From the NCBI GenBank assembly GCA_051313645.2, contig JBNRSN020000184.1:434001-498000 (forward strand): a stretch of DNA of 64,000 nucleotides, in the 5' to 3' direction. A model generated the notes under the pieces. It made no database searches. It saw nothing but the letters and a program-made list of their open reading frames with translations, and had not been told where the DNA came from. Below are positions 1 through 64,000 of this stretch, in pieces (positions within the stretch are counted from its first letter, which is position 1; every line of letters begins with the position of its first letter). The translations under genes were made by a program, and so were the position numbers. This DNA comes from Centroscyllium fabricii. Its lineage: Eukaryota.

Positions 1-1473
1 ACTAGTGGGGTGCCGCAAGGATCGGTGCTGGGGCCCCAGCTATTCATAATCTATATCAATGATTTGGATGAGGGGACTAAATGTAACATTTCCAAATTTG
101 ATGATACAAAGCTAGGTGGCAGTGTCAGTAGCGAAGAGGCTTCAAGGGGATCTCGACAGGCTCAGTGAGTGGGCAAGAACATGGCAGATGGAATATAATG
201 TGGATATTAGGGGAGGCGGTGGCATAGTGGTTATGTCACTAGACTAGTAAGCCAGAGGCTCAGTCAAATGCTCTGAGGATATGGGTTCAAATCCCACCAC
301 GGCAGCTGGTGGAATTTAAATTCAATTCAATTCTGGAATTAAATGCTAGTCTTAGTAATGGCGACAATGGCAATTGTTGCAAAAACCCATCTGGTTCACT
401 AATATCCTTTAGGGAAGGAAATCTGCCGTCCTTACCTGGTCTGGCCTACATGTGACTCCAGACCCACAGCAATGTGGTTGACTCTTAACGCCCTCTGAAA
501 TGGCCCAGCAAGCCACTCAGTTGTAAACAACCGCTACGAAAAACAATAAGACTGCAGCGGTTCAAGAAGGTGGCTCACCACCATCTTCTCAAGGGCAATT
601 AGGGATGGGCACTAAATGCAGGCCTAGCCAGCCAGCGACACCCACATCCCATCAATGGATTAAAAAAAAAAAAAAAAAATTTAATGTGAAGTTATCCACT
701 TTGGTAGAAAAAACAGAAAGACGGAGTATTTCCTAAATGGTGAAAGATTGGGGAATGCAGATGCTCAAAGAGACCTGGGTGTCCTTGTACATGAGTCACT
801 GAAAGTGAATGTGCAGGTGCAGCAAGCCATTAGGAAGGCAAATGGTATGCTGGCCTTCATTACAAGAGGATTTGAGTACAGGAGTAAAGAAGTCTTACTC
901 CAATTATATAGGGCCTTGGTGAGACCACACCTGGAGTACTGTGTACAATTTTGGGTTCCTTACCTAAGGAAGGATAAACTTGCCATAGAGCGAGTGCAAC
1001 AAAGGTTCACGAGATTGATTCCTGGGATGGCAGGACTGTCGTATGAGAAGAGATTGAGTAAACTAGGCCTGTATTCTCTTGAATTCAGAAGAATATGAGG
1101 GGATCTCATTGAAGCAGACACAAATATTACAGGGCTTGATAGGGTGGATGCTGGGAGAATGTTTCCCTTGGCTGGGGAGTCTGGAACCAGGGGCCACAGC
1201 CTCAGGATAAAGGGGCGGCCATTCAGGAATGAGATAAGAAATTTCTTCACACAGAGGGTGGTGAATCTTTGGAATTCTCTACCCCAGAGGGCTGTGGAGG
1301 CTCAGTCATTGGGTATATTCAAAACAGAAGTGGATAGATTTCTGACTAGTAAGGGCATCAAGAGAAATGGCGATATGGAGTTGAGGCAGAAGATCAGCCA
1401 TGATCTCATTGAATGGCGGAGCGGGCTCGAGGGGCCGAATGGCCGACTCCTGCTCCTATTTCTTATGTTCTTG
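1..1473 (+). mobile_element. CR1-clade (HER1-like) LINE, 3' part: RT C-terminus and 3' tail, interrupted by a SINE
   Basis: Encodes [34 protein letters not shown] and FFTQRVVNLWNSLP. Tail GAATGGCCGACTCCTGCTCCTATTTCTTATGTTCTTG. Confidence 0.9.
209..679 (+). mobile_element. tRNA-derived SINE whose 3' tail matches the second CR1-like LINE family in this window
   Basis: A box TGGCATAGTGG and B box GGTTCAAATCC. Tail GACTGCAGCGGTTCAAGAAGG...CCCACATCCC matches LINE ends at 15696-15791 and 59900-59996. Ends in poly(A). Confidence 0.85.
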
Positions 1474-1543
1474 TGTAATTCCTTATCTTAACTAAAGGGA
1501 TTTTGTTTGGACCACTTTTCTAATTAAATGATCTCGTGCTAAT

Positions 1544-2271
1544 GGCCCAGAAACTCGGGTCGGAGGCTTCCCGCGAGTGTAAGCCTCCAACCTGCACTTA
1601 CCTAGCGCGCCGGCCGTTGAGCTGTGGGCCCGCGTGGAATTCCGACGCGGGGCCTTCCTCAAGTGCCGCGCTCCCCTATCTGAGAAGCGCAGATAGTGTG
1701 AGGGATCGCGCGGGATCACGTGGGCCACGGAGAGCCAATCAAAGCACAGAATGCTCCACTCATAAGTATGAAAGCCACAAGCCCCAAACATCACTAAATC
1801 TTCAAATAAATATTATTATTTTTTTTAAATCACATTTTTTTAAAACTATTACTTGAATAACTATTTTAAACAATAATTAAAATTTTTGAAAAAATTATTT
1901 ACAGTTTGGAACAGGGCTTAAAATAAACTTACCTTTCTTTAAAGTATTTAAAAATAAAAAACCTGTGGAAAAACTCTCTTAATTTGAATTAATTCACCAC
2001 TTACCTTCTGAAAACCAGTCTTTGCACATTAAAAAGCAGCCGTAACCTTTTCATACTTTCCCGGACACAGAACCTGTAAAAAAATCGTAGTGCATTGCGC
2101 ACTCGCTGTCGCTCCCGCACACGCGTTCTGACCCCTGACCCCTTCTGTCAGGGGATCGGAAGTGCCGGTTTCGCGCGCATGCGCTGTGCATGCACGAATC
2201 CGGCACTTCGGATGGGCCTAACGGTGAGTACCCAGCGCGCACTCACGCTTTGGGAACGGAATTTCTGGGCC
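1544..2271. mobile_element. Non-autonomous DNA transposon (MITE), PIF/Harbinger-like
   Basis: TIR GGCCCAGAAA...TTTCTGGGCC with AAT on both flanks. Homologous in opposite orientation to 39765-40513. Confidence 0.8.
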
Positions 2272-2583
2272 AATATCTCCTGTTAATGCTGCAGCCCCGT
2301 TTCCCATTCTTTATTCCCAGTCCCTCAAGGTTGTGTGTTCAGGTCTATCAGCAATCCTGACCCAGCTGCAGATAGGTTATTTTAAATCAATGATTAGTTC
2401 CCTCGTTGTACTTCTTGCTCCCCATGCATTAATAAACCAATATTGGAGTTTGGATTCCCTTAGTTTGGTCAATTCATTTTCTTCCTCCTCCATTGCGATT
2501 TACTTTTTAACTATCCTGGCCGGTTCGATCCACCTTGTTACTTATTCCCAAATCAGAGAGATTCAGACACAGCAAAGAAACAA

Positions 2584-3172
2584 AAGCAAAATACTGTAGA
2601 TGCTGGAAAGCTGAAATAAAAACAGAGAATGCTGGAAATACTCAGCAGGCCCAGCAGCATCTGTGAGAAACAGAGTTAACGTATCATAGAAGCATAGAAG
2701 ATAGGAGCAGGAGTAGGCCATTCGGCCCTTCGAGCCTGCTCTGCCATTCAATGAGATCATGGCTGATCTTTGGCTGAGATCATGGCTGATCTTTCAAGTT
2801 CAGTACCCAGTCCCCGCCTTCTCTCCGTAACCCTTAATCCCTTCAGCCTGAAGAAATATATCCAATTCCCTCTTAAATATATTTAATGAACTGGCCTCCA
2901 CTGCCCTCTGTGGCAAGGAATTCCACAGGCTCACCACTCTCTGGGTGAAGAAATTCTTCCTCATATCTGTCCTAAATGGTTTACCCCTTATCCTTACACT
3001 GTGGCCCCTGGTTCTGGACTCCCCCGCCATTGGAAACATTCTTTCTGAATCTAACCTGTCCAGGCCTGTCAGATTTTTATATGTTTTGATGAGATCCCCT
3101 CATCGAAACATATAAAATTGAAGGGTCATCGACCTGAAACGTTAGCATCTGTAGAGAGAGAAACAAAGTTGA
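2584..3172. mobile_element. Remnant of Penelope-derived fold-back element (family 2), disrupted by a CR1 insertion
   Basis: 2584-2682 is homologous to the left arm of 62909-63105. 3120-3144 GAAGGGTCATCGACCTGAAACGTTA is the stem II/GAAA half of a hammerhead motif. Confidence 0.6.
2685..3101 (-). mobile_element. CR1 LINE 3' end, young subfamily
   Basis: ORF 2800-3039 encodes FFTQRVVSLWNSLPQRAVEA. Nearly identical to 56406-56822, including a duplicated GAGATCATGGCTGATCTTT in the 3' UTR. Confidence 0.9.
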
Positions 3173-3705
3173 CAGAGCAAAGAAACTTCTGTACCTTACC
3201 CTGGTATAGTTAACCTCTCCGTGAAGGTATCAATCCCAGCTTGGTTTAAATTCTAATGTAATCAAAGATGAATAGGATGGCAATGTTGAAACGAGCATTT
3301 ACCAGTGGGAATTAGGGGCTGATTATATGTCTGGCTGCATTATAGTCACTAAATATCAAAGTAATTCATTACACGCAAAGTGCTTCGAGATATTTCAGAG
3401 ACACAAGAAGCTATATAAATACAAGCCTTGCTTTCAAACAAAGACTCAGGAAGACCAAACTCCCTAAACAATCTGCTTCATCTACAAACTTATTTCTACT
3501 TTGTTATTAAAACAGTCACACAAAAACCTTCCGTCCAGTTAACCAGTGTTATTTTCCAGTAACTTCTCAACTACATTAAGTTGATCTGACTTATGTCACC
3601 ATATATGGATACAATAGAATCTTCAGTACATCCATTCCAAGCCTCGCCTTCCACACATAACTAGCAAGGAACAGCTCAATTCAAAGCAAAAAGCAGGATT
3701 GCAGC

Positions 3706-6700
3706 ACATAATATTGACCTGTCCTGGGAGTGCTCACGGTGTAATATTCACCTGTCCCGGGAGTGCTCACGGTGTAATAATCACCTGTCCCAGGAGTACT
3801 CACGGTGTAATATTCACCTGTCCCAGGAGTGCTCACGGTGTAATAATCACCTGTCCCAGGAGTACTCACGGTGTAATATTCACCTGTCCCAGGTGTGCTC
3901 ACGGTGTAATATTCACCTGTCCCAGGAGTGCTCACGGTGTAATATTCACCTGTCCCGGGAGTGCTCAGGGTGTAATATTCACCTGTCCCAGGAGTGCTCA
4001 CGGTGTAATATTCACCTGTCCCGGGAGTGCTCACAGTGTAATATTCACCTGTCCCGGGAGTGCTCACGGTGTAATATTCACCTGTCCCAGGAGTGCTCAC
4101 GGTGTAATATTCACCTGTCCCAGGAGTGCTCACGGTGTAATATTCACCTGTCCCGGGAGTGCTCACAGTGTAATATTCACCTGTCCCGGGAGTGCTCACG
4201 GTGTAATATTCACCTGTCCCGGGAGTGCTCACGGTGTAATATTCACCTGTCCTGGGAGTGCTCACGGTGTAATATTCACCTGTCCCGGGAGTGCTCACGG
4301 TGTAATATTCACCTGTCCTGGGAGTGCTCACGGTGTAATATTCACCTGTCCCGGGAGTGCTCACAGTGTAATATTCACCTGTCCTGGGAGTGCTCAGTGT
4401 AATATTCACCTGTCCCGAGAGTGCTCACGGTGTAATATTCACCTGTCCCGGGAGTGCTCACGGTGTAATATTCACCTGTCCCGGGAGTGCTCACAGTGTA
4501 ATATTCACCTGTCCTGGGAGTGCTCAGTGTAATATTCACCTGTCCCGGGAGTGCTCACGGTGTAATATTCACCTGTCCCGAGAGTGCTCACGGTGTAATA
4601 TTCACCTGTCCCAGGAGTGCTCACGGTGTAATATTCACCTGTCCTGGGAGTGTTCACGGTGTAATATTCACCTGTCCCAGGAGTGTTCACGGTGTAATAT
4701 TCACCTGTCCCAGGAGTGCTCACGGTGTAATATTCACCTGTCCCAGGAGAGCTCACGGTGTAATATTCACCTGTCCCAGAAGTGCTCACGGTGTAATATT
4801 CACCTGTCCCAGGAGTGCTCACGGTGTAATATTCACCTGTCCCGGGAGTGCTCACGGTGTAATATTCACCTGTCCCGGGAGTGCTCACAGTGTAATATTC
4901 ACCTGTCCCAGGAGTGCTCACGGTGTAATATTCACCTGTCCCGGGAGTGCTCACGGTGTAATATTCACCTGTCCCAGGAGTGCTCACAGTGTAATATTCA
5001 CCTGTCCCGGGAGTGCTCACGGTGTAATATTCACCTGTCCCGGGAGTGCTCACGGTGTAATATTCACCTGTCCCGGGAGTGCTCACGGTGTAATATTCAC
5101 CTGTCCCGAGAGTGCTCACGGTGTAATATTCACCTGTCCCGAGAGTGCTCACGGTGTAATATTCACCTGTCCCAGGAGTGCTCACGGTGTAATATTCACC
5201 TGTCCCAGGAGTGCTCACGGTGTAATATTCACCTGTCCCGGGAGTGCTCACGGTGTAATATTCACCTGTCCCGAGAGTGCTCACGGTGTAATATTCACCT
5301 GTCCCGGGAGTGCTCACGGTGTAATATTCACCTGTCCCGGGAGTGCTCACGGTGTAATATTCACCTGTCCCGGGAGTGCTCACGGTGTAATATTCACCTG
5401 TCCCAGGAGCGCTCACGGTGTAATATTCACCTGTCCCGGGAGTGCTCACGGTGTAATATTCACCTGTCCCAGGAGTGCTCACGGTGTAATATTCACCTGT
5501 CCCAGGAGTGCTCACGGTGTAATATTCACCTGTCCCAGGAGTGCTCACGGTGTAATATTCACCTGTCCCAGGAGTGCTCACGGTGTAATATTCACCTGTC
5601 CCGGGAGTGCTCACGGTGTAATATTCACCTGTCCCAGGAGTGCTCACGGTGTAATATTCACCTGTCCCAGGAGTGCTCACGGTGTAATATTCACCTGTCC
5701 CACGAGTGCTCACGGTGTAATATTCACCTGTCCCACGAGTGCTCACAGTGTAATATTCACCTGTCCCAGGAGTGCTCACGGTGTAATATTCACCTGTCCC
5801 GGGAGTGCTCACGGTGTAATATTCACCTGTCCCAGGAGTGCTCACGGTGTAATATTCACCTGTCCCAGGAGTGCTCACGGTGTAATATTCACCTGTCCCA
5901 CGAGTGCTCAGTGTAATATTCACCTGTCCCAGGAGTGCTCACGGTGTAATATTCACCTGTCCCACGAGTGCTCACAGTGTAATATTCACCTGTCCCAGGA
6001 GTGCTCACGGTGTAATATTCACCTGTCCCAGGAGTGCTCACGGTGTAATATTCACCTGTCCCAGGAGTGCTCACTGTAATATTCACCTGTCCCGGGAGTG
6101 CTCACGGTGTAATATTCACCTGTCCCGGGAGTGCTCATGGTGTAATATTCACCTGTCCCAGGAGTGCTCACGGTGTAATATTCACCTGTCCCAGGAGTAC
6201 TCACGGTGTAATATTCACCTGTCCCGGGAGTGCTCACGGTGTAATATTCACCTGTCCCGGGAGTGCTCACGGTGTAATATTCACCTGTCCCAGGAGTGCT
6301 CACGGTGTAATATTCACCTGTCCCAGGAGTACTCACGGTGTAATATTCACCTGTCCCGGGAGTGCTCACGGTGTAATATTCACCTGTCCCAGGAGTACTC
6401 ACGGTGTAATATTCACCTGTCCCGGGGGTGCTCACGGTGTAATATTCACCTGTCCCAGGAGTGCTCACAGTGTAATATTCACCTGTCCCAGGAGTGCTCA
6501 CGGTGTAATATTCACCTGTCCCGGGAGTGCTCACGGTGTAATATTCACCTGTCCCAGGAGTACTCACGGTGTAATATTCACCTGTCCCGGGGGTGCTCAC
6601 GGTGTAATATTCACCTGTCCCAGGAGTGCTCACGGTGTAATATTCACCTGTCCCGGGGGTGCTCACGGTGTAATATTCACCTGTCCCGGGAGTGCTCACG

Positions 6701-7222
6701 GTGTAATATTCACCTGTCCCAGGAGTGCTCACGGTGTAATATTCACCTGTCCCGGGAGTGCTCACGGTGTAATATTCACCTGTCCCGGGGGTGCTCACGG
6801 TGTAATATTCCCCTTTCCCGGGAGTGCTCACGGTGTAATATTCACCTGTCCCAGGAGTGCTCACGGTGTAATATTCACCTGTCCCAGGAGTGCTCACGGT
6901 GTAATATTCACCTGTCCCAGGAGTGCTCACGGTGTAATATTCACCTGTCCCGGGAGTGCTCACGGTGTAATATTCACCTGTCCCGGGGGTGCTCACAGTG
7001 TAATATTCCCCTTTCCCGGGAGTGCTCACGGTGTAATATTCACCTGTCCCGGGAGTGCTCACGGTGTAATATTCACCTGTCCCAGGAGTGCTCACAGTGT
7101 AATATTCACCTGTCCCGAGAGTGCTCAGTGTAATATTCCCCTTTCCCGGGAGTGCTCACAGTGTAATATTCCCCTTTCCCGGGAGTGCTCACAGTGTAAT
7201 ATTCACCTGACCCAGGAGTACA
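3706..7222. repeat. 33-bp minisatellite, about 106 units
   Basis: Head-to-tail GTGTAATATTCACCTGTCCCRGGAGTGCTCACG with no spacers; occasional 31-bp units. Confidence 0.98.
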
Positions 7223-7391
7223 GTGGAGGGAGTGGACAGAGTGGATGTTTAGTGGTGTTTGTGCTCCCGATTGCTTTGTCTTCGATGGAGTCAGGTTACA
7301 TGTAATTCAAAAACATCTTAGCACCACTTAGTGGTCAATTTAAGGAACTGCAGTAAGTTTATTGTATTTTTCTATTCGTCAATTACTGTCA

Positions 7392-7795
7392 CATAGAAAC
7401 ATAGAAGATAAGAGCAGGAGTAGGCCATTCGGCCATTCGAGCCTGCTCCGCCATTCAACGAGATCATGGCTGATCATCCAAACCCAGTACCCTGTCCCTG
7501 CTTTGTCCCCATATCCCTCGATCCCTATCGAGCCTGCACCGACACATATCCCACGCTATCCCCGTAACCCCACATATTCAATCCCCCTAACACTAAGGGT
7601 CAATTTATCCTGGCCAATCAACCTAACCCGCACATCTTTGGACTGTGGGAGGAAACCGGAGCACCCGGAGGAAAGCCACACAGACACGGGGAGAATGTGC
7701 AAACTCCACACAGATAGTCACCCGAGGCTGGATTTGAACCCGGGTCTCCAGTGCTGTGAGGCACCAGTGCTAACCACCGTGCCACCGTGCCGCCC
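7392..7795 (-). mobile_element. V-SINE (HE1-like)
   Basis: tRNA head, V-domain TGTGTGGAGTTTGCACATTCTCCCCGTG..., CR1-type tail, TGTCACAT duplicated at the flanks. Confidence 0.9.
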
Positions 7796-7818
7796 ATTGT
7801 CACATCAACTCGCCTCCT

Positions 7819-10238
7819 GTGCAGCGTAGTCTCGGATTGAGCTGGGACCTTCGGAAGGACGTGTTCACATTCCGCGTTGCCAACAGTGAGAAGCCATTCA
7901 CTCGCAGAGGCGTCCTTGCAACTGTAAACAGCTTGTTCAACCCCCTTGGTCTTGTTGCGCCCATCACCATCCAAGGGAAACTCTTACTAAGAGAGCTCAC
8001 CAGCAACACCATTGACTGGGATGCCCCCCTCCCAGCTGAAAAGGAGACAGAATGGATTTCTCGGAGAGACTCATTGTGAGATCTCGAAGAGTTTGAAACC
8101 CCTCGAGCCGACACTGCAACTTCCCTCTCCAACGCTCAGAGTACAGAGATCCACATCTTCTCAGATTCTTTCATAAAGGCCATTGCAGCAGTAGCATATC
8201 TCAAGCGGACAGGTCTTGATGGAACATACCACATCGGTTTCATCATGGGGAAAGCCAAGTTCGCCCCTATGTTGATCCACACTGTTCCCAGGCTTGAGTT
8301 ATGTGCTGCTGTCCTGGCAATAGAAGTTGCAGAGCTGGTTATGAGTGAGCTGGACATCAAACTAGACGCTTTGAAGATCTACACGGACAGCAAGGTGGTG
8401 TTGGGGTACATCTACAATGAAACCAGGAGGTTTTATGTATACGTCCGCAACAGGGTGCAACGGATCAGGAAATTATCTCGCCCTGAGCAGTGGCATTACG
8501 TCCCCACCAGCCAGAACCCTGCAGATGTTGCTACCAAATCAGTGCCGGCAGCACGCCTCTCAGACACCAATTGGCTTACCGGTCCCGATTTCCTGTCCCA
8601 TTCTGTGGAGACAGAGATTACTGAGGAAACACCTTACGATCTCATTGATTCTGAGTCGGATACAGAGGTACGATCTCACATCACTACGTGCACCGACTCA
8701 CACACCGGTCTTGGCTCTCAACACTTTGAACGGTTTTCAACATGGCAATCTCTCATCAGAGCTATAGCTTCTCTCATCCCCATTGCTCCGTCCTTCAAGT
8801 CTGAAACAAACAAGCAGAGAAAAGACTGCCGTGGTTGGCATCATTGCTCAAAGCCTCACTCAGCTGATGTCCTGCCACGAGCAAAGGCCATCATCATTGG
8901 ATGTGTGCAGAATGAAGCATACCAAGCTGAGTTAACTTGCTTGAACAAAGGAAAAGACAGTCCTAGAAACAGTCCACTGAGGAAGCTCAACCCTGACCTA
9001 GATGACAATGGCCTCCTCAGAATAGGTGGTCGGCTCCAACATGCTGCACTCGACACAGCAGAGAAACACCCTCACATCATACCTGGCCATAGCCATGTTT
9101 CTACTCTACTGACAAACCACTACCACGAGAGGGTTAAGCACCAGGGCCGTGTCTTCACTGAGGGAGCCATCCGTTCAGATGGCATCTGGATAGTTGGGGG
9201 CCAAGAAATGTATCACCAGCAATCTACGTAAGTGTGTTACATGCAACAAACTCCGTGGGAGGACAGCAGAGCAGAGGATGGCAAATCTTCCCTCTGATCG
9301 CCTCAGCACAGAGCCACTCTTTACGAACGTGGGTCTGGATGTGTTCGGCCCCTGGAACATATCTACTCGCCGTACCCGTGGAGGTGCAGCAAACAGTAAA
9401 AGGTGGGCAGTTCTTTTCACGTGCCTAAGTGTACGAGCCGTGCACATTGAGCTCAGAGTCAATGGACACTTCGAGCTTTGTCAATGCTCGATGGCGCTTC
9501 TTTGCTGTCCGTGGTCCTGTAAAGCTGATCCGCTCCGACTGTGGCACAAACTTCAAGGGAGCCTGCAAAGAACTGCGAATCCTTCTAGAAGACGCACATG
9601 AGCCCAGTGTGTCAAGATACATCAGTGAGGAAGGATGCACATGGATCTTTAACCCACCTCACTCGTCCCATATGGGTGGAGTGTGGGAAAGGATGATCAG
9701 GGAAGACGAATCTTAGACTCCATGCTTTCACAAGTTGGTCCTTCACGTCTCACCCACGAGGTGCTTTCAACCCTCATGGCAGAGGTAACGGCAATAATCA
9801 ACGCAAGACCTCTCACCCCCATCTCTACTGATGCTGACTCACCTTTCTTCCTGACTCCAGCGACAATCCTGACCCAAAGTCTGTACCCCTCTTCCTCCTC
9901 CAGGGTCCTTTGAGAATGCAGATCTGCACCATCAACAGTGGAAGAGGGTCCAGCATCTTGCCAACACCTTTTGGCAGAGGTGGAGACGAGAGTATCTCTC
10001 TACGCTCCAAAGCCCAAGCAAATGGCAGGATAGTCGGCCCAACGTCAAAGAAGGAGACTTAGTGCTGCTCAGAGATACTCAGGTGAAAAGGAACCTGTGG
10101 CCCATGGCTCTGGTCACTAAAGCCCACCCTGACCGTGATGGCAAGGTCAGAAAGCTCGAGCTTAAGGTCACCAAAGGTGGGACCGTAAAGACTTTCCTCA
10201 GGCCCATTACAGAAGTGGTGGTGCTTATGTCTCCCTAA
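7819..10238 (+). pseudogene. BEL/Pao pol remnant (RNase H, integrase) with stops and frameshifts
   Basis: ORF pieces 7819-8079, 8245-9231, 9194-9601, 9429-9716 and 9683-9913 carry successive Pao pol motifs. Confidence 0.88.
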
Positions 10239-10755
10239 ACCTCTAACATGGCCAGTTCCTTTCGTTAGTTTGTTAAAGGCCCTGTCACACCTTGACGTTT
10301 TAGCTTGCGTATGCAAATTTGGCCGATACGCTGGTATACGTTGGACAAGTTATGGGTACGTTATGCATACGGTAAGAGCACGTTGCCATACGCTGGACAT
10401 AAGCTGTATACGTCGTTTAAGTCGTGATTTTTTGTGCATGCACAAAAAATCACGACGTATAAATGTAACTCTTTATACGCTCAGCATACGCTGAACATAC
10501 GTTGCAGGCACGTTAGGCGATCGTTGACACACTTTAGTCATACGTCATAATACGTCGAGATAATGCCTATTTTTCCAGGAACTTATGTCTAACCTATGAG
10601 TAACGTGCTTTGAACTTATGCGTAACGTATCTCCAACGCATATTGACGTATGTAGACGTATTTGACGTCTTGCGGACGACCACAGACCTTACTGAACGTG
10701 TTTCTAACTTACAGCTAACGTATAATGGCGTACTGGCAGCGTTTAGGGAATTTGG

Positions 10756-10765
10756 TATATAAAAA
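10756..10765 (+). promoter_or_regulatory. Putative TATA box of Harbinger 1 transposase
   Basis: TATATAAAAA about 75 bp upstream of the ATG. Harbinger 2 has an equivalent motif at 51583-51593 (minus). Confidence 0.5.
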
Positions 10766-10835
10766 GGGGTTTCACAGGAGGAACCAGTCAGTGTTCCAGA
10801 CTCCATGGTGAGCAGGTGTCCATGTAATCCAAGAG

Positions 10836-11908
10836 ATGGAGGATCCGGCAAGACGAGAATTACTACTAGCTGTCCTCCAACATCAACAAGCACTCTTCGA
10901 TTTTGCACTGTACCAGAGGCGTGCCAAAAGAGCCAAGAGAAGATTAGCTGAATGGAGGAGAAGGAACTGGGTGAGACCATGGATCGGGAGGCGACGGCAG
11001 TTTGGCATGTATGACCAGCTCATGGTGGAACTCCGTAACGAGGACCATGCATCCTTCACCAACTTCCTGCGTATGCCCCCAGCGATGTTCAACGAGCTGC
11101 TAGCCAGAGTGGGTCCAAGGATAACCAAGCAGTACACCTTCTACAGGGATCCGCTTGAGCCTGGCATGAAGCTGGCACTGACTTTGCGTCACCTTGCCTC
11201 TGGAAACAAGTATGCCTCGATGAAGTTCGCATGGAGGGTCCCTCACAACACCCAGTCCATAGTGGTCAGAGAAGTCTGTCAAGCCATTATTGACGAATAC
11301 GTGGATGAGGTGATGGTTTGCCCAACTACTCCTGATGGTTGGCGCGCCATAGCTGACAAGTTCTTCCAAAGATGGAACTTTCCCCATACATGTGGGGCAC
11401 TTGACGGGAAGCACGTGGCCTGCCGCTGTCCTCCAAAGACTGGGTCACAGTACTACAATTACAAAGGATTCTACTCCATTGTTCTGATGGCGCTTGTAGA
11501 TGCAGACTACAAATTTATTTGGGCAGATGTCGGCGGTACTGGATCTGCATCAGATGCGCAGATATACAATGGCTCTGAGCTAAAGGAATGCGCTGAAGAC
11601 GGTACCCTTGGTTTCACTGACCCTGAGCCTCTTCCCTACGACAACCAGGACGTGCCTTACTTCTTCATCGGTGACGATGCCTTCGCCTTACGACCAACCA
11701 TGATGAAGCCATTCAGCCTCCGTGGAATGACGAATGAAGAACGCATCTTCAACTACAGGCTTAGCCGAGCAAGAAGGGTAGTAGAAAATGCATTCGGCAT
11801 CCTGGCTAACAGATTCCAGGTTCTGCTAAGTACCATGCAGCATCACCCCTCCACTGTCAAGCTCATTGTCAAAGCATGCTTGATCCTGCACAACCTCATG
11901 AGGACCAG
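10836..11908 (+). CDS. Harbinger (HARBI1-like, DDE_Tnp_4) transposase, exon 1 of 2
   Basis: Motifs ALDGKH, YNYKGFYS, GDDAF and RRVVENAFG. Donor AG|GTAATT at 11909. Confidence 0.93.
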
Positions 11909-12105
11909 GTAATTAATGTTTACATAGCATATATTATACAGTATACAATGAAATTTAACTTTTAGCCTATGCTTATAAACATTATATGATTTACCTTAAA
12001 TTTTACATGTATCATTATATTACTTTTTAATGTACAGCGCATTAGAATATATGTTTTCATTATAGGTGCGCTTTATAAGTAAATAAAATCAAATTCAAAT
12101 TCCAG

Positions 12106-12322
12106 GTACCCAGGACTACAGAACCAGCAGCTTGACCAGGCAGAAAATGAGAACCGCGACCTTGTTCCAGGAGCATGGCGAAAGGGACATCAGTTGGAGG
12201 ATACACAGACAGCTGCTGGCCCCAACACTGCCTCCAAGGACGGAAGGAAACAGAGGAATCTCCTCAAGCACTGGGTTAACTCCACAGCTGGCGCAGTTCC
12301 GTGGCAAGATAGGATGATTTAG
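12106..12322 (+). CDS. Harbinger transposase, exon 2 of 2 (spliced product 429 aa)
   Basis: Acceptor TTCCAG|. Continues in frame as (R)YPGLQNQQLD...VPGAWRKG...WVNSTAGAVPWQDRMI*, which aligns with the C-terminus of the 50272-51549 transposase (IPGAWRDG...FNSAAGSVPWQDRM). Confidence 0.9.
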
Positions 12323-12837
12323 ATATTTGTATTACAGCATTGTTCAGGCAATAAAGAGACTTTCCTCCTGAAATGAACATCTTAAAGCCTTTTTTTCAAT
12401 TATCCACTTTTCAATATACATGTACATTATATCATTATACCTTTTTCAAAGTGATTGAATTTATTATTGTTAATTATTGTTGTAATGATTTAAATATTAA
12501 AGCAATAAAATCAGCAAACATCAACAGTTTGCTCAACTTTTATTAAATCTGTAGTGGTATGATTTGAATCGTCCAATGGCAGCCTTTGAATAGTCTACAC
12601 CACGTGATCTTTGGCGATACGCTGCCGCGCGCTATGCATACGTTAGACTATCGTTGGGCATACGTTATGAATACGCTACTAAACCGCAAAAATTGAACAA
12701 AGTGTCAAAAGTTTAGCGTTTTAGACTCATTTGCATAGGCTGGCTAAAACGTCTAGGTGTGACAGGGCCTTTACATCCGTCCTTCGGATTTTGTTAAGAA
12801 ATTGGTAGTGGTATCGAGTTCAATACCAGACGGGGAG

Positions 12838-13508
12838 TGTCATGTTACATGTAATTCAAAAACATCTTAGCACCACTTAGTGGTTAATTTAAGGAACTGC
12901 AGTAAGTTTATTGTATTTTTCTATTGGTCAATCACTGTCACATGACTAAGGTTATAGTTTAGGACCGCCATTTTTGTATTGAGAACACTCAAGCAAGCCA
13001 CCCAGTTCTGTTTTGTTTAATCTTCTTCCATCTGCTCCACATTGATCCTTGGAGAAGCTTTGTTTGTAAGTTATATTATATATCTTATCTATTTAGCAAA
13101 GTATATGTGGCTATTTTCCCATTTTCCTTTGTATTTGTGACGCTGTGTATATAAACAGCTCTTTCCTCGTTACTGTATGTAGCTCAGCCATTTCAATCAG
13201 CTTATTGTTAATATGGCAACTATAAGCACTCAGATTTCATGTATACTGTATGTGTACATTTATATACTTACCTGAGGGAATTTGTGTTGTGGAAGACATT
13301 CTATTAAGAATATTCTTTTTGTATTTGTCATTTCAGTTTCACACATGGGAAAGCACTTTGATAAAATACATGTTGGTCAAGACATACAAGTAAAAGGACC
13401 TAAACTTTACTTTTGCGTCCTGGTCATCATTCAAGGGTCTCGGTGCTCAGTACAAGTGTTTAGCTACCTGTCAATTCGTGTAGAGCCACGCACGCAGAGG
13501 ACAGAATA
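12838..13508 (+). repeat. BEL 3' LTR (671 bp)
   Basis: Starts TGTCATG immediately after the PPT, matches 7289-7394, and ends at TSD GATGG. Confidence 0.85.
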
Positions 13509-13932
13509 GATGGTAGTGAGCTTCTTGAGTGTTTGTGCAGCTGCAGCTTTCCAGGGAAGTGGGGAGTTTTCCATCAGACTGCCGGTTTACTCATTCCCTC
13601 TTTACTGCAGCAATACTGCTCTCTTTGGGAATCAGACAGAATGTGTTTAGCCCTTTGCTCCAAGTTCCATCAGAAACTCTGGTACATATGTTAATCAGTC
13701 GTATTTGGACCAATGACGTTTCATAGTGCAGGACACATCAAACAAACCGCACATCAACACATTCTTCACCAAGTAACTCACCTTCAAGCAAGAGGCAAAA
13801 TGGCAGCTGCCTCCCATCCCATTGCCTCGCACACAGCAACAAAGGTACAATAATCCCCAACTCTATGTTCCTTCATCACAGGGAAGACAAAGCTTATGAG
13901 ACAAAGAAGAAAAGGACTGAAAGTTTTCTTAC

Positions 13933-14054
13933 CATACTCGCCAAATCGAAGAGACTCCCAGCGCCGCCACTCCACGAGAACACCCACCGTTCGCACTCCA
14001 GCGTAGATCAGCAGCATTCCCAGGGTGGCATCCAGCAGGAAATTAATCAGATAC
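13933..14054 (-). CDS. STIMATE: STIM-activating enhancer (TMEM110), internal exon, 122 bp
   Basis: [40 protein letters not shown] matches vertebrate TMEM110. Acceptor TTCTACTTCAG, donor GTAAGA; phase fits the upstream exon. Confidence 0.95.
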
Positions 14055-14138
14055 CTGAAGTAGAAACAGAAAAATATCAGTCGCCAGACGCAAGGCCTCA
14101 ACTCAAATCTCAGCAAAAAGATTTTTAAGTGAAATAAT

Positions 14139-14882
14139 GGGCCAGAAATTAGAGTCCGGTGCTTGCTGCATGTGCAAGCCTCCGATATGCACTTACCCAG
14201 CGCACCGGACTTTTTCATTTTTCGCGCTGTGGACTTCCGTATTTTTCCCACGGCATCCTGGGCTGCGTCTGACGTCACGCTGCCCAGGCGTGCAGCCTTC
14301 AAGTAAACGCAGGGGAGGGTTGCCAGAAAATGGCGATTGGGCATAGCTTTTAATTTATTTAATTGAAAGGCAGCGACTTTCACTCTTTCCCCCAGGGAGA
14401 CAGCGGGGGAATCAGGTGTCAGGGGCTGAGAGCCGTCTTTCCCTCTCGCTAGCTGGGAGACAGCGGGGAAATCAGGTGTCGGGCTGGGAGCCGTCTTTCC
14501 CTCACGGTTTTCTTTAGACTTACGATCACTAAAAATCAAAGGAAAGCTTTTTTTTTACATTTACCTCCACTGATAGTTATAATTCTGTTAAATAAAACCG
14601 TTCGGACGGGAGAGGGGTTGCTGAAAACATTCTTGCTCCTCCGGATCGGTTCCAGAGGCTTTACTCCTCCTCTTACTGTGCACAAATACTTGAACACTTA
14701 CACGCACTCCAGCGAGCATGAAAACGTCGGATTTTCCCTCCATGCGATCGGAACTCTGGCCTCTTCTGGCAGAGTCTCGGAAACGCCGTTTTCCTGCGCA
14801 TGCTCGGGGCATGCGGGAAACCGGTAATTCCGATCGCGAGCTGCGGGAGTACCAGGTGCGATCGGAGGGGAATTTCTGGGCC
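14139..14882. mobile_element. MITE, PIF/Harbinger-like
   Basis: TIR GG(G/C)CCAGAAATT...AATTTCTGGGCC with flanks AAT and ATT. Confidence 0.78.
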
Positions 14883-14892
14883 ATTATCTCTA

Positions 14893-15806
14893 AATGGGGA
14901 TGTTCGCTGATGACTGCACCGTGTTCAGCGCCATTCACAACTCCTCAGATAATGAAGCAGTCCATGCCCGCATGCAGCAAGACCTGGATGACATTCAGGC
15001 TTGGGCTGATGTGTGGTGCAAATGTTACCTGCCACTTAAGTGCCAGGCAATGACTCTCTCCAACAAACGAGTATCTAACCACTGCCCCTTGACATTCAAC
15101 GGCATTATCATCACCAAATACCCCACCATCAACATCCCGGGGGGGTCACCATTGACCAGAAACGTAACGGGACCCAGCAGCATAAATACTGTGGCAACAA
15201 GAGCAGGTCAGAGACTGGGTATTCTGTGGCGAGTGTCTCACTTCCTGACTCCCCAAAGCCTTTCCACCATCCACAAGGCACAAGTCAGGAGTGTGATGGA
15301 ATACTCTCCACTTGCCTGGGTGAGTGCAGCTCCAACAACCCTTTTGAAGCTCGACACCATTCAGGATAAAGCAGCCCACTTGATTGGCACCCCATCCACC
15401 ACCTTAAACATTCACTCCCTCCACCACCGGCGTACCGTGTCTGCCGTGTGTACCATCCACAAGATGCACTGCAGCAACGCGCCAAGGTTTCTTCGGCAGC
15501 ACCTCCCAAACCCGCGACCTCTTCCACCTAGAAGGACAAGGGCAGCAGGTACATGGGAACACCACCACCTCCGAGTTCCCCTCCAAGTCACACACCATCC
15601 TGATTTAGAAATATTTCACCGACCTTCATCGTCGCTGGGTTATAATCCTGGAACTCGCTCCCTAACAGCACTGTGGGAGCACCTTCACCACACGGACTGC
15701 AGCGGTTCAAGGTAGAAGCTCACCACCACCTTCTGAAGGGCAATTAGGAATGGGCAATAAATACTGGCCTTGCTAGCGATGCCCACATCCCATGAAAGAA
15801 TGAAAA
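14893..15806 (+). mobile_element. Second CR1-like LINE family (tentatively Zenon-type), RT C-terminus and tail
   Basis: MFADD and KAQVRSVMEYS motifs. Tail GCTCACCACCACCTTCT...GCCCACATCCC. Confidence 0.8.
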
Positions 15807-15809
15807 GAG

Positions 15810-16620
15810 CTATCCAATTAGTCCCGCTCCCCCTGCTTGATACCTCAGCAAATGTTTCCCTTCAAGTATCACAACTCACTGCGTAAAAAAATGTCTCCTC
15901 ATCTCCCCTCTGCTTTTTTTGCCGATTATCTTAAATCTGTGTCCTCTACTTACTGACCCTCCTGCCAATCAAACAGTTGCTTCTGAGCTACTCTATCAAA
16001 AACCCTCAATTTTGAACACCTCTATTAAATCTCCCCTTAACCTTCACTGCTCGAATTTCATTTCAGGCAGCGCATTCCAAATCATTGTAACTCGCTGTGT
16101 AAAATAATGTTTCCTCATCTCGCCTCTGGTTCTTTCGCCAATCACATTAAATCTGTGTCCTCTGGTTACTGACCCTCCCGCCACTCAACAGTTTCTCCTT
16201 ACTTACTCGATCAAAGCCCTTCATGATTTTCAACGCCTCTATTAATTCTCCCCTTAACTTTCTCTGCTCAAAGCAGAACAACCCCAACTTCTCCAGTCTC
16301 TCCACATAACGGAAGTCCCTCATCCCTGGTACCATCCTGGCAAATCTCCTCGGCACCCTCTCCCACGCTTTGACATCCTTCCTAAATTGTGGTGCCCAGA
16401 ATTGACCACAATCCTCCAGCGGAGGTCTAATCAGTGTTTTAGAAAGGTTTAGCATAACCTCCCTTACTGTTGTGCTCTCTGCCTGTTTATAAAGCCCAGG
16501 ATCCCATGAGGTTTGTTAACAGCCTTCTCAACGTGTCCAGCCACCTCCAAAGATTTGTGTATATACACTCCCAGGTCTCTCCATTCCTGCACACCCGTTA
16601 AAATTGTGCCATTTAGTATA
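15810..16620 (-). mobile_element. Old CR1 3' fragments
   Basis: ORF 16147-16455 encodes degenerate RPPLEDCGQFWAP and RLEKLGLF motifs. Confidence 0.75.
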
Positions 16621-16624
16621 TATT

Positions 16625-17032
16625 AATCAGCGCCTCGATTTCAAAATTCTCATCATTGTTTTCAAATCCCTCCATGGTCTCGGCCCTCCCTATCTCTCTA
16701 ATCTCCTTCAGACACACAACCACGCCCCCCCACACCAGAGATATCTGCGCTCCTCTAATTCTGACCCCCTGAGCATCCCGGATTATAATCGCTCAACCTT
16801 TGGTGGCCGTGCCTTCTGTTGCCGAGGCCCTAAGCTCTGGAATTCCCTGCCTAAACCTCTCCGCCTCTCTCTCCTCCTTTAAGACGCTCCTTAAAACCGA
16901 CCTCTTTGACCAAGCTTTTGGTCACCTGTCCTAATTTACCCTTATGTGGCTCGGTGTCAAATTTATTGTCTTAAAATACACCTGTGCAGTGCGTTGGGAC
17001 GTTTTAATATGATAAAAGTGCTATATAAATAC
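16625..17032 (+). mobile_element. L2 LINE 3' end
   Basis: QRLDFKIL..KSLHGLGP, GGRAF and PKLWNSLP motifs; tail GTGCTATATAAAT. Confidence 0.8.
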
Positions 17033-17309
17033 ACGTTCTTGACGCATTGACTCTCCTCAATCTTCATTCCAAAATGCATCACTTCGCACTTTGCTGCGTT
17101 ATCATTCATCTGCCATGTGTCAGACCATTTCACCATTCTGCCTATGTCCTCCTGAAATCTATTACTATCCAGTGATTCCTTGCCTCAGCCAATCTGCTGC
17201 TACAAATCCTCATCCAGGTCTTTCTTACCTCCAGATTCGACTATTCCAACGCTCTCCGGGCCGGCCTTCCATCTTCCAGCCTACACAAACTCCAGCTCAC
17301 CCAAAACTC

Positions 17310-18221
17310 TGCTGCCCCGTGTCCTAACTCACACCCAGTCCCGTTCACCCATCACCCCCTGTGCTCACTGCCCCGTGTCCTAACTCGCACCCAGTCCCGT
17401 TCACCCATCACCCCCTGTGCTCACTGCCCCGTGTCCTAACTCACACCCAGTCCCGTTCACCCATCACCCCCTGTGCTCACTGCCCCGTGTCCTAACTCAC
17501 ACCCAGTCCCGTTCACCTATCACCCCCTGTGCTCACTGCCCCGTGTCCTAACTCACACCCAGTCCCGTTCACCCATCACCCCGTGCTCACTGCCCCGTGT
17601 CCTAACTCACACCCAGTCCCGTTCACCCATCACCCCGTGCTCACTGCCCCGTGTCCTAACTCACACCCAGTCCCGTTCACCCATCACCCCCTGTGCTCAC
17701 TGCCCCGTGTCCTAACTCACACCCAGTCCTGTTCACCCCTCACCCCTTGTGCTCACTGCGCCGTGTCCTAACTCACACCCAGTCCCGTTCACCCCTCACT
17801 CCGTGCTCACTGCCCCGTGTCCTAACTCTCACCCAGTCCCGTTCACCCCTCACCCCTTGTGCTCACTGCCCCGTGTCCTAACTCACACCCAGTCCCGTTC
17901 ACCCATCACCCCGTGCTCACTGCCCCGTGTCCTAATTCACACCCAGTCCCATTCACCCATCACCCCGTGCTCACTGCCCCGTGTCCTAACTCACACCCAG
18001 TCCCGTTCACCCCTCACCCCGTGCTCACTGCCCTGTGTCCTAACTCACACCCAGTCCCGTTCACCCCTCACCCCGTGCTCACTGCCCCGTGTCCTAATTC
18101 ACACCCAGTCCCATTCACCCATCACCCCCTGTGCTCACTGCCCCGTGTCCTAACTCGCACCCTGTCCCGTTCACCCATCACCCCCTGTGCTCACTGCCCC
18201 GTGTCCTAACTCACACCGAGT
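17310..18221. repeat. 54/56-bp minisatellite derived from L2, left block
   Basis: Unit GCTCACTGCCCCGTGTCCTAACTCACACCCAGTCCCGTTCACCCATCACCCC(CT)GT. Confidence 0.95.
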
Positions 18222-18865
18222 CATAGATATATAGAAGATAGGAGCAGGAGTAGGTCATTCGGCCACTCGAGCCTGCTCCGCCATTCGATGAGATCATGGC
18301 TGATCATCCAACTCAGTACCCCGTACCTGCCTTCTCCCCATATCTCTTGATCCCTTTAGCTCTTAGAACTATATTTAACTCCTTCTTGAATATATTTAAT
18401 GACTTTGCCTCAACTACATTCTGTGGTAGAGAATTCCACAGGTTCACCACTCTCTGGGTGAAGAAATTCTTCCTCATCTCTGTCCTGACTGGCCTACCCC
18501 TTATCCTTAGACTGTAACCCCTGGTTCTGGACTCTCCGACCATCAGGAACATTCTTCCTGCGTCTAGTCTGTCCAGACCTGTCAGAATTTTGTAAGTTTC
18601 GATGAGATCCCCTCTCACTCTTCTAAACTCCAGCAAGTATAAGCCTAATCGACCCAATCTCTCCTCATACGTCATTCCTGCCATCCCAGGTATCAGCTTT
18701 GTGAACCTTCGCTGCACTCCCTCCATGGCAAGAACATCCTTCCTCAGATAAGGCGACCAAAACTGCACACAATACTCAAGGTGTGGTCTCACCAAGGCCC
18801 TGTACAACTGCAGCAGGACATCCTTGTTCCTGTACTCAAACCCTCTCGCTATGAAGGCCAACATA

Positions 18866-19552
18866 CACGGTGGCATAGTGGTTAGCACTGTTGCCTTACA
18901 GCACTAGAGACCCGGGTTCAAATCCAGCCTCGGGTGACTATCTGTGTGGAGTTTGCACATTCTCCCCGTGTCTGCGTGGGTTTCCTCCGGGTGCTCCAGT
19001 TTCCTCCCACAGTCCAAAGATGTGCGGGTTAGGTTGATTGGCCAGGATAAATTGACCCTTAGTGTTAGGGGGGTTGAATATGTGGGGTTACGGGGATAGG
19101 GTGGGGTATGTTCCTGGGACTAGGGACAGGGCCACTGGCAAGGCTTGGAAGCTAAGCAGAGCCAGGCCTGGTTAGTACTTGGAGGGGCGACCACCAGGGA
19201 ATGCCAGGTGCAGAAGGTCACGAAAGGAGCCCCGGGGAGGGGCGGTTGGCTGAAGATTGTCGGAATGATGGAAAGGCGGCGCGCACAGACGCAGCGGCTT
19301 TGCTGGACTCTTGGGAGCTTGCAAGATCACATTTCGTTGTTCATGTACTTGTACATTGTATAATGACAATAAAGTTGAATTATTATTATTATGTGTCGGT
19401 GTAGGCTCGATAGGGATCGAGGGATATGGGGAGAAGGCAGGGGCGGGGTACTGGGTTTGGATGATCAGCCATGATCTCATTGAATGGCGGAGCAGGCTCG
19501 AAGGGCCGAATGGCCTACTCCTGCTCCTATCTTCTATGTTTCTATGATTCTA
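18866..19552 (+). mobile_element. V-SINE with a nested 5S-derived insert
   Basis: tRNA head, V-domain and CR1 tail; split at TATGT. Confidence 0.88.
19112..19389 (+). mobile_element. 5S rRNA-derived SINE-like insert with Rex1/Babar-like tail
   Basis: 19144-19218 resembles the 5S internal control region (GGAAGCTAAGCAG..GGCCTGGTTAGTACTTGGA.GGG.GACC). Tail AATGACAATAAAGTTGAAT(TAT)n. TSD TATGT. Confidence 0.75.
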
Positions 19553-20125
19553 TACCATTTGCCTTCTTCACCGCCTGCTGTACCTGCATGCTTACCTTCA
19601 ACGACTGGTGCACAAGAACACCCAGGTCTCGTTGCACTTCCCCGTCTCCCAATCTATTTCCATTCAGATAATAGTTTGCCTTTCTGTTTAGGACGCCAAA
19701 GTGGATAACCTCGCATTTATCCACGTTATATTGCATCTGCCACGTCTCAGCCCAATCACCGAACCTGTCCAAATCACCCTGGAGTTTCTCGGTATCCTCC
19801 TCACAGCACACACGCCCACCCAGCTTTGTCTCGTCTGCAAACTTGGAGATATTACATCTAGTTCCCTCGTCTAGATCATTAATGTATATTGTGAATAGCT
19901 GGGGTCCAAGGACCAATCCCTGCGGTACCCCACTAGTCACTGCCTGCCACTCGGAAAAAGACCCGTTAATTCCAACCCGCTTTCTGTCCGCCAACCAGTT
20001 CTCTATCCAAGTCAATACCTTGCCCCCAATCCCATGTGCCTTAACTTTACACGCGAATCTCTTATGCGGGACCTTATCGAAAGCCTTTTGAAAGTCCGCA
20101 TGGATGAACTACAGAATTTGTTCAT

Positions 20126-20920
20126 CCCAGTCCCGTTCACCCATCACCCTCTGTGCTCACTGGCCCGTGTCCTAACTTGCAGCGAGTCCCGTTCACCCAT
20201 CATCCCGTGCTCACTGTCCCGTGTCCTAACTCACACCCAGTCCCGTTCGCCCCTCACTCCGTGCTCACTGCCCCGTGTCCTAACTCACACCCAGTCCCGT
20301 TCACCCCTCACCCCTTGTGCTCACTGCCCCGTGTCCTAACTCACACCCAGTCCCGTTCACCCATCACCCCGTGCTCACTGCCCCGTGTCCTAATTCACAC
20401 CCAGTCCCATTCACCCATCACCCCGTGCTCACTGCCCCGTGTCCTAACTCACACCCAGTCCCGTTCACCCCTCACCCCATGCTCACTGCCCCGTGTCCTA
20501 ACTCACACCCAGTCCCGTTCACCCATCACCCCCGTGCTCACTGCCGTGTCCTAACTCACACCCAGTCCCGTTCACCCATCACCCCGTGCTCACTGCCCCG
20601 TGTCCTAACTCGCACCGAGTCCCGTTCACCCATCACCCCCTGTGCTCACTGCCCCGTGTCCTAACTCACACCCAGTCCCGTTCACCCATCACCCCCTGTG
20701 CTCACTGCCCCGTGTCCTAACTCACACCAAGTCCCGTTCACCCATCACCCCCTGTGCTGACTGCCCCGAGTCCTAACTCACACCCAGTCCCGTTCACCCC
20801 TCACCCTGTGCTCACTGCCCCGTGTCCTAACTCACACCCAGTCTCGTTCACCCATCACCCTCTGTGGTCACTGCCCCGTGTCCTCACTCGCACCAAGTCC
20901 CGTTCACCCATCACCCCTAT
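20126..20920. repeat. 54/56-bp minisatellite, right block
   Basis: Same unit as 17310-18221. Confidence 0.95.
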
Positions 20921-21603
20921 TCTCACTAACCTACATTGGCTCCCGCGGGGTCTATCATTGCCTCAATTTTAAAATTCGCATTTTTGTTTTAAAATCCCTC
21001 CATGGCCTCGTCCCTCCCTATCCCTGTAACCTCCTCCAGCCCCACAACCCCCGAGATTTCTGCGCTCCTCTAATTCTGGCCTCACTCCACCATTGGCGGC
21101 CGTGTCTTTAGCTGCCAAGGACCGAAGCTTGAAATTCCCTCCCTAAACCTCTCCACCTCGGTCCCTTCTTTAAGACGCTCCCTAAAACCTTCCTCTTTTA
21201 CCGAGCTTTTGGTCACAAGTCCCAATATCTCATGTGACTCGGGGTCAAATTTAGTTTGGTTTATGCTCCTGTGAAGCACCTTTGGATGTTTTGCGATGTT
21301 AAAAGCACTGTATAAAATGAAAGTAAGGACAGTGAGCAATGGACAGTGCGGCCCAGTCAGCTGTTGTGAGCAGCAGTGACTCAGAGTGAGCAGTGAGGGG
21401 AAGTAGCAGGAGCCAGTGAACAGGGGCTGTTTGTGCTCATCAATGCCATGACTTGTGAATTTTAACAGTCACAGTAGACTCCAGTCAGCAGTGCCCATGA
21501 GTACATTTGAATCAAAAATATGGAAAACATGAATCTTAAGGCTTTTGAACAACGGCACCACAGAGTGTGGGAGAGAAACGTTACGCGTAAACACCATCAC
21601 TCA

Positions 21604-21720
<117 letters not shown>

Positions 21721-21990
21721 CTAGCATTTGAGAGAGATATTGATCAGAGTTTAAGAGAATAAACTGCTGAGAATCATTGTAATTAACAACACTGGGGACC
21801 AGAATGCTGTGTAATAATGACACCGCGCTCGGCAGGAACCGCAATAGTTAGAGATTATTGCTGCGATGTTTCATGCCAATACTATTGATTTGGCACAGCA
21901 GGTCGGGAGGGGGGGGGGGGGGGGGGGTGGGAGAGAAAAGTAGCACACATATCATAGAAACATAGAAGATAGGAGCAGGAGTCGGCCATT

Positions 21991-22283
21991 CTGTGTGGAG
22001 TTTGCACATTCTCCCCGTGTCTGCGTGGGTTTCCTCCGGGTGCTCCGGTTTCCTCCCACAGTCCAAAGATGTGCGGGTTAGGTTGATTGGCCAGGATAAA
22101 TTGACCCTTAGTGTTAGGGGGATTGAATATGTGGGGTTACGGGGATAGGGTGGGATATGTGTCGCTGCAGGCTCGAGAGGGATATGGGGAGAGGGCAGGG
22201 GCAGGGTACTGGGTTTGGATGATCAGCCATGATCTCATTGAATGGCAGAGCAGGCATGAAGGGCAGAATGGCCTACTCCTGCT
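21991..22283 (+). mobile_element. 5'-truncated V-SINE
   Basis: V-domain and CR1 tail; abuts an inverted tail fragment at 21953-21990. Confidence 0.85.
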
Positions 22284-22726
22284 CCTATCTTCTATGTTTC
22301 TATTCGGCCCCTCGAGTCTGCTCCGCCATTCAATGAGATCATGGCTGATCTTCCAAACCCAGTACCCCGTCCCTGCCTTCTCCCCATATCCCTTGATCAC
22401 TTTAGCCGTAAGAAATATATCTAACTCCTTCTTAAATATATTTAATGAATTGGCCTCTACTGTCTTCAGTGGTAGAGAATTCCACAGGTTCACCACTCTC
22501 TGGGTGTCCTAAATGGTTTACCCCTTATCCTTAGACGGTGACCCCTGGTTCTGGACTCCCCGACCATCGGGAACATCCTTCCTGCATCATACTGGAGTTT
22601 CTCAGTATCCTCCTCACCGCACACACGCCCACCCAGCTTTGTGTCGTCTGCAAACTTGGAGATATTACATCTAGTTCCCTCGTCTAGATCATTAATATAT
22701 AGTGTGAATAGCTGGTGTCCTAGCAC
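22283..22726 (-). mobile_element. Internally deleted CR1 fragment
   Basis: [10 protein letters not shown] is fused directly to DAGRMFPMVGESRTRGH. Confidence 0.8.
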
Positions 22727-23021
22727 CGCAGGAGAGCGACCCCAGCTTCTTCAGTCTATCCACGTTAACAGACGGACGCACAGAGACAGAGTGATAGGCC
22801 ACGCCTAATTTACGGCTGATAGAATCCCAGAGCGATGGGTCCACTTGCTACTTTTAACTGCAAACCTTTGCAAACACTTCAGTCTTGTCCTTTAATCGTG
22901 GCGCCTCCTCCACCTGTTAGCTCCCAGATTATTCACTTCTATTCTTAGCGAGAATGGTTAGAATGGTTACAGCACAGAAGGAGGACATTCAGCCCGGGCC
23001 GGCTCGCTGCAAGAGCACTTA

Positions 23022-24070
23022 ACATAGAAACATAGAAAATAGGTGCAGGAGTAGACCATTTGGTCCGTCGAGCCCGCACCGCCATTCAATACGTTCATGG
23101 CTGAACACAAGAACACAACACAAGAGCACAAGAACACAGGAACACAAGAACCCCAGAAATAGGAGCAGGAGTAGGCCAATCGGCCCCCCGAGCCCGCCCC
23201 CTCACCCATCAAGATCGTTGCTGATCCTACCCTAACCTTCGTACCACTATCACCCTTCTCCCACCCAAAGAACCGTGTGATCTCCTGGGAGAGGCGAAAA
23301 ACCGGATAAAAACCCAGGTCCAATTTGGGAAAATAAATCCGGGAAATTCCTCTCCGACCCCAATCCAGGCGATCGAAACTTGTCCAGGAGATCACTCAGG
23401 TCTTACTATACTAACCATAACTCAGGTCCACTTCCCTGCCCGCTCCCCGTAACCCCTAATTCGCTTGTCAGCTAAAAAACAGTCTATTTCGGTTTTAAAT
23501 TTATTTAATGTTCCCGCTTCCACAGCTCCCTGAGGCAGTGAATTCCATAGATTAACCACCCTCTGGGTGAAGAAGTTTCTCCTCATCTCAGTTTTAAAAG
23601 AGCCCCCCCTTATTCTAAGACTATGCCCCCTAGTTCTAGTCTCCCCGATCATTGGAAACATCCTTGGCGCATCCACCCGATCAAGGCCCCTCACGATCTT
23701 ATACGTTTCAATAAGATCGCCTCTCATTCTTCTGAACTCTAAAGAGTAGAGTCCCAACCTACTTAACCTTTCCTCATATGTCAACCCCCTCATCGCTGGA
23801 ATTAACCGTGTATACCTTCTCTGCACTGCCTCCAGGGCAAGTACATCCTTTCTTAAGTATGGACACCAAAACTGCACACAGTATTCCAAATGCGGTCTCA
23901 CCAATACTGTGTACAGCTGCAGCACGACCTCCCTGTTTTTATACTCTATCCCCCTAGCAATAAAGGCTAAGACTCCATTGGCCTTCCTAATCACTTGCTG
24001 CACCTGCATACTAACTTTTTGTGATTCATGCACTAATACCCCCAGGTCCCTTTGCGTTGTATTACAACGC
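23022..24070 (-). mobile_element. CR1 3' end, subfamily with a long 3' UTR, plus an adjacent second tail
   Basis: ORF 23422-24201 carries RT C-terminal motifs; (TTCTTGTG)n-like tail at 23105-23150. Confidence 0.85.
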
Positions 24071-24074
24071 AGCT

Positions 24075-26190
24075 CCTCCCCATTTAGCCAGTCCCACTCC
24101 CCCGCCCTTTCCTTCAGATATTTATCCAATTCCCCTTTGAAAGCTGTGATTGAATCTGCCTCCACCACCCTCTCAGGCCGTGCATTCCAGATCCTAACCA
24201 CTCGCTGTGTAAAAAAAAGTTACTCATGTCACCTTCGGTTCTTCTGCCAATCAGCTTACATCTTTGACCTCTGGTTCTTGACCCTTCCGCCAATGGGAAC
24301 GGTTACTCTCGATTTACCTTGTCTGGACCCCTCATGATTTTGAACACCTCTATCAAATCTACTCTCAACCTTCTCTGCTCTCAGAACAACCCCAGCTTCT
24401 CCAGTCTATCCACGTAACTGAAGTCCCTGATCCCTAAAGCCATTCTTGTAAATCTTTTCTGCACCCTCTCTAAGGCCTTCACATCTTTACTAAAGTGCGG
24501 TGCCCAGAATTGGACACAATATTCCAGTTCAGGCCGAACCAGTGTTTTATGAAGGTTCATCATAACTTCCTTGCTTTTGTTCTCTCTGCCTCTATTTATG
24601 AAGCCCAGGATCCCGTAAGCTTTTTTAACCGCTTTCTCCACCTGCCCTGCTACCTTCAATGATTTGTGCACATATACCCCCCCCCGGTCTCTCTGTTCAT
24701 GCCCCCACTTTAGAATTGTACCCTTTAGTTTATATTACCTCTCCTCATTCTTCCGACCAAAATGTATCACTTTGCACTTTTCTGCGTTAAATTTCATTGG
24801 CCACGTGCCCGTCCATTCCACCAGCCTGTCTATGTCTTCCTGAAGTCTATCACTACCCTCCTCACTGTTCACTATACTTTGTGTCATCTGCAAATTTCAA
24901 AATTGTGCCCTGTACACCCACATGATCCTAGAACCGACCCCTGGGGAACACCACTGTACACCTTCCTCCAGTCCGATAAACAACCGTTCGCCACTGTGCT
25001 CTGTTTCCTGTCACTTAGCCAATTCCGTATCCATGCTGCCACTGTCTCTTTTATTCCATGGGCTTTAACTTTGCTGGCCAGCCTTTTATGAGGCACTTTA
25101 TCAAACGCCTTTTGGAAGTCCATGTTCACCACGTCAACCGCATTATCCTCATCAACCCTCTGTTACCTCATCAAACAACTCGATCAAGTTAAACACGATT
25201 TGCCTTTAACAAATATGTGCTGACTTGCCTTAATTAATCCACACTTGTCCAAGTGATTGTTAACTTTGTCCTGGATTATCGTTTCTGAAAGCTTCCCCAC
25301 TACCGAGGTTAAACTGACCGGCCTGCAGTTGCTGGGTTTATCCTTACACCATTTTTTGAACAAGCGTGTAACATTTGCAATTCTCCAGTCCTCTGGCACC
25401 ACCTCCCGTATTGAAGGAGGATTGGAAGATTATGGCCAGTACCTCCGCAATTTCCACCTTTACTTCCTCAGCATCCGAGGATGCATCCCATCCGGTCCTG
25501 GTGACTTATCTGCTTTAAGTACAGCCAGCCTTTCTAGTACCTCCTCCATCAATTCTTATCCCATCCGGTATCTCAACTACCTCCGCTTTCACTATGACTT
25601 TGGCAGCATCTTCTTCCTTGGTGAAGACAGATGCAAAGCACTCACTTAGTACCTCAGTCATACCCTCTGCCTCCATATGTAGGTCTCCATTTTGGTCCCT
25701 AGTCGACCCCACCCCTCCTCTTACTACCTGTGGGTTATGTAACATTGTGTAATACTGAGGTTGTCATTGGGCACTACTTTGTGCCGCGTCAGTACACTGC
25801 AGTACTTCGGTTCACCACTACTGTATATAAGTTAGAGCGAGGAGCGATACGAGTTAGTTCCAGACTCTACCATGTAGAATAAACATCACCTTGAGTTCGT
25901 ACCTTTAATGTTGAGTCTGTCGTTATTACTCCTTGATAGCGCGGACTTAACACTACCCATTTGCTATTTATATGCCTATAGAAGACTTTTGGATTCCCTT
26001 TTATATTAGCTGCCAATCAATTCTCATACTCCCTCTTCTTTCCATTTTTCACTTCCCCTCTGAACTTTCTATATTCAGTCTGGTTCTCACTTGTATTCTC
26101 AACCTGACATCTGTCATATGCCCCTTTTTTCTGCTTCATCTTACTCTCGATCTCTTTCGTCATCCAGGGAGCTCTGACTTTTGTTGCCTC
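24075..26190 (-). mobile_element. Older CR1 ORF2 fragment
   Basis: [26 protein letters not shown] and RPELEYCVQFW in successive broken ORFs. Confidence 0.85.
25729..25952 (+). mobile_element. Solo LTR (224 bp)
   Basis: TG...CA ends, 5-bp TSD CTACC, internal TATATAA and AATAAA. Confidence 0.85.
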
Positions 26191-26197
26191 GTGGTAA

Positions 26198-26600
26198 CAT
26201 AGAAACATAGAAGATAGGAGCAGGAGTCGGCCATTCGGCCCTTCGAGCCTGCTCTGCCATTCAATGAGATCATGGCTGATCATCCAAACCCAGTACCCCG
26301 TCCCTGCCCTCTCCCCATATCCCTCGATCCCTATCGAGCCTGCACCGACACATTTCCCACCCTATCCCCGTAACCCCACATATTCAATCCCCCTAACACT
26401 AAGGGTCAATTTATCCTGGCCAATCAACCTAACCCGCACATCTTTGGACTGTGGGAGGAAACCGGAGCACCCGGAAGAAACCCACGCAGACACGGGGAGA
26501 ATGTGCAAACTCCACACAGATAGTACCCGAGGCTGGATTTGAACCCGGGCCCCTAGCGCTGTGAGACAGCAGTGCTAACCACTATGCCACCGTGCTGCCC
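26198..26600 (-). mobile_element. V-SINE, full length
   Basis: Same structure as 7392-7795. Confidence 0.9.
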
Positions 26601-27082
26601 ATGTACCTCGAATGAACCCGAACCATCTCCTCTTCAAAGGCACCCCATTGTTCGATTAAAATCTATGCTTGATGCTGCCCTTCTGCACTCCCAGTAACAC
26701 AGAGCTGTCCTCCCAGCGTGATGATGATGATGATGGAGGTTACAGACTGCTACACAATGATGCTGATCACCCACAGCGGCTCATAGATGCCCAGCTTTGG
26801 GCTGCTAGACCTGCCCACTTAATCGCACCAGCCGAGGGAGGGGTGGCCAGTGTAACGAGACTTTGTTTGGTGACGTGGCTGCCAATGCTAGCATGATTGG
26901 GGCTGCGATCCACGGGTTTCCTCGGCATTACCTCACTTTCTATCCCAGGTTACCTGATCCCAGAAAGGGGCTCTGAAATTGACAGCACCCTGGGGCTCGG
27001 GAGCAAGGGAGGGGGGGGGGGGGGAAATCATCCAGGGTTCCCACTCCTTATCACTATCCATTGACCTCCAACAGAAACTGCA

Positions 27083-27525
27083 TGGATGGGATTCATGCGC
27101 TGGGTCCCTTCACTACAAGGTCAGGATGGGGTTCACGTGCTGGGCTCCTTTACTACAAGGTTAGGATGGGGTTCACGTGCTGGGCTCCTTTACTACAAGG
27201 TTAGGATGGGATTCACGTACTGAGGTCAGGTTAGGGTTCACGTGCATTACCCCTTTACTGAGGTCAGGTTAGGGTTCACGTGCTGGGCCCCTTTACTACA
27301 AGGTTAGGATGGGGTTCACGTGCTGTGCCTCTTTACTACAAGGTTAGGATGGGGTTCACATGCTAGACCCCTTTACTAGGCCAGGATGGGGTTCACGTGC
27401 TGGGCCCCTTTACTGAGGTCAGGATAGGGTTGAGGCGCTGTGCCCAGTTACTGAGGTCAGGATGGGATTCACGTGCTGTGCCCCTTCACGATGAGGTCAG
27501 GATGGGGATTACGCACTGTGCCCCG
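27083..27525. repeat. Degenerate ~36-38-bp tandem repeat
   Basis: About 12 units of GGTYAGGATGGGGTTCACGTGCTGGGCYCCTTTACTACAA. Confidence 0.85.
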
Positions 27526-29729
27526 TTACTATTCCACTCCAGTCCCCGATGCGTCACAGGACGGGGTTCGCAGCAGCAGCAGTGCGGGCCTGGGGGGTGG
27601 GGGGGGGGGGGGAGGCAGCGGTATAACGTGACCCTGAGGCACAGTGGCCAGTGTTGGGAGGAGCAGAGAGCGGCGGTACAGTGAGTACTGAAACTCACTT
27701 TCATGGGCTTTGTTACAGAGGCTTACCAATCACAAGTGTGACGCGGGCAAGGGGAAGTAGCTGATTGGGTGAGTGCAGTCAGGTAAGTATTTATACTACT
27801 ATATAGTTTGACAGTTAAGATTAATAGTTTATAAAATTTAGAAGGTCTTAATTTTTGTGGTTATAGTTTCTAAGGTCTCTGTTGTGTATCAGGGAGTGCT
27901 AGTCACCAAGGGTATATCATTTAATTGTAGTGTAATTAGTGGTATTGATTTGATTTAAATTAAAGGGTAAGTCATGGCAGGACAGCTCGGCTCCGTGGTA
28001 TGCTCCTCCTGCGCTATGTGGGAAATTAGGGACACTTCCCGTGTCCCTGACGACCATGTGTGCGGGAAGTGTATCCAGCTGCAGCCACCAACAGACCGCA
28101 TTGTGGCGTTGGAGCTGCGAATGGATACATACTGCAGCATTCGCGATGTTGAGGACATCGTGGATATCCCATTTAGGGAGTTGGTCACACCGCAGGTAAA
28201 GGCTGCACAGGCAGGAAGAGAATGGGTGACCGCCAGGCAGAGTAGTAGGCGCAGGCAGGTAGTGCAGGGGTCCCCTGTGGCCATCCACCTCTCAAACTGA
28301 TATACCGTTTTGGATATTGTTGAGGGAGATGGTTTGTCGGGGGAAGGCAGCAGCCAACTTCCTGCCACCTGGTGGTTCTGCTGCACAGGACGGGAGGAGA
28401 AAGAGTGGGAGAGCTATAGTGATAGGGGATTCCATTATAAGGGGAATAGATAGGCATTTCTGCGGCTGCAAACGAGACTCCAGGATGGTGTGTTGCTTCC
28501 CTGGTGCAAGGGTCAAGGATGTCTCAGAGCAGCTGCAGAGCATTCTGGAAGGGGAGGGTGAACAACCAGTTGTCGTGGTGCATATAGGTAGCAACGATAT
28601 AGGTAAAAAAATGGGATGAGGTCCCAACAGCTGAATATAGGGAGTTAGGAGGTAAATTAAAAAATAGGACCTCAAAAGGTAGCAATCTCATGATTGCTAC
28701 TAGTGCCTCATGCTAGTCAGAGTAGTAATAGAAGGATATTTCAGATGAATACGTGGCTAGAGAAATGGTGCAAGGGGGAGGGATTCAAATTCCTGAGACC
28801 GGTTCTGGGGCAGGTGGGACCAGTACAAACTGGACGGTTTGCACCTGGGCGGGACCGGAACCGATGTCCTAGGGGGGAGTGTTTGCAAGTGCTGTTGGGG
28901 TGGATTTTGACTAAAATGGCAGGGGGTTGGGAACCTGTGCAAGGAGAGAGAGGAAAGGGAAGCAAGGATAGAAACAAAAGACAGGAAGGAGAAAAGCAAA
29001 CGTGGAAGGCAGAGAAAGCAAGGGTGTAAATCAAACAGGGCCACAGCAAATAATAATTCTAAATGGACGAAGAGTGTTAAAAAAAACAAGCCTGAAGGCT
29101 TTGTGTCTTTATGCGAGGAGCATTCGTAATAAGGTGGATGAATTAGCTGCAAAAATTGATGTAAATGGATATGATATAATTGGAATTACGGAGACAGGGC
29201 TCCAGGGTGATCAAGGCTGGGAATTCAACATCCAGGGGTATTCAATATTCATGAAGGACAGGCAACAAGGAAAAGGAGGTGGGGTAGCATTGCTGGTTAA
29301 AGAGATTAACACAATAGTAAGGAAGGATACCAGCTCTGATGATGTGGAATCTGTGTGGGTAGAGCTGAGAAATACCAAAGGGCAGAAAACGATAGTGGGA
29401 GTGGTATATAGACCCCCAAACAGTAATGCAGAGGTTGGGGATGGCATTAAATGGGAAATTAGAGACGCGTGCAATAAGGGCACAGCAGTTATCATGGGTG
29501 ACTTTAATCTACATATAGATTGGGCTAACCAAATTGGTAACAATACTGTGGAGGAGGAATTCCTAGAATGTATACGGGATGGTTTCCTGGACCAATATGT
29601 CGAGGAACCAACTCGAGATCGGGCCATCTTAGACTGGGTATTATATAATGAGAAAGGATTAATTAGCAATGTTGTTGTGCGAGGCCCCTTGGGGAGGAGC
29701 GATCATAATATGATCGAATTCTTCATTAA

Positions 29730-31856
29730 CATAGAAAAATAGAAGACAGGAGCAGGCCATTCGGCCCCGCGAGCCCGCTCCGTCATTCAATGAGATCATG
29801 GCTGATCATCCAAACTCAGTACCCTGTCCCTGCCTTCTCCCCATATCCCTTGATCCCTTTAGCCTTAAGGAATATAGCCAACTCTTTCTTGAATATATTT
29901 AATGAACTGGCCTCCACCGCTCTCTGTGGCAGAGAATTCCACAGGTTCACCACTCTCTGTGTGAAGAAATTCCTCCTCAACTCAGTCCTAAATGGCTTAC
30001 CCCTTATCCTTAGTCTATGACCCCTGGTTCTGGACTCCCAGGCCATCGGGAACATCCTTCCTGCATCTAGTCTGTCCAGGCCTGACAGAATGTTATAGGT
30101 TTCGATGAGATTCCCTCTCAATCTTCTCACCTCCAATGAGTATAAGCCCAATCGACACAATCTCTCCTCATACGTCATTCCTGCCATCCCGGGTATCAGT
30201 TTGGTGACTCTTCGCTGCACTTCTTCCATGGCAAGAACATCCTTCCTCTGATAAGGCCACCAGAACTGCACACAGTACTCAAGGTGTGGTCTCACCAAGG
30301 CCCTATACAGCTGCAGCAGGACATCCTTGTTCTTATACTCAAACCCTCTTGCTACAAAGGCCAACATACCATTTGCCTTCTTAACCACCTGCTGCACCTG
30401 CATGCTTATCAGCGACTGGTGCACAACACCCAGGTCTCTTTGCACTTCCCCTTCTCCCAATCTATTGCCAGTCAAGTAATAATCTGCCTTCCTGTTGTTG
30501 CCACCAAAGTGGATAACCTCACATTTATCCACTTTATAGTGCATTTGCCATGTTTCTGCCCAATCACCCAACCTGTCAAAATCATACCAGAGTTTCTCGA
30601 CATCCTCCTCACAGCATACCCTCCCACCCAGCTTTGTGTCGTCTGCAAATTTGGAGATACAGGTTGTGCACCGAAAATCCATGTCCCGAATAGCCGGCAG
30701 CTTCAGTCTGCCGGCACAAATTGCCCCGACTGCACTGCGCATGCGCAAGATGGCCGCCGCCATCGTGGCTTCAGCGAATGATCTGCGCATGCGCCCAGCG
30801 CATGCGCAGATCATTCAAAACAGCTGCCGGGAGTTTTGAATGATCTGCGCATGCGTCGTCGGACGGTTAGCGCATGCGCAGATAATTCAATACGGCCGCC
30901 GGTTATTTTCTCGACAGCTGAGCACCGTGACTGAGGCGGACAGTCACTAGGCAACAGCTGTCAGCCTGAGTCCGGCTCGGCGGCAGCAGCAACCCGAAAG
31001 GCGATGGAGAGGGAAGGCGGACCCGGGCCCGATCTGCGCATGCGCGCGCCAGCCAAGCCCAATGTTGTGCGCATGCGCGTGGCCATTTTGAATGGTGCGC
31101 ATGCGTAGTGTCCAACCTCGTTCTCCCGGTTTTTTCTGTTTCCCGGCACGGGCCTGGTCCCGCCCGTGGCGGATTAATGGTGCACAACCTGTAGTACATC
31201 CAATTACCTTGTCCAGATCATTAATATATATAGTCAACAGCTGGGGTCCTAGGATCGATCCTTGCGGTACCCCACTAATCACTGCCTGCCACTCTCATAC
31301 TCTATTTTCCTCTCTTAATTAATCCCTTTGTCCTCCTTTGCTGAATCCTAAACTGCTCCCAATCCTCAGGTTTGCTGCTTTTTCTGTCCAATTTATATCT
31401 CCTCTCTTTGGATCTTATGTTATCCCTAGTTTCCCTTGTCAGCCACGGTTGAGTCACCTTTTTGTTTTATTTGTATGCCAAACTGGGATGAATAAATTCT
31501 GTAGTTCATCCATGCAATCTTTGAATGTTTGCCATTGCCTATCCACCGTCAACCCTTTGAGTGACATTACCCAATCAATCCTACCCAACTCGCATCTCAT
31601 GCCATCATAGTTCCCTTTGTTTAAATTCAGTACCTTAGTCTCTGAGGCAATTACTTCACTCTCCATCTTAATGAAGAATTCTATCATATTATGATCTCTC
31701 CGACCCAAGGGGCCTCGCACAAGATTGTTAATTAATCCTTTCTCATTACATAATACCCAGTCTAAGATGGCCTGATCTCTAGTTGGTTCCTTGACATATT
31801 GGTCCAGGAAACCATCCCATATACACTCCAGGAATTCCTCCTCCACAGTATTGTTA
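29730..31856 (-). mobile_element. Internally deleted CR1 inserted antisense into a same-family CR1
   Basis: TSD CATTAA at 29724-29729 and 31857-31862; ORF 29816-30814. Confidence 0.85.
30660..31191. mobile_element. Tc1/mariner (pogo/Tigger-like) MITE
   Basis: TA TSD; TIR CAGGTTGTGCACC...GGTGCACAACCTG. Confidence 0.88.
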
Positions 31857-34241
31857 CATTAAGGTGGAGGGTGAAGTAGTTGACTCAGAGACTAGGGTCG
31901 AGAATTTAAATAAAGGAAACTACGATGGTCTGAGGCGTGAGTTGGCTAGGATGGATAGGGGAATGTTACTTAGAGTTGACGGTGGATAGGCAATGGCAAA
32001 CATTCAAGGATCACATGGATGAATTACAGAATTTGTTCATCCCAGTTTAGCATAAAAATAAACCAAAAAAGGTGACTCAACCGTGGCTAACAAGGGAAAT
32101 TAGAGATAGCATAAGATCCAAGGAGAGGACATATAAATTGGCCAGAACAAGCAGCAAAACTGAGGATTGGAAGCACTTTAGGATTCAGCAAAGGAGGACA
32201 AAGGGATTAATTAAGAGGGGAAAATAGAATAGGAGAGTAAGCTTTCAGTGAACATACAAACTGACTGTAAAAGCGTCTATAGATAGGTGAAGAGAAAAAG
32301 ATTGGTGAAGTCAAGTGTAGGTCCCTTGCAGTCAGAGTCAGGGTAATTTATAATGGGGAACAAAGAAATGGCAGACTAATTAATTATATACTTTGGTTCT
32401 GTCTTCACAAAGAAGGACACAAATAACCTCCCAGAGATTTCAGGGAACATAGGATCTAATGAGAGGGAGGAATTGAATGAAATCAGTATTTGTATGGACA
32501 TGGTGTTCGGGAAATTGATGGGATTGAAGGCCGATGAATCCCCAGGGCCTGATAATCTACATCCTAGGGTACTTAAGGAAGTGGCCCTGGAAATAGTAGA
32601 TGCATTGCTGGTCATCTTCCAAAATTTTATAGACTCTAGAACAGTTCCCATAGATTGGAGGGTAGTTAATGTAACCCCACTCTTTAAAAAAGGTGGTAGA
32701 GAGAAAACAGGGAATTAGACCAGTAAGCCTGACATCGGTAGTGGGGAAAATGCTGGAGTCTATTATAAAAGATGTAATAGCACAGCACGTGGAAAGCAGT
32801 GACAGGATCGGACAAAGTCAACATGGACTTACAAAAGGTAAATCATGCTTGACTAATCTACTGGAATACTTTGAGGATGTAACTGGTAAAATAGATAAGG
32901 GAGAACCAGTGAATGTGGTGTATTTGAACTTTCAGAAGGCTTTCGATAAGGTCCCACAGAAGAGATTGGCGTGCATAGTTAAAGCACATGGGATTGGGGG
33001 TAAGGTACTGACTTGGATAGAGAACTGGTTGGTAGACAGGAAGCAATGATTTGGAATAAATAGGTCTTTTTCCGAGTGGCAGGCAGTGACTAGTGGGGTA
33101 CCGCAGGGATCGGTCCTTGGACCTCAGCTATTCGCAATATATATTAATGATCTAGACGAGGGAACTAGATGTAACATCTCCAAGTTTGCAGACGACACAA
33201 AGCTGGGTGGGCGTGTGTGCTGTGAGGAGGATGTAGAGAAACTCCACTATGATTTGGACAGGTTGGGTGATTGGGCAGATGCATGGCAGATGCAGTATAA
33301 TGTGGATAAATGCGAGGTTATCCACTTTGGTGGCAAAAACAAGACGACACATTATTTGAACGGCAGTAGATTGGGAAAAGGGGAAGTGCAACGAGACCTG
33401 GGTGTCCTTGTGCACCAGTTGCTGAAGGTAAGCATGCAGGTGCAGCAGACGGTGAAGAAGGCAAATGGTTTGTTGGCCTTCGTAGCGAGAGGCTTCGAGT
33501 ACAGGAACAAGGATGTCTTGCTGCAGTTGTACAGGGCCTTGGTGAGACCAGATTTTGAATATGGTGTGCAGTTTTGGTCTCCTTATCTGAGGAAGGATGT
33601 TCTTGCCATGGAGGGAGTGCAGCGAAGATTCACCAGACTGATACCTGGGATGGCAGGAATGATGTATGAGGAGACATTGAGTCGATTGGGCTTATATTCG
33701 CTAGAGTTTAGAAGAATGAGAGGGGATCTCATTGAAACTTATAAAATTCTAACAGAACTAGACAGACTAGATGCAGGAAGGATGTTCCCGATGGTGAACT
33801 GTGGAATTTTCTACCACAGAAGGCAGTTGAGGCCAATTCATTAAATATATTCAAAAAGGAGTTTGATATATTACTTAAAGCTAAAGGGATCAAGGGATAT
33901 GGCGAGAAAACATGGACAGGGTACTGAATTTGGATGGTCAGCCATGATCTCATTGAATGGCGGAGCAGGCCTGAGGGGCCAAATGGCCGACTCCTGCTCC
34001 TATCTTCTATGTTTCTATGTAGGACAGCTGATGTGGGAACTTGATTATCACCAGTTCAGTAAGGAGTATTCTGAACTTGAAGATAAGCAGACTAAAATCC
34101 TGAATTCAGATCATGCTATAGTTAAGTTTGAAGGACTGTTCAGTCCAAGGTGAACTCATTATCTGTATGTTTTGAAATTGCTCTTCAGTGAAAGGAAATC
34201 AGTGATAAACAGTGACCGCCTCGACGCAGCAACCGCCCCGA

Positions 34242-34433
34242 CCGATCAACACTGCAGCCGATCCGACCAACACTGCAGCCGATCCGACCAACACTGCAGC
34301 CGATCCGATCAACACTGCAGCCGATCCGATCAACACTGCAGCCGATCCGATCAACACTGCAGCCGATCCGACCAACACTGCAGCCGATCCGATCAACACT
34401 GCAGCCGATCCGATCAACACTGCAGCCGATCAA
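34242..34433. repeat. 21-bp minisatellite, about 9 units, abutting a splice donor
   Basis: Unit CCGAYCAACACTGCAGCCGAT. Confidence 0.95.
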
Positions 34434-34440
34434 TACTTGC

Positions 34441-34489
34441 CATATCTTCCACGGACGCCTCTCGTACTTTGGTTCTCGGAAACGTTTCA
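34441..34489 (-). CDS. STIMATE: STIM-activating enhancer (TMEM110), internal exon, 49 bp, with GC donor
   Basis: KRFREPKYERRPWKI(W) matches TMEM110 KRFREPKHERRPWRIW. Acceptor TTTCTTGCAG. Donor G|GCAAGT keeps frame with the next exon. Confidence 0.92.
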
Positions 34490-34639
34490 CTGCAAGAAAT
34501 AAAGCAAAGCATCATTTTAAAACGTGACTGATTATAAATTCATTTGCGCTAATTCAACAAAGGCTCATTGTTCTGCAGGTGAAAATTTAAGCTCGTTTGG
34601 GAAAGTAATTGTTTCAATCCAGAGTAGCAAGATCTGTAA

Positions 34640-35944
34640 ATCAGCTCCACATTCACAGTATCAGAGGGTGGTGGTGGATGGATGGTTTTCAGGCTGGGAG
34701 GCGGTTTGCAGCGGTGCTCCCCAAGAGGCAGATTTGGGTCCATTACTCTCTGAAATTTTTATAAATGACCCAGACTCGGCTGTAGGGAGCAGCATTATAA
34801 AGATTGCAGATGATACGAAACTTGGCAAAGTAGATGATCCTGATGAGGATAGTTCTAGGCGTCAGGCTGACAGGCAGCAGGGTCAAATGGGCAGAAGCGC
34901 GACAGGAGGAATTCAATCAGCAGTGTGAAGTGATGTACTTTGGGAGGACCAATATGGAAAGACAGTAAACTATAAATGGCACAAATTTGAAAAGTGTCGA
35001 TGAGCAGAGAGACTTTGGTGTTCAGATACACAAATCCTTAATGGTGGCACAGCAAGTTGATAAGAACATAAGAAATAGGAGCAGGAGTCGACCATTCAGC
35101 CCCTCGAGCCCGCTCTGCCATTCAATGAGTTCATGGCTGATCTTTTGCCTCAACTCCATTCACCGGCCCTGTCGCCATATCCCTTGATGACCTTACTAGT
35201 CAGAAATCTATCAGCTTCTGTTTTGAATATTCCCAATGACTGAGCCTCCACAGCCCTCTGGGGTAGAGAATTCCAAAGATTCTCCACCCTCTGTGTGAAG
35301 AAATTTCTTCTCATCTCAGTCCGGAATGGCCAACCCTTTATCCTGAGGCTGTGGCCCCTGGTTCTAGACTCTCCAGCCAAGGGAAACATTCTCCGAGCAT
35401 CCATCCTAACAAGCCCTGTAATAATTTTGTATGCTTCAATGAGATCCCCTCTCATTCTTCTGAATTCAAGAGAATACAGGCCTAGTTTACTCAATTTCTT
35501 CTCAGGGGGCGCGGTGGCATAGTGGTTAGCACTGTTGCCTTACAGCACCAGAGACCCGGTTTCCTCCCACAGTCCAAAGATGTCCGGGTTAGGTTGATTG
35601 GCCATGATAAATTGACCCTTAGTGTTAGGGGGATTGAATATGTGTGGTTACGGGGATGGGGTGGGATATGTGTCGGTGCACGCTCGATAGGGATCGAGGG
35701 ATATGGGGAGAAGGCAGGGACAGGGTACTGGGTTTGGATGATCAGCCATGAATGGCGGAGCAGGCTCGAAGGGCCGAATGGCCTACTCCTGCTCCTATCT
35801 TCTATGTTTCTATACGACAGTCCTGCCATCCCAGGAATCAATCTCATGAACCCTCTATGGCAAGTATATCCTTCCTTAGTTAAGGAGACCAAAATTGTAC
35901 ACGGTACTCCAGGTGTGGTCTCACACAGGCCCTGTATAATTGGA
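34640..35944. mobile_element. Cluster of CR1 fragments on both strands with a deleted V-SINE at 35505-35813
   Basis: IADDTKLG and FFTQRVENLWNSLP motifs; SINE head and tail. Confidence 0.8.
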
Positions 35945-36034
35945 ATGATGTGGAGGTGCCGGTGTTGGACTGGGGTGGACAATTGTAAGAAGTCACACAA
36001 CACCACGTTATAGTCCAACAGTTTTATTTGAAAT

Positions 36035-36069
36035 CACAAGCTTTCGGAGCGTAGCTCCTTCATCAGGTG
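36035..36069 (-). ncRNA. Minimal type I hammerhead ribozyme motif
   Basis: CAC-CTGATGA-A-GGAGC TAC GCTCC-GAAAGCTT-GTG. Confidence 0.8.
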
Positions 36070-38089
36070 TGTAACAGAGATTCATTTAAACACAGCATAT
36101 ATACGAGGGAGAGCAGTGTAATCTTTCCAACATCACACCTCAGCAGAGAGACATACAAAGCAATCAAAGGTGTTTTAACATATTTTAACATATCAGTCAG
36201 GTACCAGCCTGAGATCAATGAGGTGCAGTCACAAAAGGTCAAATGTTGCAGTCTGGTGCCTGTGTGAAAACCCACAGAATGATTTTTTTTAATTGAGTGC
36301 GGAACTTGGCTATCAGCCTCTGCTCGACGATTTTGCGTTGTCGTGTGTCTCGAAGGCTGCCTTGGAGAATGCTTACCCGAGGATCGGAGGCTGAATGTCC
36401 TTGACTGCTGAAGTGTTCCCCGACTGGGAGGGAACACTCGTGCCTGGCGATTGTTGTGCGGTGTCCGTTCATCCGTTGTTGTAGTGTCTGCATGGTCTCG
36501 CCGATGTACCATGCTCCAGGACATCCTTTCCTGCAACGTATGAGGTAGACAACGTTGGTCGAGTCACATGAGTATGTACCATGTACCTGGTGGGTGGTGT
36601 CCTCACGCGTGATGATGGTATCTGTGCTGATGATTTGGCACGTCTTGCAGAGGTTGCCGTGGCAGGGTTGTGTGGTGTCGTGGTTGCTGTTCTCCTGAAA
36701 GCTGGGTAATTTGCTGCGAACGATGGTCTGTTTGAGGTTAGGCGGCTGTTTGAAGGCGAGTAGTGGAGGCGTAGGGATGGCCTTAGCGAGGTGTTTGTCG
36801 TCATCGATGACATGTTGAAGGCTGCGAAGAACATGGTGTAGTCTCTCCACTCCAGGGAGGTACTGGACGATAAAATGTACTCTGTTGGTTGTGTCCCGTG
36901 TTCGTCTTCTGAGGAGGTCTATGCGATTTTTCGCTGTGGCCCGTCGGAACTGTCAATCGATGAGTCGAGTGTCATATCCCGTTCTTACGAGGGCATCTTT
37001 CAGCGTCTGTAGGTGTCCATCGCGTTCCTCCTCGTCTGAGCAGATCCTGTGTATTCGCAGGGCTTGTCCATAGGGGATGGCTTCTTTAACGTGGTTAGGG
37101 TAGAAGCTGGAGTAGTGGAGCATCCTGAGGTTGTCCGTGGGTTTGCGGTAGAGGGAAGTGCTGAGGTGTCCGTCTTTGATGGAGATTCGTGTGTCCAAGA
37201 ATGAAACCGATTCTGAGGAGTAGTCCATGGTGAGTTTGATGGTGGGATGGAACTTGTTTATGTTATCGTGTAGGCTTTTCAGTGATTCTTTGCAGTGAGT
37301 CCACAGGTGGAAAATGTCGCCGATGTATCTGGTGTATAGCGTTGGTTGGAGGTACTGTGCAGCAAAGGAGACCAAATTCGCACCCCAATACGCCAACATC
37401 TTCATGCACAAGTTCGAGCAAGACTTCTTCGCTGCACAGTACCTCCAAATCATCAGCACAGATACCATCATCACACGTGAGGACACCACACACCAGGTAC
37501 ATGGTACATACTCATGTAACTCGACCAATATTGTCTACCTCATACGTTGCAGGAAAGGATGCCCCGGGGCATGGTACATCGGCGAGACCATGCAGACACT
37601 TCGACAACGGATGAACGGACACCGCACAACAATTGCCAGGCAGGAGTGTTCCCTCCCAGTCGGGGAACATTGCAGCAGTGAAGGACATTCAGCCTCCGAT
37701 CTTTGGGTAAACATTCTCCAAGGCGGCCTTCGAGACACACGACAATGCAAAATCGTCGAGCAGAGGCTGACAGCCAAATTCCGCACCCATGAGGACGGTC
37801 TCAACCGCGATATTGGCTTCATGTCACGCTACATGTGACCCTGCCTGACGTAGAGTCATCCAGACTAGAGACATCTTTGTCTTGTAAGGAAATTCCCTTT
37901 TTTTTTTTTTAAATCATTGTGTTTTGCAGCATTTGACCCCTTGTGACTGTGCCTCATTGATCTCAGACTGATGTGTTAAAATATGTTAATACGCCTTTGT
38001 GTGCTCTGTCTATCTCTGCTAAGGTGAGATGTGGGAGATCAGATTTCTCTCTTCCTCCCATATGTGCGTTCTTTAAGTCAGCTTCTCTT

Positions 38090-38127
38090 TCACCTGACGA
38101 AGGGGCAGAAGCTCCGAAAGCTTGTGA
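38090..38127 (+). ncRNA. Minimal type I hammerhead ribozyme motif
   Basis: TCAC-CTGACGA-A-GGGGC AGAA GCTCC-GAAAGCTT-GTGA. Confidence 0.8.
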
Positions 38128-38144
38128 TTTAAAATAAAACTGTT

Positions 38145-39760
38145 AGGGAGGGAGTTCCAGAATTTTGACCCAGCAACGATGAAGGAACAGCGATATACGT
38201 CTAAGTCAGGATGTGTAACTTGGAGGGGAGCTTGAAGGTGGTGGTGTCTTTATGCGTTTGGTGCCTTTGTCCTTCCAGGAAGGTTTGGCAGGTGCTGTCG
38301 AAGAAGCCTTGGCAAGTTGCTGCAGTGCATCTTGTAGGTCGTGCACACTGCAGATAGTGGTGCGCTGGTGGTGGAGGGAATGCCAATCAAGCGGGCTTCA
38401 TTCAAGAATTTACCCAATTCTCTTTGATTGCTAGCATTGAATCTGCTTCCGCCACCCTTTCAGGCGGTGCAATCCAGATCGTAACAACTCACTGTAAAAA
38501 AATAGTTTCCTCATGTCTCCTCTGGTTCTTTTGCCAATCACCTTCAATCTGTATCCTCTGGTTACTGACCCTTTTCCACTTTATCAAAACCCTTCATGAT
38601 TTTGAACACCTCTATCAAATCTCTTAACCTTCTCTGTTCGGAGAACAATCCCAACTCCTCCAGTCTCTCCACAAAACTGAAGTCCTTCATGAGAACATAA
38701 GATAGGAGCACGAGTAAGCCATTCGAGCCTGCTCCGCCAGTCAATACGATCATGGCTGATCTTCTACCTCAACTCCTCCTTCCTACACTATCCCCATATC
38801 CCTTGGCTCCCTTAGTATCCAAAAATCTATTGATCTCAGCCTTGAATATACTCAACGACTGAACATCCACAGCCCTCTGGGGCAGAGAATTCCAAAGATT
38901 CACCACCCTCTGAGTGAAGAAATTTCTCCTCATCTCAGTCCTAAATGGCAGACCCCTTATTCTGAGACTGTGACCCCTGGTTCTCGACTCCCCCGCCAGG
39001 GCAAACAACCTCCCTGCATCTACCCTGTCAAGCCCTGTAAGAATTTTATACATTTCAATGAGATCACCTCTCATTCTTCTAAACGCTAGGAAATATAGGC
39101 CTAGTCTACTCAATCTCTCCTCATAGGACATTTCCCCCATCTCAGGAATCACTCTAGTAAATCTCCTCTGCACCCGCTCGAAGATCTTGACATCCTTCCT
39201 AAAGAGTAGTGCCCAGAATTGAACACGATACTCCAGCTGGGGCCTAGCCAGTGTTTTAAAGGTTTAGGTTAACTTTCTTGCTTTTGTACTCTATGCCTCT
39301 ACTTATAAAGCCAAGGATCCCTTATGCCTTTTTAACAAATTTCTCAACTTGTCCCATCACCTTCAAAGATTTGTGTACGCACACCCACCAGTCTCTGTTC
39401 GTCAACCCCTTTAAAATGATACCATTTAGTTTATTTTGCCTCTCCTCATTCGGCCGACCAAAATGAATCACTTCACACTTCTGTGTTAAATTCCATCTGC
39501 CATGTTTCTGCCCATTTCACTGTCTATGTCCGCCTGAAGTCGGTTACTAACCTCGCGGTTTACTACATTTCAGAGTTTTGTGTCATCTGTAAACTTTGAA
39601 ATTATACCCAGTCCACCCAGGTCCAGGTCATTAATATATATTAATAAGTGCAGTGGTCCTAATACCAATCCCTAGGGGACACCACTGTATATTTCCCTCT
39701 GAAAAACAGTCTGAAAAACAACTGTTCACCACGACTCTCTCCTTTCTGACCTGTGGCCAA
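38145..39760 (-). mobile_element. Mixed old LINE fragments (CR1 and second CR1-like family)
   Basis: ORF 38769-39173 carries CR1 motifs; 38145-38390 is antisense to the family at 14893. Confidence 0.75.
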
Positions 39761-39764
39761 TCAT

Positions 39765-40513
39765 GGCCCAGAAATTCCGATCGCCCCGGGTGAGTACGCG
39801 CTGGGTACTTACCCGTAGGCCCATCCAAAGTGCCGGTTTTGTGCATGCGCGTGAAACCGGCACTTCCGATCCCGACTGAAGGGGTCAGGGGTCGGAGCGC
39901 GTGCGCAGGAGCGGCAGCGAGTGCGCAATGCACTCCGATTTTTTTTATTTTTTTTAAACAGGTCTGCGTGCGGGTAAGTAAGGAAAAAGATACGGCTGTT
40001 TTTTAATGTGCAAAGACTGGTTTTCAGAAGGTAAGTGGTGAATTAATTCAAATTAAAACATTTTTTCCACAGGTTTTTTATTTTTCAATACTTTAAAGAA
40101 AGGTAAGTTTATTTGTAGCCCCGTTCAAAACTGTAATTAATTTTTTCAAAAATGTAAATTATTGTTTAAAATAGTTATTTAATGTCATTGATAGTTATTT
40201 TTAAACATATGATTTTAAAAAAAAATTATCTGAAGATTTAGTGATGTTTTGGGGCTTGTAGTTTTCATACTTTTGACAGGTCAAACTTATGAATGGAGCA
40301 TTCTGTGCTCCGATTGGCTCTCCGTGGCCCACGTGATCCTGCGCGATCCCTCGCACTATCTTCGCCGCTGGGATACGGGAGCACAGTGCGCCGGCACTAC
40401 AGAAAGGCCCCGCATCGGAATTCCATGCGGGCCCACAGCTCAACGGCCGGCGCGCTAGAGTGCGGGTTGGAGTCTCGCACTCGGGGGAAGCCTCCAATCT
40501 GAATTTCTGGGCC
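39765..40513. mobile_element. MITE, PIF/Harbinger-like; same family as 1544-2271, inverted
   Basis: TIR GGCCCAGAAATTC...GAATTTCTGGGCC and internal homology to the first copy. Confidence 0.82.
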
Positions 40514-40603
40514 ATTGTATCCATGCAGCTACTGCTTCAGTATTGCTGACAAGTCTATTAGCTGGTACTTTATTAAAGGTCTTTTTGAAAGTCCATATAC
40601 ACC

Positions 40604-40961
40604 CGGAGACCCGGGTTCAAATCCAGCCTCGGATACTATCTGTGTGGAGTTTGCACATTCTCCCCGTGTCTGCGTGGGTTTCCTCCGGGTGCTCCGGTTT
40701 CCTCCCACAGTCCAAAGATGTGCGGGTTAGGTTGATTGGCCAGGATAAATTGACCCTTAGTGTTAGAGGGATTGAATATGTGGGGTTACGGGGATAGGGT
40801 GGGATATGTGTCGGTGCAGGCTCGATAGAGATCGAGGGATATGGGGACAAGGCAGGGACAGGGTACTGGGTTTGAATGATCAGCCATGATCTCATTGAAT
40901 GGCGGAGCAGGCTCGAGGGGCCGAATGGCCTACTCCTGCTCCTATCTTCTATGTTTCTATG
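40604..40961 (+). mobile_element. V-SINE, 5'-truncated
   Basis: B box, V-domain and CR1 tail. Confidence 0.88.
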
Positions 40962-41054
40962 TTACACAACAACAACCGGACTACTTTCAAAGAACTTGAT
41001 CAAGTTGGTCAAACACGATTTGCCTTTTCAACTTCCATTTATTAGCCCATGTGT

Positions 41055-41503
41055 GTCAGCTGTGGCTCAGTGGGCAGCACCCTCGCCTCGGAGTCGGAAG
41101 GTTGTGGGTTCAAGTCCCACTCCAGGGACTTGAGCATATAAAGCTAGGCTGATACACCAGCTGAGGGAGCGCTGCACTGTCGGAGGCGACGTCTTTCAGA
41201 TGAGACATTAAACCAATGCCCCGTCTGCTCTGTCAGGTGGATGTAAAAGATCCCATGGCACTATTTCAAAGAGCAGGGGAGTTCTCCTCGGTGTCCTGGA
41301 CAATATTTATCCCTCAACCAACATAACAAAAACAGATTATCTGGTTATTGTCACATTGCTGTTTGTGGGAGCTTGCTGTGCGCAAATTGGATGCTCCGTT
41401 TCCCACGTTACAACAGTGACTCCACTTCAAAAGTACTTCATTGACTGTAAAATGCTTTGAGACATCCAGTGATTGAGAAAGGCGCTATAGAAATGCAAGA
41501 CTT
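41055..41503 (+). mobile_element. Deu-SINE (SacSINE1-like): tRNA head, Deu domain, L2 tail
   Basis: TGGCTCAGTGG and GGTTCAAGTCC boxes. Central TAAAAGATCCCATGGCACTATTT...CATTGCTGTTTGTGGGAGCTTGCTGTGCGCAAATTGG. Tail GGCGCTATAGAAATGCAAG. Confidence 0.85.
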
Positions 41504-43223
41504 GTTTTTCATACTTTTCCAAATGTGAATTAATTTTGTCCCAGATTATTGTCTCAAAGTTTCCCCTCCTCGGACATTAGGCTGTCTGGCCTGTAGCTGC
41601 CGGGTTTATCCCTCTTCCACTTTTTGAACAAGGGTGAAACATTTGCAATCCTCCAGTCCTCTGGCACCACTCCCGTATCGAAGGAAGATTGTGGCTATCG
41701 CCTCGGAAATTTCCACCCAATGGCTGAAGGGTCGATAATGAGGACGACTCAGATTTAAGGCGATTGGCAAAAGAACCGGGGGGATATGAGGAAAATCCTG
41801 TTTTTACGCAATGAGTGGTTAGGATTTGGAACGCACGGCTCGATAGGGTGGCAGATACAGATTGATTGGAGCCTTCAAAAGGGAATTGGATAAATACCTG
41901 AAGGAGAAACAAACACTGCAGGGATTGCTCTTTGAAAGAGCTGGAGCCGATTTGTTGGGCTAAATGATCTGCTTCGATGCTGTACTATTCGATAATTCTA
42001 CTTCCCGCAGCAGCCCAGGATCCATCCCCATCTAGACCGGGTAACTTTTCTACTTTGAGTGTTGCCAACCTTTTTAAGTACCTCCACTTTATCTATTTTT
42101 ATCCTATTAAATTTACCTACTACCTCCTTTACTGTGACATTGGCAGCATCCTCCAGTGAAGATAGATGCAAAGTACTCCAAAAGAGGGCACATGAACAGA
42201 GAGACCTGGGGGTAGATGTGCACAAATCATTGAAGGTGGCAGGGCAGGTGGAGAAAGTGGTTAAAAAAGCTCACGGGATCCTGAGATTTATAAAAAGAGG
42301 CAGAGAGTACAAGAGCAGGTTATGATGAACCTTTAGAAAACACTAGTTCGGCCTCAACATAAGAGCATAAATAGCAGCAGGAGTAATCCATTCAGTATCA
42401 GGGCTGATCTTCGACCTCATCTCCACTCTCCTGCACTATCCCTCGATACCCATAATATTCAAAAATCTATCGATCTCTGTCTTGAATATACTCAACGACT
42501 GAGCCTCCACAAGCCTCTGGGGCAGAGAATTCTGAAGATTCACCACCCTCTGAGTGAAGACATTTCTCATCTCAGTCCGAAATGGCCAACTCTTATTCGG
42601 AGACTGTGACCTCTGGCTCAAGACTGCCCAGCCCGGGGAAACATCCTCCCTGCATCTACCCTGTAAGAATTTTGTATATTTCAATGAGATCACCTCACAT
42701 TCTTCTAAATGCCAGAGAATATAGGCTCAATCTCTCCTCATAGGACAATCCCCCCATCCCAGGAATCAATCTCATGAACCTTCGTTACACTCCCTCTATG
42801 GCAAGTATATCCTTCCTTAGGTAAGGAGACCAAAACTGTCCACAATACTCCGGGTGTGGTCTCACCAAGGCCCTATATAATTGCAGGAAAACATATTTAC
42901 TCTTATACTCGGACACGACAACGGCACAACCAGCCCAGTCGACCCTGCAAAGTCCTCCTCACCAACATCTGGGGACTTGTGCCAAAATTGGGAGAGCTGT
43001 CCCACAGACTAGTCAAGCAACAGCCTGACATAGTCATGCTTACAGAATCACACCTTTCAGCCATTGTCCCAAACTCCTCCATCACCATCCCTGGGTATGT
43101 CCTGTCCCACCAGCAGGAAGACCCACCAGGGGTGGTGGCACAGTGGGATACAGTCGGGAAGGAGTGGCCCCTTGGAGTCCTCAACATTGACTCCGGACCC
43201 CATGAAGTCTCATGGCTTCAGGT

Positions 43224-43434
43224 TATTGTGTTTGTATTATATCGTATAATAATACAAGGACACCAGAGATAAAATGAACACGTCTTTACTGGTGGTCATC
43301 ATCAGAAGAAGTGAGGAGTGTGGCTCCGCCCCTTATTTATACTGGGAGCCCACTCCTTTACAATACAATGTATTCTTACACAGCAAGAAGTTCCGGGCTT
43401 CACAATATAGTGCACTGTGTACACATACACCACA
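43224..43434 (-). repeat. Gypsy 3' LTR
   Basis: About 7 differences from 52891-53101, counted by eye. Confidence 0.93.
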
Positions 43435-46400
43435 CTCCTCCCCTTTTAGTTTTTACAGCAATCTTTGTTAACTATAAACAATATAATCTTTGTTAACTAT
43501 AAACAATACACTACTTTTACAATTCCTGTCTTTATGGATAACATCCATTTGTAAAAGAAAGTAAACAATCGATGATAATTGCTTTGGTTGTCATTACAAG
43601 TTCAGCCTTTTTGGAGGCCTTCGAGCCCTCACTGGATATCGTCGTTCCCTTGTTTCCGGCTCTCTATGTGGGCTTGGCTCCCTATCATCTAAGGGATGAT
43701 TTGTATCGTCTAGCACCTCAATGAGGTCTTCAGTCTCGCTGCTGTATTCTTCCGTCTGAGCATACGCATGTGATCTGTTGTGCTCTTCAGTCTGAGTGTG
43801 AGACTGAGATCTGCTTAATAATTGGTCGGCGTGTCTGCGTACTGTGTTGTCTCCCACATTCACGGAATATGTGAGTGGCCCCTGACGTTCACTTATCGTT
43901 CCGGGTTGCCACTTTTCCATTGTCCGGTAGTCTCGGGCTAACACCAGCTGCCCTACCTGAAAATTTCTAGTGGGTTTCATGGGTTTCTCATATACCCTCT
44001 GGTACTGTTGGTCTTCTACCTCCCTTCTTATGTTTGGTTTCACCAGGTCCAATTTTGACCTTAACTGTCGGTTGAACATAAGTATCGAAGGTGGCTGCCC
44101 TGTGACAGAATGCGCCGTATTTCTGTACGCAAACAAGAAACAGTCAAGTTTATGTTGCAATTTCCTGTTGTCGTCACACATTGCCTTCATACCTTTCTTG
44201 AAGGTTTGGACAAAGCGTAAAGTGTTTGATTCCATTAACTTTCATGAAATTTTTGAATTCCTCCGCCACGAATTGAGGCCCATTATCTGAGCATATTTGC
44301 TCTGGCAATCCATTTCTGGCGAAGATTGTCCTCAAGACCGAAATGGTAATCTCTGTAGTGGTAGAGGACACCTTGATGACCTCCGGCCATTTCGAGTGGG
44401 CGTCGACAGCGATAAGGAACATTGAGTTCATGAATGGACCAGCAAAGTCTATGTGTACCCTCTGCCAAGGAGAGGAGGGCCACTCCCACAGATGTAGGGG
44501 CCCTGGCGGCGGCGCATTTTGGACCTTCTGGCATCCATTGCATCCTTTAGCCAGGTCCTCTATCTGGTTATCTATGCCTGGCCACTACACATATGCCCTG
44601 GTGAGGCTTTTCATCTTTACTCCCCCCAGATGTCCTTCATGGAGTTCTTTGAGAACCTTTTCTTGGAGTTTGGGAGGAATGATCACCCGTGTGCCACACA
44701 TCAGGGTTCCTCGGCACACCGACAGTTGTTCTCTTCTGGCAGAAAATGCTGGCAACAGTGGGTCGCCCTGTGCTGGCCATCCGGATAACGTTAGATCATA
44801 CACCCGCGACAGTGTCAAGTCCTTCCTAGTCTCGGTCTCTATTGTGGCATTGGTGACTGGTAGGGCATCAACAATAGTTGCATGGAAAATCTCTACTGGA
44901 TCTACTACTGGTGCTTCTTCGACTGCAGGCAGTGGTAGTCGTGAAAGGCCATCGGCATTTCCATGTTGCTTCGTGCCCTTGTATTCGATGTCATATTGAT
45001 GAGCCCCTAGGAAAAGTGCCCATCGTTGGAGTCTTTGTGCTGTCATTACAGGCACTCCTTTGGTCGGGTTGAAGATGGACACCAGGGCTGGTGATCCGTT
45101 AAGAGAGTAAATCTCTGTCCGTGCAAGTAATGGTTAAACTTCTTCACTCCCCACACTAGGCTGAGCGCTTCCCTATCGATCTGCGTGTAATTGCGCTCAG
45201 CCGTGGTTAATGACCTGGATGCGAAGGCTATTGGCCTTTCTGATCCGTCCAAGCATGTGTGAGATAACACTGCCCCAATTCCATGGGGTGATGCATCACA
45301 TGCCAACCTCAGTGGTAGGGTTGGGTTGAAGTGAGCCAGGACTTCTTTAGAAGTAATCAACCCTTTACATTTTTGGAATGCCTTTTTACACTCCTCACTC
45401 CATTTCCACTGCACTCCTGACTTAAGGAGGGTATTGAGTGGGTGTAAGATCGTTGATAAATTCGGCAGGAACTTGTGGTAGTTGACCAACCCGAGGAAAG
45501 ACCTCAACTGCGTTACATTTTCCGGAGCTGGCGCCTGCACTACCGCTTCAATTTTGGCCGGGGACTTGTGAAGTCCTTCTTCATCCATGATGTGTCCACA
45601 ATATGCGATTCGTTTGCTAAAGAATTCGCATTTTTCCCTATTTGCCCGGAGACCATATTCCTTTAGGCGAGTGAGTACCTGTTCCAAGTTCGCCAGGTGT
45701 TCTGTATCGATTTCTCCCATCACCAGGATGTCATCCAGGTAGCATTGGGTACCCGGGATCCCTTGTAATACTTGGTCCATCGTTCTTTGCCAATGACTGG
45801 GGCCGATGCCACCCCAAAGACAAGCCTATTGTATCTATATAGTCCCTTGTGTGTGTTTATCGTGAGGTACTCTTTGGATTTATCTTCAACCTCCATTTGT
45901 AGGTATGCCTGGGCCAGGTCGATTTTGGTGAATCGTCTACCACCCGCCAATGAGGCAAATATGTCCTCGATTCTGGGTAGGGGGTACTGTATGCAGTACT
46001 GGGTTAACGGTGACTTTGAAGTCCCCACATATTCGAACTTTGTGGTTCCCCAGGTGTATCCCTTAAGGGTTTCTTCATAACCGGTACAATTGGCGTGGCC
46101 CATTCGCTATACTCGACTTTAGAAAGCCCCCCTGCCCGCTCGAGGCTCTCTAATTCCGCCTCCACGGCCGGGCAAATGGCATAAGGCACAGGTTTTGCCT
46201 TAAAGAATTTCGGGGTGGCATTTCTTTCGATCTTGATGGTGGCGGTCATACCTCTAAGGGTTCCTAGTCCTTCCTGGAATACCTCTTTCGTTCTGTCCAG
46301 TATCTCCGCCAGTCTAGCTGGATTGTCGCTAGCATCCTTGTTGGCCTCCATGGTCAGTGCCTGGATGGAGCGCCAGTCAAGTTGGATTTTCCTGATCCAC

Positions 46401-46888
46401 TCAGTGGTGGCGGACCTCCATTCTGTAAGACGTAGATGTACATGTTAGGTATGTTTCTACCGCGGTAACGTACGGTTACTTTAAATTTCCCTTTGGGGCA
46501 TACTTTCTGTCCCGTGTACGTCTTCAAGGTTATCTCCGTCTGTTTCAGTGGAATATGTGAAAAGAGCCACTCATAGTCTCTCTTATTTATAATAGTGAGG
46601 GCTGACCCAGTGTCCAGTTCCATGTCGAGTTGGACCTTTTCAATGTTAAGTTTGACCCAGATGGCCTCACGATCGTCATTTTCGCTGACCTTGTTCAGTT
46701 TAAGAGAGCCCAGGTCTGTGCTGGAGTTGTCGGTTTTACCCTTTTTGTCCTCCGAGTCTGAACTACCCTCGGTTACTCTGTGGACCTTGGTGTTTGTCCA
46801 TTTTGGGGATATTTTACTTTCTTTACTCAGTTTATTCCCCGCTCTACAGACCCTGGCAATGTGGCCAATTTTGCCGCATTGTCTACAC

Positions 46889-47323
46889 CAGTGGTCCCCA
46901 ACCTTTTTGCGTTCGCGGCCCGTTTTGGGGTTGTCAATTTCTTCGCGGGCCGGTGTGGGGGTTCTGATCGGAGATTTTTAGCCTCAGCGGGGGGGGGGGG
47001 GGGGGGGGGGGGGGTGATGGAGCTTTTTAGCCTCAGCGGGGGATTTTCTAGGCTGGCGGGGTAAAAAGACTGACCCTGGCGCTGCAATTCCTTCAGTTGC
47101 CAGCGGGCAGCGGCTGGGTCTCTGAGGCGGCGCATGCGTAGATTCACAGACCCTGCCGCTGCAATTCCTTCAGTTGCCAGCGGCTGGGTCTGTGAGGCGG
47201 CGCATGCGCCGATCATTAGCCGACGGTCCGCGGCAAGGTCGTTGATTCGGCGCATGCGCGGATTCTCAGAACCGTCCGCGGACCGGTAAAACTGTCCCGC
47301 GGACCGGCGGTTGGAGACCGCTG
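46889..47323. mobile_element. hAT (Charlie-like) MITE
   Basis: TIR CAG(T/C)GGTC(C/T)CCAACC and 8-bp TSD GTCTACAC; inserted in the second gag knuckle. Confidence 0.9.
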
Positions 47324-48220
47324 GTCTACACTGTTTGTCTTTAAACCAGCAGCTTTTCTGGTCGTGGGTTGTTCTGCCACATCGGTAGCATCTATCAAAT
47401 CTCGGAGACATCTTGTTAGCCTCATACTCCCGCTCCCGTGGTTGGTGTTGAATTTCCACGGCACTTTTATCTGCCGATTCGTGGAACAAGGCTATATTAA
47501 AAGCCGTTTCCAAAGTTAAGTCTTTCTTTGTTAAGAGCAGTTTTTGCGTGCTCTCGCTGACTAATCCACATACAAATCTATCTCTTAGCAGTTCTGTACG
47601 CATGTCTCCATATTGACAATGGTCTGCTAGTTTCCTTAATTCAGAGAGGTATTCCGCATTTGACTCCCCTCTACGTTCAGCGATTATCAACGGTGCAGGG
47701 CTTAAATGTTCCTTAATGCCCTAGTTTCACTGGAGGCTACGAATTGCCGAATCGTGCCGATTGTGAAATTTGGCCGATTCGTGGGTAATTCTTGCAATTC
47801 GTGGTGGATTCGTAGTGGATTCGTAGCGGTTTCGTAGCGGTTTCGTAGCGGTTTCTTAGAGTTCGTGGAAGGTCGCGGGAATTCTTTGAGTTTTCAAGAA
47901 AGTTTTTGTTTGTCAAAAAATTTCGTGGGAGGGTTCACGAATGTCCAATTCGTGATAGATTCCTAAACAATTCGTGACCCTTTCTTACCGTTCGTGACCC
48001 TTTCTTACCGTTCGTAACTGATTCGTAGTGGATTCGTGGTGCATTCTTGCCTATTCTTGGGCATTCTTGATTTTTTCAAAATCAGGAATGCACCACGAAT
48101 GTCCACGAATGTACTACGAATGCACTGCGAATGCACTACGAATCGTCACTTATCAGAGATTTAGCGCGAAACTGACCAGGTCAGAGTTCACTGACTGCTA
48201 CCGATCTCCATTTTAAAAGC

Positions 48221-48538
48221 ATGGGGAGAAGACTAGGAGCAGCCAAAAAGGTCAGGGCACTTGCCAAAGCCACCAAACGCCCCCAGGATGTCATAGAGGA
48301 CAGCCAGAGGGAACCATCTGTACCTCAGGACATCACTGCAGCACATGGAGGCGACACAGATCTTCCCTCGACAGGGGAAGACTGTTCACAGGAGGAGGAG
48401 GTACACCAGCCAGACGAAGTCCAGCAGGAGGGCGACGATGCTGCCGATGTGGAAGCTACTCCATCCCAGGGGTCACAGGGGTCTAAGCAAAGGAAGGCGA
48501 GGCTCCTGTCCAAACTGACTGATGCAGAACAAGAGCAG
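48221..48538 (+). CDS. Harbinger accessory DNA-binding protein, exon 1
   Basis: Basic/acidic N-terminus; donor CAG|GTAACT, phase 0. Confidence 0.8.
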
Positions 48539-48626
48539 GTAACTAATATTTATATGTGATATCCCTTTATTAATAATCACTATCATCAATTTGATTTTTT
48601 CTACAAATATATTATTTTTATTCTAG

Positions 48627-49679
48627 GTGGCCGTCTTTCTCGAAGGTAATGATTTTATTTTTAACAAGCGGCGGTTCGACCACTGCTTCGCTGACAGAAA
48701 ACACAGGGCGTGGGAGGAAGAGGCCAGGAACATGGGCAAGCAGGTGAAGGACCTGACAACCTTTTTTGATAGCATAAGGACACAGATGGGGAAGATGAGG
48801 AGAAAAACGAGTGGCCAGGGAACATTGGAGCTGACAGAGAGGCAGCAGTGGATCTGGACCCGCTTCCAGTTCCTCGTACCGCACATCGGCCATGTCACGA
48901 GGCGGACCGTGCAGAGCCTCAAGCCTGCTACCACACAGCCTGCTACTGCAGATCCTGAGGACAGGGATCCTGACGTGGAAATGGTGGATGAAAGTGTGCC
49001 CACGCCACCGCAGGAAAGCACCCCAAACTCCAGCATCACAACCGCCAGCAGCTGCAGAGGTGGCAGTCGAAAGAGGAGAGGGACAGCCATGGAGGAAGAT
49101 GAGGACATTGCAGGGGAGAGGGCCAGCTCAAGGGCGAGGCAGATGGAGCTGCTGGAGATCATCAGATCGAACGCTGATAATGCTGTTCCCTTTCCGGCCC
49201 GCCTCAAGTACGGTGAATTTTTGGGCCATTCTTTTCAGCAGCTGCCCCATTTTATGTACATTGAGCTCCGTGAGAAAATGTCGGCGCTCCTAACAGAGGC
49301 TGAGAAGAAGTTTGCTCTAATGGAGCAGTCCCGCCAGGGAGCATCGCCAGCACCACCTCCACCAGAACCAGCAGCCTCTCTACTTACAACACGCCCCTCA
49401 TCAACCTCATCCACCCTGCCCATGCAACCTCCTCGTCAGTGGCACCCACCCTACCAGCAGCAAGGCCAGTGGCACGGACATCAGTCGCAGTGGCACTCCA
49501 ACACTGTGATTACTCATCCTTGCCATCCCGCTGAAAGTTCCTGGATTGATCAGCAGCCAGGAACATCAATGCAAAGTGATCCCCACACTTTCACGATCCC
49601 TCCAACTGCAGACAGCCAACAGCCTGACATGAGTGCACCACCTGATGACTGTTATGTCCACGTCTCAGCAGGACACTAG
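48627..49679 (+). CDS. Harbinger accessory protein exon 2: MADF (Myb/SANT-like) domain plus BESS-like motif, 456 aa spliced
   Basis: Acceptor TTATTCTAG|. Sequence ..KHRAWEEEA..FDSIRTQMGK..SGQG..WIWTRFQFLVPH; later YGEFLGHSFQQLPHFMYIELREKMSALL. Confidence 0.8.
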   Translation: MAVFLEGNDFIFNKRRFDHCFADRKHRAWEEEARNMGKQVKDLTTFFDSIRTQMGKMRRKTSGQGTLELTERQQWIWTRFQFLVPHIGHVTRRTVQSLKPATTQPATADPEDRDPDVEMVDESVPTPPQESTPNSSITTASSCRGGSRKRRGTAMEEDEDIAGERASSRARQMELLEIIRSNADNAVPFPARLKYGEFLGHSFQQLPHFMYIELREKMSALLTEAEKKFALMEQSRQGASPAPPPPEPAASLLTTRPSSTSSTLPMQPPRQWHPPYQQQGQWHGHQSQWHSNTVITHPCHPAESSWIDQQPGTSMQSDPHTFTIPPTADSQQPDMSAPPDDCYVHVSAGH

Positions 49680-50026
49680 GTGCAATTCGGTTTGTAGATG
49701 TTAATTGTAAGTTCAAAAATTTATTTGTTACATGTTATTTCCAAAAAGTTGTGTTTATAAAAATAGTTGTAAAAATGAGTGGTTAAATGTTTTAGTTATA
49801 AAAGTTTTTGTATATAATATTAGTTATAAAAAGTTATGGTTATGTAATAAAATTTTGTGGTTATAGTAATAGTTTTAACAAAATTGTGGTTATATGTTAT
49901 TTATTATAAAAATTAGCATTATACCTTGCTTGCTGTTTAAATCCTGGTTTTCTTTTGTTGCATAAAACTTTATTTTTTTCCCACAATAAAAATAACTTTC
50001 TGATAAAATTTGTCTCAATTTATCCA

Positions 50027-50214
50027 AGAAGTCACACAACACCAGTTTCTTAGTCCAACGGTTTTATTTAAAATCACAAGCTTTCGGAGCTTCTGCCCCT
50101 TCGTCAGGTAACACAGACAGACTGAAGTCAAACATCACACATGGGGGAGGGGAGAAATCTGAACTTATACATAGGCAAATTAGCATAGTTTAACACCTCA
50201 GTATATTAACCATT
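50027..50214 (-). mobile_element. Penelope pLTR fragment inserted between the two Harbinger genes
   Basis: Matches the pLTR ends at 35988-36068 and 62547-62629; TTTATCCA on both sides. Confidence 0.8.
50075..50110 (-). ncRNA. Minimal type I hammerhead ribozyme motif
   Basis: TAC-CTGACGA-A-GGGGC AGAA GCTCC-GAAAGCTT-GTG. Confidence 0.75.
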
Positions 50215-50271
50215 TTTATCCATTTATCATCAAATTAAACAACATCACTGGTAATGTCAAATCACTGAAAT

Positions 50272-51549
50272 TCACACACGCTTGCTCAGTCCTGCCATTC
50301 TGTCCTGCCACGGAACAGATCCAGCAGCACTGTTGAAGTATGCTGTGAGGTAGTCCCTCTGGATCTTGCCCATCTGGTGGTCTATGTTACGTGCAGAGGG
50401 GTGTGTAACCGCGTGCATCTGCATGCCGTCCCTCCAGGCTCCAGGGATGATGCTGTGGTTGTCATCCTTGTGGTCCACCTCTGTGTTTCCAATTGCGGGG
50501 AACCTGATCCTCATGAGGTTGTGAAGCAGGACAGCTGTTTCCACCATGGTGCACACCATTTCTGGATGTTGTTCCAGGGTTCCAAGGAAGCATCTCCATC
50601 TGTTGGCCATTATTCCAAAGGCATTCTCCACCACGCGTCTGCCCCTTGAGATTCGGTAGTTGGCCACCATCATCTCATCACTGAGACCCCTCCTGGAGTA
50701 GGGTTTGATGAGGAAAGTTCTGAGGCCAAAAGCTTCGTCTCCCAGGATAAAGTAGGGCATGTCTCTGTCATCATTAGGCAAAGGGTCAGCGTCAGGGAAG
50801 TGGATGGTTTGGTCTTCTATGCATTCCCTCAGTTGTGAGGCCCCAAATATCTGTCCATCAGATTGATGACCTTGTCCACCAGTGTCAATCCAGATAAACT
50901 TATAATCTGCATCCACCAAGGCCAACAGAACCACGGAGAAGAAGCCCTTGTAATTGTAGTACACACTGCCAGACTTGGGTGGTTTCTTGAGGGCTATGTG
51001 TTTGCCATCCAAGGCCCCCAGGGCATGAGGAACATTCCACCGGTATTGGAACTGGTGGGCAATGGCTTTCCAGTCCTCCTGGGTCTGGGGCAGTGGCATG
51101 ACCTCGTCCTTTAGTGCTTGAATGATGGCATTGCATACCTCCTTGATGATCACTCCCACGGTGCTCCTGCCACATCTGAAGTTGAAGTGGAGGGTCGGGT
51201 ACCCGTCTCCTGTAGCCAGGTGTCTGAGGGTGAGGGCCAGCTTCAGTCCAGCATTTAGGGGTGGTCTCAGCCGGGTGTGCTGCCTCTGGATGAAAGGGGT
51301 GATCCTTTGGAGGAGCTCATCGAACATCTGCTGTGGCATTCTCACATAGTTGACGAAGGAGTTCTGATCTTCCAGCCTCAGTTCCTGCAGCAGTCTGTGG
51401 TAGTGCCCAAACTCTAGCCTTCTAGCCGGTGTCATCCATGGTCGAACCCACCAGCGCTTGCGTCTTCTTGGGGGTTCCAAGAACAGCAGGTCGTGATAGT
51501 GCTCCAACTCCGCAGCCAGAGCCACACATGCTTTCCATCGAACACCCAT
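50272..51549 (-). CDS. Harbinger (HARBI1-like) transposase, 425 aa, intronless
   Basis: Uninterrupted ORF with ALDGKH, YNYKGFFS, GDEAF and RRVVENAFG. Confidence 0.95.
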   Translation of the reverse strand: MGVRWKACVALAAELEHYHDLLFLEPPRRRKRWWVRPWMTPARRLEFGHYHRLLQELRLEDQNSFVNYVRMPQQMFDELLQRITPFIQRQHTRLRPPLNAGLKLALTLRHLATGDGYPTLHFNFRCGRSTVGVIIKEVCNAIIQALKDEVMPLPQTQEDWKAIAHQFQYRWNVPHALGALDGKHIALKKPPKSGSVYYNYKGFFSVVLLALVDADYKFIWIDTGGQGHQSDGQIFGASQLRECIEDQTIHFPDADPLPNDDRDMPYFILGDEAFGLRTFLIKPYSRRGLSDEMMVANYRISRGRRVVENAFGIMANRWRCFLGTLEQHPEMVCTMVETAVLLHNLMRIRFPAIGNTEVDHKDDNHSIIPGAWRDGMQMHAVTHPSARNIDHQMGKIQRDYLTAYFNSAAGSVPWQDRMAGLSKRV

Positions 51550-52878
51550 TGTACAAATGACAGGTTCAGCAGGGGTTCAGGGTTTTTTTATATGCTGGAA
51601 TATGCCGGAATATCAACAGCAATGCCAACTATCAAAATCAATTCTTAGATGATTCTTAGAATTCGTAACTAATTCGTGGAGTTCGTAGTGGATTCTTAAT
51701 TAATTCTTGCAATTTGTGGTGGATTCGTGAGTGATTCGTACCTCATTCCTACAATAATTCGTGATAGATTCGTAACCTTGTCCAGAATCGCCAAGAATTC
51801 ACCAAGAATCGCCAAGAATCAACCAAGAATTTTCGCATTTTTTGCAGAATCGCCAAGAATTTCGATTCTTGACGATTCTTGGGATTCTTGGCATTCTTAG
51901 CCTCCAGTGAAACTAGGGCATTAGCAATGTGACAATCTGTGTAAAAGTCTTGTCAATCGGTTTCGTCGGCAGCGCTAAACTTTTTAAAAGCCCGAAAGTT
52001 TTCGCACCCATCGCATTTAAAAGGGTTATAGCCTTTTTATCGTCATCAATTTCATTAGCTTGGCAATATATCTCGACTGTGTCGATATATGTGTCCCAAT
52101 TCTCCATCTCGCTGTCAAAAGCTGCCAAGCTATTATTTCTGGCCATTTTCTTAACCCTTTTATCTTTTCCAAAATGGCAATTTTTCCCGCCCTTGTCCTT
52201 CTTCACCGGGGTTTCCCGCTCTTTCTGAGTAAAGATGGCATTTTTCCCCGCCCTTGTCCTTCTTCCCCGGGGTTTACGCGCCTTTATTTATTTCTTTGGT
52301 TTGCCCAAGTGTGGCTCTGCAGTGTCCTGTCTGCAGAATTGCCTCTGCTGCACCAAAGCTTTTGCACGGCGTCTTGCAACCCTTTGCTCTGGGTTCGTGG
52401 CTTTCTGGTCGGTGCCGATTGTGCCCCGCTGCCAAAACCCTTCTATGTTTTCCCTGGCTCAGAAATCAGTGCTGAGCGCTTTGCCGCCAGCAATGGCTTC
52501 TCGACTTCCATCCTATTTATTTTCCGTTTTTCCCCGCTCCGTGACTCAGGCAGGCTGTCTTGGTCGTGCCGCCGGTCGGGAGAGTTTTTGAGAAAAGTAA
52601 ACAGTTGTACCTGCAGCCAGTCCGTGTGCTGGCTTCACCTCTGTGTCCATGTCTGTCCGCTAAAACCGGAGAACCAAGCCTGGTCCTCGACGGTTGGTTG
52701 GAGATTCAGCAGTCTTTCTTTCTGCTGGGCCTAGCTCAGTGCAGATTTTGCAGCCTGTCTGTACAGCAGGTGGAGTGCTGTACTCGATGCCCACTGCTGG
52801 AAGGTTCTGGAATGCTTCTGCTTTCGTTTTTTTTTAAACAGAAATCCACAAAGTGTGAGGCTGGGTTAGTTCCGCTAT

Positions 52879-52888
52879 CTCGTCGCCA
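52879..52888 (-). promoter_or_regulatory. Primer binding site, probably for tRNA-Ser(GCU)
   Basis: TGGCGACGAG lies 2 nt from the 5' LTR and is complementary to ...CTCGTCGCCA-3'. Confidence 0.75.
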
Positions 52889-52890
52889 TT

Positions 52891-53101
52891 TATTGTGTTT
52901 GTATTATATCGTATAATAATACAAGGACACCAGAGATAAAATGAACAAGTCTTTACTGGTGGTCGTCATCAGAAGTAATGCTGAGTGTGGCTCCGCCCCT
53001 TATTTATACTGGGAGCCCACTCCTTTACAATACAATGTATTCTTACACAGCAAGAAGTTCCGGGCTTCAAAATATAGTGCACTGTGTACACATACACCAC
53101 A
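52891..53101 (-). repeat. Gypsy 5' LTR
   Basis: Pairs with 43224-43434; followed on the plus strand by TSD CAGGT. Confidence 0.93.
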
Positions 53102-53200
53102 CAGGTCAAGCACGGGCAAGGAAACCTCCTGCTGATCACCACCTACCGCCCTCCCTCAGCTGATGAATCAGTGCTCCTCCATGTTGAACACCACTTGGAA

Positions 53201-54757
53201 ACATGGAAGATAGGAGCAGGAGTCGGCCATTCGGCCCCTCGAGCCTGCTCCGCCATTCAATGAGATCATGGCTGATCATCCAAACTCAGTACCCTGTTCC
53301 TGCCTTCTCCCCATATCCCTTGATCCCTTTAGCCTTAAGAAATATATCCAACTCCTTTTTGAATATACCTGTATTTAATGAATTGGCCTCTATGGCCTTT
53401 TGTGGTAGAGAATTCCACCGGTTCACCACTCACTGGGTGAAGATGTTCCTCCTCATCTCTGTCCTAATTGGCTTACCCCTTATCCTTAGACAGTGACCCC
53501 TGGTTCTTGACTCCCCGACCATCGGGAACATCCTTCCTGTATCTAGTCTGTCTAGTCCTTTTAGAATTTTATAAGTTTCAATGAGATCCCCTCTCATTCT
53601 TCTAAACTCCAGCGAGTATAAGCCCAATTGACTCAATCTCTCCTCATACGTCATTCTTGCCATCCCAGGTATCAGTCTGGTGAATCTTCGCTGCACTCCC
53701 TCCATGGCAAGAACATCCTTCCTCAGATAAGGTGACCAAAATTGCACACAATATTCAAAGTGTGGTCTCACCAAGGCCCTGTACAACTACAGCAAGACAT
53801 CCTTGTTCCTGTGCTCAAACCCTCTCGCTACAAAGGCCAACATACCATTTGCCTTCTTAACTGCCTGCTGCACCTGCATGCTTACCTTCAGCGACTGGTG
53901 CACAAGAACACCCAGGTCTTGTTGCACTTCCCCTTCTCCCAATCTATTGCCATTCAGATAATAGTCTGCCTTCCTGTTTTTGACACCAAAGTGGATAACC
54001 TCGTATTTATCCACATTATATTGCATCTGCCATGCTTCTGCCCAATCATCCAACCTGTCCAAATCATACTGGAGTTTCTCGGCATCCTCCTCACAGCACA
54101 CGCCCACCCAGCTTTGTGTCATCTGCAAACTTGGAGATATTACATCTAGTTCCCTCGTCCAGATCATTAATATATATTGTGAATAGCTGGGGTCCAAGGA
54201 CCGATCCCTGCGGTACCCCACTAGTCACTGCCTGCCACTCGGAAAAAGACCCGTTTATTCCAACTCTTTGCTTTCTGTCTGCCACCCAGTTCTCTATCCA
54301 AGTCAATACCTTGCCCCCAATCCCATGTGCCTTAACTTTACGCTAATCTCTTATGCGGGACCTTATCGAACGCTTTTGAAAGTCCAAATACACCACATCC
54401 ACTGGTTCTCGCTTATCTATTTTACCAGTTACATCCTCAAAAACTTCCAGTAGATTAGTCAAGCACGATTTACCCTTTGTAAATCCATGTTGACTTTGTC
54501 CAATCCGTTCACTATTTTCGAAGTGCTCAGCTATTACATCTTTTATAATGGACTCTAGCATTTTCCCCACTACCAATGTCAGGGAACTAGATGTAATATC
54601 TCCAAGTTTGCAGATGACACAAAGCTGGGTGGGCGTGTGTGCTGTGAGGAGGATGCCGAGAAACTCCAGTATGATTTGGACAGGTTGGATGATTGGGCAG
54701 AAGCATGGTAGATGCAATGTAATTCCGTTTTCTCTCTACCTCCTTTTTCGAATAGTG
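53201..54757 (-). mobile_element. CR1 3' part with an internal inverted duplication
   Basis: RT motifs in ORFs spanning 53430-54717; TGGAA at both flanks. Confidence 0.85.
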
Positions 54758-56405
54758 GAAGAAGCACGGAGAGTAGCAAGGGCACAGAATGTACACTGGG
54801 TGGGGACTTCAATGTCTATCATCAAGAGTGGCTCGGTAACACCAGTACTGGCCGAGTCCTGAAGGGCATAACTGCCAGTCTGGGCCTGTGACAGGTGGTG
54901 AGAGAACCAACAGGAGGGGAAAACTTGACCTGGTCCTCACCAATCTACCTGTCACAGATGCATCTGTCCATGACAGCATTGGTAGCGGTGGCCACCGCCC
55001 AGTCATTGTGGAGATGGAGTCCCGTCTTCATACTGAGGACACCCTCCATCGTGTTGTGTGGCACTACCACCGTGCTGAATGGGATAGATTCAGAACAGAT
55101 CTAGCAGCTCAAAACTGGGCATCCATGAGGCGCTGTGGGCCATCAGCAGCAGAATTGTATTCCACCACAATCTGCAACCTCATGGCTCGGCATATCCCTC
55201 ACTCTACCATTACCATCAAGACAAGGGGCCAACTCTGGTTCAATAAGGAGTGTAGAAGAGTTTGCCAGGAGCAGCACCAGGCGTACCTAAAAATGAGGTG
55301 CCAACCTGGGGAAGCTGCAATACAGGACTACATGCATGCTAAAAAGCAGAAGAAACATACTATAGAACGGGCTAAGCAACCTCACGATCAACAGATCAGA
55401 TCAAAGCTCTGCAGTCCTGCCACATCCAGTCGTGAGTGCTGGTGGACCATTAAACAACTAATGGGAGGAGGAGGCTCCAAGAATATTCCCATCCTCAGTG
55501 ATGGTGGAGCCCAGCACGTGAGTGCAAAAGACAAGGCTGAAGCATTTGCAACCATCTTCGCACTGGATACAGCAAAGACTGTGGGCCCCGACAACATCCC
55601 TGCTATCGTGCTGAAGACTTGTGCTCCAGAACTAGCCGCGCTTCTAGCCAAGCTGTTCCAGTACAGCTACAACACTGGCATCTATCCGACAATGTGGAAA
55701 ACTGCCCAAGTATGTCCTGTCCACAAAAAGCAGGACAAATTTAATCCAATTACTGCCCCATCAGTCTACTCTCAATCATCAGCAAAGTGATGGAAGGTGT
55801 CGTCGACAGTGCTATCAAGCGGCACTTACTCACCAATAACCTGCTCACTGATGCCCAGTTTGGGTTCCGCCAAGACCACTCGGCTCCTGACCTCATTACA
55901 GCCTTGGTCCAAACATGGACAAAGGAGCTGAATTCCAGAGGTGAGGTGAGAGTGACTGCCCTTGACATCAAGGCAGCTTTTGACCAAGTGTGGCTTCAAT
56001 GAACCCTAGTAAAACAGAAGTCAATGAGAATTAGGAGGAAAACTCTCCACTGGCTGGAGTCATACCTAGCACAAAGAAAGATGGTTGTGGTTGTTAGAGG
56101 GCAATCATCACAGCCCCAGGACATCGCTGCAGGAGTTCCTCAGGGCAGTGTCCTAGACCCAACCATCTTCAGCTGCTTCATCAATGACCTTCCCTCCATC
56201 ATAAGGTCAGAAGTGGGGATGTTCACTGAGGACTGCAGTATCAATATTCCTGAGTGTCACCATTGACCGGAAAGTGAACTGGACCAGCCATATAAACACT
56301 GTAACAACAAGAGCAGGCCAGAGGCTGGGAATTCTGCGGCGAGGATCTCACCTCCTGATTCCCCAAAGCCTTTCCACCATCTACAAGGCACAAGTAAGGA
56401 GTGTG

Positions 56406-59400
56406 ATAGAAACATAGAAGATAGGAGCAGGAGTAGGCCATTCGGCCCTTCGAGCCTGCTCCGCCATTTAATGAGATCATGGCTGATCTTTGGCTGAGAT
56501 CATGGCTGATCTTTCCAGTTCAGTACCCCGTCCCCGCCTTCTCTCCGTAACCCTTAATCCCTTTAGCCTGAAGAAATATATCCAATTCCCTCTTAAATAT
56601 ATTTAATGAACTGGCCTCCACTGCCCTCTGTGGCAAGGAATTCCACAGGCTCACCACTCTCTGGGTGAAGAAATTCTTCCTCATATCGGTCCTAAATGGT
56701 TTACCCCTTATCCTTAGACTGTGGCCCCTGGTTCTGGACTCCCCCGCCATTGGAAACATTCTTTCTGAATTTAACCTGTCCAGGCCTGTCAGAATTTTAT
56801 ATGTTTCGATGAGATCCCCTCTCAATCTTCTAAACTCCAGCGAATACAAGCCCAAACTACACAATCTCTCCTCGTAGGTCATTCCTGCCATTCCAGGTAT
56901 CATCCTGGTAAATCGCCGCTGCACTCCTTCCATGGCAAGAACATCCTTCCTCAGATGAGGCGACCAAAACTGTACACAATACTCAAGGTGTGGTCTCACC
57001 AGTGCCTTGTACAACTGTAGTAAGGTATCCTTATTCCTGCACTCAAACCCTCTTGATATGAAGGCCAACATACCATTTGCCTTCTTAACCGCCTGTTGCA
57101 CCTGCATGCTCGCCCTCAGTGACTGGTGCACAACACCACCCAGGTCTCTCTCCACTTCCCCATCTCCAAATCTATTGCCATTTAAATAATAATCTGCCCT
57201 CCTGTTTTTGCCCCCAAAGTGGATAACCTCACATTTATCCACATTATAGTGCATTTGCCATGTATCCGCCCATTCCCCCAACTTGTCCAAATCGCACTGG
57301 AGCTTCCTGACATCCTCTTCAGAGCCCCTCCTCCTAGTTTAGTGTCATCTGCAAATTTGGAGATGTTGCATCCAATTCCCTGGTCCAGATCATTAATATA
57401 TATTGTGAACAGCTGGGGTCCAAGGACAGATCCCTGCGGCACCCCACTAGTCACCGCCTGCCACTCAGAAAACGAGCCATTTATTCCAACTCTCTGTTTT
57501 CTATCTGCCAGCCAGTTCTCTATCCACGTCAATACTTTGCCCCCAATCCCATGAGCCTTGATTTTGCATGCTAATCTTTTATGTGGGACCTTATCGAAGG
57601 CTTTCTGGAAGTCAAGGTACACCACATCTACTGGCTCTCCCGCATCTATTTTACCTGTTACTTCCTCAAAGAATTCCAATAGATTAGTCAAGCACGATTT
57701 ACCTTTTGTAAATCCATGTTGACTCTGTCCGATCCCGTCCCTATTTGTCAAGTGCTCCGCTATTACATCCTTAATAATGGACTCTAGCATTTTGCCTACT
57801 ACTGATGTAAAGCTTACTGGTCTATAACTCCCTGCTTTTTCTCTACCCCCTTTTTTAAATAGTGGGGTAATATTTGCTACCCTCCAATCCATGGGTACTG
57901 TTCCCGAGTCTATCGAGTTCCTGAAAATGATCATTAAGGCATCTACTATCTCTAGGGCCACCTCCTTAAGTAGCCTACGATGTAGATTATCAGGCCCTGG
58001 GGATTTGTCGGCCTTCAATCCCTTCAACTTCCCCAACACCATATCCTTAGAAATACTGATTTCTGTCAGCTCCTCCCTTGCATTCGTCCCTATGTTTCCC
58101 GATATCCCAGGGAGGTTATTTGTGTCCTCCTTTGTGAAGGCATAACCAAAATATGAATTTAATTGGTCTGCCATTTCCTTATTCCCCATTATATATTCCC
58201 CTGAATCGGACCGCAAGGGACCGACTTGGGATTTTACCAATCTTTTCCTCCTGATATACCTATAAAAGCTTTTGCAGTCGGTTTTTATGTTTGCCGCAAG
58301 CTTACTTTCGTAATCTATTTTCCCCCTCCTGATTAATCCCTTTGTCCTCCTTTGCTGTATCCTGAACTGCTCCCAATCTTCAGGTCTGGTGCTTTTTTTG
58401 GATTTTATGTTGTCCCTAATTTCCCTTGTTATCCACGGCTGAGTCACCTTTTTAGGTTTATTTTTATGCCAAACCGGTATAAACAAGTTCTGTAATTCTT
58501 CCATTCTATCTTTGAATGCTTGCCATTGTCTATCCACCGTTAATCCCCACAGAAACACCGCCCAATCAATCTTACTTAATTCCCTTCTCATACCATCATA
58601 ATTCCCTTTATTTAAATTGAGGACCTTAGTCTCGGAGTCAATTTCTTCACTCTCCATCTCAAGTGAGAATTCGATCATATTATGATCGCTCCGACCCAAG
58701 GGGCCTCGTACAACAAGATTGCCAATTAGTCCCTTCTCATTGCACAATACCCAGTCTAAGATAGCCTGATCCCGAGTTGGTTCCTCGACATATTGGTCCA
58801 GGTAACCGTCCCGTACACATTCTAGGAATTCCTCCTCCTCGGTACTTTTACTAATTTGGCTAGTCCAATCTATATGTAAATTAAAGTCACCTATGATGAC
58901 AGCTGTGCCCTTATTGCACGCTTCTCTAATTTCCCTTTTTATGCCTTCCCCCACCTCCATATTACTGTTTGGAGGCCTATATACCACTCCCACTAAAGTT
59001 TTCCGCCCCTTGCTATTTCTCAGTTCTACCCATATAGATTCCGTAGCATCCGAGTTAATATCCTTCCTTTCAATTGCGTTAATCCCTTCTTTCACCAGCA
59101 ATGCTACCCCACCTCCCTTTCTTTTTTGCCGATCCTTCCTAAATATTGTGTACCCCTGGATGTTAAGGTCCCAGCCTTGCCCCCCCGGCAGCCATGTTTC
59201 TGTAATCCCAATCAAATCATACTCGTTTACCTCTATTTCCACAGCTAATTCATCTACCTTGTTTCTAATGCTTCTTGCATTAAGATACAAAGCCTTCAGG
59301 CTTGCTTTTTTCACACTCCCATTATGAATTAGTTTGGCCCTTTGTGTTTCTGGCCTTTGCCTATTGCTTCTCACCCTTCTACCATTTATTTCTGGCTGCA

Positions 59401-59511
59401 TATGACTTCCCTCTTTTCCTAGGTTCCCATCGCCCTGCCATATTAGTTTAAATCCTCCCGAACAGCTCTAGCAAATATTACCCTGAGGACATCGGTACCA
59501 TTCCCGTCCAG
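56406..59511 (-). mobile_element. Young CR1 with nearly intact ORF2 (AP endonuclease + RT, one frameshift)
   Basis: ORF 57182-59401 (739 aa) overlaps ORF 56520-57290 (256 aa). Confidence 0.93.
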
Positions 59512-60087
59512 ATGAAATACTCTACACTTGCCTGGATGAGTGCAGCTCCAACATTCAAGAAGCTCGACACCATCCAAGACAAAGCAAGCTCGCTTGATTG
59601 CCACCCCATCCACCACCTTAAACATTCACTCCCTCCACCATCAGCGCACCACGGACCATCTACAAGACGCACTGCAGCAACTCGCCAAAGGCTTCTTCAG
59701 CAGCACCTCCCAAACCCGCGACCTCTTCCACCTAGAAGGACAAGGGCAGCAGGCGCATGGGAACACCATCACCTCCAAGTTCCCCTCCAAGTCACACACC
59801 ATCCTGAGTTGGAAGCATATCGCTGATCCTTCATCATCGCTGGGTCAAAATCCTGGAACTCCCTTCCTAACAGCACTGTGGGAGCACCTTCACCACACGG
59901 ACTGCAGCAGTTCGAGAAGGCAGCTCACCACCACCTTCTCGAGGGCAATTAGGGATGGGCAATAAATGCTGGCCTTGCCAGTGATGCCCACATCCCATCA
60001 ACGAATATAAAAAAACTCAAATCCTCTTGTAATAAATGTAAGAAGTCACACAACACCAGGTTATAGTCCAACAGTTTTATTTGAAAC

Positions 60088-60122
60088 CACAAGCTTTCGG
60101 AGCGTTGCTCCTTCATCAGGTG
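60088..60122 (-). ncRNA. Minimal type I hammerhead ribozyme motif
   Basis: CAC-CTGATGA-A-GGAGC AAC GCTCC-GAAAGCTT-GTG. Confidence 0.8.
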
Positions 60123-60177
60123 TAGTAGAGATGCATAAAGACACAGCATATATAGTCGGAGAACAATGTAATCTTTC

Positions 60178-60599
60178 TGTGGTGTATGGACAACATACAC
60201 CTATGTACTGATGATGCTAGACTCTACCTCGGCATCACCCCTCTATATCACCCCGGTGCTGTACGATGGACTGTTGCCTTTAAGGATGGGGCTGGGCACT
60301 GTATCATGTGATATTACCAGGCTGCAGTACCCTTACCAGCCACTGTCGTGTGTATATAAGCTCGCATGTGTAGTTCCTGGCAGTCTTCCATTAGTCCTCA
60401 GACCTCGAGGAGTTAGCTATTAGTACTCTAGTAGACTAAGCTGTAAGCTAATGTAAATTTGTTTGGCGCGAGAAGCGCAACGGGTTAAGTTGTGATTTTA
60501 CCATGTACAGTAAATATCACCCAGTTAGAACTTAACCTGAGTCTGTCGTCATTTGTCCTCCTTCTAACATAAAACGTAACAATGGCGATAGATTTAACA
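60178..60599 (+). mobile_element. Solo LTR (422 bp)
   Basis: TGTGG...TAACA with TSD CTTTC; shares blocks with the solo LTR at 25729-25952. Confidence 0.83.
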
Positions 60600-60658
60600 C
60601 TTTCCAACTGCCCTTCCTCACACCTCGGCAGAGAGACATTCATAGCAATCAAAGCACC

Positions 60659-61154
60659 GTACTACAGGAGAGATGTGGAGGCGCTGGAGAGGGTGCAGAG
60701 GAGATTCACCAGGATGCTGCCGGGAATGGGAGGAAAGTCATACGAGGAGAGGTTGAGGGAGCTGGGACTCTTCTCCCTGGAACGGAGAAGGAAGAGGGGG
60801 GACTTGATAGAGATGTTTAAAATGATGAAGGGGATCGATAGAGTAAACGTGCAAAGACTGTTTCCCCGGGCGGGAAGAACGTCAACAAGAGGACACGAGC
60901 ACAAGATTCAAGGAGGAAGATTCAGAAGGGATGGCAGGGGCAGGTTCTTTACACAGAGAGTGGTCGGGGAATGGAATAGGCTACCATCTGAAATAGTGGA
61001 TGCGGACAGTCTGGGTGCTTTTAAAAGGATGATAGACAGGTACATGGAGGGGAAGGAACAGTAGGGGGGACAGGAAAAATCAGAGATGGACTAAGGGCGG
61101 CACTACATTGAGGGCCCAAGAGCCTGTACAGTGCTGTATGTTCTATGTTCTATG
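60659..61154 (+). mobile_element. CR1 3' end, divergent subfamily
   Basis: LERVQRRFTRMLPG and FFTQRVVGEWNRLP motifs; (TTCTATG)n tail. Confidence 0.88.
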
Positions 61155-61516
61155 TAAAGGTGTGAATGGTGTTTAAACAGGTCAGTCAGGAAGGCACCAC
61201 CCGAAGAACAATGAGGCGGAGTCACAAAGAGTCAAATGTTGCACAGTCTGGGGTCTGTGTGAGAACCAACAGAACAATTTTTAAAATAAAGCTTTTTCTT
61301 GCTGGAAATCGCAGCCGCGTCTGCGTAGTGAGGACAAGCCAAAGACGACTCGAGTCTGGATGACTCTACGTCAGGTGGGGTCACATGTAGCGCGACATGA
61401 AGCCAATATCATGGTTGAGGCTATGAATGTCTCTCTGCCGAGGTGTGATGAAGGGCAGTTGGAAAGATTACATTGTTCTCCGACTATATATGCTGTGTCT
61501 TTATGCATCTCTAGTA

Positions 61517-61551
61517 CACCTGATGAAGGAGCAGCGCTCCGAAAGCTTGTG
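61517..61551 (+). ncRNA. Minimal type I hammerhead ribozyme motif
   Basis: CAC-CTGATGA-A-GGAGC AGC GCTCC-GAAAGCTT-GTG. Confidence 0.8.
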
Positions 61552-62594
61552 GTTTCAAATAAAACTGTTGGACTATAACCTGGTGTTGTGTGACTCCTTA
61601 CAATTGTCCACCCCAGTCCAACACCGGCACCTCCACATCATGTAATAAAGGCCAACATACCATTGGTTTCCCTAATTGCTTGCTATACCTGCATGTTAAC
61701 TTTCAGTGATTCGTGTACAGGGACACCTGGCTCCCTCTGAACACCATTTCCCAATCTCTCACCATTTAAAAAATATTCTGTTTTTCCATTTTTCCTACCA
61801 AAGTGGATAACTTCACATTTCTCCACATTATATTCCAAAAAGGAGATAGAGAGAAACGGTTCCCATTGGCAGAAGGGTCAAGATCCCGAGGACACAGATT
61901 GAAGGTGATTGGCCGAAGATCTAGAGGCGGGAGGAGGGGAAACGTTTTTACTCAACGAGTGGTTCTGATCTGGAATTCACTGCCTGAGGGGGTGGTGGGA
62001 GCAGACTCAATCACGGCTTTCAAAAGGGAATTGGATAAATATCTGAAGTTAAAAGAATTGCAGGGCTCCGGGGAAAGGGCAGGGGAGCGGGGCCAGGTGG
62101 AGTGCTCTTGCAGAGAGCCGGCACGGGCTCAACGGGCAGAATGGCCTTTTCTATGCTTTAAACATTCTATGATACTCATTTCGTACCTCAGCTATGCCCT
62201 CTGCCTCCACAAGCACATCTCCTTTTTGGTCCGCAATTGGCAGCTTTTGACCACCACTTTACATGTTTATAAAAGACTTTAGTGTTCCCCATTTTATGTT
62301 ACTTGCTAATGTTTTCTCATACAATCTCTTTGTCCTTCATTTTCTTTTTCAGTTCTCCTCTGTACTTGCTGTATTCTGCACCGTATTCGCTACTGAGTTC
62401 TGAATCAGACATGGATCAGAAGCCTCCCTTTCTGTTCTATTTTAATCTCTATATCTCTCGCCATCCAGGGAGCTCTAGTTTTGGAAGCTCTTCCTTTCCC
62501 CCTCATAATGTGGAGGTGCCGGTGTTGGACTGGGGTGGACAAATGCAAGAAGTCACACAACACCAGATTATAGTCCAACGGTTTTATTTTAAAT

Positions 62595-62630
62595 CACAAG
62601 CTTTCGGAGCGTCTGCCCCTTCGTCAGGTG
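62595..62630 (-). ncRNA. Minimal type I hammerhead ribozyme motif
   Basis: Reverse complement of 62652-62687. Confidence 0.8.
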
Positions 62631-62651
62631 GACAGAGAGTCTCTCTCTGTC

Positions 62652-62687
62652 CACCTGACGAAGGGGCAGACGCTCCGAAAGCTTGTG
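62652..62687 (+). ncRNA. Minimal type I hammerhead ribozyme motif
   Basis: CAC-CTGACGA-A-GGGGC AGAC GCTCC-GAAAGCTT-GTG. Confidence 0.8.
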
Positions 62688-62908
62688 ATTTAAAATAAAA
62701 CCGTTGGACTATAATCTGGTGTTGTGTGACTTCTTGCATTTTCCCCCTCATGTTATTGTGTCCAGTCTTTCTTTTTTTTGTCATTTTACATAACTAGTTT
62801 AAAATATGATCACTGTTTCCCTAATCACCCCCCCCCCCCCACACTGAAACACACCCCACCTGCCCTATTTCATGCCCCAGAACTCCATCCAACACGGCTT
62901 CCTTTCTT

Positions 62909-63105
62909 ACGATAGCAAAATCCTGCGGATGCTGGAAATCCGAAATAACAGAAAACGCTGGAGAAACTCAGCAGGCCCGGCAGCATCGGTGGAGAGAGAA
63001 ACAGAGTTAACGTTTCAGGCCGACCTGAAACATCGACTCGATTTCTCTCCCCACGGAGGTTGCCTGGCCTGCTGAGTTTCTCCAGCATTTTCTGTTGTTA
63101 TTTCT
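62909..63105. mobile_element. Older fold-back element (family 2) with a collapsed centre
   Basis: Imperfect inverted arms around GTTTCAGG-CCGA-CCTGAAAC, a one-sided ~30-nt tail, and 12-bp TSD GCTTCCTTTCTT. Confidence 0.75.
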
Positions 63106-63526
63106 GCTTCCTTTCTTGTTCCGCTGATGCCGCCCCACCCCCTGATCCTCCCACTTCTCCCCCACACGTCCAATTACCGGCAGCGGGCAATGGAGTGTGT
63201 CCAGGAGCCTCGGGTAATTACCCCTTCCGAACCCCGATTCCTGATATCTGTCCCGCTCCCACCATCAGGACAGATCTGCCCTCCCTGTGCTACCCCAGAA
63301 CAGAAGAGGGAAGCTGGGCCCACTTGGCCTTCGCAGCCGCTCCTGGTTACAGCTGTCCGGGAGCAGCCTGCTTACATTTGATTTGCAGCAATCGATCTAT
63401 TACATTCATGTCATTTATAGCTGCAGCTGGGAGCCAAATGATCATTTGTTTGGCTGCTGTTTGCTGCAAAGAGTGCGTGATGTTATTTTCATGTTGCGAA
63501 TGTGCAAGTCCGCTGTGTGCAGTGGT

Positions 63527-63921
63527 CATAGAAACATAGAAACTAGGAGCAGGAGTCGGCCCTTCGAGCCCGCTCCGCCATTCAATGAGATCATGGCTGA
63601 TCATCCAAACCCAGTACCCTGTCCCTGCCTTGTCCCCATATCCCTCGATCGCTATCGAGCCTGCACCGACACATATCCCACCCTATCCCTGTAACCCCAC
63701 ATATTCAATCCCCCTAACACGAAGGGTCAATTTATCATGGCCAATCAACCTAACCCGCACATCTTTGGACTGTGGGAGGAAACCGGAGCACCCAGAGGAA
63801 ACCCACGCAGACACGGGGAGAATGTGCAAACTCCACACAGATAGTACCTGAGGCTGGATTTGAACCCGGGTCTCCAGTGCTGTGAGACAACAGTGCTAAC
63901 CACTATGCCACCGTGCCGCCC
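63527..63921 (-). mobile_element. V-SINE, full length
   Basis: Same structure as 7392-7795. Confidence 0.9.
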
Positions 63922-64000
63922 TGGTCCACATCATTCCCTTAATAAGCTTTCTAAAGATACATGACATCTTGCTTCTCAGACATTTGGCGAAGTCTAGTCT

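Follow-up and report, generated by a model that had tools for sequence, protein, structure and literature searches.

An intron of probable LINE-tail origin in a Harbinger transposase gene

A transposase gene in Centroscyllium fabricii is interrupted by a short AT-rich segment that lies between two copies of the heptamer CCAGGTA, which raises the question of whether an inserted retroelement became a clean intron there, with its target-site duplication (TSD) supplying both splice sites. The original prediction, made on the 64,000-nucleotide (nt) stretch of DNA analysed here (hereafter, the window), described exactly such an event and took it for an apparent intron birth. Our analysis supports the reality of the intron and makes a LINE-tail origin probable, although the event is likely to be older than that first account implied.

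Host transposon, intron anatomy and splicing

The interrupted gene belongs to a PIF/Harbinger element, here termed family A, which spans 10277–12770 (2494 bp, + strand, as are all features of the element given below) and has terminal inverted repeats that start with AGGCCC. PIF/Harbinger DNA transposons are described as carrying a transposase plus a Myb/MADF protein (PMC9179366). The element shares with them a HARBI1-type DDE_Tnp_4 transposase (Pfam PF13359, E 1.5e-29 for exon 1), whose named relatives are annotated HARBI1/ALP1-like, as well as the terminal inverted repeats and a 3-bp TAA/TTA duplication. It differs in that the window copy has the transposase gene only, without a Myb/MADF gene, and in that its clade holds an intron that is absent from more distant relatives. 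A second family in this genome, family B (4.06–4.18 kb; loci L222 and L223), is 96% identical to family A in exon 1 and has a MADF gene on the strand opposite the transposase, the gene content of an autonomous PIF/Harbinger element. Family B is young and likely to be autonomous, and could provide family A with its missing partner protein.

The 20 fetched family A copies are 99.1–99.8% identical to the window element, and the 7.2-Gb genome contains 2,284 exact matches to an 18-letter donor pattern, a count that spans families A and B. The transposon is young and high-copy, and its clade has at least 2,284 copies in this genome. A matching 3-bp duplication flanks 10 of 10 other copies examined, and is TAA or TTA in nine of them. 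The window copy itself has TAA on the left (10274–10276) and TTA on the right (12771–12773), a mismatch that could be explained by point mutation or by recombination between copies. On one side of the element lie a purine tract and LTR-like text (12825–12960), the latter recurring near 7295 (7290–7390); on its other side a broken pol-like region (7800–10240), presumably BEL/Pao-like, comes to its end. Positions 3570–7220 of the window hold a long tandem array with a 33-bp unit and more than 100 overlapping matches. Contigs from two sequencing runs (X15 and X16) fuse sequence from the beginning of the transposase frame to position 11833, which suggests an internally deleted derivative common to two organisms.

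The two CCAGGTA copies lie at 11905–11911 and 12102–12108 with 190 nt between them, and the repeat extends no further on either side. As had been predicted, the GT donor (11909–11910) sits in the first copy and the AG acceptor (12104–12105) in the second, delimiting a GT..AG intron at 11909–12105 (197 nt, 22% G+C, phase 2, inside an Arg codon). Its excision joins exon 1 (10836–11908, with the DDE_Tnp_4 domain) to exon 2 (12106–12322, ending in TAG) and restores the frame, giving an open reading frame from the ATG at 10836 to the stop at 12320–12322 that encodes a transposase of 429 aa; retention of the intron leads to a TAA stop after the Arg codon. From 5′ to 3′, the insert comprises an AT-rich part (11912–12030) that is possibly a LINE 3′ untranslated region (UTR), an L2/CR1-type 3′-tail motif (12031–12080) with conserved arms at 12031–12046 and 12067–12080, and a terminal segment (12082–12101) in which AATAAA (12082–12087) is followed by two copies of TCAAAT (12089–12100), a candidate LINE terminal repeat. 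The last 30 nt of the intron have a pyrimidine content of 43% and the nearest YTRAY is at 12027; polypyrimidine-tract and branch-point signals are thus weak here, but they vary between lineages.

A distant Harbinger transposase elsewhere in the window (50272–51576, − strand) had been named as an intronless homolog, and it is indeed uninterrupted at the site, where AG|GT is present; the 429-aa protein is colinear with it and identical at 52% of 390 aa. Facing this gene, at 48627–49679, is a weak match to MADF (E 7e-4, below the curated cut-off), and locus L123 is a relative of the same distant Harbinger (48627–49679 / 50272–51576).

Twenty runs from 12 studies contain the stretch or part of it, none of them recorded as RNA, and we examined 8 of the 24 listed runs. 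Contigs of related elements show an exact skip of 197 nt with GT..AG ends in all four of the runs that we guessed to be RNA (3 studies), and three of these four also contain the unspliced intron. Among a further four runs, for which the type of library is not recorded, two have the joined form, there in a more diverged subfamily, and one has the whole long intron within a single contig. Run X10 gave no contig and run X11 one short contig only. A joined contig of a related element could alternatively represent an intronless DNA copy. Judged by these contigs, which come from related elements in other organisms and whose RNA nature we infer, 11909–12105 is very likely to be spliced, and the precise skip agrees with the prediction of a real intron. 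Run X12 contains a relative that is about 88% identical in the exon; its intron start diverges after GTAATT (window position 11914) and, by eye, still appears related.

The LINE-like tail and the flanking repeat

The 3′ end of the insert had been likened to L2-type tails at about 16983, 21270 and 41447. We gathered 60 LINE/SINE tails from this genome via anchors upstream of the tail, one set located behind reverse-transcriptase frames (RVT_1) and the other representing what we take to be a Deu-type SINE (the SINEs of this genome presumably resemble those of cartilaginous fish), and derived from them a two-arm matrix whose arm limits were chosen after the intron had been seen. With this matrix the intron scores 21.3 bits at 12031, a value that 0 of 1500 shuffles reach and below which 7 of the 60 training tails rank. 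Random sequence of the composition of the intron gives about 1e-4 matches per 197 nt, and 456,304 control bases from metagenome loci contain no site of 14 bits or more. Five sites in the window reach at least 18 bits, namely the intron, the three named tails and one at 3374, which bears out the likeness. The last of these (3374–3420, 25.2 bits) is a decayed L2-type tail, additional to those named earlier.

At the same place in the intron, a LINE-only profile built from 30 LINE ends is equalled by 0 of 2000 shuffles with composition correction off and by 3 of 2000 with the correction on, in which case the intron scores only 1.2 bits. A mixed LINE/SINE profile gave no match to the intron, and the sole Rfam match is at chance level (E 0.97). 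The tail region folds as a predicted stem-loop (z −1.92; 6 of 200 shuffles), and the intron has the conserved 3′-tail stem-loop motif of L2/CR1 elements. The tail lies in sense orientation, 21 nt upstream of the second CCAGGTA; the A-rich stretch between them contains the AATAAA and no pyrimidine tract. An arrangement of this kind has been described for LINEs that terminate in tandem repeats (PMC4758252; PMC3747384).

Upstream of the tail the picture is different. The 119 nt there show no LINE similarity when compared with L2 ends of this genome, the score being attained by 98 of 500 shuffles, and neither a reverse-transcriptase frame nor a SINE body was found against these local ends (protein, 61 of 200 shuffles; DNA, 80–302 of 500). 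A long 3′ UTR would likewise leave no such remnant. A remnant of an L2 reading frame in the 5′ part of the intron was considered and is not supported, as shuffles score as high. A source for 11912–12101 in this genome, which the original prediction had hoped to trace, did not emerge: three patterns detected no free source copy, their matches comprising three that look like mutated local tails (judged from the matched text, not from alignments) and five ordinary element copies. One pattern had 0 matches in viral contigs. Given the lack of upstream similarity to local L2 ends and of a free source here, the source LINE is likely to be foreign or extinct.

The heptamer had been interpreted as a 7-bp TSD that supplies both splice sites. 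The repeat and the placement of GT and AG within it stand, whereas a true duplication is less secure: a GT..AG intron located at AG|GT in an exon necessarily produces four of the seven repeated bases (AGGT), and a diverged sister intron that is about 82% identical (run X20; one contig, depth 5) ends in CCAAG and does not keep the TCAAAT repeat. By our estimate from general splice-consensus frequencies, the remaining three bases match in about 5–12% of cases. Of 22 relatives that read through the site, 5 already have AG|GT there. Direct repeats at intron borders are known generally (PMC11782384) and, in Drosophila, repeats of at least 5 bp are reported at 26 of 100 random conserved introns (PMC3296678); new introns are said to prefer (A/C)AG|Gt sites (PMC3488318). 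Duplications made by L2-clade inserts are described as short, with a peak at 3–5 bp and lengths of up to 9 bp in cell assays (PMC4245944), so a 7-bp duplication is plausible.

History of the intron

Metagenome relatives of the transposase read through the intron site in DNA: the scored motif was found in 21 of 81 loci and the intron there in none. These read-through relatives include locus L022, which is 86% identical in DNA. Absence of the intron is therefore likely to be the ancestral state, and the intron was gained within this transposase clade, as the prediction of an intron birth entails. Scans of the genome and of viral contigs returned 1 and 0 relatives, respectively.

The gain does not appear to be recent. 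Six of 169 aligned proteins end exactly at the intron codon, with other premature positions listed at 1–3 proteins each; those that end there include a shrimp model (P0125, 86% identical), a hagfish model (P0130, 94%) and three clusters (76–81%). As protein models, such ends would fit a retained intron, and a Tyr-to-stop mutation would look alike. Putative carriers of the intron are the Palaemon carinicauda models XP_068235815.1 and XP_068231978.1, Myxine glutinosa copies and the contigs that underlie P0007, P0011 and P0013. Because shrimp, hagfish and the 76–81%-identical relatives stop at the same codon, the intron is likely to be old, and a recent birth in this genome finds no support, with the site apparently common to all of these. 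The possibility raised at the outset as a refutation, that distant relatives share the intron at this position without the duplication, is thus realized in part, to the extent that these models stop there. Identities of 87–94% to shrimp, snail and hagfish proteins suggest that the transposon may have been transferred horizontally between marine animals; Harbinger transfer between fish has been described (PMC9179366).

Several forms of the intron coexist in this genome. No intronless close copies were found here, and the search for them yielded one donor point mutant and one distant family of 52%. Among 18 acceptor-variant loci, the intron is present from donor to acceptor in 16 and by its 3′ part only in 2. 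In family B the intron is 106 nt long: the 91 nt between two TTATA words (11982–12072) are lost and the hairpin with them, and both ends are intact. Base 11951 is A in families A and B and C in outside holders, including the approximately 82%-identical sister intron; the long intron is therefore older than the short form of family B, which the shared A rules out as the ancestral form. At loci L191, L198 and L202 the intron has a third length, of about 183 nt, and is missing a short segment close to the donor.

The original prediction had proposed that intron presence be mapped onto a transposase phylogeny. An approximately unbiased (AU) test rejected a single clade of carriers with 30 rows (p 0.005), two of them read-through rows that are possibly RNA-derived, and did not reject it with 19 rows (p 0.34), after removal of the two together with further rows that were annotated or came from short contigs; the group tested had been named after the first tree had been seen. 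The phylogeny thus makes no decision between single and repeated gain. The metagenome Harbinger transposases L040, L046, L050, L053, L058, L067 and L068 are interrupted elsewhere, as in the vicinity of residues 235 and 322–327, and these breaks are possibly further lineage-specific introns.

Competing origins and known systems

Our preferred reading, which we hold to be about equally apt to prove right or wrong, is a 5′-truncated L2/CR1-type insertion with a target duplication that supplied both splice sites. A 5′-truncated L2/CR1-type LINE, or a SINE with the same tail, would have landed in sense orientation at the AG|GT of Arg-Tyr codons; the duplicated target would have provided the insert with GT at its 5′ boundary and CAG at its 3′ boundary; and splicing would restore the exact mRNA, so that the element could stay mobile. 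This was probably a single event, long ago, in a former host, after which the intron would likely have been carried along as the clade spread between marine animals. In some lineages it would have been eroded, as in the 106-nt form, and others may have lost it. Of the earlier proposal that a truncated retroelement became the intron, our data retain the significant L2/CR1-type sense tail adjoining the second CCAGGTA; LINE origin of the whole insert and the source element have not followed.

The same observations can be read differently. An older intron might have been gained in some other way at a proto-splice site and an L2/CR1-type tail might have entered it later, near the 3′ end, in which case the paired CCAGGTA would be mostly consensus. 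We regard this as a rather unlikely but serious alternative. The shared stop codon of the shrimp, hagfish and 76–81% models, the lack of LINE similarity in the 5′ part, the CCAAG acceptor of the diverged sister and the reported preference of new introns for (A/C)AG|Gt sites (PMC3488318) would all agree with it, as would the family B intron, with both ends intact and no hairpin; however, no leftover pyrimidine tract lies between tail and acceptor, the 82%-identical sister aligns through the hairpin region (11872–12089), so that the tail was present at that split, and the short form of family B is nested among long forms. It is improbable, in our judgement, that a LINE 3′-end fragment served as filler in the repair of a staggered double-strand break, with a repeat that arose from end-joining rather than target-primed insertion: an insert that stops at a LINE end, and in sense orientation, would be rare for a random fragment, even though the short terminal repeat is not conserved and repair-derived intron gain with flanking repeats has been proposed (PMC3296678). 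More doubtful still is a chance tail likeness in an ordinary AT-rich intron at a proto-splice site. The post hoc choice of the arm boundaries of the matrix, the failure of the mixed profile and the low composition-corrected LINE-only score leave some room for it, against which stand the shuffles that reach the score (0 of 1500 and 0–3 of 2000), the absence of matches in 456 kb of controls and the identity of the other matches in the window as the three named tails and the similar site at 3374.

A more far-reaching version of the preferred reading is that a LINE-born intron in a DNA transposon, moved horizontally among crustaceans, hagfish and other marine animals and thereby a fossil tag of an earlier host, has come to serve as a splicing switch. 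If the intron, which contains an AATAAA, were retained, translation would stop directly behind the catalytic domain and could give a truncated repressor, as the P element produces by intron retention. We consider this combination speculative and improbable as a whole.

Insertion-born introns are known from other systems. Introners whose two splice sites both come from the target have been described (PMC9860276, for the Florenciella type; PMC11282704), and non-LTR-derived introners are given as about 5% of classified cases (PMC12130899). Like the insertion that we propose, introners turn a mobile insertion into a clean intron that leaves the mRNA unchanged, with splice sites from a duplicated or neighbouring target. 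However, an introner family consists of similar introns scattered over many unrelated positions, whereas the Harbinger intron occupies one site in one transposase and multiplies as a passenger; because every copy examined sits at that same transposase site, it is not an introner. A large survey is summarized as detecting no introner pattern in vertebrates (PMC9860276). Insertion of Doc1053 with target duplication reportedly made intron 3 of Drosophila sechellia GM26034 (PMC3296678), likewise a case of a single retrotransposon insertion with target duplication giving a new intron. That insert is a 98.4% match to its source and lengthened the protein by five amino acids, whereas the Harbinger intron adds none, lies inside another transposon and has a source that was not found. 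CACTA transposases resemble the present case in that intron presence differs among transposase lineages; both gain and loss are reported for them, with losses prevailing and one putative gain for which the abstract names no source (PMC4158355). In our literature search, with most subscription papers and repeat databases outside its scope, neither this element nor a Harbinger transposase with a LINE-born intron came up.

The mechanism that we favour is already known and the setting is unusual; the value of the locus is that of a clean, testable example, not of a new principle. Few clear intron gains in animals have an origin that can still be read. In this single transposon clade, the long intron is found alongside a deleted form, diverged forms and the empty site, and gain, erosion and loss can therefore be traced with public genomes. 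The source LINE, if found, would point to a past host of this widely spread transposon.

Follow-up and report, generated by a model that had tools for sequence, protein, structure and literature searches.

The perfect palindrome described here lies within a 64-kb stretch of Centroscyllium fabricii DNA (the window) and is very probably one insertion of an abundant Penelope-like retrotransposon (PLE) with an endonuclease (EN+), 5'-truncated to an extreme degree and accompanied by an inverted copy of the same end. The supports for this reading are directly observed, namely the identity of the family, a tail on one side only, a flanking duplication, and the repetition of the layout in neighboring insertions. 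All five features by which EN+ PLE insertions are recognized were found: an end linked to reverse transcriptase (RT) and endonuclease (EN) coding sequence, an inverted pseudo-LTR (pLTR), a tail at one end, a duplication, and tandems. The focal unit is thus a new instance of an already described insertion structure; for sharks, we found no description of such stumps in the openly accessible literature, Repbase aside.

Anatomy of the focal unit

As the preliminary description stated, the arm at 62541-62639 is the exact reverse complement of that at 62643-62741 (99/99 positions), with a TCT loop between them, and among the exact inverted pairs of the window whose loop is shorter than 40 nt, this one alone surpasses 15 bp (Table 1). 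The RNA fold of the focal transcript has a predicted energy of -209.8 kcal/mol (z -29), equaled by none of 200 shuffles. No second copy of the focal center was found in the 64-kb window. A direct repeat, TTTCCCCCTCAT, flanks the unit at 62495-62506 and 62740-62751, and random position pairs put through the same search procedure yielded a repeat of at least 12 bp in 9 of 3000 cases. This repeat had been reported as a 12-bp target-site duplication. Its flanking position holds, but it shares two nucleotides with the element at each end (AT at the tail and TT at the short arm), and therefore the real target-site duplication is 8-12 bp.

The unit had also been taken for a symmetric element, which it is not. 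A 34-36-nt extension of the family end (62505/62507-62540) is present on the left side only; this tail went unseen in the preliminary description and, save one base, is the same as the ends at 61606-61642 and 35945-35980. MITEs are short, noncoding elements with terminal inverted repeats at both ends, lying directly against the duplication. The focal unit is likewise short and noncoding, with inverted repeats and a duplication, but its unpaired tail lies between the duplication and the left arm, and its ends are asymmetric and derive from the 3' end of a retroelement. A MITE is therefore ruled out. The family end also holds AATAAA at 62583-62588 on the minus strand, a polyadenylation-like signal within the hairpin on the STIMATE-sense strand.

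Table 1. Positions in the window of the focal unit and related features, with the loci of an unrelated metagenomic family
Feature	Position or loci	Strand	Basis
Target-site duplication, left copy; last 2 nt common with tail end	62495..62506	+	Repeat search
PLE tail, 34-36 nt, one-sided; 3' end of element	62505..62540	-	Match to tails 61606-61642 and 35945-35980
Long arm: 3' part of pLTR, sense on minus strand	62541..62639	-	Inverted-repeat and family comparison
Inversion junction: 3-nt loop 62640-62642 between 2-nt AG/CT overlap	62638..62644	.	Family consensus behind 62630
Short arm: inverted tail-less copy of same pLTR end; ends at tail boundary	62643..62741	+	Same stop as 60034
Target-site duplication, right copy; first 2 nt common with short arm	62740..62751	+	Repeat search
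Minimal hammerhead motif, STIMATE-sense copy	62595..62630	-	Mirror of 62652-62687
Minimal hammerhead motif	62652..62687	+	56/56 cells paired across 7 window copies; features as in accessible text of PMC4209133
Same-family copy with 9-bp duplication; inverted arm (no tail) from 60034, arm with tail to 61642	60028..61649	+	Arms 140/144 identical
Other-family near-symmetric palindrome; 33-nt one-sided tail, 12-bp duplication	62897..63117	-	Arms 84%
Copy in which two inverted family ends enclose coding remnants (broken frames, RT-like and GIY-YIG-like)	35945..38144	.	Sequence comparison
Loci of unrelated metagenomic family	L001-L003, L006, L009, L011, L012, L014, L016, L021, L023, L025, L029, L030, L032, L033, L040, L041, L053, L059, L062		Animal-like DNA

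The parental family in the window and in public runs

Five other copies of the focal end are present in the 64-kb window. The focal arms are identical to each other, whereas they match four other copies at 87/97 to 89/97 positions. We examined four inverted insertions in the window, three of which have a one-sided tail and a duplication (12, 9, and 12 bp), and the junction differs among all four. Two of them lie within 2.5 kb of the focal unit and share its layout, each with its own duplication (9 and 12 bp), another junction, and a tail of 37 nt (60034-61642) or 33 nt (62909-63105). The tail-less arm of 60034-61642 and the focal short arm share their stop nucleotide, although the 60034-61642 copy is not palindromic. 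Its short arm is broken at 60178-60599 by a solo-LTR-like insert of 422 bp that has TG...CA termini along with a 5-bp duplication, and the copy also holds a LINE fragment at approximately 60670-61150. In the other neighbor (62897-63117) the center falls within the hammerhead helix II region, so that neither arm contains a whole core.

A further copy (35945-38144) connects the family to coding sequence. Its end at 38084-38144 is identical to the focal arm at 58 of 61 positions, and its core follows the stop of a GIY-YIG-like frame (37299-37838) at a distance of 256 nt. An inverted twin of this frame (36242-36952; 93% over 345 nt) scores 0.97 in the Atlas to GIY-YIG-bearing clusters, and the RT-like frame scores 0.95; the broken RT-like and GIY-YIG-like frames together occupy 36239-37838. 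In the clusters behind these matches (0.95-0.97), GIY-YIG is annotated on 13-27% of members and RVT_1 on 11-27%. Pfam returned no family for the three PLE frames, and therefore the PLE identification relies on Atlas features and on motifs read by eye; a PDB sequence search gave just two chance matches (E 0.56 and 0.85). A target duplication was looked for at 35945-38144 and none was found. The two ends of this copy represent different subfamilies, being 75% alike in the end region and 93% in the endonuclease region, and it possibly arose from two templates in one insertion or from nested copies. On sequence comparison, the focal end belongs to an element that codes for RT followed by a GIY-YIG endonuclease, that is, an EN+ PLE. 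The frames at 36239-36952 include a Cys-rich linker with C-x4-C-x2-C, and a zinc finger-like linker between RT and EN is a criterion for the Neptune clade in the accessible text of PMC8557442; the linker of the shark family suggests possible membership of that clade.

The layout is familiar from published elements. The accessible parts of Arkhipova et al. 2013 (PMC3846280) describe inverted 5'-truncated pLTRs with an optional 31-bp tail and 8-10-bp duplications, and palindromes that are abundant at head-to-head junctions and were read as self-priming; in those of Craig et al. 2021 (PMC8557442) and PMC8969392 the same layout is typical of PLE insertions. Like the focal unit, EN+ PLE insertions described in these texts have a head-to-head inverted truncated end, a 30-40-nt tail at one end, a short duplication, and a junction palindrome. 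Unlike them, the focal unit consists of two ends only (∼235 bp) and is palindromic throughout, with perfect 99-bp arms compared to the 18- and 38-bp palindromes quoted there for rotifer elements.

Public sequencing runs X1, X3, X5, and X8 were examined for 62160-62665, a segment that takes in the left flank and the long arm, continues through the loop, and ends 23 nt into the short arm. Runs X1-X4, all from one study, contain 0.68-0.70 of the sampled words, and no RNA run was among those listed as containing them. X1 and X3 (two of the four runs examined, from two samples of one study) each gave one contig extending from the flank to 62530 with no differences, at depths of 4.84 and 3.06, respectively; these contigs reach 24 letters into the element, against a bridging rule of 31 letters. 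X5 gave an exact 164-nt flank contig with no junction, and X8 gave neither among the pieces listed. No contig over the exact focal center was found among the 32 pieces listed. However, X1 holds a 69-nt contig over the center (62588-62655) with three other letters and one gap, at a depth of 50.5 compared to 4.84 for its flank contig, and related hairpins with a similar center may therefore exist in several copies.

The family itself is very abundant in X1, X3, X5, and X8, with varied flanks at the tail end. Contigs of other copies with loose ends at 62508 number 175 in X1 and 156 in X3, and three X5 contigs have loose ends at 62541, the tail boundary. Direct-tandem (go-back) joints occur in the family contigs, for example from 62538 back to 62508 and from 62595 back to 62504 among the 12 of 48 rows listed, and 15 "skip" joints, each a single contig with 20-23 letters on its short side, were left out of the interpretation. 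An unbroken contig through the insertion point fits the absence of an empty allele, at a low depth and with contigs that cannot by themselves show absence; no empty site was seen. Judged by eye, the sequence that follows a match to 62465-62501 in one X1 and one X3 contig bears a loose likeness to the right flank, a hint that the insertion went into a repeat in which the duplicated 12-mer was present once.

These data also bear on whether the palindrome could be an assembly or library artefact, produced by a fold-back read or by polishing that equalized two similar arms. The center is absent from the contig pieces listed and X1-X4 hold just part of the sampled words, as such an artefact would have it. 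Nevertheless, the duplication stands on both sides of the unit, the short arm stops where the biology of the element sets a boundary, contigs of two samples reproduce the left flank and junction without differences, older imperfect examples adjoin the unit, and polishing could erase a few arm differences at most. We find an artefact hardly credible.

Hammerhead motif and proposed formation of the palindrome

A CTGA-N-GA...GAAA core is present on each strand (62655-62680 on the plus strand and 62602-62627 on the minus strand), so that the hammerhead reported for both strands is borne out as a hammerhead-like core, by motif and family comparison and not by Rfam. The motif at 62652-62687 comprises a 3-bp helix I, the core CUGACGA, an extra A, a 5-bp helix II opening with G-C, and GAAA, and a palindromic AGCU stands where helix III would be. 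All eight pairs are kept in each of the seven copies in the window; among these copies there is no two-sided change, and 500 of 500 shuffles score equally for covariation. A search of 60000-64000 against Rfam matched no hammerhead family, and therefore the label rests on the motif and the family comparison. The same search returned eight microRNA-precursor models, every one under its gathering score; these reflect the hairpin only, and by this measure the unit does not qualify as a microRNA precursor.

The motif resembles the minimal, dimer-type hammerhead defined in PMC4209133, whose accessible text reports no cleavage for single motifs. Shared features are a short helix I, the extra base between positions 9 and 10.1, the G10.1-C11.1 pair, a palindromic helix III region, and dual motifs on opposite strands that derive from truncated copies. 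The same text already mentions pairs on opposite strands at distances of 100-700 bp, compared to 27 nt between the focal cores; the focal helix II is 5 bp, and sharks are not named in the accessible text. Forcing the hammerhead helices against the hairpin costs 75.6 kcal/mol in a read-through transcript of either strand. Five isolated 61-nt copies, when folded freely, did no better than their shuffled versions (z 0.06 to -0.77), a test that is uninformative for a dimer-type motif. Given that the motif is of the minimal type that requires a dimer, is predicted to be buried in the hairpin, and has its partner on the other strand, self-cleavage is unlikely. Retrozymes carry hammerheads as direct repeats on the same strand, which gives unit-length RNA. 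The focal unit is similarly a hammerhead-bearing noncoding retroelement, but it has one motif per strand, on opposite strands, with no same-strand tandem, and a retrozyme is ruled out.

How the two halves came together can be proposed from the end points. The GIY-YIG endonuclease of the element would nick the two strands of the target at points separated by 8-12 nt. Reverse transcription would be primed from one of these nicks at an outer start site, the tail end, and from the other at an inner start site 34-36 nt further in. Synthesis of the inner cDNA would stop ∼17 nt upstream of the hammerhead core, and a head-to-head joint through the 2-nt AG/CT overlap would connect the halves. The loop letters appear to resemble what precedes the short arm in the family. 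In the run consensus and the window copies, the stretch upstream of the core suggests that the loop and two further bases belong to the short arm, in which case the halves would end 3-5 nt apart, a tentative figure. In vitro work on the Anolis element Poseidon (Frangieh et al. 2024, PMC11167929), as far as its accessible text goes, shows that both strands are cut and extended, that two RT start sites bound the tail, and that the hammerhead is dispensable for insertion and inactive without protein. The two start sites match both end points of the focal unit; however, Poseidon belongs to another clade, the system is in vitro, and head-to-head junctions are not explained in that text.

For the junction itself, we give a slightly better than even chance to a route in which the inner cDNA snaps back on itself and then anneals to the strand primed at the tail. 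This route is favored because it would account for both the perfect identity and the symmetry. Snap-back cannot supply the tail, and therefore the tail must derive from the strand primed at the outer site. The alternative, in which two molecules of the same RNA each templated a cDNA and the two cDNAs stopped 3-5 nt from one another, is less probable, and a plausible route all the same. Either way, the focal copy is to be regarded as dead, with no coding capacity and, according to the predicted fold, a ribozyme locked in the hairpin.

The preliminary description had offered two alternatives, a fold-back integration product or a self-propagating ribozyme element that mimics a MITE. The first is supported and is a described feature of PLEs. 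The second is not supported, in view of the asymmetric ends, a short arm that stops at the tail boundary as in the non-palindromic neighbor, the sequestered ribozyme, and the need for a same-strand partner. In its general form, self-propagation would have the PLE enzyme re-insert the complete transcript of a master hairpin as a non-autonomous palindromic element. This would suit the depth-50 X1 contig with its four differences over the center, and two of the three inverted insertions at 60-63 kb are nearly symmetric. A search of metagenome contigs for the head-to-head core pattern adds to this side. It returned 63 loci, none of the shark family (0/63), and one unrelated, hammerhead-bearing family accounts for 21 of them, or 17 sites after merging (L001 and L062 are probably one site). 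Loci L006, L009, and L041 have ∼97-nt arms, a one-sided ∼31-nt tail, and 13-26-bp duplications, and on their sequences the anatomy of a tailed head-to-head palindrome is general beyond the shark family. The spacer is 15 nt in 8 of the 17 sites, which share a recurring 7-bp-arm center, and 5-29 nt in the rest, within a search pattern of at most 30 nt. Because a center recurs in this family, self-propagation keeps some probability, and a shared center alone would not prove it. In all five testable sites of the 17, the distance between arms within a site was not below that to the nearest other site (mean 0.102 within and 0.131 between), so that this comparison does not show arms made anew at each site. 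Four hammerhead-like head-to-head loci outside this family (L054, L061, L027, and L057) were also seen, and the arms of L054 extend 56 nt further.

End sequences alone suffice for mobilization in trans, according to the accessible text of PMC3846280, which again would permit self-propagation. Against it, the focal short arm reaches precisely to the tail boundary and carries over no flank, like that of the non-palindromic neighbor, the focal center lacks a second copy in 64 kb, the centers of the unrelated family vary (5-29-nt spacers, with a search pattern of up to 30 nt that favors short ones), and the predicted folding leaves the ribozyme unable to form. A perfect 99-bp hairpin is, moreover, a poor RT template. 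A fixed snap-back point in the template would give the same result, so that a shared center with different target-site duplications is not decisive. On balance we consider self-propagation unlikely. Extended to a class, fixed-center head-to-head hammerhead palindromes would be non-autonomous hairpin retroelements copied whole by Penelope-like enzymes in sharks and at least one unrelated animal lineage (that of L006, L009, and L041), a proposal that we regard as improbable; if it were true, intronic copies would feed dsRNA against their own family.

Host gene, age, and significance

Homologue matching places STIMATE exons 2-4 on the minus strand at 34496, 21699, and 14053, the best exon match being a sawshark protein (98%), and exon 1 gave no match in the window among the matches listed for the nine homologues used. 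With exons 2-4 on the minus strand and exon 1 apparently outside the window, the focal site is probably in STIMATE intron 1, no less than 28 kb away from exon 2, which makes the location given earlier plausible, and a hairpin would be expected in STIMATE pre-mRNA. Long frames at 10812-11912 (plus) and 50272-51576 (minus), which we take to be Harbinger/PIF transposase-like, and what is presumably a possible partner gene at 48627-49679, lie in STIMATE introns as well. Sequences at 43594-47720 (minus) and 8080-10238 (plus) are presumably broken coding remnants of Gypsy-like and BEL/Pao-like LTR retrotransposons. Further features of the window are an 80% inverted pair of head-to-head LINE/SINE-like tails (22178-22393) and a long tandem array of a ∼27-bp unit with open frames on both strands (∼3600-7300).

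The perfect arms had been read as a sign of very recent origin or ongoing conversion, which does not follow. At a shark mutation rate of 7x10^-10 per generation (accessible text of PMC10587355), two 99-bp arms without a single difference are compatible with an age of up to 2.2x10^7 generations, or 1.1x10^7 at the upper rate, and the four CpGs per arm would tighten this bound somewhat. The focal insertion is younger than its neighbors, not necessarily recent. The same estimate bears on the proposal that a longer inverted insertion later lost its middle or had its arms homogenized by hairpin-templated repair. The neighbor at 60034-61642 shows the longer form, the focal center has a 2-nt overlap, and microhomology-mediated deletions are reported for Penelope copies in the accessible text of PMC3846280. 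However, perfect identity requires no conversion at 7x10^-10 per generation. Furthermore, a deletion between inverted repeats as a rule abolishes or disrupts their symmetry and does not make it perfect, and we judge this origin very unlikely.

The focal locus alone is of little importance. As intronic perfect hairpins, such units are possible sources of dsRNA or substrates for editing. As a class, these stumps of a PLE are clean records of integration, holding both RT start sites, the nick stagger, and the head-to-head joint within 260 bp, and their centers and arm identity, taken genome-wide, would bear on the choice between self-priming and two-template priming, a step that the accessible PLE literature leaves unresolved.
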